The notes below the pieces were generated by a model, which was given only the letters and a program-made list of their open reading frames with translations, had not been told where the DNA came from and did not search any database. Made by a program: the position numbers and the translations under genes. A stretch of 64,000 nucleotides of DNA. Origin: Defluviicoccus sp. (GTDB taxonomy: Bacteria > Pseudomonadota > Alphaproteobacteria > MPNO01). The DNA lies in contig JAJEHI010000048.1 of assembly GCA_022823775.1 (NCBI GenBank), positions 42,267 through 106,266 on the forward strand. The letters run 5' to 3'. Below, in pieces: positions 1 through 64,000 of this stretch (position 1 is its first letter; every line of letters starts with the position of its first letter).

Positions 1-403
1 CCGTGCCGCCGCTCGCCACCAGAAGGCAGGGAAGCTCCGCGGCGGAATCGGCATGCGCGATGCTGCCGCCGACAGTCCCCCGGTTGCGGATCGCGATATG
101 GGCGACGTTGTCGAGCACTTCGCCGATCAGCGGGTTGGCCGCGTTGGCCGCCCCATGGGCCTCGAGCTCGCGGTGCCGCGTCATCGCGCCGACGCGGATC
201 GAGCCGTTCTCGACCGCGATCCCGCGCAGCGACTCGATCTTTCCCAGGTCGACCAGCCGGCCCGGGGTCGAGAGGCGGAAATTCATCGTCGGGATCAGGC
301 TCTGCCCACCGGCGAGAGGACGCGCGGTCTCGTCCCCGGCGAGCGCCGCCACCGCCGCCTCGACGGTCTCCGGCGCGACGTAATCGAACAGCGCAGGCTT
401 CAC
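1..403 (-). CDS. FAD-binding subunit of a molybdopterin-dependent hydroxylase (CoxM / xanthine dehydrogenase family); only the N-terminal ~134 codons lie in the window
   Basis: Manual minus-strand translation gives VKPALFDYVAPETVEAAVAALAGDETARPLAGGQSLIPTMNFRL...AIRNRGTVGGSIAHADSAAELPCLLVASGGT. The FDYxxPxT N-terminus and the RNRGTxGGSxxHADPAA region are typical of CoxM-family FAD subunits. The GTG start at 403 overlaps the hyuB stop (GTGA). It is absent from the ORF track because its stop lies beyond the window edge. Confidence 0.7.
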   Translation of the reverse strand, partial: MKPALFDYVAPETVEAAVAALAGDETARPLAGGQSLIPTMNFRLSTPGRLVDLGKIESLRGIAVENGSIRVGAMTRHRELEAHGAANAANPLIGEVLDNVAHIAIRNRGTVGGSIAHADSAAELPCLLVASGGT

Positions 404-2310
404 TCCGCCGCCTCCGCCGCGGTCTCGGCCCACCAGCCGGCGTCGGGATCCTGCCAGCCCTCGGGCCAGTCGAGCCCGCCGCCGGCGCGCGCGGCCTCGA
501 CATAGGGGCCCCGGTCGAACATCGGCAGCGCGCCCCGCTTCGCGCGAAGCCGCGCCCGGCGCGCGTCGGTCGCCGCGCGATCGACCGCGGCCCGCGGCCC
601 GTCCCGCTGCAGGACGACGCCGTATTCCTCCTCGGCGGATTGCCGGGAAACCAGGCCGCATTCGACATCGTAGGCGACCAGACTGGGCTCGCGCAGCAGG
701 GGATCGCCCCAGCCGCCTCCCCCGGTGGTCTGGATGCGGACGGTGGCGCCCGCCGGCACCTCGATATTGTCGGCCATGCCGGCGACCTCGCGAAGCTCGC
801 CCGGTTCGTCCTCGATCGCGATCCGGTAGGTCGAGCCGGGCTTGCCGCCGTTGACGCCGTAGGTGTTGACCAGCGCGCGGTCGGCGTTCGACAGCAGCCG
901 GCAGGGTTGCAGCGCGCGGATGCGCTTGTCGTAGCCGAACCCGCCGCGCCGGAAGCCCGCTCCGCCGGAATCGCTGGCAAGCCCGAGCTTTTCGACCAGC
1001 ACCGGATAGCGGGTCTCGGAGAACTCGGCCGGCAGGTTGCGCGAGTTGGGAACGATGTGGACCACGTCCGAACCGTCCGCCCAGGGACGGCCGGGACCTC
1101 CGCCCCCCAGCACCTCGCGAAACAGGAAGAAATCCTCGTTCGAGGCGCCGCCGTGGAGTCCCCAGATACGGATCGTCTCGTGATCGGCCGGCATCTGCCC
1201 GCCCGTCGCCTTGGAGAGCAGCGCCGCGAAAATTCCGAGCGAGCGCAGCAGGATGAAGAACCGCATCCCCGTCGCCTTGCCGAAATTGGGCGTGACCAGC
1301 GTGCCTTTCTCCGGGAATTTCACGTCGATCACGTCGAGGACGCCCTCGTTCATGTCGATCTCGGCCGCACGCTCGGGCGAGGACGCGAGAGACCGCAGAA
1401 CCGGGCCCATCCATTTGCGGACGAATTTGCCGTCGGAATAGTCGATCGCCCAGTTGATCGGGCCCTTGGCCTCCTTGCTGGTGCCGGTGAAGTCGAGCAG
1501 GATCCTGTCGGCGGTCTTGGTCATGGTGACGCGCATCGCGTGCAGCCGGGGCGCATCGACGCCGTCGTTCTCGATATAGTCCTCCCAGGTGTAGACGCCG
1601 TCCTCGATCCTGGGCAGAAGTTCGCGCCGGATCGCCTCGGCGCAGTTCTCGATCATCGCGTCGAACGCCGCCTCGAGCGTATCGGCGCCGTAGCGCTCGG
1701 CGAGCGCCACCACCCGCCTCGAGCCCAGCATGGCGGCGCCGATCTCGGCGTCGAGGTCGCCGCGCAGATGCTCCGACAGGCGGGAGTTGCGCTCGATGAT
1801 GCGGAACGCCGCCTCGTTGACCTTGCCGCGTTCGTAGAGCTTGATCGGCGGGATCACCAGCCCCTCGGTCCACATGTCTTCGGCATGCACGGGCAGGCTT
1901 CCCGGCACCGAGCCGCCGACATCGTCGTGGTGGCCGAAGACCTGGGAGAAGCCGATCAGACGGCCGTCGTGGAAGATCGGCAGGGTCGAGCAGAGGTCGG
2001 GGATGTGGCCGATGCCGCCCGAGGAGTTGTAGGGGTCGTTCCAGAAGAACACGTCGCCCGGCTCGATGTCGTCCTCCCCGAAATACTCGAACACCGGTTC
2101 GACCAGCGCCGAGTAGGAGCGCCCGGTGAGCTTGCGGCCCCTGGCGTCGAACAGGGCGACCCGGTAGTCGTGCTGGTCGCGGATCATCGGGGAACGCGAG
2201 GTGCGTTCGACGGCGGCCTCGATCTCAAGTTCGGCCGACCGGATGGTGCCGGTAATGATCTCGAGTTCCACCGGCCCGAGCCGCCGAGCCTCGTCAGAGG
2301 GCTTGCTCAT
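400..2310 (-). CDS. hyuB: Hydantoinase B / 5-oxoprolinase family protein (HyuB-like)
   Basis: The track ORF 400..3285 carries a ~320-aa arginine-rich read-through in front of the real start MSKPSDEARRLGPVELEIITG at 2310. The body matches the hydantoinase_B family (GGGGWGDP, HIVPNSRNLPAEF). Its ATG overlaps the hyuA stop (ATGA). Confidence 0.85.
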   Translation of the reverse strand: MSKPSDEARRLGPVELEIITGTIRSAELEIEAAVERTSRSPMIRDQHDYRVALFDARGRKLTGRSYSALVEPVFEYFGEDDIEPGDVFFWNDPYNSSGGIGHIPDLCSTLPIFHDGRLIGFSQVFGHHDDVGGSVPGSLPVHAEDMWTEGLVIPPIKLYERGKVNEAAFRIIERNSRLSEHLRGDLDAEIGAAMLGSRRVVALAERYGADTLEAAFDAMIENCAEAIRRELLPRIEDGVYTWEDYIENDGVDAPRLHAMRVTMTKTADRILLDFTGTSKEAKGPINWAIDYSDGKFVRKWMGPVLRSLASSPERAAEIDMNEGVLDVIDVKFPEKGTLVTPNFGKATGMRFFILLRSLGIFAALLSKATGGQMPADHETIRIWGLHGGASNEDFFLFREVLGGGGPGRPWADGSDVVHIVPNSRNLPAEFSETRYPVLVEKLGLASDSGGAGFRRGGFGYDKRIRALQPCRLLSNADRALVNTYGVNGGKPGSTYRIAIEDEPGELREVAGMADNIEVPAGATVRIQTTGGGGWGDPLLREPSLVAYDVECGLVSRQSAEEEYGVVLQRDGPRAAVDRAATDARRARLRAKRGALPMFDRGPYVEAARAGGGLDWPEGWQDPDAGWWAETAAEAAE

Positions 2311-4358
2311 GAGGATTTCTCCAGGATGAGGTTGCCGTAGCGGTCGACGGTCGACCGCCAGCTCTCCGGCACGACGGTCGTCGACCCGTATTCCTCCACG
2401 ATCGCCGGCCCGGTCACCGACGCGCCGACGCCGAGGTCGCGCCGGCGCCAGATGCCGCACTCTATCCAGCCGCCGTCGCGCCAGTAAACCCGGCGGGACG
2501 CGACGGGAGCGGCCCCTCCGCCGCCGGATTCGAGAGGTCGGATTCCCGGCCGGTGCACGCGCCCAACCGCCTGGACCCTGAGGCTCACCACCTCGACATC
2601 CTGGCGGCCCTCGTAATGGAAGCCGAAGGTGCTCTCGTGCACCCGGTGGAAGTCGCGCCACATGGTCGCTACCGCATCGCCGCCGACGGTGCCGGGCGGA
2701 ACCGGTACCGGTACCTCGTGACCCTCGCCCACATAGCGCATGTCGGCGCTGCGGAACAGGTCGATGGCCTCGCGCGCGACGCCCTCGGCCGCGATCTCGT
2801 TCCTGCCGGCATCCTCCAGCGCGGACCAGACGGCTTCGAGCTCGCCCGCGTCGTGCGACGACTGCTGGCGCACGCAGGTCCGGACGTAGTCGCGCTTGAC
2901 GTCGGACACGTGAAGCCCGAAGGCGGACAGGTTTCCCGGGTTGGGCGGCACCATGGCGGTGGCGATCCCGAGGAAATCGGCGACCTCGGCGGCGAACAGC
3001 CCGCCGGCGCCGCCGAAGGCGACCATCGCGTAATCGCCCGGATCGAGGCCGCGCGTGGTGGTGACCCGCCGGATGCCGTGTACCTGGTTGGCCGACGCGA
3101 TCTCCAGCACGCCGGCCGCGGCTTCCTCCGCCGGGATTTCGAGCTCGCGGCCGAGCTCCTCGTATGCGGCCCGGGCCGCGCCGGCATCGAGCTTCAGCCC
3201 GCCGCCGATCAGCGCCTCCGGCAGTCGCCCCAGCGCGAGCCCGGCATCGGTCACCGTCGGTTCGGTGCCGCCGCGGCCATAGCATATCGGCCCCGGATCG
3301 GCGCCGGCGCTCCGCGGTCCCACCTTCAGCGCCCCGTAGTCGTCGATCCAGGCGAGCGACCCGCCGCCGGTCCCCACCGTCTCGATATCCAGCATCGGCG
3401 ACTTGACGGGGTAGTTCTCGATCGTCGCGTGGCTCGTGAGCTGGGGCGTCAGGTTCTGGACCAGGGACACGTCGGTCGACGTGCCGCCGACGTCGAGGGT
3501 GAGCACGTTCCGGTAGTCGGCCAGCCGCGCCATGTGCGTCGCGCCGAGCACACCGCCGGCGGGGCCGGAAACCAGCATCGTCACCGGCTTCTCGGCCGCC
3601 TTGGCGCTGGTCACGATGCCGCCGTTCGACTGCATGATGAGGAACGGCACCGGGCCCGAACGCTCACGGATGCTGCGCTCCGCGTGGCCGAGATAGGTCT
3701 TGCAATAGGGCTTCACCATGACGTCGATCAGGGTCGTCATGGCGCGCTCGTATTCGCGGTATTCCGGAAGCACGACCGAGGAAAGCGAGACGTGGATCTC
3801 CGGGTGCCGTTCGGCCACCAGTTCGCCGACCCGGTTCTCGTGCGCCGGGTTGGCGTAGGAGTGGAGCAGGCAGACGGCGAGGCGGTTTACCCCGAGCGCG
3901 GCCAGCTCGTCCGCCGCGCGGACGACGCTGTCTTCCTCGAGCGGCGCCAGCTCCGAACCGTCGTGGCGTATGCGCCCAGTCACCTCGCGCACCAGATGCA
4001 GGGGCACGAGGCGTTTCGGCTTCACCCAGAAGAACGAGTTGCCGTAACCGTCCGGGACCGACTGGCGCGCGATCTCGATAAGGTGCCGGAAGCCGCTGGT
4101 GACAAGCAGTCCGAGGCCCTCGAACTTGTGCTCCAGCACGGCGTTGGTCGCCGTCGTCGTGCCGTGCAGGATCTGGCCGATTTCGGTCCGCGCGACACCT
4201 GCCGCGTCCAGCACCTCGTCGATGCCGTTCAGCAGCCCGAGGCTCGGATCGGCCGGCGTGCTCGGGGTCTTGATCGCGAACTGGTCGCCCGTTTCCTCGT
4301 CGAGCGCGATCACGTCCGTGAAGGTGCCGCCGGTGTCGATGGCTATGCGGAGCGACAT
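2307..4358 (-). CDS. hyuA: Hydantoinase A / N-methylhydantoinase A family protein (HyuA-like)
   Basis: The 683-aa ORF starts MSLRIAIDTGGTFTDVIALDEETG, the typical hydantoinase_A N-terminus, and has the GGTSTDVSL ATP-binding motif. It is translationally coupled to hyuB. Confidence 0.85.
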   Translation of the reverse strand: MSLRIAIDTGGTFTDVIALDEETGDQFAIKTPSTPADPSLGLLNGIDEVLDAAGVARTEIGQILHGTTTATNAVLEHKFEGLGLLVTSGFRHLIEIARQSVPDGYGNSFFWVKPKRLVPLHLVREVTGRIRHDGSELAPLEEDSVVRAADELAALGVNRLAVCLLHSYANPAHENRVGELVAERHPEIHVSLSSVVLPEYREYERAMTTLIDVMVKPYCKTYLGHAERSIRERSGPVPFLIMQSNGGIVTSAKAAEKPVTMLVSGPAGGVLGATHMARLADYRNVLTLDVGGTSTDVSLVQNLTPQLTSHATIENYPVKSPMLDIETVGTGGGSLAWIDDYGALKVGPRSAGADPGPICYGRGGTEPTVTDAGLALGRLPEALIGGGLKLDAGAARAAYEELGRELEIPAEEAAAGVLEIASANQVHGIRRVTTTRGLDPGDYAMVAFGGAGGLFAAEVADFLGIATAMVPPNPGNLSAFGLHVSDVKRDYVRTCVRQQSSHDAGELEAVWSALEDAGRNEIAAEGVAREAIDLFRSADMRYVGEGHEVPVPVPPGTVGGDAVATMWRDFHRVHESTFGFHYEGRQDVEVVSLRVQAVGRVHRPGIRPLESGGGGAAPVASRRVYWRDGGWIECGIWRRRDLGVGASVTGPAIVEEYGSTTVVPESWRSTVDRYGNLILEKSS

Positions 4359-4406
4359 ATTTTATCTGCTATTTCAATACTCTATCCATCGCCCGCCACG
4401 ATATTG

Positions 4407-5132
4407 TCATGCGCCCACCGGGTCAATCGCACACGTCTCCTCGGGCGCGCCGGTTGCGGTCTGGTCCTCCCATTCCGCGAGCAGGTCCGCGCTGTCCATC
4501 ACCAGCCCCATGTGGATCGACACCATCTTGAGCGCCGCGTCCTCCATCTCGTCGTTGGTGCCCCGAACCAGATCGCGCAGCACGACGACGCGGTAGTCGC
4601 GGTTGCTGGCATCGAAAGCGGCGTTCAGCACGCAGCAATCGGTGAATCCGCCGTTCAGCACGACCGTCCGGATGCCCATGTTGCGCAGCAGGAAGTCGAG
4701 ATCGGTCGGATAGAAGACCGACAGCCGCTTCTTGGTCTCGACGATCTGGTCGCCGGGCTTGACCCGGGTCTCGAACTCGGTCCAGCGGCTGCCCTCGATC
4801 GCGTGGGAGTCAGCATTCGGTATGTCGCCCACATAGAGCGGGAAGACCTGCCGCCATGCCGAACGCAGCCCGTTGACGTCATCGACGCCGCCTTTCCTCA
4901 GCACCGTCCTGACATGGACGACCGGAATGCCGAGTCGGCGCGCCTCGTCGTGGAAAATGTCGATCGGCGCGACGATCTCGCGGGCGCGCGGCGCGGGGCA
5001 GGGGCAATCCGGCGTGTCGGCGAGGTGGCCCCGATGCATGTCGATCGACACCACCGCCGACTTGCCGCGATCGGCATAAAGCTCGAACCCGTCCGGCAGG
5101 ACGCGGCGTTCGCCGTAGACGTAAGCCTGCAT
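4407..5132 (-). CDS. Isochorismatase-family cysteine hydrolase
   Basis: 241 aa. The family fold shows in VVSIDMHRG...IRTVVLNGGFTDCCVLNAAFDASNRDYRVVVLRD, with the catalytic Cys in TDCCV. Confidence 0.8.
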   Translation of the reverse strand: MQAYVYGERRVLPDGFELYADRGKSAVVSIDMHRGHLADTPDCPCPAPRAREIVAPIDIFHDEARRLGIPVVHVRTVLRKGGVDDVNGLRSAWRQVFPLYVGDIPNADSHAIEGSRWTEFETRVKPGDQIVETKKRLSVFYPTDLDFLLRNMGIRTVVLNGGFTDCCVLNAAFDASNRDYRVVVLRDLVRGTNDEMEDAALKMVSIHMGLVMDSADLLAEWEDQTATGAPEETCAIDPVGA

Positions 5133-5145
5133 ATCCGCCCCCTCG

Positions 5146-6507
5146 TCAGTGTTCGCCGCCGTTCTCGCTTTCGGCGTAAGCGGCGATCAGGCGTCGGATA
5201 CGCTCGTCGCGGTCGGCGGCGTCCTGGTGCGCGCCCTCGACGTTGATATCGGTGATCCGCTCGCCCGCCCGGCGAAGCAGCACGTCGTCGCTGCCGTTCC
5301 CGTCCGCCGGGATGCGTACCACCGTGTCGTGGCAATAGGTCGGAATCCGGCCGTCGGCGCGGAAACGCGGCGCTTTCGGATCGCCGCCCGAGGCCACCCG
5401 GCGGATCTCGGCCCTCAGCAGCTTGCGCAGCATCAGGACGCCCTTGTCGGTGGCGGTCATGTGCTCCAGCGCATGGACCGCGATCGGCCGCTGGCTGGTC
5501 TGGGCGTCGAAATCGCCCGGGATGCGCTGGCGGTCCTCGTAGCTCCTGGCGCCGCTCTGGCCGAAGAAGTCGACGCGCTCCGGACCGCACTGGCTCTCGT
5601 CCGCGTTGTTCCCAGGATCGCCGTCGGGGTGGAAATGCCGCCAGCCGATGATACGGCATGTCCGGTTGTCGACCGGCGTGGTCCAGCGCGTGATGCCGGT
5701 CCGCATGTAGAGTTTGGGCTCCTGCCCGTCCTCCCAGATATGCCCGACCTGGGCGATGTTGCCGAAGACGATGTCGTTCGAGCGCACCCAGACGTTGTCG
5801 CCCCAGCGCCGCGTGGTGATGTAGATCATGCCCGTTGGGGTCTCGCGGAACTCGGTGACCGGAAGCTCGCCCCAGGCGTCGGCGAACTGGGAGAAGCTGA
5901 TCCGCGTATGCAGGAACACCGCATGCGCCGGGTCCATCACGTTTTCCTGCACCTGGAGCCAGTTGCAGGGGTAGGTGATGTAGTAGGGCACCAGCCGGTC
6001 ATCCGGCATGGCCAGCGTGTCGTAAGGCGCGAAGTCCGAGCGTTTGTCGGGCGGTCCCATATAGGCGAACACCAGACCGTTGTGCTCCTCGACCGGGTAG
6101 GCGCCGTGATAGAGCCGGTCCTTGAGCGTGCTCGACGGGGGTTCGCCCGGCGTCTCCAGAATCCGGCCGTCCGGCGCGAACAGCCAACTGTGATAACAGC
6201 AGCGAAGGCCGCCGAGCTCGACGACGCCGTATTCGAGCGAGGTTCCGCGATGGCTGCAATGGAGGTCGAGCAGCCCCCATTCGCCGGCGCGACTCCGGAA
6301 CAGCACCAGGTCCTCGCCGAACATGCGCACCTTGAGCGGAAGTTCTCCGACCTCCGAGGCGATGGCGACGGGTTGCCAGAAGCGCCGCAGGTACTCGCCG
6401 CAGGGGGAACCGCGCTCGACATGAGTCAACTCGGTGTCCTCTTGCGGCGTCGGCGGGTTGTGATAGGCGCCATAGGGGGTGCGCAGAAAATGCTTCTGCC
6501 CGGCCAT
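5146..6507 (-). CDS. Aromatic-ring-hydroxylating (Rieske non-haem iron) oxygenase alpha subunit
   Basis: Rieske motif CSHRGTSLEYG...CCYHSWLF; mononuclear-iron region DPAHAVFLHT. Real start MAGQKHFLRTPYGAYHNPP at 6507; the track ORF 5146..6879 includes an upstream read-through. No beta-subunit gene is adjacent. Confidence 0.8.
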   Translation of the reverse strand: MAGQKHFLRTPYGAYHNPPTPQEDTELTHVERGSPCGEYLRRFWQPVAIASEVGELPLKVRMFGEDLVLFRSRAGEWGLLDLHCSHRGTSLEYGVVELGGLRCCYHSWLFAPDGRILETPGEPPSSTLKDRLYHGAYPVEEHNGLVFAYMGPPDKRSDFAPYDTLAMPDDRLVPYYITYPCNWLQVQENVMDPAHAVFLHTRISFSQFADAWGELPVTEFRETPTGMIYITTRRWGDNVWVRSNDIVFGNIAQVGHIWEDGQEPKLYMRTGITRWTTPVDNRTCRIIGWRHFHPDGDPGNNADESQCGPERVDFFGQSGARSYEDRQRIPGDFDAQTSQRPIAVHALEHMTATDKGVLMLRKLLRAEIRRVASGGDPKAPRFRADGRIPTYCHDTVVRIPADGNGSDDVLLRRAGERITDINVEGAHQDAADRDERIRRLIAAYAESENGGEH

Positions 6508-6634
6508 CCGTCGTCTTCCTCCGCAGTGGCTCGGTCCGATGCTACGGCGCGAACGGGCGCGCGGAAACGATAAATTGCCGGCCCGTGGACGCGCTGTTAG
6601 CGTTCGCGCGGCGCGGCGGGGTGTGCGAGGTGGA

Positions 6635-7792
6635 ATGGAGGGCAGGAGGATTCGGTTCGGCACCTTCCTCGCGCCGTTCCATTCGGTCCACGAGAATCCG
6701 ACGCTCGCGTTCGACCGCGATCTCGCGCTGGTGGAGCATCTCGACCGGCTCGGTTTCGACGAGGTCTGGGTAGGCGAGCACCATTCCGGCGGGATGGAGA
6801 TCGTAGCCTCGCCCGAGATCTTCATCGCCGCGGCCGCGGAACGAACCCGGCGGATCGGGCTCGGAACGGGCGTGGTCACGCTCCCCTATCACCACCCGTT
6901 CCTGGTCGCCGAGCGTATCAACCAGCTGGATCATCAGACCAAGGGGCGGACGATGTTCGGCGTCGGCGCCGGCGCGCTGCCCTACGACGCGGACATGCTG
7001 GGGATCGACGTAGCCCGGATCCGCGACATGATGACCGAGGCCCTTGATGTCATCGTTCCGCTGCTCGACGGCGAGACGGTGAGCCGCAGGACCGACTGGT
7101 TCGAGCTCCGCGAGGCCCGGCTACAACTCGCTCCTTTCACCCGCCCGCGCGTCGAGCTCGCGGTTCCGTCGGTGGTCTCTCCGTCCGGGCCCCGCGCGGC
7201 CGGCAAGTACGGCATGAGCCTGCTGTCCACCGCCGCCACGACCCGGGCCGCGTTCGAGGCCCTGCCGGAGACATGGGAGATCTGCGCCGACGAGGCGAAG
7301 GCGCACGGCCGGCACGTGGACCGCGCGCGCTGGCGGCTGGTGGGGCCCGTCCACATCGCCGAAACCCGCGAGCGGGCGCGCGCCAATGTCCGTTTCGGGA
7401 TCCAGGAATGGCTCCATTACTTCGCCTATGTCGGCCATCTGCCGCTCGACGCCACCGGCGAGGGCGACGTCGAGTCCGACATCGACGCGCTGATCGAGTC
7501 GAAGATAGCAACGATCGGCACGCCGGACGACCTGATCGCCCAGATCGAGCGGCTGGAGCGCCAGTCGGGCGTCTTCGGCGTCTTCCTCGACATGGCGCAT
7601 AACTGGGCCGACTTCGCCGAGACCAGGCGCAGCTACGAGCTCATCGCCCGCTACGTCATGCCCCGCTTCGACGGCCGCGCCGGCCGGCAGGAAGAAGCCT
7701 ATCGCCGGGCGATGGAGAAAAAACCGGAACTCGCGGAACGGCGCCAGGCCGGCATCGACAAGGCGATCCGCGACCTCAACCCTCGAACGTGA
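6635..7792 (+). CDS. LLM-class (luciferase-like) flavin-dependent monooxygenase/oxidoreductase
   Basis: MEGRRIRFGTFLAPFHSVHENPTLAFDRDLALVEHLDRLGFDEVWVGEHH is a typical LLM N-terminus. Transcribed divergently from the Rieske operon. Confidence 0.75.
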   Translation: MEGRRIRFGTFLAPFHSVHENPTLAFDRDLALVEHLDRLGFDEVWVGEHHSGGMEIVASPEIFIAAAAERTRRIGLGTGVVTLPYHHPFLVAERINQLDHQTKGRTMFGVGAGALPYDADMLGIDVARIRDMMTEALDVIVPLLDGETVSRRTDWFELREARLQLAPFTRPRVELAVPSVVSPSGPRAAGKYGMSLLSTAATTRAAFEALPETWEICADEAKAHGRHVDRARWRLVGPVHIAETRERARANVRFGIQEWLHYFAYVGHLPLDATGEGDVESDIDALIESKIATIGTPDDLIAQIERLERQSGVFGVFLDMAHNWADFAETRRSYELIARYVMPRFDGRAGRQEEAYRRAMEKKPELAERRQAGIDKAIRDLNPRT

Positions 7793-8648
7793 TCTCCGCC
7801 GACTGGGCGATGCCGCCTGCGGGGGTGAGGGCCCACAGCCGGCCTTCGCCTTCGCCCGGGCCGGGCGCGCCCGCGACGGTGAACGGCGTCCCGTCGAACA
7901 GCGGCGCGAGCGCGCGCACCGCGTAGGTCCTGAGCGTCGCCTCGGGCCGCGAACGGCGGAACAGGTCGAGGAGCAGCGTCGTGATCAGGTTGCCGTGGAC
8001 CAGCAGGCCCGGATAGCCCTCGACCCCGGTCACGTAGTCGCGGTCGTAGTGAATCCGATGGCTGTTCATGGTCAGCGCCGAATAGCGGAACAGCAATACG
8101 GTGGTCGGCTCGATCTCGCGCGACCAGACCTTTTCGACTTCCGGCGCTTCGCGCGGCGTCGGCGCATTGGCCGCGCCGCCCGGATCGGCTTCGCGATAGA
8201 CGGTGGTGTGCTCCTCGTGGGTCGCGAGCCCGTCCTCGCCGAAGATCTCGTGGCGCACGGTCACGAAGCAGAGCGTTCCCGATCTGCCGCTCTTCGGCGC
8301 CACGTCCGTGATCGTGGAGACCCGCCGCGCCGTCTCGCCGACCCGGAGCGGCCGGTCGAAGCGCATCCGAACCCCGGCCCACATGCGGCGCGGCAACGGT
8401 ACCGGCGGCATGAAGCCGCCCTTGGCCTTGTGGCCGTCCGGCCCGGTCTCGCAAAGCTTCACGACCTCCGGGAAATAGTACCAGTGCCAGCCCGGGGGGA
8501 TCGGGTCGCCTTCCCTCAGCGGCGGATCGTCGCGGTCGAAGGTGGCGGCGAGGATGTCGGCCGGAGCGGCGGTGATCGGCCCGGTCGCGGTCTCGCTCCG
8601 CCCGATCCAGTCGCGCGCCCGTTCGAGCGCTTCGTCCGGCGCGTTCAT
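7776..8648 (-). CDS. MaoC-like / FAS1-like (R)-specific enoyl-CoA hydratase (hot-dog fold; mesaconyl-/itaconyl-CoA hydratase-like)
   Basis: Real start MNAPDEALERARDWIG at 8648. The ATG overlaps the CoA-transferase stop (ATGA). The hot-dog hydratase motif region is HRIHYDRDYVTGVEGYPGLLVHG. Confidence 0.7.
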   Translation of the reverse strand: MNAPDEALERARDWIGRSETATGPITAAPADILAATFDRDDPPLREGDPIPPGWHWYYFPEVVKLCETGPDGHKAKGGFMPPVPLPRRMWAGVRMRFDRPLRVGETARRVSTITDVAPKSGRSGTLCFVTVRHEIFGEDGLATHEEHTTVYREADPGGAANAPTPREAPEVEKVWSREIEPTTVLLFRYSALTMNSHRIHYDRDYVTGVEGYPGLLVHGNLITTLLLDLFRRSRPEATLRTYAVRALAPLFDGTPFTVAGAPGPGEGEGRLWALTPAGGIAQSAEITFEG

Positions 8649-9766
8649 GCCGCGAACTCCGCGCGGATCGCTTCGGAATCGGCTCCGGCTTCCGGCACCG
8701 GGCCGAGGTCCCGCGAGGCCCTGTCGATCCGCGCCGGCGGCGCGACGATGTCGATCGCTCCGTCCGGAATGCCGATCCCGCTCCGGCGAAGCGCCGGGTG
8801 GCGCCCGAGGCCGCCGACGTCGTTGACCTCCCCGAAGGCGATCTTGGCCTTGCGCAGCCGTTCGATCAGCGCGTCCCGTTCTATCGACGTGAAGACCTCG
8901 CGGACAACGGCATCGAAAGGCTCGCGGTTGTCCAGCCGGGCGATGTTGCTCTCGAAACGCGGATCCTCCGGCAGCCCGGGGCGCTGCAGCACCTCGGCGC
9001 ACAGGCGGACGAACTCGCGCTCGTTCTGGATCGCGATCAGAATCGGCGAGCCTTCTTTGGTCGGGTAGGCGCCGTAGGGGTGGATCGAGGGGTGGTTGAG
9101 CCCGATCCGGGGCGGTCCCTTGCCGTCCGATTCCCAGTGCAGGAGCGGCACCGTCATCCAGTCGGCCATGCCGGAAAACAGCGAGGTCTCGATGGCGCAG
9201 CCCTCGCCGGTTTCGCCGCGCGCGATCACCGCCTCCAGCACCGCCATGTAGCTGTACATGCCGCAGGCGATGTCGCAGACCGACACGCCCACGCGCCCCG
9301 GCCCTTCCGGCCCGCCGGTCACCGAGCAAAGGCCGGATTCCGCCTGGACCAGGAGGTCGTACGCCTTCATGTCGGCATAGGTTCCTTCCGACCCGTAGCC
9401 GCTGATGTCGACCGCGATCAGCCGGGGGTTGCGGCCGCGCAGCTCTTCGGAGGCGAACCCCGCGCGCGCGGCGGCTCCGGGGGCGAGGTTCTGGATGAAC
9501 ACGTCGGCCTTCCCCAGGATACGGTAGAGCAGCGCCCGGTCGTCCGGGTCCTTGATGTCGGCGATAAGCGACTCCTTGCCGCGGTTGAGCCAGACGAAGT
9601 AGGCGCTCTCGCCGCCGGCGAAATTATCGTATTTGCGCGCGAAGTCGCCGCCCTCGCGCTCGATCTTGATGACCCGCGCACCCGCGTCGGCGAGGCGCGA
9701 CGAGCAGTAGGGCGCGGCCACCGCCTGTTCCATCGACACGACGAGCAGGCCGTCCAGCGGCCGCAT
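8645..9766 (-). CDS. CaiB/BaiF family (class III) CoA-transferase
   Basis: MRPLDGLLVVSMEQAVAAPYCSSRLADAGARVIKIE matches the family N-terminus consensus (L.G..V.D....AGP.c...LAD.GA.VIKVE). 373 aa. Confidence 0.8.
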   Translation of the reverse strand: MRPLDGLLVVSMEQAVAAPYCSSRLADAGARVIKIEREGGDFARKYDNFAGGESAYFVWLNRGKESLIADIKDPDDRALLYRILGKADVFIQNLAPGAAARAGFASEELRGRNPRLIAVDISGYGSEGTYADMKAYDLLVQAESGLCSVTGGPEGPGRVGVSVCDIACGMYSYMAVLEAVIARGETGEGCAIETSLFSGMADWMTVPLLHWESDGKGPPRIGLNHPSIHPYGAYPTKEGSPILIAIQNEREFVRLCAEVLQRPGLPEDPRFESNIARLDNREPFDAVVREVFTSIERDALIERLRKAKIAFGEVNDVGGLGRHPALRRSGIGIPDGAIDIVAPPARIDRASRDLGPVPEAGADSEAIRAEFAA

Positions 9767-9780
9767 CGCGTCGCGCCCCG

Positions 9781-10932
9781 TCAATAGGACCTCGGCAGGC
9801 CGAGAACGTGCTCGGCGATGTAGGAGAGCACGAAATTGTTGGAGATCGGCGCGATCCGGTAGAGCCGGGTCTCGCGGAACTTGCGTTCGATGTCGTACTC
9901 CTCGGCGAAGGCGAAGCCGCCATGGGTCTGCATGCACATGTCGGCCGCCTGCCACGACGCCTCGGACGCGAGGTACTTCGCCATGTTGGCCTGCTCGCCG
10001 CAGGGCTCGCCCGCCTCGAACAGCGCCGCCGCCTTCTTCACCATGAGGTCCGCCGCCTCGGTCTTCGCGTAGGCCTCGGCGATCGGGAACTGGACGCCCT
10101 GGTTCTGGCCGATCGGTCGGTCGAACACGCGGCGTTCGCCGGCATACTCGCTCGCCCTGCCGATGAACCAGCGCGCGTCGCCGATGCATTCGGCGGCGAT
10201 CAGGATGCGCTCGGCGTTCATCCCGTCGATGATGTAGCGGAAGCCCTTGCCCTCCTCGCCGACCAGGCTGTCGGCCGGGATGCGCAGATTGTCGAAGAAG
10301 ATCTCGGTCGTGGCGTGATTGATCATCGTGCGGATCGGGCGGATCTCGAGCCCGTTTCCGAGCGCCTTCCGCATGTCGACGATGAAGACGGAAAGCCCCT
10401 CGGTGCGCCGTTCGACCGCTTCCTTCGGCGTGGTGCGGGCGAGCAGGAGCATCAGGTCGGAATGCTCCGCCCGCGAGGTCCAGACCTTCTGACCGTTGAC
10501 GACATAGCCGTCATTGCCGTCCCGCACCGCCGTGGTCCGGAGGCTGAGGGTGTCGGTGCCGCTGGTGGGCTCGGTGACGCCGAAGGCCTGGAGGCGGAGG
10601 TCTCCCGAGGCGATCTTCGGGAGGTATTCGCTCTTCTGCGTCGCGCTGCCGTGCCGGAGCACGGTTCCCATCGTGTACATCTGGGCGTGGCAGGCCGCGC
10701 CGTTGCCGCCCGATTTCTGGATTTCCTCGAGGATCGCGGCCGCCGCCGAGATGCCGAGCCCGCTGCCGCCATATTCCTCCGGGATCAGGACGGAGAGGTA
10801 GCCGTTATCCGTCAGATCCTCGATGAACGCGGTCGGATAGGTCCGGTCGCGGTCGAGTTCGCGCCAGTATTCGCCGGGATAGTTGGCGCACAGCCTGGCG
10901 ACGGCGTCGCGGATTTCCGTGTACTCGTCCAT
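9781..10932 (-). CDS. Acyl-CoA dehydrogenase
   Basis: 383 aa. It has the FGVTEPTSGTD motif and the C-terminal ACAD domain; it is the first gene of the ACAD / CoA-transferase / hydratase operon. Confidence 0.85.
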   Translation of the reverse strand: MDEYTEIRDAVARLCANYPGEYWRELDRDRTYPTAFIEDLTDNGYLSVLIPEEYGGSGLGISAAAAILEEIQKSGGNGAACHAQMYTMGTVLRHGSATQKSEYLPKIASGDLRLQAFGVTEPTSGTDTLSLRTTAVRDGNDGYVVNGQKVWTSRAEHSDLMLLLARTTPKEAVERRTEGLSVFIVDMRKALGNGLEIRPIRTMINHATTEIFFDNLRIPADSLVGEEGKGFRYIIDGMNAERILIAAECIGDARWFIGRASEYAGERRVFDRPIGQNQGVQFPIAEAYAKTEAADLMVKKAAALFEAGEPCGEQANMAKYLASEASWQAADMCMQTHGGFAFAEEYDIERKFRETRLYRIAPISNNFVLSYIAEHVLGLPRSY

Positions 10933-11029
10933 CTGTCCCCGAACTTCCCGACCGGTCCCGCAGTGGCCCCGTTTGTACGCGCATAGTCACGCCGATCCAA
11001 GGGCCACGCCGGCCTTGAGCCTTGGATAT

Positions 11030-11076
11030 ACATTTTAATATGATATTGTTTGTCAATAGATATTGGAGACGAGACG
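11030..11076 (+). promoter_or_regulatory. AT-rich putative promoter/operator region upstream of vapBC
   Basis: An AT-rich stretch, tatacattttaatatgatattgtttgtcaatagatattggagacgagacg, in an otherwise ~70% GC context, immediately upstream of the vapB ATG. TA promoters are typically autoregulated by the antitoxin. Confidence 0.3.
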
Positions 11077-11307
11077 ATGCTGGTATCCAAGTGGGGCAAC
11101 AGCCTCGCCGTCCGGCTGCCGAGGTCGATGGTCGACGGCCTCGATCTGAAGTCCGGAGACCGGCTGGAAATCGTCTCCGCCACGGCGGAACGGGTGGTGC
11201 TCGCGAAGGACCGGCGGCGGGCGCGAGCGGTCGAGCGGATGCGCGCGCGCGCCTTGCCGCTGCCGGCGGACTATGTCTTCGACCGCGATGACGCCAACCT
11301 CCGGTGA
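11077..11307 (+). CDS. vapB: AbrB/MazE/SpoVT-family antitoxin (VapB)
   Basis: MLVSKWGNSLAVRLPRSMVDGLDLKSGDRLEI is a classic SpoVT/AbrB swapped-hairpin antitoxin N-terminus. Its stop overlaps the vapC GTG start. Confidence 0.7.
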   Translation: MLVSKWGNSLAVRLPRSMVDGLDLKSGDRLEIVSATAERVVLAKDRRRARAVERMRARALPLPADYVFDRDDANLR

Positions 11308-11711
11308 GCGCTTTCCTGGACACGAACCTGCTGATCTACGCGCAGTCCGCCGACCCGAAGGGCGAGATCGCGAGACAGGCGATCCTGACCGGCGGAACGA
11401 TCAGCGTTCATGTGGTGAACGAGTTCAGCGCCGTGCTCCGCCGCAAGTTCCGCCTCGAGTGGCACGAGATCGCGGATGCGGTGGACGACGTGCGGGCCGC
11501 GCTGGATCCGGTTCGCCCGGTCGGCATCGACACCTGGACCGCCGCCGTTGCCCTTGCTCGGCAGCACCGTTTCGAATTCTACGACTCGCTGATCCTCGCC
11601 TCGGCGCTCGAAGCCGGCTGCGATACCCTGTTGACCGAGGACATGCAATCCGGCCGCCGCATCGAGGGCCTGACGATCGTCAACCCGTTCGATACCGCTC
11701 CGAAGTCGTAA
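11304..11711 (+). CDS. vapC: PIN-domain ribonuclease toxin (VapC)
   Basis: 135 aa with the conserved acidic PIN residues FLDTN, NEF, FYDS and TEDM. GTG start, 4-bp overlap with vapB. Confidence 0.8.
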   Translation: MSAFLDTNLLIYAQSADPKGEIARQAILTGGTISVHVVNEFSAVLRRKFRLEWHEIADAVDDVRAALDPVRPVGIDTWTAAVALARQHRFEFYDSLILASALEAGCDTLLTEDMQSGRRIEGLTIVNPFDTAPKS

Positions 11712-11770
11712 GCCCCTCCCGAGCCCGCCCGTCCGCTTGACAGCGCACCCCGCCCCGGGGACCATCCGGC

Positions 11771-12943
11771 ATGCCTATCATCAACCGCATCGCCGAGTTC
11801 CACGAGGAGATGACGGGTTGGCGCCGCGACATTCACGCCCATCCCGAGACCGCCTTCGAGGAGCATCGGACGTCTCAATTCGTCGCCGACCGCCTGACCG
11901 AGTTCGGTATCGAGATCCACCGCGGCCTCGCCGGGACCGGCGTGGTGGGAACGCTGGCCGGCGCTCGCGGGGACGGGCCGTCGATCGGGCTCCGCGCCGA
12001 TCTGGACGCGCTCCATATCGAAGAGAAGAACGACTTCGATCACCGCTCGCAAACGCCCGGAAAGATGCATGCCTGCGGGCATGACGGGCACACGTCGATG
12101 CTGCTGGGCGCCGCCAAGTATCTCGCCGAGACGCGCAATTTCGCCGGCACGGTCCGGTTCATCTTCCAGCCGGCGGAAGAGAACGAGGGCGGCGCGCGGG
12201 TGATGGTCGAGGAGGGTCTGTTCGACAAGTTCCCGATGGAGCAGGTGTTCGGCATGCACAACATGCCGCGGGTCGAGATCGGCGAGATGGCGGTCCGTTC
12301 GGGACCCATGATGGCGGCGTTCGACATCTTCGAGGTCCGGGTCACCGGCCACGGCACCCACGCCGCCGCGCCCCATCTCGGCAGCGACGCCATCGTGGCC
12401 GCGGCCGAGATGGTGACGGCGCTCCAGACCATCCCGAGCCGCGTCGTCGATCCGCAGGAGTCGGTCGTCGTCACCGTCACCCAGATCCACGGCGGCGATA
12501 CCTGGAACGTGATCCCGGAGGACGTGATCCTGCGCGGCACCGTGCGCGCCTTCCTGCCCGAGGTCCAGGAGCTCGCGGAAACCTCGCTCAGGCGCATCGT
12601 CGCCGGGATCGCGGCGACGCACGGGCTCGAGGCAGCGGTCGATTACGAGCGGCGCTACCCGCCCACCATCAACCATGACGCGGAATCGGAACTGGCCGCC
12701 CGCGTCGCCGCCGAGGTGGTTGGCGTGGACAACGTTCATCGCGGCCTCCATCCCAAGATGGCGGCGGAGGATTTCTCCTTCATGCTCAACGAGCGGCCGG
12801 GCTGCTATGTCTGGCTCGGCAACGGCCCTGGCGACGGCGGCTGCCTCCTGCACAACCCGCATTACGATTTCAGGGACGAGGCGCTGCCGATCGGCGCGAG
12901 CTACTGGGCCCGGCTGGTGGAAACCCGCCTCGCGCCGCAGTAG
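11771..12943 (+). CDS. M20D-family amidohydrolase (hippurate hydrolase / N-acyl-amino-acid amidohydrolase-like)
   Basis: 390 aa. It contains the MHACGHDGH metal-binding motif and the PAEE motif typical of M20D peptidases. Confidence 0.85.
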   Translation: MPIINRIAEFHEEMTGWRRDIHAHPETAFEEHRTSQFVADRLTEFGIEIHRGLAGTGVVGTLAGARGDGPSIGLRADLDALHIEEKNDFDHRSQTPGKMHACGHDGHTSMLLGAAKYLAETRNFAGTVRFIFQPAEENEGGARVMVEEGLFDKFPMEQVFGMHNMPRVEIGEMAVRSGPMMAAFDIFEVRVTGHGTHAAAPHLGSDAIVAAAEMVTALQTIPSRVVDPQESVVVTVTQIHGGDTWNVIPEDVILRGTVRAFLPEVQELAETSLRRIVAGIAATHGLEAAVDYERRYPPTINHDAESELAARVAAEVVGVDNVHRGLHPKMAAEDFSFMLNERPGCYVWLGNGPGDGGCLLHNPHYDFRDEALPIGASYWARLVETRLAPQ

Positions 12944-13047
12944 CCGGCCTCCGCGGCGCCGCCGGAAACGTCGAGCGATGTTTGCGGCATTTGTTGCATT
13001 TACGGCACATATACCCCATCTTGCGTACAGATGACAAGGACGCCGCG

Positions 13048-13503
13048 ATGGCGAGAGAGAACGCGACGAGGATGGAACGCGGCCTCCCCAGTGACCGGGA
13101 TGCGGCGCTGGCCGGCCGGGCACGCCGTCGGCTGGCGTCATGGATCGAAGGGACGGATCCTGTGCCCGCACGATTCGGTACCGCGGTGGAGCCCGTCGAA
13201 ATTCCCACCTCCGCGATGCGGCTGCTCAAGGAGATCCTGGATCAGATGGCCGACGGCAACGGTGTCGCGCTGTTGCCGATGCACGCCGAACTGACCACGC
13301 GACAGGCGGCCGAACTCCTGCAAGTGTCGCGGACGCATCTTGTACAGTTGCTCGACGCGGGACGGATCCCCTGCCGAAAGGTGGGAGCGCACCGGAGGGT
13401 CCGCCCCGAGGACATCCTCGCCTACCGCAACGCGACCGAGTCCGGTCGCCGCCAGGCGCTCGACGAAATGACGGCCCGCGATCAGGAACTCGGCCTGCAG
13501 TAG
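13048..13503 (+). CDS. Helix-turn-helix (excisionase/MerR-like HTH) DNA-binding protein, putative antitoxin of the downstream PIN gene
   Basis: The HTH region is ELTTRQAAELLQVSRTHLVQLLDAGRIPCRKVG. A PIN gene follows 4 bp downstream, a known HTH-PIN toxin-antitoxin arrangement. Confidence 0.6.
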   Translation: MARENATRMERGLPSDRDAALAGRARRRLASWIEGTDPVPARFGTAVEPVEIPTSAMRLLKEILDQMADGNGVALLPMHAELTTRQAAELLQVSRTHLVQLLDAGRIPCRKVGAHRRVRPEDILAYRNATESGRRQALDEMTARDQELGLQ

Positions 13504-13506
13504 ACG

Positions 13507-14087
13507 ATGGCCGGCCCCACGGCGTTACTCGACGCCAATGTTCTCTATCCGGCCGGCCTTCGTGATTTCCTGCTTCGGTTGGCGGATCGGCGCTTGTATG
13601 CGCCGCTATGGAGCGCCGACATCCATGCGGAATGGATGCGGAATGGATGCGGAACCTCCTCGCCGATCGGCCCCACCTATCCGCCGATACGCTGGAGCGC
13701 ACACGCGCGGCCATGGACTGGCACTTTCCCGCAGCAGTGGTGACGGGATATGCCGCCCTTGCCGAGATGCTCGATCTACCGGACCCTGGCGATCGCCACG
13801 TACTGGCCGCGGCGATACCGGGGCGCGCGGACGTGATCGTGACTTGGAACCTGCGGCACTTCCCTGCCGACCGTCTCGCGTCCAGCGTCCTCGCGGCACG
13901 CAGCCCCGACGCGTTTATCGCGGGTCTGTTCGAGACCGGTCCCGAAGAGGTCGTGGCGGCCGTGCGCGGGCATCGCGCGGCGCTGAGAAACCCGCCGCGC
14001 TCAGCATCGGATCACTTGACCGCCCTCGAACGCGTCGGGCTGGCGAGGACGGCCGCGCTGCTCCGACCGCACGTGGGCGCCATTTGA
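13507..14087 (+). pseudogene. PIN-domain toxin gene disrupted by a +11 bp frameshift
   Basis: Frame 1 (13507..13743) encodes MAGPTALLDANVLYPAGLRDF...ADIHAEWMRN. The sequence continues only in another frame (13608..14087: ...EWMRNLLADRPHLS...HVLAAAIPGRADVIVTWNLRHF). Removing one copy of the duplicated GCGGAATGGAT restores a single ~190-aa PIN ORF. Confidence 0.65.
13617..13638 (+). repeat. Perfect 11-bp tandem duplication (GCGGAATGGAT x2) that frameshifts the PIN gene
   Basis: The sequence atccatGCGGAATGGATGCGGAATGGATgcggaacc is seen directly. 11 = 2 mod 3, which matches the observed frame change. Confidence 0.8.
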
Positions 14088-14278
14088 TCGGCGCGCGCCC
14101 CGTACGCAGAGGTCCAAGGCTGGATAGCCGCGCCCGCGCCCGGTATGTTCGGAATATTCCCACAGGCGACCGGCCGCCGATGTGCGGACCGTTCCGGTAA
14201 AGTGGAACACTGGCACGGACCGGACCTCGATCGGATGCCGGTCTCCGTATCGCGCCCGCGCAACAGGTGACAGGAACG

Positions 14279-15865
14279 ATGTCGAAGACAGACAGCTTCG
14301 CGGGGACGACGGTCTCCCGCTCTCCGGTTTACGGCACGAGGGGCATGGTGGTCTCCGGCCATTCTCTGGCTTCGCTCGCCGGGCTCCGCACCCTCGAACG
14401 CGGCGGCTCGATGGTGGACGCGATGATTGCCTGCTCCGCCGCGCTCTCGGTGGTGGTGCCGCAGGCGACCTCGCTCGGCGGCGATGCGTTCATCCTCTAT
14501 CACCGGGCGGAGGACGGGCGGACCATCGGCATGAACGCGTCCGGCCACGCGCCCGCAGGCGCGACGCTCGATGTCTACGAGGCGGGAATCCCGCACCGGG
14601 GGCCGCTCGCCTTCAGCGTGCCGGGGATGATCCGGGGCTGGGAGCGGATGCACGAGCGTTACGGCAAGCTCCCCTGGGCCGATCTCTTCGCCGACGCTGC
14701 GGCGCTGGCCGAGGCCCACCCGCTGTCGCGCGTCCTCGCCGGCGCGCTCAACCTCTTCCGCGAGGACGTCGAGGGCGACGCCGGCTGCCGCGACGTCTAC
14801 TACCCGGACGGCAAGCCGCTGCCGGCGGGCGCGATCGTGCGCCAGCCGGCGCTTGCTCGCACGGTGGGTCTGATCGCCGAGCACGGGAGTTCGGTCTTCT
14901 ACGAGGGCGAGATCGCGCAATCTATCGCCGCGTCCGCCCGGGCGCAGGGCGGGGTGGTCGCGGCCGACGACTTCGTCGGTTACGAGCCGGAATGGGTCGA
15001 GCCCGTGGAATCGGGCTACCGCGGGCTCACCATCCGGGTCATGCCGCCCAACTCCTACGGCGTGCTGATGCTGATGCAGCTCAACGCGCTCGACGGCGTG
15101 GACCCGGCGGAATTGAGCGGCGACGAGAGCAGGCGTCTCGCCTACCTGATGCGCGCCCAGCGCGCAGCTTTCGCCGCCGGGCAGAAGCACATCGCCGATC
15201 CGCGCACGAACCCCGCGCCGATCGACCGCCTGCTGGGCGACGAGACGACGGCGGCGCTGCGCGCAGAAGTGATGGGAGCCGCGCAACCCGCGCCCGCCAT
15301 GGCCCATCCCGCCGCCGGCACCTCCTGCATCACGATCGCCGACGGCGAGGGCGATGGGATATCGGTGGTGCAGAGCGTGTTCCACGTCTTCGGCAGCGCG
15401 TTCCTCGACCCCGGCACCGGCATCCTGATGAATAACCGGATGACCGGCTTCAGCATCGATCCGGAGAGCGCCAACGTGCTGGCGCCCAACAAGCGCCCCG
15501 CGCACACCCTCAACCCGGTGGCGGTCCTCGACGGCGACAGGGTTCGCTACCTGCTGACCACGCCGGGCGGGCCGAGCCAGACGCTGTCCCACGTCCAGAT
15601 CCTCAACAACCTGGTCGACCGGGGCATGGAGCTGACGGCGGCCATCGAGGCGCCGCGCTGGTCGATTACCCTGCAGGGCGAGACACTGCTCGACGAAGAG
15701 TTCGACGACGGCGTCGCCGACCGGCTGGCCGACGAAGGCTTCACCGTCAAGCGGGCCGCGGGCGCGGCCTATTTCGGGTCCGCCAAGGTGATCGAGGTCG
15801 CCAAGGACGGCGTGCTGATGGGAGCCGCCGACAGGCGCCGCGAGGCCTTCGCGGTCGGCGCCTGA
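14279..15865 (+). CDS. ggt: Gamma-glutamyltransferase family protein
   Basis: 528 aa. The GGT-family nucleophile region is GTSCITIADGEGDG and the C-terminal small-subunit motifs are present. The stop overlaps the next start (TGATG). Confidence 0.85.
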   Translation: MSKTDSFAGTTVSRSPVYGTRGMVVSGHSLASLAGLRTLERGGSMVDAMIACSAALSVVVPQATSLGGDAFILYHRAEDGRTIGMNASGHAPAGATLDVYEAGIPHRGPLAFSVPGMIRGWERMHERYGKLPWADLFADAAALAEAHPLSRVLAGALNLFREDVEGDAGCRDVYYPDGKPLPAGAIVRQPALARTVGLIAEHGSSVFYEGEIAQSIAASARAQGGVVAADDFVGYEPEWVEPVESGYRGLTIRVMPPNSYGVLMLMQLNALDGVDPAELSGDESRRLAYLMRAQRAAFAAGQKHIADPRTNPAPIDRLLGDETTAALRAEVMGAAQPAPAMAHPAAGTSCITIADGEGDGISVVQSVFHVFGSAFLDPGTGILMNNRMTGFSIDPESANVLAPNKRPAHTLNPVAVLDGDRVRYLLTTPGGPSQTLSHVQILNNLVDRGMELTAAIEAPRWSITLQGETLLDEEFDDGVADRLADEGFTVKRAAGAAYFGSAKVIEVAKDGVLMGAADRRREAFAVGA

Positions 15866-17538
15866 TGGCCGCGCCCGCCGACCTCGCGATCATCCGGGGC
15901 AAGGTGATCGCGGTCGACGCCAAGGGCACGATCGCGGAGGCCGTCGCGGTCGCCGGGGACAGGATCGCGGGCATCGGCTCCGCCGCCGAGATCGAACCGC
16001 TCATCGGTCCGGAAACCGTCCGGATAGACGCCCGGGGCCGCGCGGTCGTGCCGGGACTGATCGACGGCCATGCCCATTTGGACCGCGAGGGGCTGAAACC
16101 GGTCTTTCCCTCGCTCGCGGGCTGCCGATCCATCGACGATGTCCTGGCGCGCATCGAGGCGCTCGTCGCGGACGCCGAGCCCGGCGAGTGGATCGTCACC
16201 ATGCCCATCGGCGAGCCGCCCTATTACTGGGACGTGCCCGACAATCTCGCCGAAAAGCGCTTCCCGACGCGCTGGGAGCTGGACGGCGTATCGCCCGACA
16301 ACCCGGTCTATATCCGGCCGATCTGGGGCTTCTGGCGCCACATCCTGCCGCTCACCTCGGTCGCCAATTCGGCCGCGCTCGCCGCCGCGGGAATCGGGCG
16401 CGACACGCCCGACCCGTCCCCCTCCATCGAGATCGAACGCGACCCCGGCACCGGGGAGCCCAACGGCATAATCCACGAGCACACCTACATGCCGGTGATG
16501 GAGCTCAGCCATTTCAACCGGGCGCCCCGCTTCACCCATTCGGACCGGGTCGCGGGCATCAAGGCGGCGATGGCGATCTACAACCGGACCGGGACAACCA
16601 GCATCTTCGAGGAGCACGGCGCCGCGCAGGAGCTGATCCAGGCCTATCAAGCGGTAAACGCGGCGGGCGAGGCGACGGTCCGCGCCAACCTCGTCTTCAG
16701 CCCGTCCTGGGGACCGGAGCGCGACATCGACTACACCCACGCCCTGCGCTCATGGTCCGGCTGGCTCCGTGGCCGGGGGCTCGGCGACGACTGGCTGGCG
16801 GTGGGCGGTCTCTATACCGAGTTCGGCTTCGACGCGGACGCGCTGCTCCGGGCGCGGGCCTCCCCCTATACCGGCTGGTCGGGGTTCAACTACGATTGCG
16901 GCGTGCCGCGCGACCGCATGGTCGACTTCCTGGTCGAAGCCGCCCGCAACGGCATCCGCATCTGCGCGATATGGTCGGACTTCCTGCCGCTGTTCGAGGA
17001 AGTCGACAGGCGGGTGCCCATCGGCGACATGCGCTGGGTGCTGGGCCACATCAACACGCTGAGTCCGGACGAGATCCGGCGCGTCGCCGATCTGGGTCTC
17101 GTGCTGACCACCCACACCAACCGCTATATCCACAAGCAGTCGCACATCACGCGCGACGAGATCGGCCGCGAGCGCGAGAACGACATCGTGCCGATCAAGG
17201 CGCTGCTCGATGCCGGCGTGCATGTCGCGCTCGCCACCGACAACGTGCCGACCAGCCTGTTCTTCCCGGTCTGGCAGTCGATCGCGCGGGAGAACCTGCA
17301 TACCGGCGAGCGCATCGCCCCCGACCAGGCGCTGTCGCGCGCCGAAGCACTCCGCTGCGCCACCGTCGAGGGCGCCTGGCTTACCTTCGAGGAGGACCGC
17401 AAGGGCTCGCTCGAGGAGGGCAAGCTCGCCGATATGGCCGTGCTGTCCGACGACCCGCTCACCTGCCCGGAGGACGCGATCAGGGACATCGTCGCCGAGA
17501 CCGTCGTGGTCGGAGGCAAAATCGTCCGTGGGGGGTAG
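15865..17538 (+). CDS. Amidohydrolase-family metal-dependent hydrolase (Amidohydro_3 / YtcJ-like)
   Basis: 557 aa. PGLIDGHAHLD is the metal-binding HxH and the C-terminal amidohydrolase barrel ends in ...LADMAVLS. Confidence 0.8.
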   Translation: MAAPADLAIIRGKVIAVDAKGTIAEAVAVAGDRIAGIGSAAEIEPLIGPETVRIDARGRAVVPGLIDGHAHLDREGLKPVFPSLAGCRSIDDVLARIEALVADAEPGEWIVTMPIGEPPYYWDVPDNLAEKRFPTRWELDGVSPDNPVYIRPIWGFWRHILPLTSVANSAALAAAGIGRDTPDPSPSIEIERDPGTGEPNGIIHEHTYMPVMELSHFNRAPRFTHSDRVAGIKAAMAIYNRTGTTSIFEEHGAAQELIQAYQAVNAAGEATVRANLVFSPSWGPERDIDYTHALRSWSGWLRGRGLGDDWLAVGGLYTEFGFDADALLRARASPYTGWSGFNYDCGVPRDRMVDFLVEAARNGIRICAIWSDFLPLFEEVDRRVPIGDMRWVLGHINTLSPDEIRRVADLGLVLTTHTNRYIHKQSHITRDEIGRERENDIVPIKALLDAGVHVALATDNVPTSLFFPVWQSIARENLHTGERIAPDQALSRAEALRCATVEGAWLTFEEDRKGSLEEGKLADMAVLSDDPLTCPEDAIRDIVAETVVVGGKIVRGG

Positions 17539-17541
17539 ACG

Positions 17542-18630
17542 ATGAAGATCGCCGAACTCGACACCCCGGTGCTCCTGGTCGACGCCGACGCCTTCGAACG
17601 CAACGTGGCGCGGATGGCCGAGCTCTGCGCCGATGCCGGTGTCGCCTGCCGGCCGCACGCCAAGGCCCACAAGTCGCCCGAGGTCGCGCGGATCCAGATG
17701 GAGGCGGGCGCCGTCGGGATGTGCTGTGCCAAGCTGGGGGAGGCCGAGGTGATGTCGGCGGCCGGGATCGAGGACCTCCACATCACCACGCCGGTGGTGG
17801 GGGCCTCGAAAATCATGCGCCTGCTCGAGGCCGCCCGGCAGTCGCATGTCTCGGTCGTCGTCGACGACGCGGACAATATCTCGGATCTCGCCGCCGGGGC
17901 GCAAACGGCCGGATTGAGGCTCGACGTGCTGGTCGAGGTCGACGTGGGGCAGGGCCGTTGCGGGGTCCCGCCCGGACCGCGCGCGGCCGAGCTCGCCCGG
18001 CTGATCGACGGCCATCCCTGGCTCCATTTCCGCGGGCTCCAGGCCTATCATGGCCCGATCCAGATGCGGGGAGATGTCGCGGAACGTCGCGCGGGCGCCG
18101 CGGAGGCGCTGGAGAAGGCCGAGCTGTCCGCCCGGCCGATCCGCGAGGCCGGGCTGGAGATCGAGGTGCTGACCGGCGGCGGCACCGGCACTTCCGCTAT
18201 CGACGCCGCGGCCGGCGGGCTCACCGAGCTTCAGCCGGGCTCCTACATCTTCATGGACACCAACTACAGCGCCATCGGGTGGGAGGGCGCGCCGGCGCCG
18301 CCCTTCGAGAACGCGCTCACCCTCCTTGCCGGCGTGCTCAGCAAGCCCGCCCCCGGCCGCGCGATCCTCGATTCCGGCATGAAGGCGATCAGCGGCGACG
18401 GCGGTGCGCCGCGCGCGCCCGGTTATCCCGAGGCGGAATTCCGCTTCGCCGGCGACGAGCACGGCCAGCTTTCCTTCCCCGGCGAGGCGCCGCTCGAGGT
18501 GGGCGACAAGGTGACCCTGCTGCCGAGCCACTGCGACACCACGGTCAACCTCCACGACCGCTTCATCGTTACCCGCGGGGACGAGGTGGAGGGGGTCTGG
18601 GAAATCGCCGCGCGAGGGCGCTCTCAGTAG
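17542..18630 (+). CDS. DSD1-family PLP-dependent enzyme (D-serine dehydratase-like / alanine-racemase N-terminal fold)
   Basis: 362 aa. PLP-lysine context RPHAKAHKSPE; the TPVLLVD start is typical of DSD1 / D-threonine aldolase-like enzymes. Confidence 0.8.
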   Translation: MKIAELDTPVLLVDADAFERNVARMAELCADAGVACRPHAKAHKSPEVARIQMEAGAVGMCCAKLGEAEVMSAAGIEDLHITTPVVGASKIMRLLEAARQSHVSVVVDDADNISDLAAGAQTAGLRLDVLVEVDVGQGRCGVPPGPRAAELARLIDGHPWLHFRGLQAYHGPIQMRGDVAERRAGAAEALEKAELSARPIREAGLEIEVLTGGGTGTSAIDAAAGGLTELQPGSYIFMDTNYSAIGWEGAPAPPFENALTLLAGVLSKPAPGRAILDSGMKAISGDGGAPRAPGYPEAEFRFAGDEHGQLSFPGEAPLEVGDKVTLLPSHCDTTVNLHDRFIVTRGDEVEGVWEIAARGRSQ

Positions 18631-18717
18631 ACGGCCGGGCGTCGATCGGAGCGCGGCGCGACGCGTGCGCGGTCCGACGGGGCCGCCGCCGAGACCGCCG
18701 AATGTCGTCTTATCCGC

Positions 18718-19290
18718 TCACGCGGCGTCGGACTGCGGCAGGTCGGTGCCCGCCGACGAGCCGGCTCCGACGACTTTGACGCTGTCGGTCTCCGGTTCGT
18801 AGGTCAGCGTGTCGACCTTGAACAGGTCGGCGCCCGTGACCCGAATGAACCCGGCCTCGTCCTCGAAATGGATCTGGTGGATTTCATGCGGGCCGAACTT
18901 GCCGACCTGGCCCGGTTCGAGCCGGTAGGCCCGGGTCCGTTCGATCTTCGCGTGGCCCTCCTTCGAACCGTCGTCGGTACGGCGGTATTCCGTCATGTCG
19001 GTCACGTTCCAGGCCTGGCCGTAGATCGCCCAGGACGCGCCGTGATCGTGCGGCGGAGAGGTTCGGCCACCGACGCTCTTGTGGGCATAGACGATGAAGC
19101 CCTTTTCGGGGTCCTTGTAGAGTTCCCGAATGCCGAAATCGAACTTCGGATCGCATTCCCGGGCCACGAAATCCGGGTTGTCGCGAATGAGCCGTTCGAG
19201 ATTCGACCGGATCCGCTCAAGATCGGCGACACCGTCCGGACCGTAAGCGCGCCTGTTGTCGGCGCAAAACTCTTCGAAGCTGTATGTCAT
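18718..19290 (-). CDS. Cupin-fold protein, cysteine-dioxygenase-like
   Basis: 190 aa. The cupin motif 1-like stretch is SPPHDHGASWAIYGQ, with HxH followed by Gly. Confidence 0.5.
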   Translation of the reverse strand: MTYSFEEFCADNRRAYGPDGVADLERIRSNLERLIRDNPDFVARECDPKFDFGIRELYKDPEKGFIVYAHKSVGGRTSPPHDHGASWAIYGQAWNVTDMTEYRRTDDGSKEGHAKIERTRAYRLEPGQVGKFGPHEIHQIHFEDEAGFIRVTGADLFKVDTLTYEPETDSVKVVGAGSSAGTDLPQSDAA

Positions 19291-19505
19291 GGCGGTTCCC
19301 TTCCATGAGCGACCGGGATTGGCCGGCGATCATGCTGCGATGCGCCGAATATTCACTCCCCGGAAGCCGGGAATGTCAATGGGTTCGAACGCCTTCAGAA
19401 CGATCGAAGGCGCTCTTCATCGGGCCGCGGTATGATGGGCCGGGCATTTCGGGCCGCGAGAGCGGTTCCCCGTCCCGCGGTGCGTTGCGATAACGGTTAT
19501 GGACA

Positions 19506-20300
19506 TTGGACATGGATGAGTTCGCTCACCAAGAAATCGCCGTGCCGATCGGGCCGGCCGACGTAAGCGCGGAAGAATGGAACGCCCGTGTCGACCTGGC
19601 CGCCGCGTTTCGCGTCGCCGCCCACTTCGGCTGGAACGATACGATTTACAATCACTTCTCCGCGCGAGTGGTCGATGCCCCGGCGACCATGGTGATGAAC
19701 CCGATGGGGATCGACTGGCACGAGGTGACGGCATCCAGCCTGATCAAGTCCGATTTCGAGGGCAACGATCTCTCCGACAGCCCTCTCGCCCTGGCGCCCG
19801 CGGGACGCAACTTCCACAGCGCCATATTCCGGCTGCGGCCCGACATCGGCTGCGTTCTGCACATCCATCCCGTCGCGGGCGTCGTCGTTTCCGCGCTGGA
19901 AGAGCCCTTGCTGCCGATCGATCAAAGCTCCGCGCTACTACAGGGCAAGGTCTCGTATCACGGCTACGAAGGCCTTGCCGAGGAGGCCGATGAGGGCCCG
20001 CGGATCGTCGACGATCTGGGCGAGAACAGGCTGCTGATCATGCGCAACCACGGCCTGTTGACCGTCGGGCGCACCATCGGCGAGGCCTTCGCGGGAATGC
20101 ACATGCTGGTCGACGCCTGCGAGGCCCAGGTCCGGCTGTTCGCGACAGGCCGGCAGGTCAGCGTACTCCCCCAAGATCTGTGCCGTCGCGTGCAGGAGCA
20201 GGTCGCCCGACGGCGCGACGACGCAACGCCCGGCGGCGGGCTTGAATGGAGGATGTACCGCCGCCTCGCGCTTCGCCTCGATCCGGGCTTCCGGACCTAG
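19506..20300 (+). CDS. Class II aldolase/adducin-family protein
   Basis: 264 aa. The family motifs are LHIHPVAGVVVSALE and the FSARV..MNPMG region. Confidence 0.75.
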   Translation: MDMDEFAHQEIAVPIGPADVSAEEWNARVDLAAAFRVAAHFGWNDTIYNHFSARVVDAPATMVMNPMGIDWHEVTASSLIKSDFEGNDLSDSPLALAPAGRNFHSAIFRLRPDIGCVLHIHPVAGVVVSALEEPLLPIDQSSALLQGKVSYHGYEGLAEEADEGPRIVDDLGENRLLIMRNHGLLTVGRTIGEAFAGMHMLVDACEAQVRLFATGRQVSVLPQDLCRRVQEQVARRRDDATPGGGLEWRMYRRLALRLDPGFRT

Positions 20301-21994
20301 CGTCCGAGAGCGACGTCGACGATCGCCGTCTGTCCGCGCTCCACCCTCGCCAGACCGTCCGCCAGCGTTTCCGCCAGCTCGTCGGGGCCCTCGACCCGCA
20401 CGCCATGTGCGCCGAATGCCGCCGCGAGATGACGGTAGTCGGGCGCGGCGATCTGCAGGCCGTCGAATGCGTTTTCCGCGACCGCCACGCCGTCGGGGTA
20501 AGAGCGTTCGTGCTCCCACTGCATGGCCGCGTAGCGGCCGTTGTCGAACACGACGATCAGGATCGGCAGGCCGTAATCCCGGGCGGCGCCGAGACTCTGC
20601 ACGACCGGATTGTAGAGCAGCCCGCCATCGCCCATCAGCGCGACCACCGGCCGCTCTGGCGCGGCGAGTTTCAACCCGAGCGCCAGGCCCAGACCCTGCC
20701 CCAGCCCGCCGCGCGAAGTGAAGTAGCTCTTGGCCCGGCTCCATTCCAGGTGAGCCCGGATCATCCCGCCGTGAAGCGTGGTTTCGTCGACATAGATCGC
20801 TTGTTCCGGAACGGCACGGTTGAGCGATTCGATGAGCCACAGGGGGTCGATGGGCGCGGTCCTGCGAGTCTCTTCGCGGCGACGGTGGAGCGTTTCAACC
20901 AGCGACTGGTGTTCGGCGTACAACCTTTCGCGGCGCACCTCGATCTTTCGTTCGTCCACCGGCAGGGTATCCAGCGCGCCGAGGAGCTGTTCCAGGGTGC
21001 GCGCCGCATCCCCTTCGAGATAGAGATCGGCGGACAGGTTCTGAAACGCCATGTGCGGCCGGTGCGGGTTCTCGTCGATGCTCACCACGGTGGCGGCGGG
21101 CGGGCGGTTCCGCGTCGGGTACCACGGTGCGCGCGTCCGGATTGCGAGAACGAGATCGACATCCCCGGGGAACCGATCGGGACTCATCCCCTGATAGAGG
21201 CCGTCGGTCTTGTCGAAATTGGCGGACGCCGAAGACGCCCCGTCGAAGACGGCGACAGCCATCCGCTCGGCGAGGCGCGCAAGCGCTTCGAACCCGCGCT
21301 CGCTTGCGCCGAGCGTTTCGGCGACGACGACGGGATTTTCGGCCTCGACCAGGAGGCGGGCGGCTTTCTCGACGTCCTCGGCCGCGGACTGCACGGGCGA
21401 AGGGGCGGCGACGTCCCGGACGGCATCCGGAGCCTCCCACTCCGCCAGCATCGTTTCGTAAGGGATACTCAGATAGGTCGGCCCCCGGGGAACGCGCTGG
21501 GCGATTTCTCCCGCCCGTACGACCGACTGGTAGACCGTGTGCGGCGAGGAAACATGGGTTGCCCACTTCGCAATCGGCGCGACGAGGGATTGCGTGCCGC
21601 CGACCACGCTCAGGTTGCGCAGCCACTGGCCGCCCGGATCGAAATCGGGATCTTCGCCATAGGACGACGATTCGCCCGAGAGCACGACCAGCGGAACCTC
21701 CCAATGGGTCGCGCCCATGATACCCATCGCGCCCTGGAGCAGACCCGCCCCGGCGTGGAGCATCACCGCTTGGAGCCGCTCCGTGGCGAGCGCATAGCCG
21801 ATCGCCATGTCGACGGCGAGCGTCTCGTGCCAGCAATCGAGGAATCGGGGACCCTCGGAATTGGCGCGGTTTTGCCGCGCGACGGCTTCCCAGACCGGGC
21901 CGAGCTCGGAACCGGGCGAAGACATGATGCAGTCGACCCGCAAGCGCCTGAGCGCCTCAAGCACGGCTTCGCCGATATCTGCGCGATTGGTCAT
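20297..21994 (-). CDS. Thiamine-pyrophosphate-dependent enzyme (acetolactate synthase / benzoylformate decarboxylase-like)
   Basis: 565 aa. The TPP-binding motif is GDGGLLYNPVVQSLGAARDYGLPILIVVFDNGRY. Confidence 0.8.
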   Translation of the reverse strand: MTNRADIGEAVLEALRRLRVDCIMSSPGSELGPVWEAVARQNRANSEGPRFLDCWHETLAVDMAIGYALATERLQAVMLHAGAGLLQGAMGIMGATHWEVPLVVLSGESSSYGEDPDFDPGGQWLRNLSVVGGTQSLVAPIAKWATHVSSPHTVYQSVVRAGEIAQRVPRGPTYLSIPYETMLAEWEAPDAVRDVAAPSPVQSAAEDVEKAARLLVEAENPVVVAETLGASERGFEALARLAERMAVAVFDGASSASANFDKTDGLYQGMSPDRFPGDVDLVLAIRTRAPWYPTRNRPPAATVVSIDENPHRPHMAFQNLSADLYLEGDAARTLEQLLGALDTLPVDERKIEVRRERLYAEHQSLVETLHRRREETRRTAPIDPLWLIESLNRAVPEQAIYVDETTLHGGMIRAHLEWSRAKSYFTSRGGLGQGLGLALGLKLAAPERPVVALMGDGGLLYNPVVQSLGAARDYGLPILIVVFDNGRYAAMQWEHERSYPDGVAVAENAFDGLQIAAPDYRHLAAAFGAHGVRVEGPDELAETLADGLARVERGQTAIVDVALGR

Positions 21995-22024
21995 CTGGCG
22001 TCCTTTCGAGACCGGACCGGTTTC

Positions 22025-23344
22025 CTAGCCCAGGCGCATCAGCGCCGGCAGCCAGGTCACCGCGCCCGGAACGAGCATCAGCACGATAAGCAGCGCGATC
22101 TCGAGCAAGATGAAGGGCGCGACGGCAAGGTAGATCTGCTGCATCGTGGTGTCCTTGGGCGCGACGCTCTTCATGACGAAGAGGAGCAGGCCGAAGGGCG
22201 GCGTCGTCTGGCCGATTTCGAGCGCCAGCAGCATCAGGACCCCGAACCAGATCAGGTCGAAACCCGCGAAATGCGCCAGCGGGACGAAGAAGGGCAGCGT
22301 GATCAACATGATGCTGAGCGGGTCCATGATGCAGCCCAGGATGAGAGTGATCGCCATCATCCCCGCGATCAGCACCAGCGGCGACGGCTCGACCAGACGC
22401 ATCAGACCGAGCAGTCCGGATGTCGCACCGGAAAATGCCAGGATCTGCGAAAACGTAAGGGACGCGGCGATGATGAACAGGACCATGACCGCGATCCGGC
22501 CGGTCTCCCGCACGGCGGTCAGGAACGACGCCCAGGTGAAGGAGCGATAGGCCATCGCCGCGATCACCGCGCCGATGGCGCCGCACGAGGCCGATTCCGT
22601 CGGCGTCGCGAAGCCGGCAAGAATGCTCCCGATCACCAGCAGGAACAGCCCGAACAGGGGAACTACGTAGATCAGAAAGGGCCTGACGCGCTCCCGAAAG
22701 CTCATTCGCGGCAGATCGTAGGCGGGCGCAAGCGAGGGATCGAACCGGCATCGCAGGATGACGTACGAAAAATGGGTGCACGCCATCAGGAAGCCCGGCA
22801 CCGCGCCGGCGATGAGAATTCCCGCGATCGAGATCTCCGCGAGGCTGCCCAGCAGAATCGCGAGCCCCGACGGCGGGATGAGCATCGCGATGCCGCCGGT
22901 GCCGAGGATGGGACCCATCGTCATCGACCAGTGATAGCCGCGCCGGCGCATTTCCGGCATCAGGGTGGAGCCCAGCATCGCCGTATTCGCCATCGTCGAG
23001 CCGGACAGCGCGGAAAACGTGGTCCCGCCGATCACCGCGACCAGACAAAGCCGGCCCGGCACCCGGGCGATCAGCCGGTCGATGGCGTCGATCGCGCGGA
23101 CCGCGACGCCGGAGTGGTAGAGGACCTCGCCCATCAACAGGAAGCACACGACCGGCGCGAGCGGGAACTTTCCCACCGCTTCGACCGTGTTCCGGACCCA
23201 CTGGATCAGGCCGGGCTCGCCGCCGAAAAAGATCGTCGCGCCGACGATATTGGCCCCGAAGAACGCGAACGCGACCGGAACGCCCATCAGCATCAGGGCG
23301 ATGGACAGGCCGACAAGGAGCAGCAGCGCCAGATACCATTCCAT
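22025..23344 (-). CDS. dctM: TRAP transporter large permease (DctM family)
   Basis: Real start MEWYLALLLLVGL at 23344; the track ORF 22025..23830 has a 162-aa read-through. It is a polytopic membrane protein with DctM-family motifs. Confidence 0.85.
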   Translation of the reverse strand: MEWYLALLLLVGLSIALMLMGVPVAFAFFGANIVGATIFFGGEPGLIQWVRNTVEAVGKFPLAPVVCFLLMGEVLYHSGVAVRAIDAIDRLIARVPGRLCLVAVIGGTTFSALSGSTMANTAMLGSTLMPEMRRRGYHWSMTMGPILGTGGIAMLIPPSGLAILLGSLAEISIAGILIAGAVPGFLMACTHFSYVILRCRFDPSLAPAYDLPRMSFRERVRPFLIYVVPLFGLFLLVIGSILAGFATPTESASCGAIGAVIAAMAYRSFTWASFLTAVRETGRIAVMVLFIIAASLTFSQILAFSGATSGLLGLMRLVEPSPLVLIAGMMAITLILGCIMDPLSIMLITLPFFVPLAHFAGFDLIWFGVLMLLALEIGQTTPPFGLLLFVMKSVAPKDTTMQQIYLAVAPFILLEIALLIVLMLVPGAVTWLPALMRLG

Positions 23345-23346
23345 CG

Positions 23347-23880
23347 CTACAGCCCCTCGCGGCGCGGATCGCCGCGGCGCATTTCGCCGTCTTCGCCCCG
23401 GACGACGTCGCGAAGCCGGCGTACGCACTCGATGCAGAGGAGCAGGGCGGCCACGGGCAGCACCGCGAGCAGCCACCATTCGCGGATTGTGAAGGTCTTG
23501 ACCAGGGCGTAGTTCTCGGCGCGCGAGAGGAGCGCCGCCCGGACGCCGTAGTAGAAAAAGATCGCACAGATGACGAGCAGCAGGATACCGGCGAGGATCG
23601 CGAGGTAACGCCTCGGACGCGGCGGCAGGACGCCCGGAACGATGTCCACCGTAACGTGCCGGCCCAGGCGAAGGACGTAGGCTGTCCCGACGAAAGTCAG
23701 CAGGAACAGGCCGTACTCGACGACCTCGATCATCCACTCGATGCTTCCGACGCCGATGTTGCGCAGCACGACATCGACGGCGATCCCGCAGACGACGAGC
23801 ACGACGATGACGCCGGGAATTTCGCCGCATGCGCGCAGCAGCCCGTCATGGGCGCGGCGGAGGTGATGCGTCATCGCCAA
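23347..23880 (-). CDS. dctQ: TRAP transporter small permease (DctQ family)
   Basis: 177 aa with four TM helices, immediately upstream of dctM. Confidence 0.75.
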   Translation of the reverse strand: MAMTHHLRRAHDGLLRACGEIPGVIVVLVVCGIAVDVVLRNIGVGSIEWMIEVVEYGLFLLTFVGTAYVLRLGRHVTVDIVPGVLPPRPRRYLAILAGILLLVICAIFFYYGVRAALLSRAENYALVKTFTIREWWLLAVLPVAALLLCIECVRRLRDVVRGEDGEMRRGDPRREGL

Positions 23881-23953
23881 ATCGATCCGGGCCGGCCCGC
23901 GGACGAGAACCGTCCTGCGCCCGGCCGGTGCCGGGCGCCGGAACGGAGGCGTG

Positions 23954-24958
23954 CTAGTCGGTCACCAGCGGCTTCAGCGTGCCGGTGAACTCGGGCCCCG
24001 TTTTCATCGCCGCGCCCCAGATCGCATCCTGGGACATCCTGGCCAGCCGGTCCGCCTCCGCCTTGGGCAGCTCGACAAGCTCAAGCCCGAGCTCGAGCAG
24101 CTTCGCGCCCATCTCGTCGTTCTTACGGAAGAAATCCTGGTTGACCTGACCCTCGATAAAGAGTCCCATCCCCTCCATGAAACTCCGTTGAGCGTCGTTC
24201 ATGCGCTTCCACGCGCCCAGATTGACAAGCACCATGACGGCCGGGTTGTAGACGCCCGGATCGACGCGGTATTTGACGACCTTGTAAAGCCGTGTGGGCA
24301 AGACGAAGTTGAACGGCAACACAAAACCTTCCACCACGCCCCGTTCGGTCGCGGTGTATATCTGGCCCAACCCCATCGACACGCCGTCGGCTCCTAGATC
24401 CTGAATCAGCTGGCGGGTCGCCGGCGAACGTCGGATCCTGAGACCCTTGAAATCGCCGAGCGTGCCAACCTTCTTCTTGAGGAAGAAGTGATGCGGCGCG
24501 CCCCATCCGAACTGCGCGAGGAAGTGTATGTTCGTCTTCTTGGCGAAAACCTCGCGCAGATATTTGTAGGCGCCCGCCTTGCGTTGTTCGGCGGGCGGAC
24601 GCGTCGTTGCGTTCAGAACTTCCGATCCCGGTATGAGATTGTTGCACCAGCTGACCGGAAACGCCGCGATCTGGACGATCCCGTTCTTGACCACGTTGCA
24701 CCATTGCTGGCGCGAAACCGTCTCCGGACCGACGACCTTGGGGATCTGCACGACCCCCTTGCCCTTCCGGTTCACCTCGTCGACGAACCGTTGCCAGCCC
24801 ACGCCGTAAAGCGACCGCTTCGCGGCCGTGAAGAATCCCGCGTTGAGGTCCATCGCGGCAGACGCTGCCACGCCGCCGGCCATTGGCGCCGATAGCGCCG
24901 CCAGTATCGCCGCGACGCCCAATTGCCTCGTAAGTCCGGTTCGTGACGCTTTGTGCAT
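23954..24958 (-). CDS. dctP: TRAP transporter substrate-binding protein (DctP family)
   Basis: Real start MHKASRTGLTRQLGVAAILAALSA (signal peptide) at 24958. The RBS GGGAGGAGA lies 8 nt upstream. Confidence 0.8.
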   Translation of the reverse strand: MHKASRTGLTRQLGVAAILAALSAPMAGGVAASAAMDLNAGFFTAAKRSLYGVGWQRFVDEVNRKGKGVVQIPKVVGPETVSRQQWCNVVKNGIVQIAAFPVSWCNNLIPGSEVLNATTRPPAEQRKAGAYKYLREVFAKKTNIHFLAQFGWGAPHHFFLKKKVGTLGDFKGLRIRRSPATRQLIQDLGADGVSMGLGQIYTATERGVVEGFVLPFNFVLPTRLYKVVKYRVDPGVYNPAVMVLVNLGAWKRMNDAQRSFMEGMGLFIEGQVNQDFFRKNDEMGAKLLELGLELVELPKAEADRLARMSQDAIWGAAMKTGPEFTGTLKPLVTD

Positions 24959-25016
24959 TTTCTCCTCCCTTTCTCTTGCGTTGCGTATTCCTTCGACCGG
25001 GATCCGGCGGACGCCT

Positions 25017-26402
25017 TCAAAAGGCGTTCGCCAGGACGCGATCGGCCGCCCGCGCGCCCGCCACACGCCCCGAGGCGAGCGCCCATCCGAGCGCATGGCC
25101 ATGACCGCCGAAATAATGAATCCAGCCCGCGCAGGCGCCGGCCGCGTAGAGGCCCGGGATGGGATCGCCGTCGACGGAGAGGACCCGCATCTCTTCGTCG
25201 ATCGCCAACCCCGCGCCGTCGATCATGAGGTAATTGCGCAGCGGGCCGAGGACGAAATAAGGCGGTTGCGCGAGGCTCGCGCCGCTGGCCCGGAGGTCCG
25301 TGGTCTTGCAGCCCACGAGCTCTGCTATGCCGTCGAGCGTGTCGGTCTCCGCGTACCACTCGAGTGCCTTGCAGTCCTCGAGATAGAAATATCCGACGGT
25401 GGGCGCCGTCGCGATATAGGGCTTGCCCGTCCGTTTCCAGCCGTCGCGGCCGGGGCCGACATCGTCGGCGGCGGAGGCCAGGCGAGCGGCGACCGCGGAG
25501 TCGAAGACGATGAAGATATCCTCCGGCTCCTCGACCTCGGCTTGCGGGGAAGGATGGGTGCGCCCCGAACGACCGATCCGGACCGCGCCCGCGGCGTAGA
25601 AATCCGCCGCGGGCTCCACATGGGGAGCATCGACGAAGCGGCATTGCGGCGCGGGCGGGCGCTGAGGCGGGTTCATTCGCGCACCGGCGCGCATCGCCAT
25701 TTTCTGAACTTCTCCCGAGGCGAAGCTGCGAAAGACCTCACCCTCCACCGCTGTGCCCGTTAGCGCCTCGATCAGCGCGAAATCCGCGGCGCTGTCGCCC
25801 GCGGCCAAGACCGCCGTCCCGGCGCGGATGTGCCGGCTCTCGCCGTTTCGCTCGCAGACGACTCCCGAAACCCGTCCGGCGTGATCGAGGATCAGATCCT
25901 TCGCCGGGCTTTCCCTTACGATCCTGACGCCCAGCTCGCGGCAGCCTTTTTCGAGCGCTGCGACGATGGCGCCGCCGTCCGGCACGACATTGTGCAGTCT
26001 CGGGGTTCGGTGCGGCTTTTCCGGGTGGGGCCCCCTGAACTCCACGCCGAGCGCCGTCAGCTGTTCGAAGGTTTCCGGAGACCGTTCGATCAGGAACCGG
26101 GCCTTCTCCTCCTCGAGCCGGGCGCCCGTCCTGTCGAAATAATCCCTCAGCTCCGCCAGATGATCTTCGTGGCGGTCGTCGATCCCGGCTTGCTTCTGAA
26201 ATTCGGTTTGGGAGGCGGTCAGGATGCCCATCGCCAGTGCGGTCTTGCCGCCGAGAGCCGCTTCGCGCTCGAACAGACCCACCTCGACCCCCTTCTCGGC
26301 GGCGACGAGGGCCGCCATGAGTCCCGCGCCGCCGCCGCCGATGACGACGGCATCCACGGCGTCGTCCCAGATCGTCCGCGAGAGATGCAACGGACCGCTC
26401 AT
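25017..26402 (-). CDS. FAD-dependent oxidoreductase (FAD_binding_2; fumarate-reductase/succinate-dehydrogenase flavoprotein-like, TcuA/KstD-like)
   Basis: Real start MSGPLHLSRTIW at 26402. The dinucleotide-binding motif is AVVIGGGGAGLMAALVAAEKG. It is the first gene of the dctPQM operon. Confidence 0.75.
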   Translation of the reverse strand: MSGPLHLSRTIWDDAVDAVVIGGGGAGLMAALVAAEKGVEVGLFEREAALGGKTALAMGILTASQTEFQKQAGIDDRHEDHLAELRDYFDRTGARLEEEKARFLIERSPETFEQLTALGVEFRGPHPEKPHRTPRLHNVVPDGGAIVAALEKGCRELGVRIVRESPAKDLILDHAGRVSGVVCERNGESRHIRAGTAVLAAGDSAADFALIEALTGTAVEGEVFRSFASGEVQKMAMRAGARMNPPQRPPAPQCRFVDAPHVEPAADFYAAGAVRIGRSGRTHPSPQAEVEEPEDIFIVFDSAVAARLASAADDVGPGRDGWKRTGKPYIATAPTVGYFYLEDCKALEWYAETDTLDGIAELVGCKTTDLRASGASLAQPPYFVLGPLRNYLMIDGAGLAIDEEMRVLSVDGDPIPGLYAAGACAGWIHYFGGHGHALGWALASGRVAGARAADRVLANAF

Positions 26403-26616
26403 TCCGGGACCTGTTTGCCCCGGCCGCCCTCGGCCAGCGCGCCCGGGATCGCGGCGGCGGTCTCGACCGAGCCGATGCCGGGCCGGCTCTCCCCCTCTGC
26501 TGCCATCCCGCCCCTCGACAGCTCCCCGTTGACTCATAAAATATAACCGATCATATTTACTATGACAAGAAATCGCCGTTGACCGATCTGTCCCCGCTTC
26601 CCCGACCGTCATGCCC

Positions 26617-26866
26617 GGAGTCGTGCCACTGCTGTCCGGTTTAATTCCCGTGGACCGAGTGCAAGGCTTGGGCACGCGCGGGTTATCGACCGCTCGGTCG
26701 GATCGATGCCCGGATCGCGCCACGCCGCGCCGCCCGTCGTCGTTGCCCGCTCTTGCCTCCCTCGTCATTTCGACCGGAGCGCGAAATGACGAGAGGGCGG
26801 AGACGGTCTTCCGTATCGGCGCGGAGCCCGGTCCGAAATTTAACCGGACAGCAGTGGCACGAGTCC
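26617..26866. repeat. MITE-like element: ~32-bp imperfect terminal inverted repeats flanking ~185 bp with an internal 14-bp perfect-arm palindrome
   Basis: Left inverted repeat GGAGTCGTGCCACTGCTGTCCGGTTTAATTCC (26617-26648). The reverse complement of the right repeat is GGACTCGTGCCACTGCTGTCCGGTTAAATTTC (26835-26866), with about 4 mismatches. The internal palindrome is CCCTCGTCATTTCG-accggagcg-CGAAATGACGAG(AG)GG. The region is non-coding, between two divergent TRAP operons. Confidence 0.45.
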
Positions 26867-27082
26867 GGCGTGACGATACCAGGGTAGGCGCCGCGTCGAC
26901 CGTGACGGGCGGTAGGAGAGATGCGCGTCCGCCGAGCCGGTCCGGGATCTTCCGGAAGGCCACCGTCGGTGCCGGCATCCTTGTTTCCGCGCGGGAACGG
27001 GTAGGCTACGATGTGCCGGTTGTTACGGCGTGTGCGTTGCGTATCCAGTCCCGGACGTAAATCGCAAAGCGAGGAATGAGAT

Positions 27083-28075
27083 ATGAGCATCGCCAAGACG
27101 CTACTCATGGTTGCCACGGGGCTCGTCTTCGCCACGGGCGTGGCGGCCCAGACGGTGATCAAGATCGGGCACGACCAGCCCGAGCACAGCACCCACCACC
27201 AGGCCGTGCTCAAGTGGAAGCAGGCCGTAGAAACGCGCAGCAAGGGCGCCTACAAGGTGGAGGCCTTCCCGGCCATGACGCTCGGTTCGGGCGTGCAGAT
27301 GGTCGAGCAGGTGCAGGCCGGAGCGATCCAGGCGGTCGCCGTTCCCTCGGCCTGGATCGCCCCCATCGTGCCGGACGTCCAGGTGCTCGACCTGCCCTTC
27401 CTGTTTCCCAGCCGCGAGGTGCTCTACAAGGTGGTCGACGGCCCGGTGGGCGTCGAAATCCTCAAGCCTCTCAACAAGGCCAATCTGCAGGGCATCGCCT
27501 TTTGGGAGAGCGGCTTCAAGCAGTTCACCGGCAATTTCCCGATCCGCCAGCCCAAGGACTACGAAGGCCACAAGATCCGCACCATGCCCGCACCGGTGAT
27601 CATGGAGCAGTTCAAGGCGTTCGGCGCCTCGCCGGTGGCGATCGATTTCAAGGAGCTCTACAACGCCCTGCAGCAGAAGGTGGTCGACGGCCAGGAGAAC
27701 CCGATCGCCACGATCGCGCTCATGCGGTTCTTCGAGGTCCAGAAATACCTGACGCTGAGCGACCACGGCTTCATCGCCTACATCTTCATGATGAACAAGG
27801 CGTTCCTCGACGGCCAGCCGGCCGACATGCGGGAGATCCTGGTCGACGAGGCGCGCGCCGCCGGGCGTTTCCAGCGCGATATCATCGCCAAGAGCGAGGC
27901 CGGCCACCTCGAGACCTTCCGCAAGGCGGGCGTCGAGATCATCGAGCTCTCGCCCGAGCAGCGGGCGATGTTCCAGAAGGCCTCGGGGCGGGTCTATGAC
28001 TGGTACGCCGAGAAGAAGGGCGTGGCGACCCTCAACCTGATCCGCGAGGCGGTCAAGTCCGTCACGATGAAATAG
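27083..28075 (+). CDS. dctP: TRAP transporter substrate-binding protein (DctP family)
   Basis: 330 aa with signal peptide MSIAKTLLMVATGLVFATGVAAQ. Confidence 0.85.
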   Translation: MSIAKTLLMVATGLVFATGVAAQTVIKIGHDQPEHSTHHQAVLKWKQAVETRSKGAYKVEAFPAMTLGSGVQMVEQVQAGAIQAVAVPSAWIAPIVPDVQVLDLPFLFPSREVLYKVVDGPVGVEILKPLNKANLQGIAFWESGFKQFTGNFPIRQPKDYEGHKIRTMPAPVIMEQFKAFGASPVAIDFKELYNALQQKVVDGQENPIATIALMRFFEVQKYLTLSDHGFIAYIFMMNKAFLDGQPADMREILVDEARAAGRFQRDIIAKSEAGHLETFRKAGVEIIELSPEQRAMFQKASGRVYDWYAEKKGVATLNLIREAVKSVTMK

Positions 28076-28113
28076 CCGGCGGCGGCTGGGCGGCGTCCCG
28101 CGACGGCGGTGCG

Positions 28114-28653
28114 GTGGAGCGGAGCGCCAGGGTGATCGGGTCGGTCTTAGCGCGGCTCGACCGGGCGCTCGGCCTCTGCGAAGCGGCCTTCGTCGCCCTG
28201 ACGATGGCGGCGGCGAGCATCCTCCTGTTCGTCAACGTCATCCTGCGCTACGTGTTCCTGTCGGCGCTGTCGTGGGCCGAAGAGGTCACGATGTATCTCA
28301 TCGTGTGGCTGGTCTTCGTCGGCGGCAGCGTCACGCTGCGGATGTTCGGCCACATTTCGATCGACCTGCTGCCGCTCGCTTTGCCGCCGGGCGGCCAGCG
28401 CCGGCTGAAGCTCGCCGTCTCGGCCGCGATGCTCGTCTTCTTCGCGGCCTTCTTCTATTACAGCGGGCAACACACCCTGCGGGTGATGGCGACGGGCCAG
28501 CTCACCCCGGTCCTCGAAGCGCCGATGTGGCTGACCTATCTTGCGATGCCGGTGGGCAGCCTGCTGATGGGCATCCGGACGGCCCAGATTCTCTACCGCA
28601 CGGCCTCGGCCGCGGGCGATGACACGTCGGGCACGACGACGCTCGCCGACTGA
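28114..28653 (+). CDS. dctQ: TRAP transporter small permease (DctQ family)
   Basis: 179 aa with four TM helices. Confidence 0.75.
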   Translation: MERSARVIGSVLARLDRALGLCEAAFVALTMAAASILLFVNVILRYVFLSALSWAEEVTMYLIVWLVFVGGSVTLRMFGHISIDLLPLALPPGGQRRLKLAVSAAMLVFFAAFFYYSGQHTLRVMATGQLTPVLEAPMWLTYLAMPVGSLLMGIRTAQILYRTASAAGDDTSGTTTLAD

Positions 28654-28689
28654 CGCCCCGAACCGGGCGCGTCCGCGCGGAGCCGCCGG

Positions 28690-29979
28690 ATGACGGCCGC
28701 GCTCGTCTTCGGGCTGCTCGCGCTCGGCCTGTTCCTCAGCGTACCGATGTTCATCGTGCTGACCGGCACGGCGTTCGTCGTCTTCGCGCTGACCACGCCG
28801 ATCCCGCTCTCCATCCTGCCGCAGCGCGTGTTCGCCGGGATCGAGAATTTTCCGCTGATGGCGATCCCGTTCTTCGTGCTGGCCGCCAACATCATGGGCA
28901 AGGGCGGGCTTTCGGCGCGGCTGGTGCGGTTCATCGAGTCGCTGGTCGGCCACCTGCCCGGCGGGCTCGGCGTGACGGTGGTGCTGACCTGCGTGCTGTT
29001 CGCCTCGATCACCGGTTCCAGCGCGTCCACCATCGTCGCCGTCGGCGGGATCCTGTACCCGGCGCTGGTGCAGGCGGGCTACTCGGAGCGCTTCTCGATC
29101 GGCGTGATCACCTGCTCGGCCCTGATCGGCATGATCATCCCGCCGAGCAACGCGATGATCGTGTTCGGCGCGGTCGCCGGGGTGTCGATCGGCGCCCTGT
29201 TCATGGCCGGGATCGGCGCGGGCGCGGTGTTCGCGCTGCTCTACGGGGTCTATTGCGTCGTCTGGTCCATCGCCAACCGGGTGGAGCGCCGCCCACGCGC
29301 GACGCTCGAAGAGCGCTGGCGGGCAACGCGCGAGGTGGCGTGGGGCATCGGCCTGCCGATCGTCATCGTCGGCGGCATCTATGGCGGCGTGTTCACGCCG
29401 ACCGAGGCGGCCGCGGTCTCGGTGGTCTACGCCGCCTTCGTCTGCGTGCTGGTGTACCGCGAGCTCGACCTGCGCGGGCTCATGCTGGTCTGTCTGGAAG
29501 CCGGGGTGATCAGCGCGCGCATCCTCATCATGGTGGGCGCGGCGAGCCTGCTGTCCTGGCTGTTCACCCTGTCCGGCATCACCCGCGACATCGTCGCGCC
29601 CTTCGCCGACCTCAAGGAGTCGCCGGGGATCGTGCTGCTGCTGGCGAACGGGCTCTTTCTGGTCTCCGGCATGTTCATCGACGTGTTCTCTAACATCCTG
29701 ATCCTGGTGCCGATCCTGCTCGGCACGGTGACCGCGGCCGGCATCAACGGCGTCCATTTCGGCATCGTCACCTCGGTCAATGTCGATATCGGCAACATCA
29801 CCCCGCCCTTCGGCTTCAACCTGTTCATCGCGAGCGGCACGTTCAACAAACCCTATCTAACCGTGCTGCGGGCGGTGCTGCCGTGGCTTGCCATCGCCTT
29901 GTTCTGCCTCGCCATCGTCACCTACGTGCCGGAGATCAGCCTCTGGCTGCCGAGGCAACTCTACCCGCAGATGTCCTGA
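28690..29979 (+). CDS. dctM: TRAP transporter large permease (DctM family)
   Basis: 429 aa polytopic membrane protein. Confidence 0.85.
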   Translation: MTAALVFGLLALGLFLSVPMFIVLTGTAFVVFALTTPIPLSILPQRVFAGIENFPLMAIPFFVLAANIMGKGGLSARLVRFIESLVGHLPGGLGVTVVLTCVLFASITGSSASTIVAVGGILYPALVQAGYSERFSIGVITCSALIGMIIPPSNAMIVFGAVAGVSIGALFMAGIGAGAVFALLYGVYCVVWSIANRVERRPRATLEERWRATREVAWGIGLPIVIVGGIYGGVFTPTEAAAVSVVYAAFVCVLVYRELDLRGLMLVCLEAGVISARILIMVGAASLLSWLFTLSGITRDIVAPFADLKESPGIVLLLANGLFLVSGMFIDVFSNILILVPILLGTVTAAGINGVHFGIVTSVNVDIGNITPPFGFNLFIASGTFNKPYLTVLRAVLPWLAIALFCLAIVTYVPEISLWLPRQLYPQMS

Positions 29980-30008
29980 GCGGGGCGTCCTTCGACAGGC
30001 CGCTCGCG

Positions 30009-31292
30009 TCAGGCGTCGGGCTTGCGGTTGCTCCAGAAATGCTCGGCGCGGCGGGCGAGGCGTTCGTCGAGCCAGCGCTTCGCGCGGGCGCCGTCGCCGC
30101 TCCTGAGCGCCGCCTCGAGCAACGTGTCGTGGAACGCGTCGCGCTGGGTCTTGCTGCCGCCGAGCCGGATAATCTCGTCCCAGATCGGCTCGGTCTTCGC
30201 GACGACCCGGTCCCACTCGCCCCGGACGAAGGCGTGCTGCGCCTCGTTGAGGGGGATCACCACCCGCTCCCAGATGTCGTTTCCGGACGCCCGGCCGCGC
30301 GCGCGCAGGATGTCGAGATGCCGCTCCGCGGTCTCCCAGTCGCGCCCGCCCGCGAGCGCCATGCCGACATGCGAATGGTGGAACGGCGAATCCTCGGGCC
30401 GGTCGAGCTGATCCCTGAGGATGTCGACGAAGGGCTGCCAGCGTTCGCCGACATCCATGCCGAAGAGTTCGAAGCGCCACAGCGTCGACACCGTGTTGCG
30501 CAGGTCCAGCCCGCGCGGCGACGGCTCGCGCTCGAACCAGTCGCGGCACATCTCCGAGGCCGCGTCGTAGCCGCCGACCGCGACCCGGAACAGCACCAGA
30601 TGCCACAGCATGTGGTTGCGGTAGTAGTTCATGTGGACGCAGGCATCGAGCGCCGGCGGCACCCGCTCCAGCGCCTCGTCGTAGGCCTCGAGGTCGTAGA
30701 GGGCGTGCGTCAGCGCGTGAACGCCCCAGGTATCCTCGGGATTTTGCGAGATGCAGCGCTCGGCCCAGCGCACCGCCTCCTCTCCCTCTCCCTGCTCCTC
30801 CAGGACGAAGGCGAGGAAGCCGTGCACGAAGGAATCCTCGGGCAGCGCCGTCAGCAGCGTCTCCGACAGTTCCCGCATGTCGGCGAAGCGCCCCTGGAAG
30901 AACCACATCAGATAGAGCCGCTGCGCGATCGCGAGGTCCGCCGGCCAGGCGCCGAGATGGGCGCGCATCGCCGCCTCGGCGTCGCGGGGCCGCAGGTTCA
31001 CATAGTGGTCGAGCGCGGCCACCAGGCTTCGTTCGCGCTCCGAACCCGTGCCGGCGGCTTCCCGGGCCGCCGACATGGCGGCACGCGCCTCGGCGAATTC
31101 CTCCTCGACGAAATGGGCTACCGCGAGCCCGGCATGGGCGGCGGCGAGCCCGGAATCCCCGGCCACCGCGTCGCGGAAGCAATCCACCGTGCGTCGGTCC
31201 CACGACAGCAACCCGTCGACGCCCCGGTCGAACGCGGCGGCGGCGTCGGACGAACCGGTCGACAGGGGAAGCCGATAGGCATCGAGCTGCAT
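30009..31292 (-). CDS. Tetratricopeptide-repeat protein
   Basis: 427 aa, entirely alpha-helical with a TPR-like repeat pattern (A/L/Y/W periodicity); cytoplasmic. Confidence 0.55.
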   Translation of the reverse strand: MQLDAYRLPLSTGSSDAAAAFDRGVDGLLSWDRRTVDCFRDAVAGDSGLAAAHAGLAVAHFVEEEFAEARAAMSAAREAAGTGSERERSLVAALDHYVNLRPRDAEAAMRAHLGAWPADLAIAQRLYLMWFFQGRFADMRELSETLLTALPEDSFVHGFLAFVLEEQGEGEEAVRWAERCISQNPEDTWGVHALTHALYDLEAYDEALERVPPALDACVHMNYYRNHMLWHLVLFRVAVGGYDAASEMCRDWFEREPSPRGLDLRNTVSTLWRFELFGMDVGERWQPFVDILRDQLDRPEDSPFHHSHVGMALAGGRDWETAERHLDILRARGRASGNDIWERVVIPLNEAQHAFVRGEWDRVVAKTEPIWDEIIRLGGSKTQRDAFHDTLLEAALRSGDGARAKRWLDERLARRAEHFWSNRKPDA

Positions 31293-31409
31293 GATGTCGT
31301 CCCCGCCGATTTGCTGTAGTCTGAATCAGTTTAGCGGCGCCCGAAAAAGGCGATCAAGCAGGATGGCGGCCGGCCGCGCGCCGCCGTACGGCCGCGGGGA
31401 GGTGTCGCG

Positions 31410-32225
31410 ATGGATGGGTTGATCGGCTCGGCCCGGCTTTACGAATGGTCGCCCGGCCTCGCGGCCGCCTGGGGCGACCTGCTGCGCTGGGTGAGCGAGA
31501 CGGCCGGCGTCGCCTACGAGGTTATTCCGCGCGACGTGCCGATGGGGCTCGACGAGCTTTGGGCGCGCGGCGACATGGGCTGCGTCGCGATGTGCGGCTA
31601 CCCCTGGGCGCTGGCCGTGGAACCGCCCCGCCTGCTCGCCGCCCCGGTGCCCGCGCCGCCGCGCTACGGAGACCGGCCGGCTTATGTGAGCGACTTCGTG
31701 GTGCCCGCCGACAGCCCGTTCGAGACCCTGGAAGACACGTTCGGCCACCGCTTCGCCTACTCCACCACGCACTCGCAGTCGGGCTACAACGCGGCGCGCT
31801 ATCATCTGCTGCCCTACCGGACGGCGGACCGGCCGTCGCTGTTCGGCGAGGTGCTGGGGCCCTATATGCGCCAGGGCGCGGTGCTCGACGCGCTCGCCGC
31901 CGGCGAGGCGGATGTCGCCGCGGTCGACGGGTTCGCGCTCGACCTGCTGCGTCATCACGAACCCGATTCGGCAGGCCGCGTGCGCGTGGTCGCCACCACC
32001 GAGGCGGCGCCGATCCCGCCCATGGTGACCTCGCTCGCCGCGGTCGACGCGGGCCGACGGCGCCTCGTCGAAGCGCTGCTCGCCGTCGGCGATGCGCCCG
32101 GGATGGCGGCGACGAGGGACGCGCTGCTGCTCAGCCGCTTCGAGACGGTGCCGGGCGAGGCGTTCGACGAGCTGATCGACCGCCAGCGCGCGGCCGAGGA
32201 CGCGGGCTACGCCAGCATCGCCTGA
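31410..32225 (+). CDS. PhnD/SsuA-like periplasmic-binding-fold protein (no signal peptide evident)
   Basis: 271 aa. It resembles phosphonate/phosphite ABC substrate-binding proteins; the N-terminus is not hydrophobic. Confidence 0.45.
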   Translation: MDGLIGSARLYEWSPGLAAAWGDLLRWVSETAGVAYEVIPRDVPMGLDELWARGDMGCVAMCGYPWALAVEPPRLLAAPVPAPPRYGDRPAYVSDFVVPADSPFETLEDTFGHRFAYSTTHSQSGYNAARYHLLPYRTADRPSLFGEVLGPYMRQGAVLDALAAGEADVAAVDGFALDLLRHHEPDSAGRVRVVATTEAAPIPPMVTSLAAVDAGRRRLVEALLAVGDAPGMAATRDALLLSRFETVPGEAFDELIDRQRAAEDAGYASIA

Positions 32226-32276
32226 CGCCGGCCGGGCGGACGCCCGGCGGAAGTCGCGCCGCCTCGACGGCCCCCT

Positions 32277-33446
32277 TCAAAGCCGCGCCTCCAGCCAGTC
32301 GAGCATCAGCGGCACGTTGTGGGCCCAGGCGTCGTGGGCGCAATGGGCGATACCGCCGTTCTTGGGGTCGTCGTAGATCTTGAGCGTCTTGTCGGCCGCG
32401 CCGGTCTCGGCGAACAGGCGTTCCGCGCCCTTGACGTCCATCAGCCGGTCGGGCCGCGGGTGGACGATCAGGGTCGGGCAGGTAATTTTTTCGGCGAGCC
32501 CCTCCATGGTGTAGGCCTTGAGCCGCTCCAGCGCCTCTTCGTGGCTGACGCCCCCGAGGAGCCGTCTCAGCGTGGGCTTGAGCCCGTCGTAGAACAAATA
32601 GATGTCGTCGAGCAGCGAGTAGCAGCCGCACCAGGCTATCAGCGCCCTCACCCGCTCGTCGAAGGCGGCGACGCGCGGCGCATAGTAGCCCGCCATCGAA
32701 ATTCCCATCAGGCCGATCCGGTCGGGGTCGACCTCGGGGCGCGACACCAGCCAGTCGATGGAAGCCATGCCGGGGACCTCGTAGTCGGGCCGCGTCGGGA
32801 TGCCCTTGAGATACATCGACGAGCCGCGCCCCGGCGTGTCCACCAGCAGCATGGCGATGCCGCGCTCGCACATCTGCCTGCCGGAGAAATAGATTTCCTC
32901 CGCGTAGGCGTCCGCGCCGCCGATGAAGAACACCGCCGGCCATTTCTTCCCCGGCGCCGGATCGGCCGGGTGGCAGAAATAGCCGTCATAGGTCTCCTCG
33001 CCGCAGGCGACCTCGACGATCTCGATCCGGGGCGAATGCAGCTTCGCCGCCTCGCGGAAGCAGGCCTGCGCCTTGGAGAACCGCTCGGCCCGGTCGGCCG
33101 CGCGGTCCTCGCCCAGGAACACGTCGGCCATGCGCCAGTACTGGTTGGCATGGAAGAAGTACTTCATCGCCGTCGTGTTCCGCCCGTCGGCGAGCGCCCC
33201 GCGCGCAAGGCCCTCGATCCTCTCGGCGAGCCCCACCCACGCCCGTTCCCAGCTGTCGGTGTCGCCCTCCTCGATCTCGCGGCAGCAGCGCGCGATATCG
33301 AACACGTCGCCGCCGCCCTGCTGGGCTTCCGCGACCAGACGCAGCGTCTGCGAGCCGAAGGCGTGGCTCGGAAACAGAAAATCGAACACGTCGTTCTCCC
33401 TCGATTGGCGCGCCGCCATATTCTCCCTAGACTCGGCCGCGCGCAA
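32277..33446 (-). CDS. Alpha/beta-hydrolase-fold enzyme (dienelactone hydrolase / S9-like)
   Basis: The nucleophile elbow is GISMAG (GxSxG); the helical N-terminal cap plus C-terminal hydrolase core resembles the 2,6-dihydroxypseudooxynicotine-hydrolase family. Confidence 0.7.
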   Translation of the reverse strand: MRAAESRENMAARQSRENDVFDFLFPSHAFGSQTLRLVAEAQQGGGDVFDIARCCREIEEGDTDSWERAWVGLAERIEGLARGALADGRNTTAMKYFFHANQYWRMADVFLGEDRAADRAERFSKAQACFREAAKLHSPRIEIVEVACGEETYDGYFCHPADPAPGKKWPAVFFIGGADAYAEEIYFSGRQMCERGIAMLLVDTPGRGSSMYLKGIPTRPDYEVPGMASIDWLVSRPEVDPDRIGLMGISMAGYYAPRVAAFDERVRALIAWCGCYSLLDDIYLFYDGLKPTLRRLLGGVSHEEALERLKAYTMEGLAEKITCPTLIVHPRPDRLMDVKGAERLFAETGAADKTLKIYDDPKNGGIAHCAHDAWAHNVPLMLDWLEARL

Positions 33447-33466
33447 ATCCGGGGACGGAGAGGGCG

Positions 33467-34507
33467 ATGTTTCTGCGGAACTGCTGGTACGTGGCGGCGT
33501 GGAGCCACGAGGTCGGGGAAGAACCGCTGGGCCGCACGCTGCTGAACGATCCGGTCGTGCTGTTTCGCACCGGGGACGGAACGCCGGTCGCGCTGGAGGA
33601 CCGCTGCTGCCACCGGGCGCTGCCGCTCTCGCTCGGGAGGGTGGAGGGCGGCAATCTGCGCTGCGCCTATCACGGCCTCCTGTTCGATCGCGACGGCGCC
33701 TGCGTCGAAGTGCCGGGGCAGACCCGGATGCCGCCCGGAAGCGCGGTCAGGTCCTACCCCCTGGTCGAACGGGCCGGCTGGATATGGATCTGGATGGGGG
33801 AGGAGACGCCCGACGAAGGCCTGCTGCCCGACTGGTGGTGGATGGACCGTCCCGACTGGAAGACCGTGCCCGGGAACAACGGGAAGCCCCTCTACTCGCG
33901 TTGCAGCCACCGGCTAATCGTCGACAACCTGCTCGACCTCTCGCACCTCGCCTTCGTCCACACCGACACCATCGGCAACGACGAGATCACCCGCTTCCCC
34001 TGCCGGACCGAGCGCGAGGCGCGTGCGGTTCGAATGGTGAGGCTGATGCCCGGTGTCGAACCCCCGCCGTTCTACAAGGCGGCCGGCGGGTTCGCGGGCA
34101 AGGTCGACCGCTGGCAGATCGTGGACGCGACCCTGCCTTGCTATGTCGACGTCGATGTCGGTTGCACCGAGGTAGGGCGCGGCGCGCTCGACGGCGACCG
34201 GGTGCAGGGGACCGCCTTCCACGTCCCCAACTGCCCGACGCCCGAGACCGAGCGCACGACCCACCATTTCTACGCCCATACCCGCCTGTTCCATACCGAC
34301 AGCGCAGAGATGGACGAGGTGTTCCGCACCGACTTCCTGCGGGTGTTCCACGAGGATCTCGCGATCATGGAAGCCCAGCAGCGCGTGTTCGATTCCCGGC
34401 CCGACGCGCCGCTGGTCGACATCAACGTCGACGCGCCCGCGCTCACCTTCAGGCGGATGCACGAAGACGCGCTCAAGGCGGAGGCCGGGGCGAGAACCGC
34501 CGCCTGA
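33467..34507 (+). CDS. Rieske non-haem iron oxygenase, alpha-only class (VanA / phthalate-family demethylase-monooxygenase-like)
   Basis: Rieske motif CCHRALPLSLG...CAYHG; NCWYVAAWSHEV is a typical VanA-like start. 346 aa. Confidence 0.8.
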   Translation: MFLRNCWYVAAWSHEVGEEPLGRTLLNDPVVLFRTGDGTPVALEDRCCHRALPLSLGRVEGGNLRCAYHGLLFDRDGACVEVPGQTRMPPGSAVRSYPLVERAGWIWIWMGEETPDEGLLPDWWWMDRPDWKTVPGNNGKPLYSRCSHRLIVDNLLDLSHLAFVHTDTIGNDEITRFPCRTEREARAVRMVRLMPGVEPPPFYKAAGGFAGKVDRWQIVDATLPCYVDVDVGCTEVGRGALDGDRVQGTAFHVPNCPTPETERTTHHFYAHTRLFHTDSAEMDEVFRTDFLRVFHEDLAIMEAQQRVFDSRPDAPLVDINVDAPALTFRRMHEDALKAEAGARTAA

Positions 34508-34528
34508 GCCGACAGGGAGAATGTTCGC

Positions 34529-35878
34529 ATGCCCATGAAGCCGCTCTGGGACCTCGCCGGGGATCTGGCCGAGGGCCGCACGACCTCGGCCGCGCTGACC
34601 GCCGAATGCTTCGACCGGATCGACGACCCGGACGGGGAGGGCGCGCGCGCCTTCATCCGCCTGTTCCGGGACGCCGCGATGGATGCGGCGCTCGCTTCCG
34701 ACCGGGCGCGGGGTCACGGCATCGTCCCTTCGCCGCTCGCCGGGATCCCGGTCTCGATCAAGGACCTCTGCGACGTGCGCGGCTACACCACCCTCGCCGG
34801 ATCGAAGGCGCTGGAAGGCCGCCCGCCCGCGACCGAGGACGCGCCGGTCGTCGCCCGACTCCGCGCCGCCGGCGCGGTCGTCCTCGGCACCACCAACATG
34901 ACCGAGTTCGCCTTCGGCGCGCTCGGCCTCAACCCGCACTACGACACGCCGCGCAACCCGTGGGACCGGGCGACGGGGCGTATTCCCGGCGGATCGTCCT
35001 CGGGCGCCGCCGTTTCGGTGACCGACGGCATGGCGGCGGTCGCGCTCGGCAGCGACACCGCCGGGTCGGTGCGAATGCCGGCGGGATTCTGCGGCATTAC
35101 GGGCTTCAAGCCGACCACGGGGCGCATCCCGATCGACGGCCTCGTGCCGCTAGCGGCCACCCTCGACAGCGTCGGCCCGCTCGGCAACAGCGTGCGGTGC
35201 TGCGCGCTGGTCGATGCGGTGTTCGCAGGGGAGAAGCCCGAACCGGTCGTCGTCCATCCGGTCGAACGCGCGACGATCGCGGTTCCGAAACGCCTCGTCT
35301 GCGACGATCTCGACGAAGCGGTCGCGAGCGGCTTCGAGTCGGCGCTCGACCGCCTGTCCGCGGCCGGCGCAAGGATCGTCGAGATCGAGTTCGCGGAGCT
35401 CGACGAGATCGCCCCGCTCAACGCCAGCGGGACCCTGCCGATCATGGAGGGCCATGCCTGGCACCGCGAATTGCTGGCCGAGAGGGGCGACCTCTACGAT
35501 CCGATCATCGTGCAGCGGCTGCGGGCCGGGGCGGAAATCCCGGCGCACGTCTATCTCGACCTGCTGGCCGCGCGGCGCGACCTCATCGCCCGCGCCGACG
35601 CGGTGACCGCGCCCTACGATGCCGTCGCGATGCCGACGCTCGCCTGGGTCGCGCCGCCGATCGCCTCGATCGGGAACAGCGCGGAGGAATGGCTGGCCGC
35701 CAACGCGCGCACGCTCCGCAACACCTTCGTCGGCAATTTCCTCGACCGCTGCGCCATCACCATGCCCTCCCACGAGCCCGGCTCCGGGCCGGTCGGCCTG
35801 ATGCTGATGGGCACCAGAGGCGGCGATGCCGCGCTGCTCAGCCTTGCGGCGGGGGTAGAGGCGGCGCTGGCGCGCTGA
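34529..35878 (+). CDS. Amidase (amidase-signature family)
   Basis: 449 aa. The amidase-signature motif is GGSSSGAAVSV, together with the Ser-cisSer-Lys triad context. Confidence 0.85.
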   Translation: MPMKPLWDLAGDLAEGRTTSAALTAECFDRIDDPDGEGARAFIRLFRDAAMDAALASDRARGHGIVPSPLAGIPVSIKDLCDVRGYTTLAGSKALEGRPPATEDAPVVARLRAAGAVVLGTTNMTEFAFGALGLNPHYDTPRNPWDRATGRIPGGSSSGAAVSVTDGMAAVALGSDTAGSVRMPAGFCGITGFKPTTGRIPIDGLVPLAATLDSVGPLGNSVRCCALVDAVFAGEKPEPVVVHPVERATIAVPKRLVCDDLDEAVASGFESALDRLSAAGARIVEIEFAELDEIAPLNASGTLPIMEGHAWHRELLAERGDLYDPIIVQRLRAGAEIPAHVYLDLLAARRDLIARADAVTAPYDAVAMPTLAWVAPPIASIGNSAEEWLAANARTLRNTFVGNFLDRCAITMPSHEPGSGPVGLMLMGTRGGDAALLSLAAGVEAALAR

Positions 35879-35880
35879 GC

Positions 35881-36657
35881 TCACCTGCCGGTGAAATTCG
35901 GCTTCCGCTTCTCGACGAAGGCGGTCATGCCCTCGCTCTGGTCGGCGGTCCCGAAGGTCGCCTGGAACAGGCGGCGCTCGAAACGGACGCCTTCGCTGAG
36001 CGTCGCCTCGTAGGACCGGTTGACCGCTTCCTTGACCATCAGCGCGATGGGGAGCGACATTCCGGCGATCTTCTGCGCGGTCTCGACCGCCTCGTCGACC
36101 AGCCGGTCGACGGCGACGACGCGGCTCACCAGACCCGAGCGCTCGGCCTCTTCGGCATCCATCGTCCGCCCGGTCAGGCACATTTCCATCGCCTTGGACT
36201 TGCCGACGAAGCGGGTCAGGCGCTGCGTCCCGCCGGCGCCCGGGGTGACGCCCAGCTGGATCTCCGGCTGGCCGAACCGCGCGTTGTCCGCGGCGATGAT
36301 GAAGTCGCACATCATCGCAAGCTCGCAGCCGCCGCCCAGCGCATAGCCCGCCACCGCCGCGATCACCGGCTTGCGGCAGCGCAGGATGTATTCCCAGTCG
36401 GCCGTGATGAAGTCCTCGGTGTAGGTGTCGGGCCAGCTCTTGGACTGCATCTCCTTGATGTCGGCGCCCGCCGCGAAGGCCTTTTCCGAGCCGGTGACCA
36501 CCATCGCGCCGATCGCGGAATCCGCCTCGAACGCGGTCAGCGCGTCGCGGAGCTCGCGAACCAGCGGGGTGGAAAGCGCGTTGAGCGCGGCGGGGCGGTT
36601 GAGCGTGATCAGCCCGACATTCTCGCGGGTCTCGATGACGATGTTCTCGTATGCCAT
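35881..36657 (-). CDS. Enoyl-CoA hydratase (crotonase family)
   Basis: 258 aa. LNALS...[19 protein letters not shown] is canonical crotonase. Confidence 0.85.
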
Positions 36658-36685
36658 GGACGCCTCGTCCTATTGGGGTTGGGGA

Positions 36686-37060
36686 CTATCGGGTGAGCAG
36701 GAAGCGGGCCGTGGTGTCGCCGCGCTCGGACACGAGCTCAAGCTCCAGCGACTCGCCGTCGCGCGCGTACCGGTCGGGCGGGTCGCACGGGGGGGCCGCG
36801 CATTCCGGCACCCAGCCGAGCGGTGGCAGGGTAAGGCGGTAGAACCGCCTGATCGCGGCCGGCTCCACCGGCCCCGACGCGACGGCGGTCGCCACCTGTC
36901 CGGTGGCGTGGTCGAACACCACCGCCGCCTCCGGCCGTTCGGTCAGCCCCGGCATCAGCGGAAGATCGGGAAACCCGTCGAAGAAATCGCCCGCCCGGAC
37001 GGCCGATGCGGCCAGAAGGACGGCAAGCGCGAAGAAAACCGCGAGACGAACCGGCCGCAT
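36686..37060 (-). CDS. Small exported hypothetical protein
   Basis: 124 aa with signal peptide MRPVRLAVFFALAVLLAASAVRA. It is the C-terminal part of track ORF 36686..37921, whose upstream part is antisense to mutM. Confidence 0.45.
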   Translation of the reverse strand: MRPVRLAVFFALAVLLAASAVRAGDFFDGFPDLPLMPGLTERPEAAVVFDHATGQVATAVASGPVEPAAIRRFYRLTLPPLGWVPECAAPPCDPPDRYARDGESLELELVSERGDTTARFLLTR

Positions 37061-37068
37061 GTCCCCCC

Positions 37069-37914
37069 TCAACGCTGCCGCGCGGCGCAATAGAAGGTCG
37101 AGCGTCCCGACTGCACGATCCGCCGCACCGCGCCGCCGCAATCGCAGCCCGGGCAGGGCTCGCCCTCGCGGCCGTAGACCTTGAACCGGTGCTGGAAATA
37201 GCCGAGCTCCCCATCGGGCGCGACATGGTCTCGGAGCGTCGAGCCGCCCGCGTCGATCGCCGAGGCGAGGGTCTCCCGGATGGCGCGGGCCAGCCGGCCG
37301 GCGCGCGCGGGCCCCACATTGGCGGCGAGGCGGCGGGGCGATATCCGGGATTCGAACAGGCTCTCGCAGACATAGATATTGCCGAGCCCGGCGACCACCC
37401 GCTGGTCGAGCAGAGCCGCCTTGATCGGGGTGCGCTTGCCCTCGAGCAGCGCCCGGAGCCGGTCCCCGTCGAATTCCGCGCCGGTGGGCTCGGGGCCGAG
37501 ATGCGCGATGAGCGGGTGGTCCGAAAGCCTGCCGTCCGCGATCCAGTCCATCATCCCGAAGCGCCTCGGATCGGCGAAACGGACGAACGTCCGGTTGCCC
37601 AGCACGAAGGTGACGTGCTCGTGGTTCGCGAGCGGGTGGGACGAAGCCCCGTCGGGGCCGTTCTCGTCCACGATCATGCGTCCCGACATGCCGAGATGGG
37701 CGAGCAGCACGCCGCCGTCGTCGAGGCCGATGGTCAGATATTTCGCCCGGCGGCCCACCGCGGTCACGGTCCGGCCGGTCAGGCGTTCCTCGAAATCCGG
37801 GGGCAGCGGGCGCCTGAGATCGCGACGCGCCACGCGCACGCCGTCGATGCGCCGACCCTCCATCGCGCGCGCGAGCCCGCGGCGGACGGTTTCGACCTCG
37901 GGAAGTTCGGGCAT
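37069..37914 (-). CDS. mutM: Formamidopyrimidine-DNA glycosylase
   Basis: [14 protein letters not shown] is the invariant N-terminus; the C-terminal zinc finger is CPGCDCGG...FYCAARQ. Confidence 0.9.
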
Positions 37915-37997
37915 GACGCAAACTAGCGCATTTTCATGCGAAGTCGAATGGCATCGCCGGGCGGGAACCGCGTTGGCGACCGGGCGCGCATGGGATT

Positions 37998-38771
37998 ATG
38001 GTCGACGCGATGGCGAAGAAACCCGGCACTGCGGAAGCGGGCGAGGCGCTGTTCGGATTCCGGAAGCTCGGCGCGGAAGAGCACGCCGAGCGGGTGCGCG
38101 GCGTCTTCGCCGCCGTCGCGCCGCGCTACGACCTGATGAACGACCTGATGAGCGGCGGCCTCCACCGGGTGTGGAAGGCGCTGATGATCGACTGGCTCGA
38201 TCCCCGACCTGGCTGGACGGTGATCGATATCGCGGGCGGCACGGGGGATGTCGCGCGCGGCATTCTCCGCCGCGCCGACGTCGAAATCGTCGTCTGCGAC
38301 CCGAGCGTCGAGATGCTGGAGGTCGGAATCGACCGGACGGTCGACAGCGGGCGGCTCTCCGGCATCCGGTTCGTCGCGGGCCGCGCCGAGGCGCTGCCTT
38401 TTCGGTCCGGTGGCGCGGATGCGTGCACCGTCGCCTTCGGTCTCCGGAACGTCACCGACCGGGCGGCCGCGCTCGGCGAGGCGCGGCGGGTCCTGAAGCC
38501 CGGCGGCCGGCTGCTGTGCCTCGAATTCAGCCGACCCGTCGCGGCGGCGTTGCGCCCGCTCTACGACGCCTATTCCTACGCGATCCTGCCCCGTCTCGGC
38601 GCCGCCGTGGCAGGCGATGCCGGCGCCTACCGCTATCTGGCCGACAGCATCCGGACCTTCCCCGACCAGGAAGCGCTTGCCGAGGAGTTTCGCGCCGCCG
38701 GCTTCGGGGCCGTTCGCTACCGTAATCTCAGTGCCGGCATCGCCGCCCTGCACTCCGCCTGGCGGACCTGA
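37998..38771 (+). CDS. ubiE: Ubiquinone/menaquinone biosynthesis C-methyltransferase
   Basis: The family motifs are YDLMNDLMSGGLHRVWK and the SAM-binding DIAGGTGD. Confidence 0.85.
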   Translation: MVDAMAKKPGTAEAGEALFGFRKLGAEEHAERVRGVFAAVAPRYDLMNDLMSGGLHRVWKALMIDWLDPRPGWTVIDIAGGTGDVARGILRRADVEIVVCDPSVEMLEVGIDRTVDSGRLSGIRFVAGRAEALPFRSGGADACTVAFGLRNVTDRAAALGEARRVLKPGGRLLCLEFSRPVAAALRPLYDAYSYAILPRLGAAVAGDAGAYRYLADSIRTFPDQEALAEEFRAAGFGAVRYRNLSAGIAALHSAWRT

Positions 38772-38774
38772 GCG

Positions 38775-40340
38775 ATGTTTCACGGTCTTCGAAACCTCCG
38801 GCGCATATGGCGCATCCTGCGCACGCTCGCCCGTCACGATGCGCTCTCGGCGTTCGAGCCGGTCAAGGCTCATGCGAGCCTCCGGATGGCGTTGTGGCTG
38901 CTCGGCAGGCCCCGGATCGACGGCGCGCGGTCGAGACGTCCCGGCGAGAGGCTGTCCGCGGCGTTTCAGGAGCTGGGACCGGCCTTCGTGAAGCTCGGCC
39001 AGGCGCTGTCGGTGCGTTCCGATCTGGTCGGCGAGGAGCTGGCGGCCGATCTCTCCCGTTTGCAGGACAGGTTGCCTCCGTTCCCGAGCGCGGAAGCGCG
39101 GAAGACCATCGAGGCCGAGCTCGGCTGCGGCCTAGACGAAGTGTTCGCCGGGTTCGACGACGAGGCCGTCGCCGCCGCCTCGATCGCCCAGGTGCATCGT
39201 GCCGTGACCGCCGACGGCGACGAAGTCGCGGTCAAGGTGCTGCGACCGGGGGTCGAAGCGGCGTTCAACCGCGATCTCGACCTCATCCGCTGGCTGGCGG
39301 GCATGGTCGCCCACCTGCGCGGCACCTTCGACCGGCTCAAGCCGGTGGAGGTGGTCGAGACCTTCGCGGAATCGGCGCGGATCGAGATGGATCTCCGCCT
39401 CGAAGCCGCGGCCGCGCAGGAGCTCCAGGCCAATTTCGAGGACATGGAGGGCTTCGAGGTGCCGACGGTCGACTGGCGGAGGACCGCACGCCGCGTGCTT
39501 ACCTCGAGCTGGGTCGAAGGCGTGCCGATCCACGACCGGGAAAGGCTGGAGGCCGAAGGGCACGATCTGGCGGAAATCGTGGCGCTGATGGCCTCGGTCT
39601 TCTTCTTCCAGATCTTCCGGGACGGTTTCTTCCATGCCGATCTCCACCCGGGAAACCTACTGGTCGACAGCGAGGGCCGGGTGCACGCGGTCGATTTCGG
39701 CATCATGGGGCGGGTCGACCGGCCGACCCGCCGCTACCTCGCGGACATGCTCTATTCGTTCCTCGTCCGGGACTACAACCGGGTTGCCGAAATCCATGTC
39801 TCGGCGGGGCTGGTGCCCGCCGATCAGTCTGTGGACGGTTTCGCCCAGGCGGCCCGCGCGATCGCCGAGCCAATCCTCGGCCTGCCGCTCAACCAGATCT
39901 CGCTGGCGCGGCTGGTGGGCCAGCTCTTCCAGGTCACCAAGCGCTTCAGGATGGAGGTGCAGCCCCAGCTCCTGCTGTTGCAAAAGACCATGCTGGTCGC
40001 CGAGGGGGTGGGCAGGCGGCTCCACCCCGAAACGAACATGTGGGAGCTCGCCCGTCCGTTGATCGAGGAATGGATGGCCGAGCAGATGGGGCCGCAGGCG
40101 CGCGTCCGCGAGACCGTGGAAACGCTGTCGGAGGCGCTTGCCCGGCTGCCCAAGGCGCTCGGAGACCTCGAACGGACGGTCGACGTGCTCGCCCAGAACC
40201 GCGTCCAGCTCGACCCGGATACGGTCGCCGCGCTCCGCTCCGAGATGGCGGGGCGCCGCGATGCGCGGGGGCTGTGGATCGCCATCGCCGCGCTCGCAGC
40301 CCTCGCGGCGGTCCTCGTCTGGACGCAGGCCGGAGGGTAG
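38775..40340 (+). CDS. ubiB: Ubiquinone biosynthesis protein kinase-like regulator UbiB (ABC1 family)
   Basis: 521 aa with the ABC1 kinase-like motifs AAASIAQVH, HADLHPGN, VDFG and a C-terminal TM segment. Confidence 0.85.
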   Translation: MFHGLRNLRRIWRILRTLARHDALSAFEPVKAHASLRMALWLLGRPRIDGARSRRPGERLSAAFQELGPAFVKLGQALSVRSDLVGEELAADLSRLQDRLPPFPSAEARKTIEAELGCGLDEVFAGFDDEAVAAASIAQVHRAVTADGDEVAVKVLRPGVEAAFNRDLDLIRWLAGMVAHLRGTFDRLKPVEVVETFAESARIEMDLRLEAAAAQELQANFEDMEGFEVPTVDWRRTARRVLTSSWVEGVPIHDRERLEAEGHDLAEIVALMASVFFFQIFRDGFFHADLHPGNLLVDSEGRVHAVDFGIMGRVDRPTRRYLADMLYSFLVRDYNRVAEIHVSAGLVPADQSVDGFAQAARAIAEPILGLPLNQISLARLVGQLFQVTKRFRMEVQPQLLLLQKTMLVAEGVGRRLHPETNMWELARPLIEEWMAEQMGPQARVRETVETLSEALARLPKALGDLERTVDVLAQNRVQLDPDTVAALRSEMAGRRDARGLWIAIAALAALAAVLVWTQAGG

Positions 40341-40513
40341 GCGGAGGACCCTGGGTTGCGACGCGCTCCGAGGCTGCGCGCGGCTGCCGCGCGCGTTCTC
40401 CTCACCGCTGCCCCCCGAACGAGTCGGGAGCTCCGGTCGAAACGCCCGACAGGTATAGGAAGAGACGCGATGGCTATGAAGATCGGTCGGCGCGATGCCG
40501 GAACGGCCCGCCC

Positions 40514-40852
40514 GTGATCCCCCGTATCAAGGCGTCGATCTGGGTGGCTGCGGAAATCCGGCGCTGCCGGGTGAACGGTATCGACGCCTATCTGGTGCGT
40601 CGGGGCGACGAGCATGCCGGCGCGATCCTGATCAAGCACAACCGGTTCGAGGCGGGCTGCACCGTCTATACGCCGGCCACCCCGCCCGACGGCGGCCGGG
40701 CGTGGCGCCGCGGCATCGGCGACGATCCGGTTCCGGAGGCCGAGGCCGACGCCTATATCGTTCGCCAGCGCGGCTACGATCCCGATCTATGGGTGCTGGA
40801 GATCGAGGACCCGCGCGGCATCTGGGCGCTCGCCGAGCCGGTGCTGTCGTAA
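40514..40852 (+). CDS. Conserved hypothetical protein, DUF1491-like
   Basis: It is the last 112 codons of the alternative-frame track ORF 38807..40852. GTG start, VIPRIKASIWVAAEIRRCRVNGIDAYLVRRGDEHAGAILIK. A conserved small protein in alphaproteobacterial ubiB-coaBC neighbourhoods. Confidence 0.5.
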   Translation: MIPRIKASIWVAAEIRRCRVNGIDAYLVRRGDEHAGAILIKHNRFEAGCTVYTPATPPDGGRAWRRGIGDDPVPEAEADAYIVRQRGYDPDLWVLEIEDPRGIWALAEPVLS

Positions 40853-41007
40853 GGCGGTGCCGTTTCGGCCGGCCGGCCGCCCACTCTCCCCCGGCCCTCC
40901 CGCAAGCGGGAGGGGAGAAGAGTCGGAGCGGTAAGCCCCCTCGCCGCCCAACCGATTTCTTCCGATTGCTTCCCCGGGGCGGGTATTATGGCGGGGTCGC
41001 TCGAACC

Positions 41008-42240
41008 ATGCGGAGCGGGGCCGTGCTGGACGGCAAGCGCATACTCCTGATCGTCGCGGGCGGGATCGCCGCCTACAAGACGCTCGAATTGACCCGCCGC
41101 CTCGTCGAGCGCGGCGCCCGGGTGCGTTGCGTGCTGACCGAGGCCGGAGCGGAGTTCGTCACCCCGCTGTCGCTGTCGGCGTTGAGCGGCGACAAGGTAT
41201 ACCGGGACCTGTTCTCGCTCACCGACGAGCACGAGATGGGGCACATCCGGCTCTCGCGCGAAGCCGACCTCGTCACGGTGGCCCCGGCGACGGCCGACAT
41301 GCTCGCGAAAATGGCGGGCGGGCTCGCCAACGACCTCGCGACCACGCTCCTGCTCGCGACCGACAAGGATGTACTCGCCGCGCCCGCCATGAACGTTCGG
41401 ATGTGGGAGCACGCGGCAACCCGCGCCAACGTCGCGCTCCTGCGCGAACGCGGCATCCGCTTCGTCGGACCGGACGAGGGGGAGATGGCCTGCGGCGAAT
41501 ACGGCCCCGGCCGTATGGCCGAGCCCGCCGCGATCCTCGACGCGATCGAGGCGTATTTCGCGTCGCGCGGCCGGCTGGAGGGGCGCGCCGCGCTGGTCAC
41601 CAGCGGGCCGACATACGAGGCGCTCGACCCGGTGCGCTTCCTCGGCAACCGCTCGTCCGGCAAGCAGGGCCACGCCATCGCCGCGGCGCTCGCCCGCGCC
41701 GGCGCGCGGACCCGCCTGGTGACCGGGCCGACCGGCGAGCCCGACCCGGCGGGGGTGGAGGTCGTCCGCGTCGAATCGGCGCGCGAGATGCTGGACGCCT
41801 GCCGCGCCGCCCCGCCAACCGATGTCGCGGTGTTCGCGGCCGCGGTATCGGACTGGCGCCCGGCCAGCGAGGCCGGGCGCAAGATCAAGAAATCGGACGG
41901 CGCGCCCAAGCCGATCGAGCTGGTCGAGAACCCGGACGTGCTGGCCTCGGTCGCCGCCGCCGGCAACGCCCGGCCGGCGCTCGTCGTGGGCTTCGCCGCC
42001 GAGACCGACGACCTCCTCGGCAACGCGCGGCGGAAGCTGGAGGCCAAGGGCTGCGACTGGATCCTCGCCAACGACGTCGCGCCGGGATCGGGGACGTTCG
42101 GCGGCGAGGCGAACACGATTCGCCTGGTGAGCGCCGATGGGGTCGAGGACTGGCCCACCCTCGCCAAGGGCGCCGTCGCCGAGAGGCTGGCGGCCAGGAT
42201 CGCCGACTGGTTTGACGCCCGCGCCGAGGCGGCCGAATGA
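41008..42240 (+). CDS. coaBC: Bifunctional phosphopantothenoylcysteine decarboxylase / phosphopantothenate-cysteine ligase
   Basis: Real start [24 protein letters not shown] at 41008; the track ORF 40495.. has a 171-aa read-through. It contains both the flavoprotein and CoaB domains. Confidence 0.9.
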
Positions 42241-42698
42241 GCGATGTCGCGGTCGCGGTGACCCGGCTTCCGGGAAACGACGACATCGCGTTGCCCCGCT
42301 ACGAGACCGAGCAGTCCGCCGGGCTCGACCTCGCCGCGGCGGTGCCGGCCGCGGTGATGCTGGCGCCGGGCGGGCGGGCGACGATTCCCACCGGTCTCGC
42401 GATCGCCCTGCCGCCGGGCTACGAGGCGCAGATCCGCCCGCGCTCCGGGCTCGCCGCGCGGCGCGGAGTCACGGTGCTGAACGCGCCCGGCACGATCGAC
42501 GCGGATTACCGGGGCGAGATCAAGGTGGTGCTCGCCAATATGGGCGCCGAGCCGTTCGCGGTGGAGCGTGGCATGCGCATCGCCCAGATGGTTGTCGCGC
42601 CGGTGACGCGGGTCGCCTGGAACGAGGTTGGGGCGCTGCCGGAGAGCGCCCGCGGCGGCGGCGGGTTCGGCTCGACCGGCACCGGGCCGGCCGGCTGA
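42237..42698 (+). CDS. dut: dUTP diphosphatase
   Basis: 153 aa. Motifs SAGLDL, RSGLA and [10 protein letters not shown]; its start overlaps the coaBC stop (ATGA). Confidence 0.9.
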
Positions 42699-42721
42699 GC
42701 GCGGCCGCGGGCGCCTCGAAG

Positions 42722-43480
42722 ATGCTGACCGAAGACCAGCTGCACCGCTACGCGCGGCACATCGTCCTTCCCGAGGTTGGAGGCGTCGGCCAGGAAAAGC
42801 TGCTGCAATCCCGCGTGCTCGTGGTCGGCGCGGGCGGGCTCGGCGCGCCGCTGCTCCTTTATCTCGCCGCGGCCGGGGTCGGCACCATCGGGGTGGTCGA
42901 CGACGACGCGGTCGACCTTTCCAACCTGCAGCGTCAGGTGATCCATGCCACCGACCGGATCGGCATGCCCAAGGTCGACAGCGCGGCCGAGGCGGTCGCG
43001 GCGGTCAACCCTGGAGTCCGGCTGGTGACGCACCCGACGAGGCTCGATGCCGGTAACGCCGCCGGGCTGATCGCCGGTTACGATGTGATCGCCGACGGCA
43101 GCGACAATTTCGAGACCCGCTTCACGCTCAACGACGCCTGCCACGCGGCCGGCAAGACCCTCGTCGCCGCCGCCCTGCTGCGCTTCGAAGGGCAGCTCGC
43201 CACCTTCAAGTCGGGGCTCGACCCGGCCCTGCCGTGTTATCGCTGCCTCTACCCGTCGCCTCCGCCGCCCGGGGTCGTCCCCAGCTGCGCCGAAGGCGGC
43301 GTGCTCGGCGCGCTCGCCGGCACGATGGGCTCGCTGCAGGCGACCGAGATCCTCAAGGAGGCGATGGGGATCGGCGAAAGCCTCGCCGGCCACCTCCTGA
43401 TCTACGATGCGCTGACCACGACGGTCCGCAAGATGGCGCTCAAGCGCAACCCGCGCTGCGCGACCTGCGGCGATGGCTAA
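42722..43480 (+). CDS. moeB: Molybdopterin-synthase adenylyltransferase (MoeB/ThiF/HesA family)
   Basis: Real start MLTEDQLHRYARHIVLPEVG (the track ORF 42137.. reads through). Motifs VVGAGGLG and CxxC...CxxC. Confidence 0.8.
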   Translation: MLTEDQLHRYARHIVLPEVGGVGQEKLLQSRVLVVGAGGLGAPLLLYLAAAGVGTIGVVDDDAVDLSNLQRQVIHATDRIGMPKVDSAAEAVAAVNPGVRLVTHPTRLDAGNAAGLIAGYDVIADGSDNFETRFTLNDACHAAGKTLVAAALLRFEGQLATFKSGLDPALPCYRCLYPSPPPPGVVPSCAEGGVLGALAGTMGSLQATEILKEAMGIGESLAGHLLIYDALTTTVRKMALKRNPRCATCGDG

Positions 43481-43856
43481 GCTCGCGATAATCGTGCAGT
43501 CGGGCGCTTTCGACCGGGTGCATTACGCGCTGGTGATGGCGAGCGCGGCGGCTGCGATCGACCGGGAGGTGACGCTGTTCTTCACCATGGAGGGCTGCCG
43601 CGCGCTGCGTCCCGCCCAGGCGCTGGGAGACTGGGCGGCGCCGGAGCGAGGGTTGCGCGAGAAGGGGCTCGCCACGCTCGAGGAGCTTCTCGCGGCGGCC
43701 GCCGAACTCGACGTGCGCTTCACGGTCTGCGAGCTCGGACTCCGGGCCGTCGGGCTCGCGCTCGAGGATCTCCGCGACGATCTCGGCATCCGCGAGACCG
43801 GCGCGGTCACCTTCCTCAACGACGCCGGGCCCGACGCTCAGATGGTGTTCGTTTAG
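43473..43856 (+). CDS. DsrE/DsrF/TusD-like small protein
   Basis: 127 aa; MAKLAIIVQSGAFDRVHYAL is DsrE-family-like. It overlaps the moeB stop. Confidence 0.5.
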   Translation: MAKLAIIVQSGAFDRVHYALVMASAAAAIDREVTLFFTMEGCRALRPAQALGDWAAPERGLREKGLATLEELLAAAAELDVRFTVCELGLRAVGLALEDLRDDLGIRETGAVTFLNDAGPDAQMVFV

Positions 43857-43890
43857 GGCGGTCGTCCGCGCCCGGGACCGCCCGGCCGGT
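43856..43890 (+). terminator. GC-rich hairpin after the DsrE-like gene (putative terminator, no U-tract)
   Basis: GGGCGGTC-gtccgcgcccg-GACCGCCC has perfect 8-bp arms immediately after the stop codon. An AT-rich non-coding region follows. Confidence 0.3.
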
Positions 43891-44019
43891 CCGCCCCAAA
43901 CACTGCTTCGGGGGATCGAGGGCAACTCAATCACAAATTGTTTATCAAGTGAAACGTGCAGTCTAGCTGTAATACTGATACCGTTCACGCAGATTTGATG
44001 GCACTGAGATGATATAAGC

Positions 44020-44039
44020 CCATCTCATTATTGAGATGG
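44020..44039. promoter_or_regulatory. Perfect palindrome CCATCTCA-TTAT-TGAGATGG in an AT-rich intergenic region; candidate LysR-type (ATC-N10-GAT) operator
   Basis: Seen directly about 45 bp upstream of the LysR ATG. The 43.90-44.08 kb interval is strongly AT-rich compared with the rest of the window, and TGAGATG recurs at 44005. Confidence 0.35.
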
Positions 44040-44081
44040 AAAGCAGTAATACTTTTGAATATTTCATCTCTAAGAGTGCCT

Positions 44082-44996
44082 ATGGTTGGTCGCTCCCGAG
44101 TACGCATCCCGGCGGTAAGCACTCTGATCGCGTTCGAGAGTGCCGGCCGGCTCGGCAACTTTTCTCGTGCGGCCGAAGAGTTGCAGACTTCCCAGTCCGC
44201 GATCAGCCGCCACATCGCGAAACTTGAGGAACAGCTTTCGACACGGGTGTTCCATCGGTCCCGGACCGGCGTAAGCCTGACCGAGACGGGAAGCGACCTT
44301 TACGACGCCGTGGCGGCCGGGCTCAAGACGATCGACAGCGCCATCGTCAGGGCCGGAGAGGCGTGCGACGAAGAGCACCTGTCGATCGCGTGTTCGCACG
44401 ACGCTTGGCAGTTCGTGTTCATGCCCCGGCTCGATGCGCTCCAGGAGTTTGTCGGCGAGAATTTCCCGATCCGTTTCACGCTTTACCCTCAGGACTCCCG
44501 GCATGTACCGCTGGATCCGGATGCCGACGTGGTATTCACCTGGGACGCGAGCGGCGCCGGTCCGGACACGCTGACAATCCCGGAAGCCGTCAGACCGGTC
44601 TGCTCGCCCCGATACGCGGAGGCCAACCCGGAAGTATTCGAAGGGCCGGCCGGCGGATGGAGCGGATTGACCCTGCTCGACTTCTCGATCCCGGACGGGG
44701 GTTGGGCATCCTGGGCGGACTGGTTCGGGATCGCCGGACGACCCGATCCCATGCCCCGCATCGTGGATCTCGACAGCTATGGCGATATCTTGCGAGCGGT
44801 GGCCGTCGGCAAAGGCGTGGCGCTCGGTTGGCGCTACTGCGTCGAACGATATATCGAAGCGGGTGCGTTGGTCCCGCTGGGCGATGACTTTATCGAATTC
44901 GACAATTTCTTTTGCGGATTGCTGACCGAGAAGGGACGAAAAAGGCCGGCCGCGCGCAGCTGTCTCGGTTTCATCGACGCGGCCATCGGGACCTGA
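44082..44996 (+). CDS. LysR-family transcriptional regulator
   Basis: N-terminal HTH LIAFESAGRLGNFSRAAEELQTSQSAISRHIAKLEEQL and a C-terminal substrate-binding domain. 304 aa. Confidence 0.8.
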   Translation: MVGRSRVRIPAVSTLIAFESAGRLGNFSRAAEELQTSQSAISRHIAKLEEQLSTRVFHRSRTGVSLTETGSDLYDAVAAGLKTIDSAIVRAGEACDEEHLSIACSHDAWQFVFMPRLDALQEFVGENFPIRFTLYPQDSRHVPLDPDADVVFTWDASGAGPDTLTIPEAVRPVCSPRYAEANPEVFEGPAGGWSGLTLLDFSIPDGGWASWADWFGIAGRPDPMPRIVDLDSYGDILRAVAVGKGVALGWRYCVERYIEAGALVPLGDDFIEFDNFFCGLLTEKGRKRPAARSCLGFIDAAIGT

Positions 44997-45026
44997 GCGC
45001 GAACCGGGCGTCCGCCCGCCGGGGGA

Positions 45027-46649
45027 TCAGTAAATCCGGCGGATCGTCCTCAGCTGTCTCGCAATATCCGAAAACGCCGCCCGGAGCGTTTCGGGGTCCC
45101 GGTTTTCCAGGAAAACGTATGTTCCATCCGGTTTTTCCGCCTCGCTGGAGCACGCGCGCAGCGCCGTTCCCAGGGTCCCGGATACATTGTCCGGATGCAT
45201 CGCCGCGATGACGAAGATCTCGGTCCCGGCGGCCTTCGCGGCGTTACACGCCACGGCGCGATCGATGCCGACATCGTTGGTCTCGCAAGCCGGATCGTTA
45301 AGCCCGCACGGGTTGTCCTCTCCGTCCGTAAGCAGCACGATCGCTTTTCGGGTACCGGCGTTGCCCGAAGCGTCGGTGTCTACCGGATGGACGCCGCCGC
45401 CCCATGCATCCGTCCAGGAATGCGACAGCAGCCTTTGCCCCCACAGGACCCCGAGCGTGGAATAGGTCCGGAATCCCACCGGCGCGAGCGAGTCGATCGC
45501 CGCGCGGACCGCCGCGGCGTCGGATGTCAGCGGCAGAATGGATGGAATGACGGTGCCGTCATACGGCGATGTGCAGCCTCTCTGGGCGGACGTGCGGTCG
45601 TAGACCCCCCGCAGGTCGGCGGGGTCGTCGCCGTAACAGACCTGGTAGTTGAAGTTGTCGGGCAGCGGCGACTGCAGGCACTCGTACGCCACCCCCTGTA
45701 CCGACGGGAAGATCGCTTGAGCGAAAGGGTGCGACGACGGGGGGGCGAGCAAATCGGAGACGGCGGGCAGGGACGCATGATCCCCCGGCCCGGAGATCCG
45801 ATGCTCGTCCAGGCAGCCCTGCCAGGTCTCGTCGAATGTGGGCGGGAGCGTGTGGTCGACATCGAAAGCCGTGCAATTGCCCTCCGGTCGGCACGCGTAG
45901 GAGGCGGCATAGTTGCGGCTTTGCGGGTATTTCGCCCAACCGTCGGCTGCCCAGCCGGCCTGCATCGTTGCCGGCAGCCGGACCAGGATGTGCCACGGCA
46001 CCAGCCCCACCGCCACCCGGCTTTCTTCGCGCGGATCGAGAATGTCGACCAGGTCGAGGGCTGCCTGCCTTACGATATTCATCCGGCTGGGATCCTCGCC
46101 CCAGGCCGGAGAGCCATCCAGCCCGTCCCGCATCGACGCGCTGATGTCGATGGCAAGCACCACCTCGACGGCGTTCCTGACACTCTCCACCGCGCTCTCC
46201 CGCGCCACCGGACCCGGTCCGGAATAGCCGAACAGCCGTTCGGATATCGCCGTCCGCCCGATATCCGCCTGGACCGACGCGCCGACCGTTCCCGCCGTCC
46301 GGTCGATATCCAGCGTCACCGAGATATCCCCGGCCTCCAGATCGGGGTCGTTCGTGTTTCCCAGGACGTTCAGAACGGCATATTTTCGCGCGACGGCCAT
46401 AAGCCGTTCCTCCACGTCGCCGTCGGACATGGAGCTCGGCAACCCGCTCAGTTCCAGCGTCGCGGACATCGACACGGCGTCGGCCGCGCTCTTCAGGAGA
46501 TCGCGCCGATCGACGAGCCGATCATGATCGACGATCACGGCCGCGCCGCCCACCGTCATGATGACGACCCCGATGGCGACATAAGCGGTCGCCGCGGCGC
46601 GCCTGTTGCGAAGAAAGCGGCGAACGGGGCGGGTCGAATTCCGGAACAT
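45027..46649 (-). CDS. tadG: TadG-like Flp-pilus assembly protein with von Willebrand factor A domain
   Basis: The N-terminal Tad-like membrane anchor is RRAAATAYVAIGVVIMTVGGAAVIV and the vWA region is VVLAIDISASM...IVLLTDGEDN. Confidence 0.7.
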   Translation of the reverse strand: MFRNSTRPVRRFLRNRRAAATAYVAIGVVIMTVGGAAVIVDHDRLVDRRDLLKSAADAVSMSATLELSGLPSSMSDGDVEERLMAVARKYAVLNVLGNTNDPDLEAGDISVTLDIDRTAGTVGASVQADIGRTAISERLFGYSGPGPVARESAVESVRNAVEVVLAIDISASMRDGLDGSPAWGEDPSRMNIVRQAALDLVDILDPREESRVAVGLVPWHILVRLPATMQAGWAADGWAKYPQSRNYAASYACRPEGNCTAFDVDHTLPPTFDETWQGCLDEHRISGPGDHASLPAVSDLLAPPSSHPFAQAIFPSVQGVAYECLQSPLPDNFNYQVCYGDDPADLRGVYDRTSAQRGCTSPYDGTVIPSILPLTSDAAAVRAAIDSLAPVGFRTYSTLGVLWGQRLLSHSWTDAWGGGVHPVDTDASGNAGTRKAIVLLTDGEDNPCGLNDPACETNDVGIDRAVACNAAKAAGTEIFVIAAMHPDNVSGTLGTALRACSSEAEKPDGTYVFLENRDPETLRAAFSDIARQLRTIRRIY

Positions 46650-46837
46650 TTACGATCGAAACCTTAATTTCTCGGTCGGGGAATGAATGGTCGGCAGGCC
46701 GGTCCGCATGGGGCAGCGCTGATATTCGGCGCCGTGAATCCCGTCAAGCGAATGCCCCCGCGACGGATCGCCGCGCCCCGCCGCCGGTCCGGGGCGCCGG
46801 ACGCACAATCCTCCCCGGCCAACGCGCCGTTTCCGAC

Positions 46838-48952
46838 TCAATAGTAGTAGCCGCCAACCAGCGCCGGGGCGGGTTCGTCCCGCTCTTCCGGAGACCCGCC
46901 GGTCCGGACCAGCCGGGCCGTGACGATCACCACCAGCTCGAGGTCCTCCGATCGTATCGAGCGATGCCCGAACAGCGGTCCCAGCAACGGGATGTCCTTG
47001 AACACCGGGAGGCCCGCCTCCCGCGTGTCGGACGCGTTGCGGAACAGCCCGCCTATCACGATCGAGTCTCCGTCGCCCACTTCGACCGTCGTCTCCGCGC
47101 GGCGCACGTTGATCACCGGGATATTGACGCCCACCACCTGGACCGCCTGGTTCAGCGACGGCTCCGACACTTCGGGCCTGACCTTCAGCACGATCCTGCC
47201 GGCGTCTATGACCGTGGGGACGAAGTCGAGCAGGACGCCGTATTTCTTGTATTCGAACAGGATGACCCCGTCCTCGAACCCGGTCGGCAGCGGGTATTCG
47301 CCACCCGAGAAGAACGACGCCGCCTCGCCCGACACGGCGGTGAGGTTGGGCCTGGCCAGCACGTTCGCCGAGCCGGCCCTGGCAAGCGCGTCGATCATGC
47401 CCGAGATGCGCGTGTCCTTCGTATGCCTGCCGAAGAAGAGACCGGGGGAGGGCTGACCGTCGACGAGTGACGGAGCGAAGGCGCCGATCGCGCTTCCCGC
47501 GACCGACGGGACGCTCGCCAGCCGGCCGATCCGGAAGCCGAACACGTTGTCGCCCGGGGTCCGGAATGCCTCCCAATTGATCCCGAGGTCCTCGCTGAGC
47601 GAGCGCTGGACCTCGGCGATCTGGACTTCAAGGCTCACCTGCTGCGCGCCGGCCACACGCAGTTCGGTTTCGACGACGGTGTCCTTCGGCAGAGCCGCCG
47701 CCGCGAGCCGGAGGGCGCGTTCGGCGAGAGCGGCGGAGGCGACATCGCCCGACAGCGCTATTCCCCGCGCGACCCGCCTCGCCCGTACGCCGCGCAGATC
47801 GGGCTCTCCGGCCAGGTTCGCACGAACGGGTTCGAGGTCGAGCATGACGGACACGATCCAGTCCCGCACCCGACCGTCCTCTCCGAGCACCGCGACGGAG
47901 GTTCTGCCGACGCTCTTGCCGACGATGTACAGCACGTCGGGCGATAGCAGCTGAACGTCCGCCACCTCGGGCGCCGCCACCAGCAGCGAGGTCGCGCTGG
48001 AATCGAGCCCGAGGCGCCTGCTCTGCCCCAGCGAAAGGGTCATCGTCGCCGGCAGGGGGACGCCCGGCGTTCGGTCCGCGGCCGCCTCCGCCTCCGGGAC
48101 CGGCGGCGCCTCCCGCTCCGTTCCGGGACCCTGCGGGGAGGGCCGTTCCGCAATGCGAAGCAGGGCGCCCGTGGACCCCGGCAGCGCCGCTTCGCGGGCC
48201 GCGGGGCCGTCCCCTTCCCGCGCCGGCAGACGCATCGCGAGGCTCGGATGGACCGCACGCGCCGCGGCCTGGCGCCGCCGCTCCCGCCGCGCTTCCTCGA
48301 TCAGATGCCACAGCGAAGAACCGTCCTCGCCCAGCCAGAAGGACGGATCGTGCCGCGCGTGAACCTCCGCCGCGCTCTCTTCCTTCCCGGCCGCCAGCAG
48401 CATGCGCACGAAATTCGCGGTGATCCCCGGATGGCCCGAAGACAGGCGGAGAGCCCGGCGGTATTCCGCCTCGGCCGTCTCGTAATCGCCTTCGAGGCTG
48501 GCGAGGACGCCGATGCCGTTGGCGACCCAGGCCGCCGAGGGCCCCCGTCCCGCCGATTCGCGCGCGCTCCCGAAGTGCCGCCGCGCGTCGTCCAGCGTGC
48601 CTTGGGCGAGCGCCGTCCGCCCCGCGCCGAGGAGCGCTTCCGCCTTGATGGCCGGCGCCTCCTCCGCCAGCGCCGCGGCCCCGAGGAAATAGTCCTTCGC
48701 GGCCGGCAGGTCGTTGTCGAGGGACGCGATATATGCCAGCCCGAGGAGCGGTTCGGGAGCCTCGTCGAAGCGTTCGGCCAGGGAGCGGTATAGCCTGCGG
48801 GCGACCGACGGCTGGCCCGCGGTAAAGGCGGCGGCCGCGACGGACAGGTTGTTTTCAAGAAGATCCTGGCGGCCGGCGGGATCGTCCGACGACGGGCCGG
48901 TCGCGCATGAGGCGACCGCCGCGACCGAGATGAAAACGGCAGCGGCGCGCAT
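46838..48952 (-). CDS. cpaC: CpaC/RcpA-type secretin fused to an N-terminal TadD-like TPR domain; lipoprotein signal
   Basis: Real start MRAAAVFISVAAVASC at 48952. The first ~270 aa are TPR-like. These are followed by the pilus-formation N-domain (LSLGQSRRLGLDSS...VLYIVGKSVGRTSV) and the secretin core (ARPNLTAVSGEAASFFSGGEYP...FKDIPLLGPLFG). Confidence 0.75.
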   Translation of the reverse strand: MRAAAVFISVAAVASCATGPSSDDPAGRQDLLENNLSVAAAAFTAGQPSVARRLYRSLAERFDEAPEPLLGLAYIASLDNDLPAAKDYFLGAAALAEEAPAIKAEALLGAGRTALAQGTLDDARRHFGSARESAGRGPSAAWVANGIGVLASLEGDYETAEAEYRRALRLSSGHPGITANFVRMLLAAGKEESAAEVHARHDPSFWLGEDGSSLWHLIEEARRERRRQAAARAVHPSLAMRLPAREGDGPAAREAALPGSTGALLRIAERPSPQGPGTEREAPPVPEAEAAADRTPGVPLPATMTLSLGQSRRLGLDSSATSLLVAAPEVADVQLLSPDVLYIVGKSVGRTSVAVLGEDGRVRDWIVSVMLDLEPVRANLAGEPDLRGVRARRVARGIALSGDVASAALAERALRLAAAALPKDTVVETELRVAGAQQVSLEVQIAEVQRSLSEDLGINWEAFRTPGDNVFGFRIGRLASVPSVAGSAIGAFAPSLVDGQPSPGLFFGRHTKDTRISGMIDALARAGSANVLARPNLTAVSGEAASFFSGGEYPLPTGFEDGVILFEYKKYGVLLDFVPTVIDAGRIVLKVRPEVSEPSLNQAVQVVGVNIPVINVRRAETTVEVGDGDSIVIGGLFRNASDTREAGLPVFKDIPLLGPLFGHRSIRSEDLELVVIVTARLVRTGGSPEERDEPAPALVGGYYY

Positions 48953-49254
48953 GCGCCGGACGAGATGTCGACATGGTTGCCGGATCACGAGCATTTCCAA
49001 TCCGGCCCCGTTGTCAGCGAACGAAGCACGACCGCTCCATCTTCCGTCAAGATTTCGAACCCGGGCGAAGAATGAACGCGGTTCCCGAATTCGATCCTAT
49101 CGATCCAGAGACCGCGAACCTGGGTGTATCCCCGCGATCCGGACGCTCGATCCGGCACCGCCGCAACCGGCGAACCCATAAGCGAACTTGGCAGAATATG
49201 CCTAACACGATATGAATTGTGAACAGAAGTGAGATATTTTGTCGCCCTCGCCCC

Positions 49255-49743
49255 ATGCGGAGGCGGCGTTGTTGCATCGCGCGGAAGGTTCTTTTCCGCG
49301 CGTCGTTTCGGAGACGATCCGTGTTCGAACCCGGGTGCCTGCGGCGGGGCATATTCGTCGCCGCGGCGTTTCTGCCGCTGTTGTTTTCGGCTGGATGCCA
49401 GCAACCCCTCGCCGTCCACGACCCGTATTTCAGGCCGGGCAACACGACTGCCGCTGCGCAAGGCGCCGAAGCGAGACGGGTCGTCAGATACCGCCGGGCG
49501 CTGCAGACCGCGCGGAGATCGTGTCCGACCGATGCGTCCGCCGAGGCCGGCACGCGGGACGGTCCGGTCCCGGCGGACAAGGCGGGCCGCGCGGCGCTCG
49601 CGGCGCTTTGCGCCGATTTGCGCGAGCCGTCCACGGCCGCGCATGGCGGGACCTCGAACGCCTATCGGCGGTGGGTGGAAGACAGGATCCGCGAGCTGCC
49701 GAAGGCGGCGGCGACCGGCGCCGGCGCCGCCGGCGGCTCATGA
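49255..49743 (+). CDS. Putative exported/lipoprotein (possibly a CpaD-like pilus assembly lipoprotein); start uncertain
   Basis: Signal-like segment GIFVAAAFLPLLFSAGCQQ. GC3 is very high in this frame; two other overlapping frames are also open (49229.., 49239..) and are judged spurious. Confidence 0.4.
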   Translation: MRRRRCCIARKVLFRASFRRRSVFEPGCLRRGIFVAAAFLPLLFSAGCQQPLAVHDPYFRPGNTTAAAQGAEARRVVRYRRALQTARRSCPTDASAEAGTRDGPVPADKAGRAALAALCADLREPSTAAHGGTSNAYRRWVEDRIRELPKAAATGAGAAGGS

Positions 49744-49788
49744 CCCGACCGGTCGAAACGTCCCCGCCTCCGGCCGGTTGAGCCCGGG

Positions 49789-50919
49789 ATGGCGGCGTCT
49801 TCCAAGGCTCACTATGCGCGCGGGTTCGCGGCCGACGCCCGGACCGAGCGGGCATTGCGCGCCGGACTTGCCGGCCGCGACGCGAAGGTCCAGCGAGGAC
49901 GCCTGGAAATCGCGCTCCGCACTCTGGCGGCCGAGCCCGCCTCCAGTCTGGTGTTCGTCGACCTCGACGGCAATTCGGACCCGGAAACCGCGGCCAGGCG
50001 ACTGACCGAAGTTTGCCCTTTCGAGACTGCGGTGGTCGCGATCGGTTCCACCGATTCGGCGCGGTTCGGCCACGCGCTCCTGCAACAGGGGATGGCGGAC
50101 TATCTGGTCAAGCCGCTGTCGGCCGCGGTCGTGCGCGAGGCGGTCGCCGCCCTCAGCGGGGAGGCGCCCGAGCATCTCTACGCGGGAGACGTCATCGCTT
50201 TCGCGGGAAGCCCCGGCAGCGGCGTCTCCACCCTGGTCGCCGCGGTCGCGCACGCCGCCGCCGCCGACGGCCGCACCGCTTCCGTCGTCGACCTCGACCC
50301 GGTTTGCGGCAAGCTCTCCGCGCGGCTCGGCGTCGAACCCGGGGACGGCCTGCGCCCGCTCCTTGCTTCGATCGGCGCCGGCGCGGCCGATGACCCGGAC
50401 CCTCATATCGACCCCGACAGGATCGACCGAATATCGACGCCGGCGGCTTCCGGCATTTCGCTGATCGCTTACCCGAAGGCCGAGGCGCCGCCGGAAAGCG
50501 CCGACGCGGCGGCGCTCTCCGCCCTCTTCAGGCATCTCGCCAACCGGACCCATCTCGTGCTGGCGACCGGGATGCCGGATCCCGAGACGCAGCTTCTGCT
50601 GATGCGGGACGCCGATGCTCGGGTTCTGGTCTACGAACCGACGATAGCGAGCGTCGGCGCCGTGGTGCGTCGGTTGGCGCGGCTCGGCCCCGACCGGCCC
50701 GCCACGCTGGTCCAGTGCTCCACGCGGGGTCGCCGTTACACGCTGTCCTCCGCCCATGTCCGCTACGCGTTCGGCGACCGGCGCCCGGACGTCGTGCTTC
50801 CCTTCGATCCGGCGCTCCACGCGGCCGCCACCGGCAAGCCATCGGGCCGCCCGGGAAAGGCCTACCGCAAGGCGCTGCGCCAGGCGATAGAGCTGGTCGG
50901 ACAAGATCATCGTTCGTGA
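49789..50919 (+). CDS. cpaE: CpaE/TadZ-family pilus assembly protein (receiver-like N-domain + MinD/ParA-like domain), paralogue 1
   Basis: The receiver-like part is LVFVDLDG...ADYLVKPL. The deviant Walker A, IAFAGSPGSGVSTLVAA, lacks the conserved lysines. Confidence 0.7.
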   Translation: MAASSKAHYARGFAADARTERALRAGLAGRDAKVQRGRLEIALRTLAAEPASSLVFVDLDGNSDPETAARRLTEVCPFETAVVAIGSTDSARFGHALLQQGMADYLVKPLSAAVVREAVAALSGEAPEHLYAGDVIAFAGSPGSGVSTLVAAVAHAAAADGRTASVVDLDPVCGKLSARLGVEPGDGLRPLLASIGAGAADDPDPHIDPDRIDRISTPAASGISLIAYPKAEAPPESADAAALSALFRHLANRTHLVLATGMPDPETQLLLMRDADARVLVYEPTIASVGAVVRRLARLGPDRPATLVQCSTRGRRYTLSSAHVRYAFGDRRPDVVLPFDPALHAAATGKPSGRPGKAYRKALRQAIELVGQDHRS

Positions 50920-51265
50920 CCGCGAAGGCCGCATTTCACGCGTCGGGAAGAGTCGGAACTCCGATTTTCCCGGTCTTGGGAGCGGGCATTGCGCGTCGTG
51001 CGTCAATCCGCCGCAACGGCGGTCGTAGACGGGAGTCGGCGGTCGGGCAAAGATAAGCTCCATTAACGGTTTAGGCGGGGTGAGGGCGGTTTCGCTTATC
51101 GCCCTCCAGCTTGCGGCGAACCGTCCCGACGCGCCGATTTCGCGCTCCGCAACGCAAAATATCGTTGACGCTTTTCGCCCCGGCGAATAGATGACCGCAC
51201 CGATATGGCGGCATGACCCGGATGAGATCGATATCGATCCGCGCGGGGGCCGCTGCATCGTCCGC

Positions 51266-51291
51266 CGGCCGGACAAGCCCGTCCGGCCGGG
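51266..51291. promoter_or_regulatory. Perfect 10-bp-arm hairpin CCGGCCGGAC-aagccc-GTCCGGCCGG, 15 bp upstream of tadE-like gene
   Basis: Seen directly. It lies in the 388-bp intergenic region, where a candidate -35/-10 (TTGACG-N17-TAGATG at ~51166) is also present. Confidence 0.3.
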
Positions 51292-51306
51292 CTTGATCGC
51301 AATTCG

Positions 51307-51849
51307 ATGCGGAGCGGGTGCGTGAACCGGATCGTCAGACATGGCTGGCTTGCAGCGCGGGACTTCTGGCGCGCCCGGCGCGCGGCGGTCGCGCTGGAAA
51401 CGGCGATCGCGGTGCCGGTTCTCCTCTTCGCGTTCGCGGGCCTGATGGAAATCGTGCACTCGGCCTATGTCAGCGACAACATGAACCGCGCCGCCCGCGC
51501 CGCCGCCCGAGCGATCGCGATCGCGCCGGACAGCGCGGCGGGTAGCGGCGCGCTCGACAGCGTCGCCTGCACGGCGATCCGGCGCGAACTCAAGCTGGTC
51601 GAGAGTTTCGACTGCGGCGCGAGCTGGACGCTCACGGTCGACACGGATCTCACTCCCGCCGCCTTGCTGGCCGGCGGAGACGGGGGCGACGGCGAGGCGG
51701 ACGGGGACATGGTGGTCGTGCGGATCGCCTGGAGCCGGGAGCCCTGGGAGATCGGCCAGCTCATCGCCTCGCTCGACGAGGGAGACGGCGAGCCCGACCG
51801 CCGGATCGCGGTCGGCGTCGCCCGCCGGGAACCGGTGGCGGGGAGCTGA
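51307..51849 (+). CDS. tadE: TadE/TadF-like pseudopilin-type protein
   Basis: The N-terminal TadE motif is AAVALETAIAVPVLLFAFAGLMEI; 180 aa. Confidence 0.65.
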   Translation: MRSGCVNRIVRHGWLAARDFWRARRAAVALETAIAVPVLLFAFAGLMEIVHSAYVSDNMNRAARAAARAIAIAPDSAAGSGALDSVACTAIRRELKLVESFDCGASWTLTVDTDLTPAALLAGGDGGDGEADGDMVVVRIAWSREPWEIGQLIASLDEGDGEPDRRIAVGVARREPVAGS

Positions 51850-51856
51850 TCCGCCC

Positions 51857-52528
51857 GTGACCGCGCTCCCGTCCCTCCCGCTCCGGTCCTTCGTCCGCGA
51901 CACGCGCGCCCTGGCCGGTATCGAGCTCGCGTTCGGATCCGTGGCGCTCGCGACGATCGCCACGCTGTGCTTCGACCTCTACTCGCTGGTCGGCGTCACC
52001 AGCGCCAGCGCGCGTAGCGCCGTCGCCATGGCGGAGTACGTTTCGCGCGACAGCGCCCCGGACGGGGATCAGGTGACGGCGCTGGGCCGGTTCCTGCACC
52101 GGGAGGAGTTCGGCGCCCCCGCCGATCTGGTCTACGTGATCTCCGCCGTCCGGCGTCCGCCGGGGGACGAGCCCGCGGAAGTCCTGTGGGTCGACGACAC
52201 GATCCGGTTCGGCGACTCCGCGACGACGGCGGCCCTCGCCGGCGAGTGCGCCCGCCGCGGCAGCGCGGGCTGGCGGGCCGGGCTGCTTGGCGCGCCGGGC
52301 TCCCTCGGCATGAGCGAGGGGGAGGTGGCGATCGTGGCCGAGGTCTGCGCGCGTCCCATGCGCGAGGGCATGCTTTCCGGCCGCCTGGTCACCGGAGACA
52401 TCTACCGCGTTCATATCCTGCCGTCCCGCGATCCCCGGCAGGCGCCAGAGCCGCCAGTCCATTCGACCTCGGCGGAGGACACGGACAGGACGGGCGCCGG
52501 TCCGCCGCACAAGGTTTCGATTTCATGA
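51857..52528 (+). CDS. tadF: TadE/TadF-like protein (second copy)
   Basis: GTG start; N-terminal LAGIELAFGSVALATIATLCFDLYS; 223 aa. Confidence 0.6.
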   Translation: MTALPSLPLRSFVRDTRALAGIELAFGSVALATIATLCFDLYSLVGVTSASARSAVAMAEYVSRDSAPDGDQVTALGRFLHREEFGAPADLVYVISAVRRPPGDEPAEVLWVDDTIRFGDSATTAALAGECARRGSAGWRAGLLGAPGSLGMSEGEVAIVAEVCARPMREGMLSGRLVTGDIYRVHILPSRDPRQAPEPPVHSTSAEDTDRTGAGPPHKVSIS

Positions 52529-52682
52529 TCGCCGGGGCCGACGGCAACGGCGATTCCGCTCACGATCGATAACGCAACGGGAGAACCGAGACATCGAGTA
52601 GACCGACCAGATAGTTGCCGATGCAACCAAGCCGGCACGGTGCGCCGGCGACCGTTTTTACCGACCCAGAAGGGATTCCAAA

Positions 52683-52922
52683 ATGAATACTCGATTTGCA
52701 ACCCGCCTGTTCAGGCGCTTCGCGCGCGACAACAAGGCCGTCTCCGCCCTCGAATACGCCATCCTGGTGGGTGTCATCACCGCCGGCGTCGGCGCAGCCG
52801 TCGCGGCGTTCACGGACCAGATCGACGACATGATCGATCAAATCGCCACCAACGTGACCGCCAACGAGGCCAACATCGGCACCGGTGGCGCCGGCGGTGG
52901 CGGCGGCGACGCCGCCGAGTGA
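52683..52922 (+). CDS. flp: Flp/Fap-family type IVb pilin
   Basis: 79 aa. The Flp motif ...DNKAVSALEYAILVGVITAGVGAAV has G/A before the EY; the C-terminus is a Gly-rich acidic tail TGGAGGGGGDAAE. Confidence 0.75.
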   Translation: MNTRFATRLFRRFARDNKAVSALEYAILVGVITAGVGAAVAAFTDQIDDMIDQIATNVTANEANIGTGGAGGGGGDAAE

Positions 52923-53110
52923 TCGATACCGCCTGGAGCGCCGGTCGCCGTGCCCTCGGGGCGGCGGCCGGCGCGGCTGTCCCGCTACCGTAACGGACAT
53001 GGCCGCCCCCGGCTCCGGGCGGCCGTTTCCGGCATCCGGCGGGCCTGACCGCGGGTCCTCCGGATTTTCGGGGCCGCGGCCGAACCGGTTCCTTTCCGAA
53101 AAAGCCCACA

Positions 53111-54612
53111 ATGACTCTCGACGCTTCTCCGAACGGCCGCGATCGTCCGGCCGGGCCTCCCCCGGAACGCGCGCCCGACTTCGACCTCGATTTCGACGTC
53201 GATTTCGAGGCCCTGCTGCGGGCCGGGCTTCCGGACGATCCGGGCGAGGGCGAGGACGCCACCGCCGCCGACCTGGCGAGCGCTCTCTCCGCCGGCCCCT
53301 TGGACGATCCATCTCCGCCGCCGGCCGATCCGGACCTGCCCGACCTCGCGGACCTTTCCGGCATCGCGGCGGACCTGCCGGGTCCGGGCGCCGCGATCGA
53401 CGCCGGCAGCGATGAGGACGCGGACGACACGGCTTCCGAGTCGACGCCCGAAGGTCCCGCCGCCGCGCTCGCCTTCGCGGCCGATGCGGAGACCGAGAAC
53501 GCCCTGCGCGAGGGTCTGATGCATTTCGAAGGGGCGATGCCGGACTGCGACGATCCCCAGGTTTGGCCGGGCGGCCTGCGAGCGGCCGTCGCGGCGCTCG
53601 CCGACGGGCATTCCTCCGGTCTCGTCATCGTCGATATCGACGGTATCGCCTACCCGTCGGGCGCCATTCACGAGCTTGCCGAGGTCTGCGAGATCGGAAC
53701 CGTCGTCATCGCGGTCGGCTCGAACGGCACCGCCCGTTTCAGCCGCGAAATATTGCTTGCCGGGGTCAGCGACTATCTGGTGAAGCCGCTCACCCCGCAG
53801 ACGGTGAGGGAGGCGACACGCCGCGCGGCCGCGTCCCGGGCGGACGCCCCCGCGAGGGGATGCGTCGCCGGGTTCGCCGGCACCGGCGGCAGCGGCGCGA
53901 CCACCCTGGCGGTGGCGACCGCGCTCCATGCGGCGGAGACCGGCCGTTACGTTTCTGTGCTCGATCTGAACCGGACCGTCCCCGTCGCGGCGCTTCTGCT
54001 CGACGTGCAGCCGGCGGCCGGGCTGGAACAGGTCATCGAGGTCGCCGGCGACGCGCCGCTCGAGGCAAACACGCTGGACGGCGTCCGGGCGCAGCGCTCC
54101 GAGCGGGTATCGATCTACGCCTATCGCTGGTCTCCCGTGCTGCCCCCGGCGCCGTCGGGCCCGGCGCTCGCCCGCCTGCTGGGCGAACTGAAGAGCCGGT
54201 CCCAGCTCGTGCTCGTCGACGGGATCGACGATCCGCCGACCCAATTCGCCCTGCTGTCCGAGGTCGATGTCCCCGTTCTGGTGGCGGAACCGACGGCGGA
54301 CGGCGCAACCCGCGCGGCCCGTATGCTGGAGCTTCTCCCCGGCGACGCCCCGGCCGTCGCGGTGAAGAACCACACGCGCGCGTTCCGGCCGGACGCGGGG
54401 GCGCGGGCGCTCGTCGACGCCGGGATGGAGGCCGCGCCGGACATCCTGGTTCTGTACCTTCCGTCGCTGCCGGAAATCGCCGACCGGGGCTGGCCGCGCG
54501 GCAGGCTTCCCCGCCGCTTGCGCAAGCCCGTCGCGAGCCTTCTCGAACGGATCCTCGCATCGGCCCGCCTCGCCCGTGTCGTCCCGGACGGGCGCCTCGC
54601 GGAGGCGGCGTG

Positions 54613-54613
<1 letters not shown>
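53111..54613 (+). CDS. cpaE: CpaE/TadZ-family protein, paralogue 2, with a ~140-aa acidic/Pro-rich N-terminal extension
   Basis: The receiver-like region is LVIVDIDG...SDYLVKPL. The MinD-like domain has the Walker A-like GFAGTGGSGATTLAVA, again without lysine. Confidence 0.7.
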
Positions 54614-56006
<1,393 letters not shown>

Positions 56007-56010
<4 letters not shown>

Positions 56011-56966
56011 CGCACTTCCTGATCGTCGTGGGCACGGCCCTGGTGGCGACGCTGCCCGGGGTCGCCTTCCTGCTGCTGCTGTGGAACCGCGACCGGCGGT
56101 TGCGCGGCCGGCTTCAGGGCGCGTCCGCTTCGCATATCGACGAGGCGGTCTCCGAGGACGATGCGACCGAGGCCATCGTCTTTCGCTCCTCGGCCGGATC
56201 GCGGTCGGCTCGCCTCCGGCGCGCGATCGAGAGCCGGTATCCCCTGCTCGACGCCCGGCGGGCGGTTCCGCGCGCGGTTCTCGCGGGCGGCGCGGCGGCG
56301 GCCGGCCTGTGGGTTTCGATGTGGTTCCTGAAGATCCCCTCCGGCTGGTGGACGATGCCCCTCGTCGGGTTGGGCGGCGTGGGCGGCATCTGGTACGCGC
56401 TGTCGTGGTTTCACTCGCGGCAGGCGACCGAGTTCACCCGCCAGTTCCCCGAAGTCATCGACCAGATCGTGCGGCTATCCGCGGCGGGGCTGCCCGCGCT
56501 TGAGGCGATCCCTGTCGCCGCCGAAGACGCCCGGGCGCCCGTCAAGCCGGTGCTGAACGCCGTCTGCGACGGGCTTAGCGGCGGGCTCGATCCCGACACC
56601 GCTCTTCGAACTGTCGCCACCCGCGTCCGCCTCGCGGACTTCACCTTGTTCGCCGCGGTGATACTGCTGCAGCGCCGCGCCGGCGGCGGTATCTCCGCCG
56701 CGTTCGCCACCCTCTCCCGCACGCTTCGCGATCGTCGCAACACCGCGCTGAAGGCGCAGACATCCACCGCGCAGACCCGCCTGACCCTTATGGTGCTGTC
56801 CGTGATGCCGGTGGTGATGCTCAGCATCCAGAAGTTCATCTCGCCCCAATCCGCCGCGATCCTCTTCGAGACCGAACGGGGGACGACCCTCCTGCATTGG
56901 GGCGTCGGCCTGATCGTCGCCGGCCTTCTGGTCGCGAAGGCTATCGCTTCGCGCGTCGAGCAATAG
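56007..56966 (+). CDS. tadB: TadB (T2SS-F-domain inner-membrane platform protein)
   Basis: GTG start overlapping the cpaF stop (GTGA); 319 aa with a T2SSF domain. Confidence 0.8.
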
Positions 56967-56983
56967 GGAAGGGCGGGCCTCTC

Positions 56984-57955
56984 ATGCAGAACGCCTTCAT
57001 ACCGGTCGCCGGACTCGTCCTGGGCGCCGCCTACGTGCTGCTTCTCGCGCCGCTGATTATCCGGGAAACGCGGCGGGCGCAGCAAATGGACAGGCGGTTG
57101 ACCGCGTTGCGCGATTCCCCGTTCGGCTACGCCGCCGGACACGCGGCCCGCGACGGCGGCCGGGGCAAGGCCCTGATCAGGGCGCTCGGCCTGACGGCCA
57201 TGCGTGTGGCGTCGATGCTGGTCCCGATCGGCGCGGCCGAGCGCGAGAAACTCACCCGCATGCTCCGCGCGGGCGGCTTCGGGCAGCACGAAGCGCTCTC
57301 CGTTTTCCTCTCCGCGAAGCTCGGCGGCGCGTTCCTCCTCGCCATCGGCGCCGGGCTCTGGGCGACCTCTTCGGAGACGGTCGGACAGCACGCGTTTCTC
57401 GCCCTGTTCGCCGCGCTGGCGGGCTTCGTGATCGGCGGTGTCATCCCGGAATACGTGCTGCGTGCGCTGGTGGCCCGAAGGCTGCAACGGATGACCGCGG
57501 TCCTGCCCGACGCGCTGGACATGCTGGTGATGTGCCTCGAATCCGGCCTGACGGCGGAACGGGGAATCCTGACGGTCGCCGACACGCTGGCGCCCATCGA
57601 GCCCAATCTCGCCAGGGAGTTCCAGCAGATCGAGGCGGAGCTGCGGGTCGCGTCGGACCGCCGCGCGGCGCTCACCGAGTATTACCGGCGCACGGAGATC
57701 GACGGTCTGCGCGACCTCGTGATGGCGCTCATACAGGGCGACCGGTACGGCACCCCGCTGTCCCAGTCGATGAAGAACATCGCGGCCGACGAACGGATGC
57801 AAAAGGCGGCGCGCATCGCGACCCAGGCCGAGCGCCTGCCGGTCCTGATGACCCTGCCGATGATCATTCTCGTGGTTCCCGGAACCATGCTCCTGGTGGC
57901 GGGCCCCGCCGTTCTGGGCGCGCTTACCGGGCTGGCAAAAATGAGTGGCGGATAG
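56984..57955 (+). CDS. tadC: TadC (T2SS-F-domain inner-membrane platform protein)
   Basis: Start MQNAFIPVAGLVLGAAYVLL; 323 aa with a T2SSF domain. Confidence 0.8.
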   Translation: MQNAFIPVAGLVLGAAYVLLLAPLIIRETRRAQQMDRRLTALRDSPFGYAAGHAARDGGRGKALIRALGLTAMRVASMLVPIGAAEREKLTRMLRAGGFGQHEALSVFLSAKLGGAFLLAIGAGLWATSSETVGQHAFLALFAALAGFVIGGVIPEYVLRALVARRLQRMTAVLPDALDMLVMCLESGLTAERGILTVADTLAPIEPNLAREFQQIEAELRVASDRRAALTEYYRRTEIDGLRDLVMALIQGDRYGTPLSQSMKNIAADERMQKAARIATQAERLPVLMTLPMIILVVPGTMLLVAGPAVLGALTGLAKMSGG

Positions 57956-57956
57956 G

Positions 57957-58943
57957 ATGTACAAGACGCGCGGTCGCTCTTCCGCCGGACGGGCGGTTTC
58001 CCTGCTTGCCACTTTGGCCGCGGGCCTCACGTGGCTCGCCTGCGGCGATCTCCGCGCCGAGGAGCCGATCCTGCCGATCCCCGAAAATGTCGACGTCGAT
58101 CCGGCCAAGGTCGAGCTGGGCCGAAAGCTGTTCCACGACCCGATATTGTCGAAGGACGGCACGATCTCCTGCGCTAGCTGCCACGATCTGGCGGGCGGCG
58201 GCGATGACGGCCGCAAGATTTCGCTCGGCGTCGACGACAAGCCGGGAATGGTCAACTCGCCCACCGTGTTCAACGCGGGCATGAACTTCAAGCAGTTCTG
58301 GGACGGCCGCGCGAGCACGCTCGAGCATCAGATCGACGGTCCGGTGCAAACCGCCTTCGAGATGGGCAGTCTCTGGCCGGACGTCGTCGCCAAGCTCTAC
58401 CGCGACGGCGCCTATCCCAAGCTCTTCAAGAAGAGCTATCCCGACGGGATCAATCGCAAGAACGTCAAAAACGTCATCGCCGAGTTCGTAAGGTCCCTCA
58501 ACACTCCCAACAGCCGCTTCGACCGGTGGCTGAAAGGCGACAAGAACGCTCTCAACGCGCAGGAAAAGCGCGGCTACGCATTGTTCAAGGACTATGGCTG
58601 CTCGTCGTGCCACCAGGGCGCGAACGTCGGCGGGAACATGTTCCAGGTGTTCGGCGTCCTGAACGACTACTTCAAGAAACGCGGCAACATCACGGAAGCC
58701 GATCTGGGCCGCTACAACATCACCGGAAACGAAGAAGACCGGCACGCCTTCAAGGTTCCCAGCCTGCGGATGGCGGCGATGACGGCACCCTATCTGCATG
58801 ACGGAAACGCGGCCACGCTCCGCGACGCCGTCGACGCGATGTTCGAATTTCAACTGGGGCGCGAAGCCCCCGACAAGGACAAGGAAGCCATCGTGGCGTT
58901 CATCGAGACGCTGGTGGGCGAATCCAAGGAGCTATCGAAATGA
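57957..58943 (+). CDS. ccpA: Di-haem cytochrome c peroxidase (CcpA/MauG family), periplasmic
   Basis: Two CxxCH haem motifs (CASCHD, CSSCHQG), a signal peptide, and the conserved FKVPSLRMAAMTAPYLHDG. The track begins at a GTG at 57945; the ATG at 57957 is preferred. Confidence 0.85.
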   Translation: MYKTRGRSSAGRAVSLLATLAAGLTWLACGDLRAEEPILPIPENVDVDPAKVELGRKLFHDPILSKDGTISCASCHDLAGGGDDGRKISLGVDDKPGMVNSPTVFNAGMNFKQFWDGRASTLEHQIDGPVQTAFEMGSLWPDVVAKLYRDGAYPKLFKKSYPDGINRKNVKNVIAEFVRSLNTPNSRFDRWLKGDKNALNAQEKRGYALFKDYGCSSCHQGANVGGNMFQVFGVLNDYFKKRGNITEADLGRYNITGNEEDRHAFKVPSLRMAAMTAPYLHDGNAATLRDAVDAMFEFQLGREAPDKDKEAIVAFIETLVGESKELSK

Positions 58944-60733
58944 GGTCTGGCGCAGTCATTCTCGGCATTGCCGTCTCCGCCGTCCTGCTGGCCGTCGCGG
59001 GCGGTCTTTATGTGCTGGCGGGCAATAACAGCGGAGACGGTTATCGCAAGGCGATCGATCTCGTGCGGCAGATCCAGCTGCTGTCGTCGGAATGGAGCAT
59101 GGAAGTCACGCGCGTGAAATCCGATCAGTTCGCCGATTTCGACTCGCTGGCCGCCTTCCTGCCGCGCATGGCGCGGCTGAAGGACGAGCTTGCCGACACG
59201 GCCCAGCGCATCCCCCAACTTCCCGACCGGATCGCCAGCGACATGCAGGCCTATCTCAACGCGATCGAAGCGAAGGAAGAGCGCATAGAACGCTTCAAGA
59301 CGGGCTACGCCGTGGTGCGCAACTCCAACCGCTACCTGCCGCTGGCCGCGACCAACGTCCTGCAGCAGGCGCAGAACTCGAGGGACGACGCGCTGGTCCG
59401 GAATATTTCGAGCCTGATCCGGGATGTGAACCTCTATCTCGCCACGCCGACGGACACGTCCCAGTCCCGGCTGACCGCCGAGATCAAGAAGCTCCGCGAA
59501 TCCAGCGTCTCCTATCCGCCTCCGCTCGCCAACGCGCTGGCCAATCTGTTCTCCCACGCCGAGGTGCTTGTGGCCAAGCAGGGGCCGACGGAGGAGCTGT
59601 TCAAGAGGGCCACGTCCGGCGAAGTCTCCGACCTGACGGAGCAGCTGAGCAGCAATCTGCAGTTCGAGCTCGGCAAGAAGGTGCTCCTCGCGACCTATTA
59701 CGACCGGGGCATTCTCGTGGTGTTCGCCGCGCTGATCCTGTTCTGGATCCTGCTCGCGCTGCAGCAGCGGATTCGCGGCGGCTCCGCCGTGACCCGGGTC
59801 GCTTCCCGCCCCTCGGCGATCGAGATCGCACCCGCGCCCGCCGGCGCCGGGGAGGCCGTCGTCGCGGCGGAGGAGACGCATCCGGCGCCGGTGCGGCCCG
59901 CGCCCGTCGAGGCGGAAGCCATCCGTCTGCCCGACGAACCCGAATCCCTGCCCGTCGCGGCGGCGGCTTCGTCCCCGGAACCGAGCGCCGAATCCATCCT
60001 GATGCAAGGGTTCGTCGTCAAATGCGTGGCCGGAATCATGGCCGCCTCGGCCGACGAAATCGCCGGCCGCATGGAGTATCTGCGCCGAACCCAGAACAGG
60101 ATCCAGGACGCCTTCCGAAACAGCGACGGTATCGCGGAAACGTCCGATGGAACGGATGTCGACGAAGAGATCGAAACGATCTCCGCCATCGCGCTGAGCG
60201 TCCGCCAGAGGATGAACGGCATCGCCGATCTCGCGAAGCGGCTCGACTCCTATTCCAACGGTCACGCCAACGGGGCGGACCGCGGAATGATCGACCTCAA
60301 CGCCTGTGTCGAGAACGTCATCGAGACCGCCGGTGCCGCGAACCGGGCGACGGTCGTGAGGAACCTGGGCGACATCCCGGAGATATTCGCCTCCAGGACC
60401 GAATTTCAGCTGCTCCTGTCGGAACTGATCGACAACTCGATGGTCGCGGTCGAGGGACTCGACGACAGAAAGGGCATCATCAAGATCGATACCGCGCGGA
60501 AGAACGACGAAATCCTGATCACCGTCATCGACAATGGCGACGGTATCGCCCCCGACAAGCGCGCGAACATCTTCAAGCCGTTCTACACGTCCCGCGACGG
60601 GGCGATGGGCATCGGCCTGACCCTCGCCGGTCACCTGGTCAAGAAATACGAGGGGGTCATCAAGATCAATTCGTTGCCCGGCCAGGGGACGGTGGCGCGC
60701 GTCACGCTGCCGGCCGGCGTGTCGGGGGCGTAG
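58940..60733 (+). CDS. Membrane sensor histidine-kinase-like protein (two TM helices, periplasmic domain, C-terminal HATPase_c); no canonical H-box recognised
   Basis: N-box LLLSELIDNSMVA, G1 DNGDGI, F FKPFYT, G2 GMGIGL. TM1 AVILGIAVSAVLLAVAGGLYV and TM2 ILVVFAALILFWILLAL. The ATG overlaps the ccp stop. Confidence 0.65.
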   Translation: MRSGAVILGIAVSAVLLAVAGGLYVLAGNNSGDGYRKAIDLVRQIQLLSSEWSMEVTRVKSDQFADFDSLAAFLPRMARLKDELADTAQRIPQLPDRIASDMQAYLNAIEAKEERIERFKTGYAVVRNSNRYLPLAATNVLQQAQNSRDDALVRNISSLIRDVNLYLATPTDTSQSRLTAEIKKLRESSVSYPPPLANALANLFSHAEVLVAKQGPTEELFKRATSGEVSDLTEQLSSNLQFELGKKVLLATYYDRGILVVFAALILFWILLALQQRIRGGSAVTRVASRPSAIEIAPAPAGAGEAVVAAEETHPAPVRPAPVEAEAIRLPDEPESLPVAAAASSPEPSAESILMQGFVVKCVAGIMAASADEIAGRMEYLRRTQNRIQDAFRNSDGIAETSDGTDVDEEIETISAIALSVRQRMNGIADLAKRLDSYSNGHANGADRGMIDLNACVENVIETAGAANRATVVRNLGDIPEIFASRTEFQLLLSELIDNSMVAVEGLDDRKGIIKIDTARKNDEILITVIDNGDGIAPDKRANIFKPFYTSRDGAMGIGLTLAGHLVKKYEGVIKINSLPGQGTVARVTLPAGVSGA

Positions 60734-60857
60734 CGAGACCGGAAGCGGGCGGGGAGCGGGATCGCCCCGACCCGTCGATAGACGCGTTACCAGCAACCTT
60801 TCAGCGAGTCGGAACCATGGAAAACCGTTACGACAACCCAATCCCGAGGGCGTTTCG

Positions 60858-62177
60858 ATGACTTCGCGGGGAGATCGAAACAGCAGCCTGCGGATGCAGC
60901 TGGTGTCCAACGCGCTCCTGAGCGTCGCGCTGCCGATCCTGATCGTCGGCGGATTGACCTTCTTTCTGCTCGCGTATCATCTCGACATCATCGAGACGAG
61001 CTTCGCGCGGAGCCGGGATGCGGTAACCAACGACATCGCGCGGACCGACCTCGTGTCGCGGGCGACAACCACCGCGAGCCAGATCGATACTTTCCTGGTC
61101 AGCCGTATCACCGAAGCCAAGGCCTGGGCGACGTCGAAGGCCGTCGTCGAGGCCGCCCGGTCGGCCGGCGCCAGGCACGCGGCCGAGGGGTTCGTCAAGA
61201 CCCCCGCCGCCGAGGTCGAAAGGAGATTCCGCATCGAAAAGAGCCTGGGCCTCTGGCCGGAAGCCGATTCCTTCCTGCGCCAGCAGGTCGCGGCGTCGCC
61301 TTACTTCGCGGAACTCTTCTTTACCGACAGCAACGGTTTCAACGTCGCGCTCACCAACCCCACCAGCGATTTCATCCAGTCCGACGAGGAATGGTGGAAG
61401 CGAGCCTGGAGCCAGGGGATTTCCGTGGGCGAGGTCGAGTACGACGACTCCGCCGGGGTCTGGTCCGTGGAAATCTCGGTCCGGATAGACAACCCGACCG
61501 GGAAAAAGGCGCTCGGCGTCATGAAGACGGTGCTCGCCATCGAGCCCATTCAGAACATCGCCGACAGGGCGGCCCAGTCCGTTCCGGGCGGCCGCGTCCA
61601 GGTCGCGACGGGGCGCGGCGCGCTGATCGCCGAGACGGCCTCCGGCCACGCCCGGGAACGAATTATGAATGGCGAAGTCAACGTGCAGGAACAGGGCGAA
61701 CCGTCGGTGCGGGCCGGTTTCGGCGGTGAACAGACGGGGTTCGCCACCGACCGGGAATGGCTCACGGGGTACGCCCGGACCGGCGGCCGCGAGACCTATG
61801 CTTCCGCCGTCGGCCGGTTCGCGGGTTTCGACTGGATCGTGATCGTCCAGAAACCGATCGCCGCCATCCACGAGCCGATCACGGCGCTTCGCGGTATCGA
61901 GGACGCGCTGCGCGATTGGCGCCTCATTCTCGCGCTGGCCCTGGGCGGCATGGCGTTGCTGAGTTCGGTGCTGGCGATTTCCCTCGCCGTCGGGGCCGCC
62001 CGGCGTTACGCGAACGCCCTGGGCGCGGTCACCGAGATGGCCGAACGTTCGGCCCGGGGCGAACGGGTCAGTCCCGCGGTCATCCGCAACCCCCAGGAGA
62101 TCGTTCGCGTGAACGACGCCGTCCATCGCCTGGTTCAGGTGTTCGCCGGCGTCCGGGAGCGACCGCGAGCGACGTAG
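60858..62177 (+). CDS. Cache-domain sensor with two TM helices and a C-terminal HAMP domain, lacking any output domain
   Basis: TM1 LLSVALPILIVGGLTFFLLA, a ~300-aa periplasmic Cache-like region, TM2 LILALALGGMALLSSVLAISLAV, then HAMP-like NALGAVTEMAERSARGERVSPAVIRNPQEIVRVNDAVHRLVQVF, followed by the stop. Confidence 0.6.
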   Translation: MTSRGDRNSSLRMQLVSNALLSVALPILIVGGLTFFLLAYHLDIIETSFARSRDAVTNDIARTDLVSRATTTASQIDTFLVSRITEAKAWATSKAVVEAARSAGARHAAEGFVKTPAAEVERRFRIEKSLGLWPEADSFLRQQVAASPYFAELFFTDSNGFNVALTNPTSDFIQSDEEWWKRAWSQGISVGEVEYDDSAGVWSVEISVRIDNPTGKKALGVMKTVLAIEPIQNIADRAAQSVPGGRVQVATGRGALIAETASGHARERIMNGEVNVQEQGEPSVRAGFGGEQTGFATDREWLTGYARTGGRETYASAVGRFAGFDWIVIVQKPIAAIHEPITALRGIEDALRDWRLILALALGGMALLSSVLAISLAVGAARRYANALGAVTEMAERSARGERVSPAVIRNPQEIVRVNDAVHRLVQVFAGVRERPRAT

Positions 62178-62262
62178 GTCCGGTCCGCCGCCCCTTTGCG
62201 AACCGACGGGACCCGTCGAATGACGATCCCGCGAGGATGCGCGGAGAGGCGCGCGCGGCAAG

Positions 62263-62745
62263 GTGGAGAGCCGTTCGATGGCGAACGCAACCGCATGGAT
62301 CGTCTGGCTGGCGGGGTGGGCCGCATGCGGCCTGTTCGTCGCCGCCGCGGTCAGCGACCTTCGGACCCGCCAGGTGTCGAACGCGATACCCCTGCTGCTG
62401 CTCGGGCTTTTCGCGGTGTACGCGGCGGCCGGCGCGGTCCGGCCCGCAACGTCGCTCTGGCAGCATCTGGCGATAGGCGCCGTACTGCTCGCCGCCGGTT
62501 TCGCGCTCTACACGACCGGTCGCTTCGGCGGGGCCGATGCGAAGCTGATCGCCGTGGCGGGGTTGTGGGCCGGTCCGAACGACCTGGCGGCGTTCCTGTT
62601 CGTTCTGGGCGGGTGCGCTTTGTTGCTGAGCCTGTATGCCTTGCTGCCTCACGCGGGGGCGCGGCGTCTGCGGTCGGAACTTCCCTTCGCCCTGGCGATC
62701 GCGCCGCCGAGCCTGGCGGTCATCGTCCCGCGCGCGCTGCCATGA
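62263..62745 (+). CDS. cpaA: Prepilin peptidase CpaA/TadV (A24 family)
   Basis: 160 aa polytopic membrane protein; the catalytic Asp contexts are AAVSDLRTRQVSN and GGADAKL. Confidence 0.75.
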   Translation: MESRSMANATAWIVWLAGWAACGLFVAAAVSDLRTRQVSNAIPLLLLGLFAVYAAAGAVRPATSLWQHLAIGAVLLAAGFALYTTGRFGGADAKLIAVAGLWAGPNDLAAFLFVLGGCALLLSLYALLPHAGARRLRSELPFALAIAPPSLAVIVPRALP

Positions 62746-62783
62746 CGTCCCCGGGACGGCGCTAGAACGGGAGATCTTCCCCG

Positions 62784-64000
62784 ATGCAAAGATACCGTAC
62801 GGTTATCGTCCTGCTTCTCCTGGTGGCCGTGCCGCTTGCCGCGGCGGTGGTCGCGGCGCGCTTCTTCATGCCCGGAACCGGTGCCGAGCCGGGTCGGGCG
62901 GAAGCGAAGCAGGTGGCTCCCGGCCCCGCCGAGAAGCCGAAGATGCGCAAGATCTTCGTGGCCGCCCGCAGGCTTCCGGTGGGCACGCTGTTGACCGATG
63001 ACGATCTGACGACGCTCGATCTGCCGGAAAATGAGATCAGGCGCGCCCATCTCGCGATGGACGGCCCGAAGGCGGTCGACGGGCTGCGCGGCCACGCGGT
63101 GCGCGAGCCCGTCGCCGCGGGTGCGCCGCTCGTCCGGTCGGCGGTCGTCGGACCGGGCCAGCGGGGCTTCCTCGCGGCCGTTCTCAAGCCCGGCACGCGC
63201 GCGGTGACGATCCGGCTCGGAAAGGGGGCGAGACATGCCGGCCTGATCGATCCGGGCGATCGGGTGGACGTGATTCTCACCGCCAAGCTGCGGCTCGAAG
63301 GTCGGGTGCAGACGGTGTTCGCGCGGACCATCCTGGAGGACGTGCGCGTCGTCGCCGTCGACCGCCAAGTCGGGGCGAGCACCGAAACGCCCGAGGGCGG
63401 CAAGCGGGTCAAGCGGACCGAAATCCTCACCGCGACGCTGGAGGTCTCGCCGGCCCAGGCGGATCGTCTGGCGCTGGGCGAACACGAGGGCGAGCTCTCG
63501 CTCGCGGTGCGCTCCCTCATCGGTGCCGTGGAGCGGGTGCGAAACGAAGCGGTGGACCTCCAGGAGCTGTTGTCCCTGACCAAGGAGGCGCCGCCCTCCT
63601 CCGAGCCGGCCGCGCCCGCCCCGCCGCCGCCGATCGTCGAGGAGCCCGCGACACGGGCGGTTCTCGCGGCGGCCCGGGCGCTGCCCGTGGGGACGCTTCT
63701 CACGGGCGAGGACTTCGCCGAAATCGAGATCGCGGCGGAAGACGTCCGGCGCGAGCATGTCGTCGCGGCCGACGGCGCGGCGATCGAATCGTTGCGCGGA
63801 TATGCCGTCCGCGAGCCGGTCGGTGCCGGAGCGGCTCTCACCTGGTCCTCCGTCGTCGGACCCGGTCAGAGAGGCTTTCTCGCGGCCGTTCTCGATCCCG
63901 GCACCCGCGCGGTGACGATCCAGCTCGGAAAAGGAACGAGGCATGCCGGCCTGATCGATCCGGGCGATCGCGTGGACGTGATCCTGACCGCGAAGCTGGC
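62784..64000 (+). CDS. cpaB: CpaB/RcpC Flp-pilus assembly protein, 3'-truncated by window edge, containing an internal tandem duplication of the SAF-RcpC module
   Basis: Manual translation of frame 0 from the ATG at 62784 gives MQRYRTVIVLLLLVAVPLAAAVVAARFF..., with the block KIFVAARRLPVGTLLT...VVGPGQRGFLAAVLKPGTRAVTIRLGKGARHAGLIDPGDRVDVILTAKL occurring twice. It is not in the ORF track because there is no stop in the window. Confidence 0.75.
   Translation, partial: MQRYRTVIVLLLLVAVPLAAAVVAARFFMPGTGAEPGRAEAKQVAPGPAEKPKMRKIFVAARRLPVGTLLTDDDLTTLDLPENEIRRAHLAMDGPKAVDGLRGHAVREPVAAGAPLVRSAVVGPGQRGFLAAVLKPGTRAVTIRLGKGARHAGLIDPGDRVDVILTAKLRLEGRVQTVFARTILEDVRVVAVDRQVGASTETPEGGKRVKRTEILTATLEVSPAQADRLALGEHEGELSLAVRSLIGAVERVRNEAVDLQELLSLTKEAPPSSEPAAPAPPPPIVEEPATRAVLAAARALPVGTLLTGEDFAEIEIAAEDVRREHVVAADGAAIESLRGYAVREPVGAGAALTWSSVVGPGQRGFLAAVLDPGTRAVTIQLGKGTRHAGLIDPGDRVDVILTAKL
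63060..64000 (+). repeat. Intragenic tandem duplication, period 708 bp (236 codons), within cpaB; last ~150 bp of each copy about 85-90% identical at the nucleotide level
   Basis: Seen directly: gtcgtcggaccgggccagcggggcttcctcgcggccgttctcaagcccggcacgcgcgcggtgacgatccggctcggaaagggggcgagacatgccggcctgatcgatccgggcgatcgggtggacgtgattctcaccgccaagctg at ~63144 against a near-identical run at ~63852. Confidence 0.7.

Follow-up and report, generated by a model that had tools for sequence, protein, structure and literature searches.

A HyuAB and molybdenum hydroxylase operon of Defluviicoccus sp. tentatively linked to nucleobase-type N-heterocycle catabolism

The window, a 64,000-nucleotide stretch of contig JAJEHI010000048.1 from Defluviicoccus sp., begins with a catabolic operon that we tentatively assign to the breakdown of a nucleobase-type N-heterocycle. 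Its gene context in other genomes points, at somewhat less than even confidence, to a form of the oxidative pyrimidine pathway (barbiturate to malonate) that depends on ATP, possibly with uracil or thymine as the substrate; such an ATP-driven route of ring breakdown would be undescribed so far. A sequence-only reading had proposed an operon for N-heterocycle catabolism, and this was supported in that the genes form a tightly coupled unit. The clusters it named for comparison (caprolactamase, acetophenone carboxylase, nicotinate and caffeine) do not fit, and the context suggests a nucleobase instead, most likely a malonate-yielding pyrimidine ring.

Pfam matches and translations bore out five linked minus-strand genes. 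The first encodes the alpha subunit of a phthalate-family Rieske non-haem-iron oxygenase (5146-6507, 453 aa; PF00355, E = 2.5e-14, with weak LigXa_C and VanA_C matches), followed by an isochorismatase-family cysteine amidohydrolase (4407-5132, 241 aa; PF00857, E = 2e-31), HyuA, the ATP-binding subunit of the hydantoinase A/oxoprolinase family (2307-4358, 683 aa; PF05378, PF01968 and PF19278, E down to 9e-87), HyuB of the hydantoinase B/oxoprolinase family (400-2310, 636 aa; PF02538, E = 3e-133) and a CoxM-like FAD-binding subunit (1-403; PF00941, E = 2.6e-33), of which the window edge leaves the 5' part (134 of 287 codons). The first two genes are separated by 13 bp, preceded by GAGGGGG, and the next two by 48 bp, while the overlaps read in the window sequence are ATGA (HyuA stop/HyuB start) and GTGA (HyuB stop/CoxM GTG start). 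All five genes and both overlaps had been recognised earlier, but the unit is longer, with eight genes. On an identical 170-kb metagenome contig (L001), full-length CoxM (287 aa, 11908-12771) is directly followed, beyond the window edge, by CoxS, CoxL and a creatininase-family amidohydrolase, the last again joined to CoxL by a four-base start/stop overlap. The predicted CoxL and CoxS partners thus complete a three-subunit Mo hydroxylase, so the adjoining genes are not unrelated to the five. The 127-bp divergent intergenic region upstream (6508-6634) presumably holds the operon promoter; neither an Rfam element nor a consensus promoter was found there. Two sigma-70-like hexamer pairs (0.8 expected in shuffles) lie on the minus strand at 4359-4426 (L001 7885-7952), across the spacer before HyuA and the 3' end of the isochorismatase-like gene, and might perhaps act as an internal promoter where added genes meet the conserved core.

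This core emerged from a comparison of 80 genome loci carrying HyuB orthologues at 70-94% identity. HyuAB was accompanied by a Mo hydroxylase in about 68 of them. A CoxL-type gene was seen in 53 loci and CoxS in 58, while 45 carried the creatininase-like gene, so that HyuAB, the Mo hydroxylase and the creatininase-like protein constitute a unit that is widely conserved among Alphaproteobacteria and is also shared by some Gammaproteobacteria. Isochorismatase-like orthologues adjoin HyuAB in 16 loci. Another 9-10 loci have an XdhA/XdhB pair, with XdhC present, in the slot that separates HyuB from the creatininase-like gene, and this pair scores above the curated cut-offs for xanthine dehydrogenase (644 > 467 and 1169 > 850). 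Because two hydroxylase types occupy one slot, a heterocycle hydroxylase fits better than a CO or aldehyde dehydrogenase.

The Rieske oxygenase, taken at first as part of the system, is a lineage-specific addition (Defluviicoccus-like) outside its conserved part. Its gene occurs in only 10 of the 80 loci, and in Bordetella, Variovorax and Bradyrhizobium its orthologues (60-68% identity) belong to a different cluster, whose other members are an AllG-like protein, a HAAT ABC transporter and a protein of about 210 aa lacking a Pfam match. The motifs CxH...CxxH (HCSH...CCYH) and DxxHxxxxH (DPAHAVFLH) are in place, the best solved match is the phthalate dioxygenase-type 7fjl (160 bits, N-terminal half only), and neither a beta subunit nor a reductase was detected in the window. 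A 577-aa ORF was rejected as the Rieske gene, since the start at 6507 agrees both with the gene as called on the identical contig and with homologues of 447-470 aa. The divergent luciferase-like (LLM) flavin monooxygenase is indeed adjacent (6635-7792, plus strand, 385 aa; PF00296, E = 3e-44), but whether it belongs to the system is doubtful: the protein passes the cut-off of no NCBIfam model, and the gene is kept beside the Rieske gene in only six of the 80 loci, all closest relatives, and is missing from the close relatives L006, L008 and L011.

CoxM matches the NCBIfam glyceraldehyde dehydrogenase beta model best, below its cut-off (243 against 350 bits). CoxL passes the cut-off of an NCBIfam model that bears the name aerobic CO dehydrogenase large subunit (992 > 950), with glyceraldehyde dehydrogenase alpha in second place, yet its active-site loop, PYRGCGRP, aligns with those of quinoline 2-oxidoreductase and 6-hydroxypseudooxynicotine dehydrogenase and not with the AYxCSFR loop of CO dehydrogenase. 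In the PDB comparison, CoxL matched three-subunit Mo hydroxylases over its full length with 400-447 bits.

The best curated matches of HyuA and HyuB are the caprolactamase alpha and beta models of NCBIfam (533 and 215 bits), both below the equivalog cut-off of 1000, and the pair also stays below the curated cut-offs of acetophenone carboxylase. HyuB matched the fused N-methylhydantoinase 7hk5 with 224 bits and caprolactamase 6yra with 178 bits in the PDB. Since HyuAB resembles the one solved fused N-methylhydantoinase/oxoprolinase-type chain at family level only and remains below these cut-offs, it is not an orthologue of a characterised 5-oxoprolinase, in line with the earlier expectation; HyuB is predicted to be a subunit of an ATP-dependent cyclic-amide hydrolase. 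By inspection, the isochorismatase-like protein has Asp31, Lys134/135 and Cys167 within the usual family motifs. It falls far below the cut-offs of the curated models for BiuH (biuret hydrolase; 58/370), RutB (46/378) and nicotinamidase (26/174), and its PDB relatives are biuret hydrolase and N-carbamoylsarcosine amidases (E = 1e-9 to 1e-12). The creatininase-like protein reaches 109 bits where the curated cut-off lies at 235. All 34 orthologues have Asn-Arg-Pro in place of creatininase His120-Tyr121-Glu122, Glu in place of Asp155 and no Trp174; the protein lacks the creatinine-binding residues and one metal-ligand histidine.

The genes surrounding the core suggest what it may degrade. A Bmp-family ABC transporter lies nearby in 37 of the 80 loci, and its binding protein is closest in the PDB comparison to AtzT (6pi5) and Brucella BMP (3s99), which we take to be nucleobase-binding proteins. 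CoxG was found in 34 loci, IclR in 29, a cytosine-deaminase-like amidohydrolase in 12 and an amidase in eight. Malonyl-CoA synthase (MatB; 755 bits > 558) occurs in seven loci, adjoining the creatininase-like gene every time, and malonyl-CoA decarboxylase (MCD) in three. In cultured Ferruginivarius sediminum (L069), the Bmp ABC genes, CoxG, HyuA, HyuB, the creatininase-like gene, MatB, MCD and an amidase are co-directional, with the 3' end of a CoxL-type gene at the locus edge. Malonate and urea are the end products of the known oxidative pyrimidine pathway (PMC3758960).

In the proposed scheme, the Mo hydroxylase would place an oxo group on a ring C-H adjacent to nitrogen, most likely turning uracil or thymine into barbiturate or 5-methylbarbiturate. 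HyuAB, in place of the AtzD-type barbiturase of the known pathway, would then open the stable cyclic ureide with ATP to give ureidomalonate, and the creatininase-like and isochorismatase-like amidohydrolases may split this linear ureide into malonate plus either urea or NH3 and CO2. If the substrate also occurs in a substituted form, for example a methylated one, the Rieske oxygenase is probably the enzyme that prepares it for the pathway. Several observations count against the pyrimidine reading. MatB and MCD are confined to the few loci named above; a search of the window itself returned no MatB, MCD, Bmp transporter, CoxG, IclR or deaminase; the amidohydrolases (HyuAB, creatininase-like, isochorismatase-like and, elsewhere, an amidase) outnumber the steps that need them; and the scheme leaves the role of the Rieske oxygenase, whose reductase is missing, unexplained. 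The placement of CoxL in the aerobic CO dehydrogenase model also weighs against it.

Another N-heterocycle (purine or oxopurine, pterin, triazine, pyridone or lactam) could be degraded by the same logic of Mo hydroxylation, ATP-driven ring opening and amide hydrolysis, which we consider rather unlikely. The XdhA/XdhB pairs above their cut-offs and the purine-type binding protein, nearest to AtzT and Brucella BMP, also fit a purine and speak against a pyrimidine; the isochorismatase-like protein and the amidases match biuret hydrolase and AtzE/allophanate-hydrolase types best, and no protein of the operon reaches an NCBIfam equivalog cut-off for a known substrate. However, the known purine, pterin, triazine and pyridine routes give no malonate, whereas the only genes for carbon processing that recur with the cluster are MatB and MCD, and the annotated neighbours included no ring-cleavage dioxygenase, uricase, allantoinase or AtzD-type gene.

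Catabolism of a five-membered cyclic ureide or amidine of the creatinine/N-methylhydantoin type is improbable. HyuAB would then be an N-methylhydantoinase, the isochorismatase-like protein an N-carbamoylsarcosine amidase hydrolysing the N-carbamoyl product, and the creatininase-like protein would open creatinine or an analogue. One operon indeed unites the three enzyme families on which the known creatinine routes rely; the best solved relative of HyuB bears the name N-methylhydantoinase, and N-carbamoylsarcosine amidases are among those of the isochorismatase-like protein. A cytosine/creatinine-deaminase-like gene directly follows HyuB in five related loci, and 3-4 related loci have genes for sarcosine oxidase beta (731 bits > 529) and for creatinase-like M24 proteins, pointing to creatinine-type chemistry, which also counts against a pyrimidine. 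The names of the carriers often suggest sponge-associated MAGs, and at least one account reports creatinine genes from sponge microbiomes (PMC6742649). Nevertheless, the creatininase residues are replaced in every orthologue, the sarcosine oxidase and creatinase-like genes of L019 and L032 lie in a divergent operon of their own, which includes a second HyuAB pair of only about 36% identity, and creatinine breakdown offers no role for the Mo hydroxylase, malonyl-CoA synthase or the decarboxylase. That unrelated functions merely lie side by side, with CoxMSL as a form-II-type CO (or aldehyde) dehydrogenase for energy, HyuAB as a general lactamase/oxoprolinase and the Rieske and isochorismatase-like enzymes acting on an aromatic amide, would suit the CoxL model score, the 34 loci with CoxG and the different home cluster of the Rieske family, but it is highly improbable given the four-base overlaps coupling HyuA-HyuB-CoxM and CoxL with the creatininase-like gene, the hydroxylase-type loop of CoxL and a HyuAB/Mo hydroxylase synteny that extends across orders and persists when the hydroxylase type changes.

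The preferred pyrimidine reading has its closest parallel in Rhodococcus erythropolis JCM 3132, whose oxidative pathway employs uracil/thymine dehydrogenase (EC 1.17.99.4), barbiturase (EC 3.5.2.1) and ureidomalonase (EC 3.5.1.95) (Soong et al. 2001/2002, summarised in PMC3758960). The predicted logic is the same: ring hydroxylation, opening of a cyclic ureide and hydrolysis of a linear ureide to malonate and urea. To our knowledge, no genes have been assigned to uracil/thymine dehydrogenase. MatB, MCD, the cytosine-deaminase-like gene, an amidase and the nucleobase-type transporter are attached in orthologous clusters. Unlike in R. erythropolis, no AtzD/barbiturase-family gene lies in the annotated neighbourhoods and ring opening is predicted to be carried out by ATP-dependent HyuAB, while the place of ureidomalonase would be taken by the creatininase-family and isochorismatase-family hydrolases.

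Creatinine degradation uses the same three families, namely CrnA, HyuAB (N-methylhydantoin amidohydrolase, EC 3.5.2.14) and the isochorismatase-family N-carbamoylsarcosine amidase, but the isochorismatase-like protein is no more than a distant relative of the latter (E = 1e-9) and the Mo hydroxylase has no counterpart there. Nicotinate and picolinate clusters likewise have a Mo hydroxylase and an oxygenase together with an amidase of the isochorismatase family (the maleamate amidase NicF/PicF), the analogy drawn in the sequence-only reading; they yield fumarate, not malonate, without HyuAB or a creatininase-like gene, and their 2,5-dihydroxypyridine dioxygenase, deformylase, decarboxylase and isomerase are missing from this neighbourhood. 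Phthalate-family alpha-only Rieske oxygenases, for example phthalate dioxygenase 7fjl, and demethylases such as NdmA and DdmC share the Rieske [2Fe-2S] and mononuclear-iron motifs and have no beta subunit. The ATP-dependent lactamase CapAB of Pseudomonas jessenii (PDB 6yra) likewise has two subunits, HyuA and HyuB, and no gamma subunit; its gene context differs, as here a Mo hydroxylase and amidohydrolases accompany HyuAB. With quinoline 2-oxidoreductase (1t3q), 6-hydroxypseudooxynicotine dehydrogenase (7dqx) and form I CO dehydrogenase (1n5w, 8uem), CoxMSL shares FAD, 2x[2Fe-2S] and Mo-pterin subunits, and the CoxL loop, without the copper-binding Cys-Ser-Phe-Arg of CO dehydrogenase, resembles the hydroxylase loops AYRGVG and AYRAPGR.

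All five minus-strand genes named in the sequence-only reading were real, with Pfam E-values from 1e-14 to 1e-133: a Rieske oxygenase (6507-5146, 453 aa), an isochorismatase-family protein (5132-4407, 241 aa), HyuA (4358-2307, 683 aa), HyuB (2310-400, 636 aa) and the N-terminal 134 residues of the FAD-binding subunit of a molybdopterin dehydrogenase (CoxM, 403-1). The overlaps it had described, ATGA between HyuA and HyuB and GTGA between HyuB and CoxM, were both present in the sequence. The Rieske and isochorismatase-like genes are separated by a 13-bp spacer with a Shine-Dalgarno-like run (GAGGGGG), and the isochorismatase-like gene and HyuA by 48 bp containing two promoter-like hexamer pairs, which would fit, weakly, an older promoter of the conserved core. 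Nothing credible as a riboswitch or other RNA element was found upstream of the operon within positions 1-12000 of the window, and mechanical ORF lists were crowded owing to the G+C content of about 69%.

The exact HyuB protein also occurred on the ENA metagenome contig ERZ23491513 (scaffold_122, 170.6 kb), whose sequence is the same as that of the window; adding 78304 to a window position gives the record position. Downstream of HyuB, the CoxM-like gene is complete on this contig (287 aa) and is joined there by genes for a CoxS-like subunit with two [2Fe-2S] clusters (178 aa), a CoxL-like Mo subunit (800 aa; outside the window, at 13322-15724 of L001, our locus for this contig) and a creatininase-family protein (259 aa) whose gene overlaps that of CoxL by 4 bases; ccm cytochrome c maturation genes come next. 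The coxL and coxS partners sought by extending the sequence were thus both found. Therefore, the operon consists of eight genes spanning about 10.7 kb, and the window edge cuts it at gene five.

Scanning one genome per species gave 171 HyuB relatives, and the best 80 of these 171 loci (70-94% identity) were analysed. They came mostly from Alphaproteobacteria with some Gammaproteobacteria, and many were MAGs with names suggesting a sponge origin; cultured carriers included Methylobacterium organophilum, M. dankookense, Methylorubrum zatmanii, Hyphomicrobium sp., Microbaculum marinum and Ferruginivarius sediminum. At 91-94%, the closest HyuB relatives carry the label Defluviicoccus sp. or unclassified Alphaproteobacteria, and judging by the names of its relatives this Defluviicoccus-like lineage may be sponge-associated. 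Genes were counted by tblastn; simple GC3-based gene calling missed genes in lower-GC loci. HyuA was present in 75 of the 80 loci, together with CoxS-type (58), CoxL-type (53), CoxM-type (51) and creatininase-like (45) genes. XdhA and XdhB, with XdhC present, filled the slot between HyuB and the creatininase-like gene in 9-10 loci without the CoxLMS type, and these pairs passed the xanthine-dehydrogenase equivalog cut-offs. Allowing for contigs ending inside the cluster, a Mo hydroxylase stood beside HyuAB in about 68 of the 80 loci. HyuAB, the Mo hydroxylase and the creatininase-like protein form a conserved unit.

Further genes joined this unit less often: the binding protein of a Bmp-family ABC transporter (37/80), CoxG (34/80), IclR (29/80), the isochorismatase-like gene (16/80), Rieske (10/80), amidase (8/80), malonyl-CoA synthase (MatB, 7/80), the luciferase-like monooxygenase (LLM, 6/80) and malonyl-CoA decarboxylase (MCD, 3/80), as well as a cytosine-deaminase-like amidohydrolase counted from clustered gene calls (12/80). 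MatB (755 bits vs a cut-off of 558) always lay beside the creatininase-like gene in its 7 loci, and MCD (PF05292, 2e-100) adjoined it in 3. The best solved relatives of the Bmp protein were AtzT (6pi5) and the Brucella BMP protein (3s99), both of which bind free nucleobases. In F. sediminum the genes for Bmp ABC, CoxG, a DUF5020 barrel, HyuA, HyuB, the creatininase-like protein, MatB, MCD and amidase are co-directional; at the edge of the locus is the 3' end of a CoxL-type gene. The DUF5020 protein there (PF16412; 6238-7098 (+) of that locus, L069), between CoxG and HyuA, is possibly an outer-membrane barrel serving as a substrate uptake channel. MatB, MCD, Bmp, CoxG, IclR and the deaminase had no counterpart in the window.

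CoxL passed the NCBIfam model NF040766, aerobic carbon-monoxide dehydrogenase large subunit, group 5 (992.5 bits vs a cut-off of 950). The best curated matches of CoxM and CoxS were glyceraldehyde dehydrogenase beta (243 bits, cut-off 350) and gamma (193 bits, cut-off 290), and all three subunits fell below the xanthine dehydrogenase (XdhA/B/C or PucCDE) equivalog cut-offs, for example with 366/780, 126/310 and 167/217. In alignments to solved structures the active-site loop of CoxL, PYRGCGRP, matched AYRGVG of quinoline 2-oxidoreductase, AYRAPGR of 6-hydroxypseudooxynicotine dehydrogenase and SYRGAGRP of 4zoh, and not AYRCSFR of CO dehydrogenases, which would require an insertion. A form I aerobic CO dehydrogenase was rejected, as CoxL lacks the AYxCSFR loop and its copper-binding cysteine. 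CoxL thus appears to be a hydroxylase-type enzyme that belongs to the NF040766 sequence clade, whose function name is doubtful because of this loop. The naming of the CSFR-less CoxL clade is probably a systematic over-annotation.

Caprolactamase and acetophenone carboxylase, whose clusters the sequence-only reading had proposed for comparison, did not account for HyuAB. The best curated matches, caprolactamase alpha for HyuA (533 bits) and beta for HyuB (215 bits), were far below the NCBIfam equivalog cut-offs of 1000 each, so an identity as CapAB was rejected. Acetophenone or acetone carboxylase was rejected as well (115-286 bits vs cut-offs of 1250-1500), and the operon holds no gene for a small extra subunit (gamma or epsilon) of that type. 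HyuAB matched no curated model for 5-oxoprolinase or N-methylhydantoinase, and its similarity to the sole solved chain named N-methylhydantoinase was at family level only (224 bits over 575 residues).

The isochorismatase-like protein has the motifs of the Asp-Lys-Cys triad (Asp31, Lys134/135, Cys167). Orthology to biuret hydrolase (BiuH, 58 bits vs a cut-off of 370), RutB (46/378) and nicotinamidase (PncA, 26/174) was rejected, all scores lying below the curated cut-offs, and an identity as N-carbamoylsarcosine amidase was not supported either; the protein is assigned at the level of the cysteine hydrolase superfamily. The Rut pathway, with LLM as RutA and this protein as RutB, was likewise discarded: LLM gave no RutA match and does not accompany the operon in a conserved way, and the RutB score is that low. 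In 3 loci an isochorismatase-like gene occurs with a cyclase-family (PF04199) amidohydrolase at the usual place of the creatininase-like gene. The creatininase-like protein scored 109 bits against TIGR04448 creatininase (EC 3.5.2.10; cut-off 235). It retains Glu34, His36, Asp45, Trp154, His178 and Glu183 (numbering of Pseudomonas creatininase), while Asn-Arg-Pro replaces His120-Tyr121-Glu122, Trp174 is missing and Asp155 is changed to Glu in 34 of 34 orthologues. In creatininase, Glu34, His36, Asp45, His120 and Glu183 are metal ligands, and Tyr121, Glu122, Trp154, Asp155 and Trp174 are substrate residues. An identity as creatinine amidohydrolase was rejected on the score and the changed active-site residues. 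The protein represents a distinct subfamily of the creatininase superfamily, and any action on creatinine by the known mode is unlikely.

In the Rieske protein, the Rieske motif (HCSH...CCYH) and the mononuclear-iron motif (DPAHAVFLH) are both intact and PF00355 exceeds its gathering score, and by these motifs the product is predicted to be the alpha subunit of a Rieske non-haem-iron oxygenase, with phthalate-dioxygenase-type alpha-only oxygenases as its closest kin. The gene stands beside HyuAB in the closest relatives only, and its orthologues, 60-68% identical and known from Bordetella bronchiseptica, Variovorax, Bradyrhizobium and metagenomes, lie in a different conserved cluster; it is therefore a lineage-specific recruit ahead of the conserved core. 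That cluster comprises LysR, Rieske, a protein of about 210 aa without a Pfam match, an HAAT ABC transporter and an AllG-like protein, to which Bradyrhizobium adds a reductase and ureidoglycolate lyase. One copy, 75% identical, is solitary beside an IS element. The window has neither a Rieske reductase nor an AllG-like gene. The protein that always follows the Rieske orthologues (about 206-220 aa, without Pfam or NCBIfam match) was found in Bordetella, Variovorax, Bradyrhizobium and a metagenome contig (loci L082, 9421-10059; L084, 9403-10041; L085, 9343-10005; L089, 11376-11996), and its cluster with the HAAT transporter and the AllG-like gene (PF06545) is widely conserved and uncharacterised; the idea that it is a divergent isochorismatase was dropped, there being no similarity. 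The divergent LLM that the sequence-only reading placed next to the operon is indeed there (6635-7792 (+), Pfam). Since conservation of LLM and of the ACAD, CoA-transferase and MaoC-hydratase genes that lie beyond it is limited to near relatives, they were rejected as pathway parts and not counted in the system.

Elsewhere in the window, positions 33467-35878 (+) hold another oxygenase-amidase pair, a second Rieske oxygenase, of VanA type (346 aa, PF00355 and VanA_C), with an amidase-signature enzyme (449 aa, NF005460, 583 bits vs 447) immediately after it and no reductase nearby. An M20 amidohydrolase (11771-12943, TIGR01891, 375 bits vs 154) lies between catabolic gene blocks, flanked by two toxin-antitoxin-like pairs on the plus strand, a MazE-type antitoxin with PIN (11077-11711) and HTH_17 with PIN_3/VapC50_C (about 13050-14090). 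Co-directional genes at 14280-18630 (+) for a gamma-glutamyltranspeptidase-family protein (528 aa), an Amidohydro_3 protein (557 aa) and a D-serine-dehydratase-like/Ala_racemase_N protein (362 aa) make up another uncharacterised amide or amino-acid catabolic module. Within 22000-30000 the AT skew swings strongly, from +0.285 at 22-24 kb to -0.241 at 28-30 kb, coinciding with DctM membrane genes of TRAP transporters that lie on opposite strands; it was dismissed as a separate feature, being explained by the codon composition of membrane proteins.

The sequence-only reading of the block as an N-heterocycle catabolic operon gained in strength, with one operon coupling an ATP-dependent cyclic-amide hydrolase (HyuAB), a Mo hydroxylase of three subunits and two other amidohydrolases, and we consider this general logic of Mo hydroxylation, ring opening by HyuAB and amide hydrolysis to be very probably correct. 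Both the superfamilies represented and the logic are already known; the cluster itself is undescribed in the literature found, full-text searching having returned no published description. A guanidine review that came up used the same terms, but in a different context. A planar nucleobase-type substrate is indicated by the kind of transporter, by the way XdhAB can take the place of the hydroxylase and by the neighbouring deaminase. MatB and MCD are the only carbon-handling genes repeatedly attached, so the ring most likely yields malonate; the oxidative pyrimidine pathway ends in malonate and urea (PMC3758960). On these grounds we tentatively assign the cluster to pyrimidines or barbiturates, a reading that we regard as a good candidate, if short of probable.

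Degradation of a purine or another heterocycle is possible, in keeping with XdhAB pairs above the xanthine-dehydrogenase cut-offs and a Bmp binding protein of purine type, but would leave malonate unexplained. A pathway of the creatinine or N-methylhydantoin type is suggested by the co-occurrence of three creatinine-pathway families in the operon, and a few related loci also have genes for sarcosine oxidase and creatinase-like proteins that point the same way. The latter genes, however, form a separate divergent operon with its own HyuAB pair (about 36% identity), the active site of the creatininase-like protein is altered, and the Mo hydroxylase and malonate genes would be left without a role. 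That divergent operon, found beside the core cluster in some MAGs on the minus strand (L019, 1145-7655, with sarcosine oxidase beta; L032, 2514-7723; L033, 3-5282), carries a creatinase-like M24 protein and second copies of HyuA and HyuB, the latter about 36% identical to the HyuB of the window, and is plausibly a true creatine/N-methylhydantoin module, separate from the present cluster. The start/stop overlaps and the synteny across orders contradict the view that a form-II-type CO or aldehyde dehydrogenase and a lactamase simply lie side by side.

Under the pyrimidine assignment, the Mo enzyme would hydroxylate uracil or thymine at C6 to barbiturate or 5-methylbarbiturate, cytosine entering after deamination in genomes with the deaminase. 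HyuAB would then open the resonance-stabilised barbiturate ring with ATP to give ureidomalonate, from which the creatininase-like and/or isochorismatase-like hydrolases (elsewhere amidase or cyclase-family enzymes) would release malonate and urea, or NH3 and CO2. Uracil/thymine dehydrogenase activity has been known since the 1950s; to our knowledge, its genes have never been assigned. The cluster is a testable candidate for these genes and for an ATP-driven analogue of barbiturase. A fuller reading of the gene content, which we judge rather unlikely as a whole, is that the block encodes an undescribed ATP-dependent oxidative pyrimidine pathway, in which CoxLMS (or XdhAB) would be the uracil/thymine dehydrogenase, HyuAB would stand in for barbiturase and, in this Defluviicoccus-like lineage, the recruited Rieske oxygenase would extend the range to modified, for example methylated, nucleobases. 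As the window has no Rieske reductase, the oxygenase might take its electrons from the hydroxylase's own Fe-S/FAD chain.

If this fuller reading is true, genes would be assigned to uracil/thymine dehydrogenase activity, a second, ATP-driven way to open the barbiturate ring would be added, and a function would be found for a gene block that occurs in far more than a hundred bacterial species, cultured Methylobacterium, Hyphomicrobium, Microbaculum and Ferruginivarius among them. A probable systematic misannotation would be put right as well, that of a CoxL clade named CO dehydrogenase and of a creatininase-family clade unable to bind creatinine in the known manner. Should the substrate differ, the cluster would still be a well-defined, widespread and uncharacterised N-heterocycle pathway. 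The Rhodococcus-type oxidative pyrimidine pathway has a ring-opening amidase of the AtzD/barbiturase family, whereas no member of that family turned up in the Pfam annotations, either for the part of the contig surrounding the operon or for recurrent neighbours in related loci, so that HyuAB would replace barbiturase without being homologous to it. In the Rhodococcus-type pathway uracil or thymine is converted through barbiturate and ureidomalonate to malonate and urea, and it is the MatB and MCD neighbours that would, indirectly, link the cluster to this chemistry.

Follow-up and report, generated by a model that had tools for sequence, protein, structure and literature searches.

In Mycobacterium tuberculosis, Rv3749c has been named toxin VapC50 (PMC9173592). 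For toxin-antitoxin (TA) loci more generally, decay is known to begin with the toxin and to leave the antitoxin behind as an orphan (PMC7354431). The locus described here lies in a 64-kb stretch of DNA, hereafter called the window, and resembles VapBC50 of M. tuberculosis (Rv3750c/Rv3749c) in that an excisionase-type HTH protein is encoded first and is followed by a PIN_3 protein with a VapC50_C domain (PF26343). In the M. tuberculosis pair, Rv3750c, the partner of Rv3749c, is an excisionase-like antitoxin. Compared with canonical VapBC systems (those of Shigella, Rickettsia and Caulobacter, M. tuberculosis VapC15, VapC21 and VapC43, and FitAB), the antitoxin of the window carries an HTH_17 domain and not an AbrB, RHH or Phd domain, this domain sits toward the C terminus of a 151-aa protein, and the toxin type has an additional helical domain of about 65 residues. 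The toxin has a PIN fold, which places it among the VapC-type PIN toxins; the DNA-binding domain of its antitoxin is noncanonical, and the toxin is extended at the C terminus by a further helical domain. Very probably, the locus is a type II TA module of the VapB50/VapC50-like kind whose toxin has been inactivated by a real and recent slipped-strand duplication.

The antitoxin gene (positions 13048 to 13503, forward strand) is intact and encodes a 151-aa protein that matched Pfam HTH_17 (7e-13) and TIGR01764 (1.4e-11). The excisionase-type (MerR-like) HTH_17 domain occupies residues 82 to 128; it is preceded by a conserved N-terminal region, and a tail of 23 residues completes the protein. Only 3 nt separate the HTH stop codon from the start of the PIN gene at 13507, the two genes being co-directional with the antitoxin first; the borders of 13048 and 14087 that a preliminary description had assigned to the module were correct. 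In 80 of 81 related loci, too, the PIN gene is immediately preceded by a gene for an HTH homolog.

A repeat search of the region upstream of the antitoxin gene found three head-to-tail 9-mers on the forward strand, TTTGCGGCA, TTTGTTGCA and TTTACGGCA (12981 to 13007), which end 41 nt upstream of the HTH start and are followed on the same strand by a box, CCATCTTG, at 13016 to 13023. The pattern TTTRYKGCA has five matches in the window against 0.74 expected, and three of the five lie in this block. In the related loci L011, L012, L017, L042, L031 and L025, comparable repeats with a 9-nt period and, after them, C(C/T)ATCTTG are found ahead of the HTH gene, and distant Bryobacterales loci carry upstream units of the TTCGATTGC type. 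The 9-mer block, which is unchanged in the window, is a good candidate operator for the HTH antitoxin, and it is plausible that the orphan antitoxin autoregulates its own promoter. Scanning for a sigma-70 consensus upstream of the HTH gene gave no promoter-like site, and the organism may rely on promoters of another kind. The 9-mer pattern has a fourth exact match, TTTACGGCA at 14328 to 14336, just inside the start of the downstream gamma-glutamyltransferase (GGT) gene, possibly by chance.

The PIN gene is disrupted by a tandem repeat of period 11 at 13625 to 13654 (forward strand), for which TRF reported 2.7 copies, 100% matches and a score of 60. The layout of this array is ATGCGGAATGG ATGCGGAATGG ATGCGGAA, and an exact search in the register of the preliminary description placed GCGGAATGGAT at 13627 and 13638. 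TRF and the exact search thus bore out the perfect 11-nt duplication that had been said to shift the PIN frame, but the position first given for it, 13617 to 13638, was about 10 nt too low. The extra copy corresponds to 13636 to 13646, in a register that is arbitrary. In intact alleles the array has 1.7 copies, which amounts to the 8-nt direct repeat ATGCGGAA at a spacing of 11 nt, so that the event raised the copy number from 1.7 to 2.7 at a direct repeat that was already present. At offset 11 the array has 19 consecutive matches. No other perfect tandem in the 64-kb window (periods 4 to 30) is as long, the runner-up having 12, and the largest value obtained in 200 first-order Markov simulations was 16. 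The duplication falls on the codons of the near-invariant Glu42 and the invariant Trp43 of the PIN toxin. The sole other array in the window with a comparable score is an imperfect 21-nt tandem of about two copies at 31113 to 31163 (80 to 85% matches, TRF scores of 61 and 54).

The listing of open reading frames shows the toxin gene as two fragments on the forward strand. The 5' fragment (13507 to 13743) keeps native codons 1 to 46 (13507 to 13644), including those for Asp9, Glu42 and Trp43, and then runs through 32 out-of-frame codons to a stop at 13743; the N-terminal part, previously put at 37 aa, actually has 46 native residues. The 3' fragment (13647 to 14087) is shifted to the -1 frame with respect to the 5' fragment, comprises residues 44 to 189 with Asp89, Asp92, Asn111 and the C-terminal helical VapC50_C region, lacks Asp9 and Glu42, and is called by gene callers as a 146-aa ORF. 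The -1 frame stays open between 13566 and 14087 and contains ATGs at 13608 and 13647. The second of these was created by the repeat, and the two ORFs together span every native residue (1 to 46 and 44 to 189). No single polypeptide in the window therefore unites the conserved acidic residues of a PIN domain, since Asp9 and Glu42 are on one ORF and Asp89, Asp92 and Asn111 on the other; such a polypeptide was found after removal of 11 nt, as well as in L004, L006 and P0125, which are sequences related to the window.

Deletion of one 11-nt unit gave a 570-nt ORF of 189 aa, in agreement with the earlier statement that the N- and C-terminal parts join once one copy is removed. The repaired protein matched PIN_3 in a single uninterrupted stretch (profile positions 2 to 114 of 115, 1.1e-10) and NCBIfam NF046100 (RSP_2648_fam_PIN) from position 1 to 174 of 177, also uninterrupted (5.9e-41). 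Together with the HTH_17 and TIGR01764 matches of the upstream gene, these results upheld the original assignment of the pair as an HTH antitoxin and a PIN toxin. The NF046100 score of 140.3 bits is below the curated cutoff of 170, and the repaired protein is a relative, not an equivalog-level member, of that family. When the fragments were searched alone, the 5' fragment had no Pfam match and the 3' fragment had a PIN_3 match restricted to profile positions 68 to 114, the last third. Precomputed matches on the 146-aa product of the window are PIN_3, which is weak, and VapC50_C (PF26343); our own hmmscan returned no match to VapC50_C.

A database search found 3852 homologs of the repaired protein. 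Among the best 120 of these 3852, nearly all are exactly 189 aa long with precomputed PF13470 and PF26343 matches, the latter being present in all 120. In the alignment of these 120 to the repaired protein, none had a gap across the junction, and conservation was 99% for Asp9, 99% for Glu42 and 100% for each of Trp43, Asp92 and Asn111. Identity to solved VapCs is 11 to 17%, no PDB sequence match for this TA class was obtained at E values up to 1, and no biochemical characterization of the HTH_17 plus PIN_3/VapC50_C class was found in the literature searched.

We then compared the window with its closest relatives. An identical HTH protein is encoded on nine other contigs from ENA and Logan assemblies; these contigs were retrieved by an exact look-up of that protein, so that protein identity among them is a selection criterion. 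The array has 2.7 copies in the window, L001 and L009 and one copy (1.7) in L003, L004, L006 and L008. These four contigs and the gapless junction of the 120 homologs support the earlier proposal that the single copy is ancestral. A comparison with orthologous sister loci had also been suggested, and it yielded a single-copy gene for an intact 189-aa PIN protein in both L004 and L006. Apart from the 11-nt indel, all that distinguishes L006 from the window over the 1.3-kb module is two SNPs (one in the PIN gene and one intergenic) and a 2-nt indel; within the PIN gene, only 1 of 570 bases differs besides the 11-nt indel (Val84 changed to Met in the window). This near-identity of an intact allele to the window indicates that the lesion is recent, and the copies are identical and both halves otherwise open, all of which fits the term "very recent" used in the preliminary description.

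L003 and L008 are single copy but carry a TGG-to-CGG change at the position equivalent to window 13644, which replaces Trp43 by Arg. Trp43 is invariant in all 120 homologs and adjoins the near-invariant Glu42, and W43R may have arisen independently as another attenuating lesion of the motif hit by the duplication. A protein cluster at 90% identity contains seven intact 189-aa variants, P0122, P0123 and P0125 being intact members, and two 146-aa products. Both alleles probably coexist in one sample: the related scaffold L002 has a 100-N gap exactly at the repeat, its left contig ends with ...GGATGCGGAA and its right contig begins with ATGCGGAATGGATGCGGAACC, and these ends are the last and first bases common to both alleles, i.e., the branch points expected of a bubble. 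Going by these sequences, the duplicated allele represents true variation within a natural population, in which other strains keep an intact toxin.

More distant relatives were also compared. In L011 (OY763326.1), an alphaproteobacterial MAG of a related species, the gene order AbrB, M20 peptidase, HTH, PIN, GGT is the same as in the window, protein identities are 83 to 91%, and the PIN protein is intact with 189 aa. Thus, the module has been inherited in place, with the single copy as the ancestral state. L011 was also the best match in a scan of representative genomes (83% protein identity), among which the species of the window is not represented. A scan of JGI metagenomes with a 26-nt motif common to both alleles returned a single contig, L091 (Ga0073936_10313133), and no further copies of the window's population. 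L091 contains the exact 26 nt, GACATCCATGCGGAATGGATGCGGAA, as a single copy at 199 to 224 on the minus strand. It comes from an unrelated organism of lower GC content whose PIN protein is 45% identical, and it has the same HTH-PIN arrangement and the same kind of 9-nt-periodic upstream repeats as the window.

The ancestral sequence at the lesion, cATGCGGAAtggATGCGGAAc, encodes His-Ala-Glu-Trp-Met-Arg-Asn and holds the 8-nt direct repeat. Slipped-strand mispairing during replication between the two copies of ATGCGGAA, 11 nt apart, would have added one 11-nt unit, a step that fits the sequences. Among 81 other loci, the 8-nt repeat is present only in L091, with 7 nt in L011 and L012; it is thus an accident of codon choice in the lineage of the window and not a feature of the family. 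On the duplicated allele, a ribosome would exit the native frame past residue 46 and terminate 32 codons further on. The remaining 146 codons would encode a product without two of the four conserved active-site positions (Asp9 and Glu42) and have no convincing ribosome-binding site. Programmed frameshifting and transcriptional slippage were considered and rejected: the sole X XXY YYZ heptamer in the overlap, TTTCCCG at 13725, lies 70 nt beyond the lesion, frameshifting at this site would keep residues 47 to 73 in the wrong frame, and there are no homopolymer runs of at least 6 nt. Since Asp9 and Glu42 are separated from the rest of the conserved residues and there is neither a clear ribosome-binding site nor a slippery site, loss of nuclease activity and of toxicity would be expected. 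The lesion leaves the antitoxin gene and the repeats ahead of it unchanged. The antitoxin is most likely still made and would repress its own promoter, with no toxin left to neutralize.

It is unlikely, in our view, that the locus is instead a reversible contingency switch, in which slippage would toggle the toxin between an ON state (1.7 copies) and an OFF state (2.7 copies) and the OFF state would be a regulated or selected phase and not decay. The copy number differs among very close relatives and, to judge from the breakpoints of L002, apparently within one sample. A change in copy number also switches the reading frame, as in phase-variable genes, and the W43R change in L003 and L008 strikes the same motif, which suggests selection on toxin activity. 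Moreover, the duplication is potentially revertible, and perfect tandem duplications are lost again much more easily than point mutations are reversed. However, contingency tracts typically consist of many copies of a unit of 1 to 7 nt, and the tract of the window, with a unit of 11 nt in at most 2.7 copies, is far shorter than such classical repeats. Just two states were seen, no allele exceeding 2.7 copies, and the 8-nt repeat is lineage specific, as described above. In addition, the OFF state shares its haplotype with three private variants that occur in no single-copy contig (A at 13767, T at 14183 and a 2-nt deletion at 14250); such linkage agrees better with one origin than with frequent switching. 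If the locus did switch, it would be a natural contingency switch on a TA system and not a dead gene. We give a similarly small chance to the broader proposal that, in a population associated with a host (probably that of a sponge microbiome), the toxin is attenuated recurrently at its HAEWMRN motif, both through an 11-nt toggle whose two states would coexist within single samples and through W43R.

That the organism is really single copy and the extra 11 nt were introduced during assembly or polishing is very improbable. A short tandem repeat is the kind of site where errors are suspected, and the gap in L002 falls exactly there. However, the same 2.7-copy array is present in three separately assembled sequences produced by different pipelines, namely the window, L001 and L009. 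L001 is a 170-kb ENA metagenome scaffold that is 99.885% identical to the window over 10.4 kb, and its 12 mismatches elsewhere mean that it is not the same sequence as the window; L009 is a Logan contig that is 100% identical over 1371 bp. The exact 146-aa product is on record in NCBI, ENA and Logan. L001 and L009 may share the biological sample of the window, in which case their independence is one of assemblers and not of samples. In addition, a de Bruijn assembler with k of at least 21 should be unable to create an extra copy from single-copy reads, because the ancestral repeat is just 8 nt long and would form no cycle in the graph at that k; k-mers spanning two full units would consequently have to come from the reads. 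The private variants linked to the duplicated haplotype also argue against an error. The sequencing or assembly error that the preliminary description had offered as an alternative is, on these grounds, largely excluded.

The notion that the toxin is split but functional, its 78-aa N-terminal and 146-aa C-terminal products reassembling into an active or attenuated PIN nuclease, is extremely improbable: thanks to the duplication the fragments do overlap (residues 1 to 46 and 44 to 189) and the second ORF starts at the ATG created by the repeat, but the sequence GCGGAATGG before ATG 13647 lacks a clear Shine-Dalgarno motif, the first ORF ends 97 nt downstream of that ATG without stop-start coupling, the break lies within a predicted helix (residues 37 to 50) that carries Glu42, the N-terminal fragment bears 32 unrelated residues, and no such split arrangement was found among 80 related loci.

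Inactivation of the toxin by a genuine duplication, the explanation that we prefer, can be set against the state of the family as a whole. A disrupted PIN gene, either frameshifted or truncated, was found in 6 of 80 related loci (L037, L038, L039, L042, L051 and L054), in each case elsewhere than in the Glu-Trp motif; some of the six are long-read assemblies, in which sequencing errors are possible. Toxin loss is apparently common in the HTH_17 plus PIN_3/VapC50_C family. PIN homologs that are 63 to 83% identical to that of the window occur in L011 to L039, which are MAGs of many unrelated groups (Alphaproteobacteria, Spirochaetia, Latescibacterota, Entotheonella, Binatia, Acidobacteria, Thermodesulfobacteriota and "Porisulfidus"). 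Members with this degree of identity across unrelated phyla suggest horizontal spread, and the same data suggest that the module may have spread within one habitat. Many of the isolate names (SB06xx, COS, RHO, IRC and APA bins) resemble those of sponge-microbiome studies; what the closest MAGs are called and how they are classified is the sole basis for this habitat.

Exchange and loss were also observed around the module itself. Over the equivalent of 13048 to 14266, L005 differs from the window at 1 of 456 bases in the HTH gene, at 55 of 570 in the PIN gene and at 14 of 179 in the downstream spacer. This distribution points to a recombination breakpoint near the antitoxin/toxin junction, which would have put a swapped toxin allele beside an unchanged antitoxin. 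A second TA module, intact in the window, sits across the M20 peptidase gene from the HTH-PIN module and consists of an AbrB/MazE-type antitoxin gene (11077 to 11307) and a PF01850 PIN toxin gene (11304 to 11711). L005 and L007 lack this second module entirely, their sequence jumping from window position 11003 to 11720. In L011, only the AbrB antitoxin is present (1892 to 2122), with no PIN gene before the M20 gene at 2259, which makes it another orphan antitoxin. PADLOC found no PIN match and only a weak HTH-domain match for the antitoxin (mad1, 7e-6), a result that is uninformative on antiphage defense, and Rfam and tRNA scans of the window returned nothing.

The locus is a well-documented instance of a known process, TA decay, in a known but little-studied family, and as such it is ordinary biology. 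Its value is that of a clean natural example of the onset of decay of a chromosomal TA system, in which the toxin goes first through one microhomology-mediated duplication on the catalytic Glu-Trp motif, and in which strains with 97 to 99% identity still differ in carrying the intact, the duplicated or the W43R allele. It also draws attention to the HTH_17 plus PIN_3/VapC50_C class, which is very widespread, as the number of homologs indicates, and has no solved structure. The likeness to VapBC50 of M. tuberculosis is one of architecture. Unlike VapBC50, the copy in the window is a frameshifted pseudogene, and its host is an uncultured GC-rich (68.5%) alphaproteobacterium and not an actinobacterium. 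Toxin-first loss is to be expected in such systems, because loss of the antitoxin first would be lethal. As in the decayed TA loci described previously (PMC7354431), the toxin is disabled while the antitoxin gene and promoter region are kept; in contrast to them, the lesion in the window is a single, perfectly preserved and potentially revertible 11-nt duplication, and the intact allele is still segregating in the population.

Follow-up and report, generated by a model that had tools for sequence, protein, structure and literature searches.

A MITE-type derivative of an ISRel1-like IS4-family insertion sequence probably forms the palindrome between two divergent TRAP operons

Why does the spacer between two divergent TRAP operons in a Defluviicoccus genome hold an odd palindrome of some 270 bp? 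This spacer lies in the 64-kb stretch of DNA that was analysed as a whole, hereafter called the window. A sequence-only reading had already described the divergent arrangement, which stands, as does the length of 680 bp (26403-27082). The spacer is not wholly non-coding, because it includes a remnant of an iclR gene (Table 1). By tblastn, this remnant matches the N-terminal part of IclR from two relatives (L081 and L082) at 21 of 28 residues. In both relatives, a 274-aa IclR protein is encoded upstream of the orthologous FAD-oxidoreductase gene. The remnant is called as a 35-aa gene in assemblies L001, L079, and L103.

The terminal inverted repeats of about 32 bp proposed earlier are real, with coordinates shifted by 2 nt. 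A repeat search places the arms at 26615-26646 and 26837-26868, where 30 of 32 positions (94%) are complementary and 190 nt separate the two 32-nt arms. When one 1-nt indel is allowed, the arms can be extended outward to 26607 and 26875, or to about 40 nt each. Both share a perfect 21-nt core of the TCGTCCACTG type (TCGTGCCACTGCTGTCCGGTT). Given the base composition of the window, about 1.7e-6 repeats with at least 30 of 32 matches within 2.5 kb are expected by chance, and this is the sole strong inverted repeat in the window. Moreover, with up to three mismatches allowed, the 19-mer core occurs in the window only in these two arms (0.01 expected). The inner palindrome noted previously is also present, either as 12 perfect base pairs (26761-26772 and 26782-26793) with a 9-nt loop, or as 14-16 bp with a 2-nt bulge. 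Including its REP-like flanks, the entire tract (26607-26877) is 271 bp long.

Table 1. Features of the spacer and its borders, in window coordinates.
Feature	Position	Strand	Remarks
FAD_binding_2 oxidoreductase gene, then dctP-dctQ-dctM	start 26402	-	
iclR remnant, 35 codons	26399..26506	-	overlaps FAD-oxidoreductase start by 4 nt
Back-to-back promoter-like sites and AT-rich near-palindrome (putative IclR operator)	26529..26575	.	outside the element
Left outer stem CGTCATGCCCGG	26607..26618	+	REP-like host hairpin half, outside the putative mobile element
Left flanking 7-mer AGTCGTG	26619..26625	+	position of 7-bp target duplication or REP loop
Putative MITE proper, 232 bp, CCAC to GTGG	26626..26857	.	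no transposase
Left terminal inverted repeat, CCACTGCTGTCCGGTT core, then TAATT as subterminal sequence	26626..26646	+	end profile E=5e-6
Inner palindrome CTCGTCATTTCG / loop ACCGGAGCG / CGAAATGACGAG	26761..26793	.	probably what is left of a longer nested palindrome
Right terminal inverted repeat, AATTT plus AACCGGACAGCAGTGG (plus strand)	26837..26857	-	end profile E=2.6e-6; 14-mer core exact
Right flanking 7-mer CACGAGT	26858..26864	+	0/7 direct and 6/7 inverted matches to left 7-mer
Right outer stem CCGGCGTGACG	26865..26875	+	REP-like host hairpin half
dctP, then dctQ and dctM	start 27083	+	

Comparison of the arms with other genomes points to their parentage. The terminal sequence CCACTGCTGTCCGG is found exactly, and in inverted orientation, at 26626-26639 and 26844-26857, and this 14-mer is identical to the ends of ISRel1-type insertion sequences (ISs) of the IS4 family. 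Among 185,579 species genomes the 19-mer core is present at 59 loci, whereas by our estimate chance would yield about 4 exact 19-mer matches over both strands of these 596 Gbp. In Rhizobium and Pannonibacter, many of the loci lie 60-130 nt from the end of a contig, which is the signature of a multicopy IS. Full-length ISs of this group, whose hosts include Rhizobium, Pannonibacter, and other bacteria, measure about 1.27-1.33 kb between the shared termini and carry an IS4-family transposase inside (NCBIfam transpos_IS4_1 at 247.6 bits; Pfam DDE_Tnp_1 and DUF4372). The transposase of one such copy, L061, is 96% identical in protein sequence to the one annotated for ISRel1. At the nucleotide level, L061 and the 271-bp tract agree at 77% over the initial 60 nt of the tract, where its REP-like flank, left terminus, and subterminal stretch align with the transposase-proximal IS end and the flank of that end. 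The left terminus runs on for about 25 nt that resemble this IS end (GTGGACCGAGTGCA). A profile built on 89 distinct IS and MITE ends yields exactly two matches in the window, the two arms (E around 1e-6). The 14-mer is invariant or nearly so across these ends, and the terminus is retained even between transposases that share only about 34% identity. We infer that the 14-16-bp termini, CCACTGCTGTCCGG(TT), serve as the binding and cleavage site of the transposase. Full-text literature searches returned no paper for the terminal sequence or for MITE, IS4, and Rhizobium in combination, and for ISRel1 only ISRel10 and ISRel26, which belong to another family.

The element itself has no apparent coding capacity. 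Open reading frames across it lack a Pfam hit, a tblastn search for the cognate transposase found nothing in the element or in the rest of the 64-kb window, and no similarity to a decayed transposase gene was detected in the interior. Because no transposase gene is present, the segment at 26626-26857 is best described as a derivative of an IS and not as an IS, and it should move only if a DDE transposase of the group (DDE_Tnp_1 plus DUF4372) is supplied in trans.

Are other derivatives of this kind known? Transposase-less pairs of the same termini, spanning 220-290 bp, were found at seven places in six representative genomes. Two of these copies reside in one Xanthobacteraceae MAG (L028 and L048) and are 95.6% identical. 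Metagenomes yielded 17 transposase-less loci (L083-L099), 15 of them distinct. These relatives, such as that on plasmid c of R. etli IE4771 (L109, 813-1081), match the window element in termini, size class, and REP-loop context, but their interiors are unrelated to its own and alignment is confined to the ~40-nt ends. Together, the IS4-type termini and the existence of transposase-less relatives suggest that the element in the window is non-autonomous and of the MITE type. Neither the rest of the window nor 124 kb of related loci, this locus excepted, contains a second copy of the termini, and the nested-palindrome arm and degenerate IS ends were likewise sought elsewhere in the window and not found. 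Scans of genome and metagenome collections that lack the host genome, and that required exact arms (plus three flanking bases for the genomes), recovered no element with a similar interior.

The arms are longer than the shared IS4-type termini, and their outer portions have another source. The outer ~19 bp of each arm are REP-like host hairpin sequence (CGTCAT, a stem, and a 7-nt loop) that does not belong to the element. A CGTCAT motif with a GC-rich stem, as in the left outer stem, borders most related IS and MITE copies, and also stands alone as native REP hairpins and doublets on Rhizobium and Pannonibacter plasmids. The right outer stem is complementary to the left one with one indel and one mismatch, and its ...ATGACG class of outer half is likewise found in related copies. 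Thus, where the sequence-only reading offered either a MITE or a REP-like repeat, both components are found, with IS4-family termini as the inner 14-16 bp and REP-like sequence as the outer ~19 bp.

Comparisons among Rhizobium genomes indicate that the loop of the CGTCAT-stem-loop REP hairpin is the preferred target of this IS group. Specifically, an empty-site comparison reveals that the ISRel1 copy L061 takes the place of the inter-loop segment of a REP doublet. In the kdpD-kdpC spacer of R. etli IE4771, a single REP doublet has a MITE in one loop and an IS in the other, and both are bounded by their own 7-bp duplications. R. sophoriradicis reads GCTTGAC-CCAGG-GCTTGAC at the orthologous site, possibly an excision footprint, and the occupied site (L109) and the site with the possible footprint (L110) constitute a presence/absence polymorphism for this class of element. 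Plasmids offered no empty site for the I-type IS copy L063, and no REP hairpins of the target class beyond chance were found elsewhere in the 64-kb window.

Given its REP-like flanks, could the entire structure be a REP or REPIN moved by a RAYT (Y1/HUH) transposase, with the IS4-like motif coincidental or secondary? A CGTCAT-stem motif does open both the nested inner palindrome and the outer 19 bp of each arm, and the Rhizobium counterparts of these hairpins are arranged as inverted doublets. Nevertheless, conservation within the arms peaks at the 14-mer that they have in common with IS4-family IS ends and that hardly varies among the 89 distinct ends, the 64-kb window has no other REP of this class, and relatives carry 7-bp target duplications that Y1 transposition does not make. 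We therefore regard this explanation as very unlikely.

The element edges were taken from full-length relatives in which perfect 7-bp direct repeats abut CCAC...GTGG (L011 twice, L060, L014, and L062); in all, such repeats lie directly outside these edges in five full ISs and seven MITEs. The target-site duplication that the sequence-only reading proposed to look for was not found in direct form at the window copy. Instead, the flanking 7-mers are inverted, and in sister assembly L103 the left 7-mer is ACTCGTG, which is complementary to the right one at all seven positions. Among the transposase-less relatives, about one third likewise carry flanking 7-mers that are inverted and not direct. 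Given that relatives with perfect duplications exist, the window copy must be considered atypical or rearranged.

All four sister assemblies carry the element at this locus. Three of them (L079, L103, and L104) have 88 extra bp at the inner palindrome, with 20-nt arms CTCGTCATYTCGACCGGAGC and GCTCCGGTCGAAATGACGAG. The deletion junction in the window allele lies at 26781/26782, between ACCGGAGCG and CGAAATGAC, and its endpoints share CGAA. Because the sister allele is 88 bp longer, the inner palindrome is read as the stub of a centrally deleted nested palindrome. Point changes are also evident among sister strains, including an uncompensated G-to-A change in the right terminus.

These assemblies also bear on the idea that the inverted repeats, which enclose a ~190-bp segment between divergent operons, permit a site-specific recombinase to flip a promoter. 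The segment has the same orientation in the window scaffold and in two independent full-length sister assemblies (L079 and L103). Furthermore, none of the eight flanking ORFs examined encodes a recombinase (their products are TRAP components, an oxidoreductase, or proteins without a Pfam hit), the segment lacks a promoter-like site, and the repeats are transposon termini. An invertible switch is thus improbable in the extreme.

Considering the termini, the flanks, and the relatives jointly, we conclude that the inverted repeat is very probably a non-autonomous MITE-type derivative of an ISRel1-type IS4-family IS, lodged in a REP-like host hairpin. One competing history retains the same parentage. 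A full-length ISRel1-type IS might have inserted here and then lost its interior in place, or a deletion might have joined two elements that sat in neighboring REP loops, such that the product never transposed in its short form. The genome and metagenome scans found no second copy with the same interior, the 25 subterminal nucleotides on the left still resemble the transposase-proximal IS end, and a further central deletion has already been seen at the window copy. In addition, a deletion between two elements of a REP doublet is expected to leave inverted 7-mers and CGTCAT...GTGACG outer halves, and an intermediate with two elements exists in R. etli IE4771. Against this stand the lack of a detectable transposase gene remnant in the interior, and the abundance of elements in this size class whose interiors are unrelated, at least some of them multicopy or mobile. 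We consider such a one-off decay product possible, with the weight of evidence leaning against it.

Under the favored MITE-type origin, the element would move by a cut-and-paste process that creates a 7-bp target duplication, with a preference for the loops of CGTCAT-stem-loop REP hairpins. The window copy would have arrived by such an insertion into a REP, either a doublet or a symmetric one. Its direct duplication may then have been lost, either because a deletion joined elements seated in both loops of the doublet or through palindrome correction, and the 40-bp composite arms would be the product of this loss. The 88-bp central deletion at the CGAA microhomology would have followed, as is typical of long palindromes. 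A more speculative route is that ISRel1-type IS4 transposases integrate loop-to-loop into REP doublets in one concerted step, with loss of the inter-loop segment. Each transposon end would be joined in one hairpin loop, replacing the standard 7-bp staggered insertion. This would account for the inverted 7-mers in about one third of related elements, the window copy among them, and for their CGTCAT...ATGACG outer halves. If true, it would represent an undescribed mode of target capture for a DDE transposase, one that turns REP doublets into perfect palindrome arms of 35-40 bp. We consider this mode unlikely, and the data fit it, the two-step route (double occupancy of a doublet as in R. etli IE4771, then deletion), and palindrome correction alike.

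Does the element serve its neighbors? A promoter scan identified two back-to-back promoter-like sites in the spacer, TTGTCA-17-TATATT on the minus strand (26568 to 26540) and TTGACT-17-CATATT on the plus strand (26529 to 26557). The block that contains them is conserved upstream of iclR in L081 and L082, and lies about 40 bp (38 nt) from the left edge of the element, which itself is 207 bp upstream of dctP. Within the element, the scan found no promoter-like or terminator-like sites. Separately, TGGCAC in the arms was considered as a sigma-54 promoter and rejected by eye, since the GG/GC spacing is wrong.

A functional structure might nonetheless take the form of a long hairpin in a dctP 5′ leader that is transcribed from the plus-strand promoter-like site at 26529-26557, or of a DNA cruciform or protein-bound palindrome through which the two divergent operons are insulated or coupled. 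The position between the operons is suggestive, as is the conserved rightward promoter-like site that points into the element. The inverted-repeat region is also predicted to fold very stably, at -162.5 kcal/mol (z = -8.2) on one strand and -163.3 kcal/mol (z = -8.9) on the other, but transposon and REP inverted repeats yield such stability trivially. When the spacer was compared with the covariance models of Rfam 15, no family was matched, and the best scores came from eukaryotic miRNA models at 14-25 bits, versus gathering thresholds of 67-95. Relatives lack the element upstream of their orthologous operons, and sister strains differ by both the 88-bp indel and the uncompensated arm change. 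A regulatory structure is accordingly quite unlikely. The proposal that the repeat affects the expression of both operons finds no support, as the promoter and operator block lies outside an element that varies among sister strains, and we see no sign of a regulatory role.

The surroundings differ among more distant relatives. The assemblies with the closest FAD-oxidoreductase (99%) all carry the element, and those in which this protein is 76-80% identical have no element, with iclR and a cupin operon instead. Orthologues of DctP (87-90% identical in protein and 86% in nucleotide sequence) differ in upstream synteny, with homology beginning only at 27032-27066. No empty-site allele was found among the sister assemblies or the DctP and FAD-oxidoreductase relatives: the first group of oxidoreductase relatives carries the element, the second has different neighbors, and the DctP orthologues are uninformative because of their altered synteny. 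A blastn search of the 680-bp spacer against plasmids gave no match. Most likely, the element is now an inert relic, placed between the conserved promoter and operator block and dctP, where two gene blocks meet in a lineage-specific junction.

As such, it is an ordinary kind of mobile-DNA relic of modest practical value. Recognizing the palindrome as mobile-DNA debris spares it from false annotation as a small RNA or an operator, and the element marks a lineage-specific junction beside an operon that has lost its IclR regulator. More broadly, the ISRel1-type branch of the IS4 family has given rise to many unrelated MITEs that share one common 14-bp terminus. The frequent seating of this branch in REP loops should aid annotation in Alphaproteobacteria, and helps to explain contig breaks and palindrome instability in metagenome assemblies.

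Among known systems, the nearest is ISRel1 itself (Rhizobium etli CFN42 plasmid p42a), together with its isoforms on Rhizobium plasmids. Like the window element, these begin with the 14-bp terminus followed by TTTAA-type subterminal sequence, and have REP-like flanks. They differ in length (about 1275 bp versus 232 bp), in their unrelated interior, in their DDE_Tnp_1/DUF4372 transposase gene, of which the window element has neither the gene nor a remnant, and in the 7-bp direct duplication typical of the group.

Bacterial MITEs are short (under about 600 bp), non-coding, non-autonomous IS derivatives with terminal inverted repeats that match those of an IS, and they are intergenic with strong predicted hairpins. 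The window element shares its shortness, lack of coding sequence, IS-like termini, intergenic site, and predicted hairpin with these elements (PMC3184786). Bacterial MITEs are usually multicopy with a target duplication, whereas this one is known from a single copy in 64 kb and has no direct duplication. Several of its transposase-less relatives do keep perfect 7-bp duplications, and one is polymorphic for presence or absence.

REP doublets, BIMEs, and REPINs (PMC3116915; PMC3333891) are resembled by the outer arms and the nested inner palindrome, which look like REP hairpin halves. In contrast to the high copy number of REPs and REPINs, no such family is visible in the 64 kb, and the conserved arm core here is an IS4 terminus.

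Finally, ISRm22, an IS4-family element of Sinorhizobium meliloti 1021, has all of its copies at the symmetry axis of REP palindromes, often within REP clusters (Tobes and Pareja, 2006; PMC1525189). This element is autonomous and has 6-bp direct repeats, unlike the window element. No similarity between the termini was detected: no Sinorhizobium record matches the 42-nt end consensus, and Sinorhizobium relatives of the transposase are annotated as ISRm16 at about 38% identity. Kinship at the level of subgroups is at most possible. Perfect direct repeats are missing from some ISRm22 copies, and the authors explain this by recombination among them (PMC1525189). ISRm22 provides a published precedent for IS4-family insertion at the symmetry axis of a REP.

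The sequence-only reading had placed a MITE-like element in a 680-bp spacer between two divergent TRAP operons. Our analysis bears out both the spacer and the claimed terminal inverted repeats, whose coordinates shift by 2 nt. An inverted-repeat search of the window finds arms of 32 nt that are complementary at 30 positions, are separated by 190 nt and contain a perfect 21-nt core common to both; pairing reaches outward to positions 26607 and 26875 if one indel is allowed. Only about 1.7e-6 such repeats are expected from base composition. No other strong inverted repeat is present in the 64-kb window, and the core 19-mer, even with up to three mismatches allowed, has no further occurrence there beyond the two arms. 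Apart from this pair, the search reported a single long inverted repeat, a weak one (35-nt arms, 71% complementary, 386 nt apart), which is probably due to chance or related to coding sequence. The inner palindrome described in the same reading is present as well, with 12 bp of perfect pairing. The window is a scaffold assembled from a metagenome (KELL22-1), and the locus has a 99%-identical counterpart in a sister assembly, GCA_022820985.1 (L079). Within 8 kb (22025-29979), the two strands each carry one complete TRAP transporter gene set.

Coordinates and strands of the element, its flanks and the neighboring genes in the window
Feature	Coordinates	Strand	Remarks
FAD_binding_2 oxidoreductase gene, then dctP-dctQ-dctM and TPP enzyme		minus	one side of spacer
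dctP	23954-25102	minus	
Long DctM-containing ORF	22025-23830	minus	
iclR remnant	26399-26506	minus	35 codons; ORF fused in front of the FAD-oxidoreductase gene, whose start it overlaps
Spacer	26403-27082		between the two TRAP operons
AT-rich block	26529-26575		element edge 38 nt away; block shared with L081 and L082, where it precedes iclR
Left outer half			CGTCATGCCCGG+AGTCGTG; host sequence
Left arm	26615-26646		
Mobile unit	26626-26857		232 bp, CCAC...GTGG
Inner palindrome	26761-26772 / 26782-26793		
Right arm	26837-26868		
Right outer half			CACGAGT+CCGGCGTGACG; host sequence
dctP-dctQ-dctM	27083-29979	plus	opposite side of spacer
Weak inverted repeat	57113-57147 / 57534-57568		

The arms carry the termini of a known insertion sequence (IS) group. 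An exact scan of both strands of one genome per species (185,579 species, 596 Gbp) for the 19-mer GTGCCACTGCTGTCCGGTT yields 59 loci, compared with about 4 estimated by chance; this count covers exact arm matches that include three flank bases, in collections to which the host genome does not belong. Rhizobium, Pannonibacter and uncultured Alphaproteobacteria account for most of these loci. In many cases a contig end is 60-130 nt away, which is the signature of a multicopy, assembly-breaking repeat. When aligned on the core, the loci have CGTCATCCTCGGCCTTGTG-CCACTGCTGTCCGGTT-TAAATT in common and then diverge into two types of continuation, one for each end of an IS. Full copies (L002, L003, L014 and L061 through L063) have about 1.27-1.37 kb between cores and encode a protein of 381-415 amino acids with DDE_Tnp_1 and DUF4372 domains, which falls in the NCBIfam class transpos_IS4_1 (247.6 bits versus a cut-off of 115). 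Specifically, the L061 transposase is 96% identical to a protein of Rhizobium etli CFN42 plasmid p42a annotated "IS4-like element ISRel1 family". A profile of 89 distinct ends matches the window at exactly two sites, which are the two arms (E = 5e-6 and 3e-6). The left arm resembles the transposase-proximal IS end for about 25 nt further, and over its first 60 nt, which include the flank, the tract 26607-26877 is 77% identical to the transposase-proximal end and flank of L061. Elsewhere, an uncultured alphaproteobacterial MAG (L002, 557-4536) carries a nest of two full IS copies and one defective copy; at 3221-3255 just 7 bp (GACAAGC) separate the ends of two elements, an arrangement that would result if the duplication of one element had served as the insertion site of the next.

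The same termini also bracket short segments of 220-290 bp that lack a transposase, in R. palustris (L027), R. etli (L062/L109) and several MAGs (L017, L044 and L046), and one Xanthobacteraceae MAG has two short copies that are 95.6% identical (L028/L048). A gapped-pattern search adds 17 JGI metagenome loci, which reduce to 15 distinct ones once the identical pairs L088/L091 and L089/L094 are merged. Except for a few families, the interiors of these short elements are mutually unrelated, and that of the window element is unlike all of them, with alignment confined to the ends of about 40 nt. Thus, the ISRel1-type terminus has seeded many independent MITE-like elements, of which the window element is one with an interior so far unique among these exact arm matches.

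Perfect 7-bp direct repeats lie directly outside CCAC...GTGG in five full-length ISs and in seven of the short elements. Some of these copies are in non-REP contexts, for example the acidobacterial L011 (Bryobacterales MAG; GGCGGTG and TCTGAAG) and L060 (Telmatobacter bradus; CACATGC), which retain the same 14-nt termini even though transposase identity to the alphaproteobacterial copies is only about 34%. Therefore, the mobile unit runs from CCAC to GTGG and generates a 7-bp duplication, and the outermost 19 bp on either arm belong to the host rather than to the element. Many plasmids of Rhizobium and Pannonibacter carry the motif CGTCATCCTCGG-CCTTGTG-CCGAGGATC, singly or as inverted doublets, and in the D-type copies L044, L048, L028, L062, L087 and L088, removal of the element and one 7-mer restores such a REP-like hairpin.

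Two Rhizobium loci bear on the mobility of this element class. In the kdpD-kdpC spacer of R. etli IE4771 plasmid c (L109, 790-2440), both loops of a REP doublet are occupied, one by a 269-bp MITE (duplication GCTTGAC) and the second, 63 bp away, by a full ISRel1-like IS (duplication GTCAAGC). The orthologous site in R. sophoriradicis (L110, 440-480) reads cgtcatgctcgg-GCTTGAC-CCAGG-GCTTGAC-ccgagcatcc, and so holds both duplication copies and the CCA..GG of the element's ends. From its sequence this site looks like the footprint of cut-and-paste excision of the MITE, with a 12-bp tandem duplication carrying one mismatch as the alternative.

A target-site duplication was sought at the window copy, where no direct one is present; instead, the flanking 7-mers AGTCGTG and CACGAGT are inverted and agree at 6 of 7 positions (7 of 7 in sister assembly L103), and each outer half belongs to the CGTCAT type. 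This inverted pattern recurs in about a third of the related ISs and MITEs. One of them, the ISRel1 copy L061, has empty alleles in related Rhizobium plasmids (L106/L107), where the site is a REP doublet, CGTCATGCTCGG-CCTTGCG-CCGAGCATCC-(28 nt)-GGGTCCTCGG-GTCAAGC-CCGCGGACGACGG. In the occupied allele the inter-loop segment of about 48 bp is missing, and of the doublet only the two outer halves and their loops remain. By analogy, the window element may sit loop-to-loop in a former REP doublet or symmetric REP. This could arise by deletion between two elements lodged in both loops, for which the IE4771 arrangement would be the intermediate, by recombination between copies, as has been proposed for ISRm22 (PMC1525189), or by palindrome correction through template switching or concerted two-loop integration. 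Inverted 7-mers also occur within a single REP (L063), and therefore more than one route may operate.

The sister assemblies L079 (3432-3800), L103 and L104 have 88 additional bp at 26781/26782. There, the arms of the inner palindrome are 20 nt long (CTCGTCATYTCGACCGGAGC / GCTCCGGTCGAAATGACGAG) and enclose a further imperfect hairpin. The window allele keeps the left-arm extension ACCGGAGCG as a "loop" that lacks its right partner, and CGAA is common to both deletion endpoints; it therefore looks like a central deletion of a long palindrome at this microhomology. A possible alternative is that the short allele is an assembly artefact, for which it speaks that two short-read contigs (L104 and L105) end exactly at the palindrome center. 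In L103, the right terminus has a G-to-A change with no compensating change in the other arm, consistent with neutral decay.

The element lies where two syntenic blocks meet. In two relatives (L081 and L082; FAD-oxidoreductase 76-80% identical), a 274-aa IclR gene is directly upstream of the oxidoreductase gene, and upstream of this block is a divergent cupin/glyoxalase/Rieske operon. The window has only the first 28 codons, matching the N-terminus of this IclR; the regulator gene has been almost wholly deleted in this lineage while the promoter/operator block is kept. That AT-rich block contains overlapping, back-to-back sigma-70-like promoter matches (TTGTCA-17-TATATT leftward, TTGACT-17-CATATT rightward) and the near-palindrome AAATATGATCGGTTATATTT, and is probably the IclR operator with divergent promoters. 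On the other side, orthologous dctPQM-TPR blocks (86% nucleotide identity; L065-L078 compared) are preceded by a fatty-acid hydroxylase gene or by other genes, and homology to the window extends no further than 17-50 nt upstream of the dctP ATG. The window lacks both the cupin operon and the hydroxylase. Judged from these differing neighbors, the element thus occupies a lineage-specific junction (26576-27066).

The rightward promoter-like site now faces the MITE rather than the cupin operon, and an RNA running from it into the element is predicted to form a very stable hairpin. Nothing found points to a role for such a transcript: the Rfam search gave no match, no promoter-like or terminator-like site was found inside the element, and the element is not conserved in relatives.

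Together, these data support the initial MITE or REP-like-repeat reading, in the form of an IS4/ISRel1-derived, non-autonomous MITE-type element in a REP-like target. The feature is small, has no coding capacity, and has terminal inverted repeats that match the termini of an autonomous IS; of the usual MITE hallmarks, the direct target duplication is absent from this copy. The element is of a known kind, and the inverted flanks in REP doublets are the sole part that might repay further work. In Sinorhizobium meliloti, every copy of the IS4-family ISRm22 lies at the symmetry axis of REP palindromes (PMC1525189), which agrees with the REP-like host flanks seen here.

Follow-up and report, generated by a model that had tools for sequence, protein, structure and literature searches.

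An AT-rich leader as the predicted promoter/operator region of a LysR-type regulator adjoining a Tad pilus locus in Defluviicoccus sp.

The AT-rich interval that precedes a LysR-type regulator gene in this Defluviicoccus sp. contig is, we hold with moderate confidence, the promoter/operator region of that gene and the left end of a LysR-plus-Tad module; the regulator would control its own expression through an array of half-sites in the leader and would also act on the tadE-flp-cpaF operon and, through a weaker site, on the orf174/secretin region. The 27-bp motif that forms the array recurs at two Tad promoters, and it follows that LysR probably controls both itself and the pili. The most conspicuous compositional anomaly of the window (the whole 64-kb stretch of DNA that was analysed) would in this way be explained as a functional gene-control region and not as foreign junk. 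If true, the model offers a testable regulatory link, made up of one protein, three operator sites and two promoters, and ties metabolite sensing to adhesion pili in uncultured, probably host-associated bacteria. To our knowledge, regulation of Tad/Flp pili is known in only a few model bacteria, e.g., via CtrA or PprB; no description of a dedicated LysR-type regulator of a Tad locus was found in the literature searched.

The LysR regulator and a recurring 27-bp element

The regulator is a protein of 304 aa encoded on the forward strand at 44082–44996. Its N-terminal HTH_1 domain (PF00126, residues 15–70) scores 66.8 bits against a cut-off of 26.6, and its C-terminal LysR_substrate domain (PF03466, residues 98–298), the substrate-binding domain, 33.3 bits against a cut-off of 28. 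The best NCBIfam matches are the choline-sulfate regulator model TIGR03418 (151.7 vs. 324.8) and the GcvA model PRK11139 (108.5 vs. 288); by these scores the protein is distantly GcvA/choline-sulfate-regulator-like, related to both equivalogs and outside them. The HTH is nearly invariant across the family. Close homologues in L006, L008, and L021 have no nearby Tad genes, so that the family is not exclusively Tad-dedicated, and clustering of neighbours family-wide places separate subfamilies in separate conserved contexts, which indicates that the family as a whole is not Tad-specific.

An AT-rich leader of ~190 bp with the same blocks lies 5′ of every close LysR homologue (66–99% aa identity), and it accompanies the gene in at least four genomic contexts, with Tad genes present or absent (dsrE-LysR-MFS; DUF1330-LysR-ABC or IS110; DUF1330-LysR-Tad; X-LysR-Tad). 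The leader of the window contains the tripartite element GATAT-AAGCCC-ATCTC-ATTATT-GAGAT (44011–44037, forward strand), a predicted LysR operator. The conserved unit is the 27-bp sequence GATAT-N6-ATMTC-N6-GAGAT, in which GAKAT-type pentamers stand 11 bp apart in alternating orientation; the spacing is fixed across the aligned leaders except in L010, where the second spacer is 1 nucleotide shorter.

The sequence-only reading had proposed a LysR autoregulatory or target operator here from a perfect palindrome and a repeated TGAGATG half-site. The palindrome, CCATCTCA-TTAT-TGAGATGG, occupies exactly 44020–44039 (forward strand), with perfect 8-bp arms and a 4-nt loop, and its centre lies 52 bp 5′ of the LysR ATG. 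It is composed of pentamers 2 and 3 of the 27-bp element, which holds the cores of both arms, plus lineage-specific extensions; the left arm is degenerate in L006, L007, L008, and L009, the loop varies from 3 to 5 nt among relatives, and no compensatory changes are found. TGAGATG is present in three copies over both strands of the whole window, all within 44005–44038, and neither it nor the exact palindrome has a further copy elsewhere in the 64 kb. The upstream copy (44005–44011, forward strand; 71–77 bp 5′ of the ATG) is restricted to the lineage of the window, as is the T-N11-A contained in TGAGATG-N9-CATCTCA (44005–44027, with CATCTCA at 44021–44027); an additional CATCTC lies at 44065–44070. 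The proposal thus stands in that the leader carries a conserved operator-like element at 44011–44037, and gives way in that the conserved unit is tripartite and not the perfect palindrome itself.

A motif matrix was built from the LysR leaders of other genomes, with the window left out, and both strands of the 64 kb were scanned. The top two matches score 27.8 at 44011 and 22.7 at 51202; in 200 shuffles preserving local composition, the maximum averages 14.3 and a score of 22 is never reached. The second match, GATATGGCGGCATGACCCGGATGAGAT (51202–51228, forward strand), a predicted LysR target operator, starts 9 bp past the −10 of a conserved sigma-70-type promoter, GTTGAC-N17-ATAGAT (51164–51192, forward strand), upstream of the tadE-like operon. 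A weaker match, GATATGAATTGTGAACAGAAGTGAGAT (49209–49235; score 15.7, with 0.4 matches of at least 15 expected per shuffle), lies in the secretin/orf174 divergent region, where it overlaps the conserved promoter-like CTTGGC-N17-ATATGA of the orf174-orf376 unit (49187–49235, forward strand), and is conserved in L007, L090, and L093. In these same three loci the best match downstream of LysR is at the orthologous tadE-promoter position, as is the second best in L046; because they are orthologous, the tadE sites of different loci are non-independent observations. In L066 and L099, the most distant of the Tad loci, the element is weak, and Tad-less loci have no comparable second site save one coding-DNA match in L021/L088. 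In the wider family, exact GATAT-N6-AT is found within 150 bp upstream in 24 of 80 members, from several phyla, as compared with 0.7% of control windows in general and 6.8% of AT-rich ones; since GATAT overlaps an extended −10 (TGGTATGAT) in some members, part of this enrichment could reflect a shared promoter and not an operator.

LysR would bind the array at 44011–44037 on one face of the helix, between the predicted −10 (43968–43975) and the start codon, and would so regulate its own gene; it would likewise bind the near-identical array at 51202–51228, just 3′ of the −10 of the tadE-flp-cpaF promoter, and the weaker array at 49209–49235, over the −10 in the orf174/secretin divergent region. 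Expression of the Tad pilus would thereby be coupled to a small-molecule effector; distant family similarity and the BCCT/sarcosine-oxidase context of some homologues make choline-O-sulfate, glycine betaine, carnitine and taurine tentative candidates. The placement of the arrays with respect to the predicted promoters points to repression, which the effector would relieve or remodel. The sequence comparisons show that the leader is conserved with its gene, that the motif recurs, and that LysR is linked to the Tad genes and diverges with them; we infer LysR as the binding protein, the positions of the start sites (predicted near 43981 for LysR and near 51199 for tadE) and the sign of regulation.

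With the site assigned to LysR in this manner, the motif might instead be bound by another protein, such as a MucR/H-NS-like nucleoid-associated silencer of AT-rich DNA or another regulator of the Tad locus, and LysR be merely co-regulated with the pili. The leader is extremely AT-rich for the genome, the motif misfits T-N11-A, and the Tad locus has genes for a DAHL-domain histidine kinase and a Cache-domain protein as well. However, enrichment of the motif ahead of LysR-family genes extends over several phyla and to contexts that lack Tad genes, as autoregulation predicts and unlike what a Tad-specific regulator would produce, and the tadE site (GATATGGCGGCATGACCCGGATGAGAT) is embedded in GC-rich DNA, so that plain AT-richness is no explanation. 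Another binder is unlikely, though the least so of the alternatives.

Linkage to the Tad genes and the left edge of the module

The Tad genes span 45027 to beyond 62745, prepilin peptidase included, and comprise a Tad/Flp set of pilin, TadE-like protein, CpaF/TadA ATPase, TadB/C, secretin, and prepilin peptidase. The gene for a TadG-like VWA protein (540 aa; 45027–46649, reverse strand) is convergent with LysR, and a TPR-secretin of the RcpA/CpaC-like type is encoded at 46838–49000 on the reverse strand. The presumed regulated operon, tadE-flp-cpaF (51307–57955, forward strand), contains the tadE-like gene (51307/51322–51849) followed by orf223, the flp pilin gene (52683–52922) followed by orf500, the cpaF ATPase gene (54613–56010), and tadB/tadC (56010–56900 and 56897–57955), all on the forward strand. 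Domain matches above cut-off are TadE, T2SSE, two of T2SSF, Secretin with T2SS-T3SS_pil_N, and Peptidase_A24; Flp_Fap is under its cut-off (21.8 vs. 32.2).

Convergence of LysR with a TadG-like gene is seen in the window and in L002, L007, L087, L090, L093, L046, L062, L065, L066, and L099, and the divergence of LysR follows that of the Tad proteins and not that of the housekeeping flank: LysR identities of 68–72% go with Tad-protein identities of 65–78%, and identities of 47–49% with 50–60%, whereas the housekeeping flank is 84–95% identical in genomes whose LysR is only 68–69% identical. A scan of JGI metagenomes from the Tad side yielded one locus only, L099. Two TadG-like homologues are uninformative: L100 is a paralogue at the opposite end of a Tad locus, and L101 belongs to a rearranged locus with integrases and an unrelated LTTR. 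The suggestion that LysR may regulate the pilus genes is supported indirectly, by the recurring adjacency and co-divergence of LysR with the Tad proteins and by the element, which this and other Tad loci have at the tadE promoter and, more weakly, at the secretin/orf174 position (49209 in the window).

The AT-rich stretch was described from the letters alone as lying at 43.90–44.08 kb, between the housekeeping block and the Tad locus, and composition and gene order agree: 43900–44081 (182 bp) has 40.7% GC, and to its left is the block mutM-ubiE-ubiB-DUF1491-coaBC-dut-thiF/moeB-dsrE (37069–43856). Sliding 180-bp windows over the whole 64 kb have a mean GC of 68.5% (sd 4.6), and those under 50% form a single cluster at 43871–44172, with a minimum of 39.4%, a trough unique in the 64 kb; GC-skew analysis gave no switch at the interval. 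The only compositional outliers are the leader (41% GC) and the LysR gene (61% GC; GC3 0.76 vs. ~0.88 in adjacent housekeeping genes), while the Tad genes, at 66–73% GC and GC3 0.80–0.90, match the rest of the window. The dsrE-like gene upstream of LysR is transcribed in the same direction, and no conserved divergent neighbour of LysR was found across the genomic contexts compared.

Nucleotide identity to the closest relatives is ~90% up to 43839 and then 55–78% over 43840–44079. The GC-rich inverted repeat GGGCGGTC-N12-GACCGCCC (43856–43883, forward strand), immediately 3′ of the dsrE-like stop codon, marks where the ~90%-identical block stops and may be a dsrE terminator hairpin, though it has no T-run. 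The leftmost block of the LysR unit (43890–43925, forward strand), CYCAACCGTTCGTCCG in relatives, is weakly conserved, and its copy in the window is degenerate; it is here that LysR loci from unrelated contexts begin to resemble one another. The best reading is that the left edge of a relocatable LysR-Tad module lies at about 43.86–43.90 kb.

The same break would be expected if the AT-rich stretch were an island junction, that is, an att site, an insertion scar or an edge of foreign DNA after dsrE that has no regulatory role of its own. The mutM...dsrE block is followed by LysR but not by Tad genes in relatives L006, L008, and L095–98, LysR and Tad together occupy other genomic places in L007, L087, L090, and L093, and an IS element has inserted in the leader of L009. 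Presence and position are therefore variable among close relatives, as in an island, and the synteny comparison, which looked for the same LysR+Tad block in relatives with uniform composition, leaves the island reading unrefuted. However, each block of the AT-rich sequence is conserved along with the LysR gene in all contexts, those without Tad genes included, so the sequence is part of the gene unit and not a scar. Neither a tRNA (0 in the 64-kb window) nor an integrase (genes scanned, 40495–63944) is present, which speaks against an island of the tRNA or integrase type; a short-range search found no bracketing direct repeats, the far Tad end lying beyond the window; and the Tad genes are of ordinary composition. 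As an account of the AT-rich DNA, then, a junction is quite unlikely. What survives of the island idea is the conservation break at the left edge; the AT-rich trough lies right at a synteny break, yet what it holds would be the conserved control region of a gene, an element of an ordinary kind, and no insertion scar.

Conserved blocks and folding of the LysR leader

The promoter of LysR is predicted from conserved blocks. Block 2 (43929–43948, forward strand; CAATCACAAATTGTTTATCA in the window, CAATCACAAATTGTTTAC in relatives) is nearly invariant and was found only in front of LysR genes of this clade; it would lie at about −52 to −33 relative to the predicted promoter, and is a candidate UP-like element or activator site and by eye a poor fit to IHF or CRP. 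The predicted −10 (43968–43975, forward strand) reads TGTAATAC in the window and TATAATAC in most relatives; it is good in relatives and TGTAAT in the window. No canonical −35 is found at 16–18 bp from it, and a consensus scan of 43700–45200 for a canonical sigma-70 promoter was empty, the TATAAT block having no assignable −35. A sigma-54 reading of TGGCAC at 44000 or of CTTGGCAGAATATGC at 49187 was rejected by eye on spacing or conservation. A leaderless LysR mRNA was also set aside, since no −10 stands at the spacing from the ATG that such a transcript would need. Block 7, GCAGTAATACTTTTGAATATTTCATCTC (44044–44070, forward strand), has an invariant core TTGAAT.TT and spans the place expected for a degenerate fourth pentamer; the weak Shine-Dalgarno sequence of LysR is AAGAG at 44072–76. 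The conserved DNA blocks of the leader give rise to short ORFs only (e.g., MKYSKV, minus strand), and these are not kept across lineages, so a small ORF was set aside. Unlike an intrinsic terminator, the palindrome is rich in AT and lacks a T-run, and a scan of the LysR intergenic region found no terminator-like site, the sole match (44141–44157) being inside the LysR CDS.

The blocks could also belong to a structured 5′ leader RNA in which the palindrome hairpin and an outer stem (44000–44016 with 44060–44080) hide the ribosome-binding site and control translation of LysR. The putative leader in the window folds at −32.5 kcal/mol (z = −2.7; equalled by only 3 of 200 shuffles), the 3′ part of Block 7 is complementary to 44006–44016, the outer stem takes in AAGAG and ends next to the AUG, and the leaders of L010 and L087 fold well too (z of −5.0 and −2.6). 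Yet for half of the leaders shuffled sequences fold just as well, long stems differ in register between lineages, and RNAalifold on 11 non-redundant leaders returned zero consensus pairs; the hairpin has 0 compensatory pairs, with 74% of cells paired against a shuffle mean of 77% (the observed value being the lower), an Rfam search gave no match beyond chance, and the element is present in the tadE promoter region as well, outside any LysR leader. A leader RNA or riboswitch was accordingly rejected as a family-wide explanation, and structure in the leader RNA, a possibility specific to the window, is a doubtful account of the interval.

Low-complexity AT-rich intergenic DNA could by chance yield the palindrome and the repeats. 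When the AT-rich 182 bp were shuffled 5000 times with dinucleotides preserved, arms of 8 bp or more arose in 2.4% of the shuffles and a 7-mer with three or more copies in 3.8%, each feature being counted singly, and the perfect palindrome is not conserved. Yet the two occur jointly in only 0.2%, and the underlying pentamers are kept across lineages and recur at Tad promoters, comparative data that already disfavour chance and make it highly improbable.

Comparison with known systems

Of solved full-length proteins, the closest relative of LysR is GcvA, the glycine-cleavage activator (PDB 8y6u), with a full-length LTTR alignment over residues 8–277 (E = 7.6e-12); the score against the GcvA subfamily model, 108 bits, is far under the cut-off of 288, CTAAT-type GcvA sites are not visible in the LysR leader, and the surroundings of LysR in the genome bear no relation to gcv genes. 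The LTTR CrgA of Neisseria meningitidis reportedly controls genes for pili and capsule when the bacterium contacts its host. PDB 3hhg ('Transcriptional regulator, LysR family'), which we take to be CrgA, is among the solved relatives (E = 7e-9). The likeness, that of an LTTR tied to pilus expression and distantly related in sequence, is one of role only: CrgA acts on type IVa pili rather than Tad/Flp, in an unrelated lineage and through a different operator.

Tad/Flp loci have been described as a 'widespread colonization island' (Tomich, Planet and Figurski 2007, as referenced in PMC9873259 and PMC5234846). The locus of the window resembles it in gene content (Flp-like pilin, TadE-like pseudopilin, CpaF/TadA, TadB/C, RcpA/CpaC secretin, TadG-like VWA protein, and prepilin peptidase) and in varying in presence and position among close relatives; it differs in that tRNA, integrase and flanking repeats are not seen in the window and that one of its ends carries a dedicated LysR-family gene, which is convergent to the gene for the TadG-like protein. 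A broader picture is put forward tentatively, and we rate it as less probable than not: that host-associated Defluviicoccus-like Alphaproteobacteria carry a relocatable 'LysR-Tad' colonisation module, in which a GcvA-like LTTR links expression of Flp/Tad pili to a small molecule, possibly host-derived, by way of an OxyR-style operator whose GAKAT pentamers span several grooves; the same LTTR family and operator word would have spread and multiplied over several phyla of MAGs (including Vicinamibacterales, Longimicrobiales, and Rhodothermales), and the HTH-only paralogues beside some Tad loci may be operator competitors.

LTTR autoregulatory regions contain recognition and activation sites and an 'LTTR box', T-N11-A, and the usual layout includes a divergently transcribed target gene. 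The window departs from this pattern in several respects: GATAT-N6-ATMTC and the palindrome (T-N12-A) lack the T-N11-A core, there is no divergently transcribed target beside LysR, the sites are downstream of or over the predicted −10 and not at −65/−35, and the leader, at ~190 bp and 41% GC (vs. 68.5% for the window), is unusually long and AT-rich. It conforms in that a conserved array of dyad-related half-sites precedes the LysR gene, in that the same motif is found across the LysR family (24/80 vs. 0.7% of controls) and at the presumed target promoters, and in that neighbouring half-sites are set about one helical turn apart, the arrangement expected of a tetramer that touches one major groove after another. 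The extended operator of OxyR, reportedly defined by Toledano and colleagues in 1994, is said to have four ATAG-type half-sites in adjacent major grooves. The LysR protein of the window is not an OxyR, the half-site sequence differs, and only three pentamers are clearly conserved here, the fourth (GAATT-like) being degenerate; the likeness lies in alternating half-sites at ~11-bp intervals and in an extended site of at least 40 bp.

A sequence element of the LysR leader that recurs at Tad promoters

The LysR-type regulator gene of the window (44082-44996; 304 aa, HTH_1 and LysR_substrate domains) lies between a Tad/Flp pilus locus and an upstream block of mutM, ubiE, ubiB, DUF1491, coaBC, dut, thiF/moeB and a DsrE-like gene (end 43856). 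Its start codon is backed by synonymous variation among homologues beginning at ATG; the protein is remote kin of the choline-sulfate regulator and GcvA models, scoring far under both cut-offs, and its closest solved structure is GcvA (8y6u). A TadG-like VWA protein (45027-46649), convergent with LysR, and a TPR-secretin (46838-49000) are encoded on the minus strand, and orf174/orf376, a TadE-like gene, orf223, Flp, orf500, CpaF and TadB/C on the plus strand. Between tadC and a prepilin peptidase lie a di-haem cytochrome c peroxidase, a DAHL-domain histidine kinase and a Cache-domain protein (57945-62177); the kinase-Cache-peptidase order is repeated in L100, one of the loci from other genomes and metagenomes compared here, and no response regulator was seen. 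The products of orf376 (49789-50919) and orf500 (53111-54613) are paralogues (34-35% identity, tblastn) with no Pfam match, perhaps CpaE/TadZ-like but divergent; in one homologue a faint MeaB match was obtained. A sub-threshold Guanidine-II riboswitch match in Rfam (43270-43319, minus strand; 19.6 bits vs 32, E = 0.53) inside the thiF/moeB coding sequence is almost certainly chance.

The sequence-only reading had noted an AT-rich trough, a perfect palindrome and a repeated TGAGATG upstream of LysR, all of which were confirmed. The GC content of 43900-44081 is 40.7%, against a 64-kb mean of 68.5% (sd 4.6, 180-bp windows), and 180-bp windows below 50% GC are confined, within the whole 64 kb, to a cluster at 43871-44172. 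The palindrome, CCATCTCA-TTAT-TGAGATGG, occupies 44020-44039; TGAGATG has three copies in the window (both strands), every one inside 44005-44038, and an additional CATCTC lies at 44065-44070. The reading of the palindrome as an operator survives in part: it consists of pentamers 2 and 3 of a conserved array plus lineage-specific extensions, but the perfect palindrome is not itself conserved, its left arm being degenerate in L006-L009 and its loop varying from 3 to 5 nt. The pentamers, 11 bp apart and alternating in orientation, are GATAT (44011-44015), ATCTC (44022-44026) and GAGAT (44033-44037), followed by a degenerate, GAATT-like fourth.

Both strands of the 64 kb were scanned with a position weight matrix of the 15 pentamer positions from eight leaders, the window being left out. 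The highest scores were 27.8 at 44011 and 22.7 at 51202. Next came 51191 on the minus strand (15.8), which overlaps the 51202 site, and 49209 (15.7). Over 200 shuffles preserving local composition, the mean maximum was 14.3 and 22 was never reached. The second site (GATATGGCGGCATGACCCGGATGAGAT, 51202-51228) starts 9 bp past the -10 of a promoter-like GTTGAC-N17-ATAGAT (51164-51192) that is conserved in seven loci ahead of the tadE-like operon. The best match downstream of LysR is at the orthologous position in L007, L090 and L093, and in L046, where the Tad locus adjoins a 48%-identical LysR paralogue, the orthologous tadE-promoter site is the second-best match. The 49209 site, which overlaps the -10 of a conserved promoter-like CTTGGC-N17-ATATGA in the secretin/orf174 divergent region, is kept in L007, L090 and L093. 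Loci without Tad genes contained no comparable second site, save one match in coding DNA. This recurrence of the leader element at the tadE and secretin/orf174 promoters favors the earlier suggestion that LysR may regulate the pilus genes. A separate AT-rich patch with palindrome-like TTAAC..GTTAA words (51048-51075) precedes the tadE promoter by some 120 bp; its position is conserved across Tad loci, its counterpart at L090:15030-15060 contains a perfect GATAAC-GA-GTTATC, and patches of this type may be sites of a second regulator.

On the most economical reading, LysR would bind the pentamer array of its own leader, resulting in autoregulation (near-universal among LTTRs), and the related arrays of the tadE and orf174/secretin promoters would be further targets. 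Because the sites overlie or closely follow predicted -10 boxes, repression is suggested that would be relieved or remodeled by an effector; we infer from sequence the transcription start sites, which protein binds and whether it represses or activates. That the sites serve a different protein is unlikely: exact GATAT-N6-AT occurs within 150 bp upstream in 24 of 80 loci of the LysR family, spanning several phyla, vs 0.7% of control windows, or 6.8% of controls that are AT-rich, although a share of this enrichment may reflect promoter conservation because the motif overlaps the extended -10 in some loci.

Movement of the LysR gene with its leader

The window has a match in an ENA metagenome scaffold (L001), and LysR homologues with 66-99% amino acid identity were found in MAGs labelled Alphaproteobacteria or Defluviicoccus, in several contexts. 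In L006, L008, L091 and L095-L098 the mutM...thiF-dsrE block precedes LysR as in the window, and MFS, DHO-dehydrogenase and ClpS genes follow without Tad genes; in L009 two tandem IS5-like copies separate dsrE from LysR. L003/L021, L088 and L005/L010 have BCCT...DUF1330-LysR and then an ABC operon or IS110 element, L090 and L093 share the DUF1330 context with LysR then Tad, and L007 and L087 have different upstream genes before LysR and Tad. In all contexts compared, LysR is preceded by an AT-rich tract (36-39% GC) of some 190 bp, with common blocks throughout (CAATCACAAATTGTTTAC; TATAAT(AC); GATAT-N6-ATMTC-N6-GAGAT; AATTAATACTTTTGAATATTT; GTGTGCCYATGG). Since these blocks recur in every context, the AT-rich stretch is, on this comparison, the gene's own 5' region and not a scar. 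An island scar is accordingly improbable, and of the proposed island junction what stands is a break in synteny and identity at the left edge of the AT-rich DNA.

Relative to the window, housekeeping genes of L006, L008 and L095 are 84-95% identical and the same-site LysR just 68-69%; in LysR, L006, L008 and L009 share 89-97% identity with one another. Nucleotide identity to L006/L008 is about 90% up to 43839, 55-78% over 43840-44079, 90-98% in the HTH-coding part and about 73% in the remainder of LysR, and random past 44998. LysR is 68-72% and Tad proteins 65-78% identical to the window's in L007, L090 and L093, vs 47-49% and 50-60% in the L046 group. LysR is convergent to a TadG-like gene in the window and in L002, L007, L087, L090, L093, L046, L062, L065, L066 and L099 (the sole JGI locus found by the Tad-side search). 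From this identity pattern, LysR and Tad seem to form a unit that either took the place of the LysR of the nearest relatives or diverged apart from it, with a left edge at about 43.86-43.90 kb and a right end past the window; the position of the module differs among relatives. No integrase (genes scanned from 40495 to 63944), tRNA (a search of the 64 kb returned zero) or, in a short-range search, flanking repeat accounting for its movement was seen.

Several neighboring arrangements were observed. L002:1579-4807, from a second sample, has LysR and leader identical to the window's, a TadG-like gene cut to 150 aa, a secretin cut to 521 aa and, between the two, an ORF of 284 aa that lacks Pfam matches; either the Tad locus of a conspecific population is disrupted here or the assemblies differ. 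The IS5-like copies of L009 (5879-9850; about 1.97 kb each, DUF772 + DDE_Tnp_1 transposase) lie within the leader block CAATCACAAATTG|TTTAC with CAAATTG apparently duplicated, and in L011 an identical IS end adjoins TGTTTAC; insertion sequences seem to target the AT-rich leader. In L003 (9002-9634 and 11054-11953; L088 likewise), where the DUF1330 context lacks Tad, a BPD_transp_2 branched-chain ABC permease gene occurs on both sides of LysR, once as a 210-aa fragment and once complete (299 aa), which hints that the unit inserted into, or recombined beside, the ABC operon.

Primary sequence and RNA structure of the leader

The window's own leader would fold well (-32.5 kcal/mol, z = -2.7), and a predicted outer stem pairing 44000-44016 with 44060-44080 would mask a weak Shine-Dalgarno sequence. 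Long stems are missing or in a different register in other lineages. Among 11 non-redundant leaders the palindrome helix has 74% paired cells vs 77% in column-shuffled controls and shows no compensatory changes; RNAalifold gave no consensus structure, Rfam no match, and no conserved small ORF was found in the leader. A regulatory RNA leader is thus distinctly improbable, and the conserved feature, across the leaders compared, is primary sequence. Chance is very hard to credit: when the AT-rich segment was shuffled 5000 times with dinucleotides preserved, 2.4% of the shuffles had a palindrome with 8-bp arms, 3.8% a 7-mer repeated three times and 0.2% both. The palindrome and repeats are therefore real and, taken alone, moderately non-random.

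The LysR family and known operators

The wider family (L007-L086; 41-71% identity to the window protein, about 304 aa) occurs in MAGs labelled Alphaproteobacteria, Vicinamibacterales, Longimicrobiales, Rhodothermales, Gemmatimonadota and Gammaproteobacteria, with up to four copies on a single contig (CAXXVU020000002.1); isolate names such as RHO*_bin, SB0661 and Plut may point to sponge or coral metagenomes. HTH-only paralogues (about 100 aa, HTH_1 alone) lie between a full-length LysR paralogue and a TadG-like gene at L046:11143-11448 (minus strand) and L099:7984-8905, and could be competitors for the operator; in L046, GATAT-N6-AT overlaps the promoter of this paralogue, a perfect TTGACA-N17-TAATAT. 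An alphaproteobacterial subfamily about 50% identical (L027-L070) occupies another conserved neighborhood, provisionally named from the sequences as a 3-hydroxyacyl-CoA-dehydrogenase-like gene, an SDR, a CobW-like GTPase, an MFS transporter and a possible DUF488 protein; its LysR leader is likewise AT-rich (38-46% GC) with different sequence blocks.

The AT-rich element is an LTTR control region, ordinary in kind, which the sequence-only reading spotted well and partly misread as a junction. What the analysis adds, in testable form, is a conserved predicted operator word that Tad promoters have in common with the leader of LysR, in a position-changing LysR-Tad module; the literature searched, on LysR with the tad locus or operon or with sponge symbionts, contained no description of a LysR regulator of a Tad locus. 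The geometry of the array is similar to that of the OxyR extended operator. It departs from the classical LTTR operator in both T-N11-A and the divergent gene.
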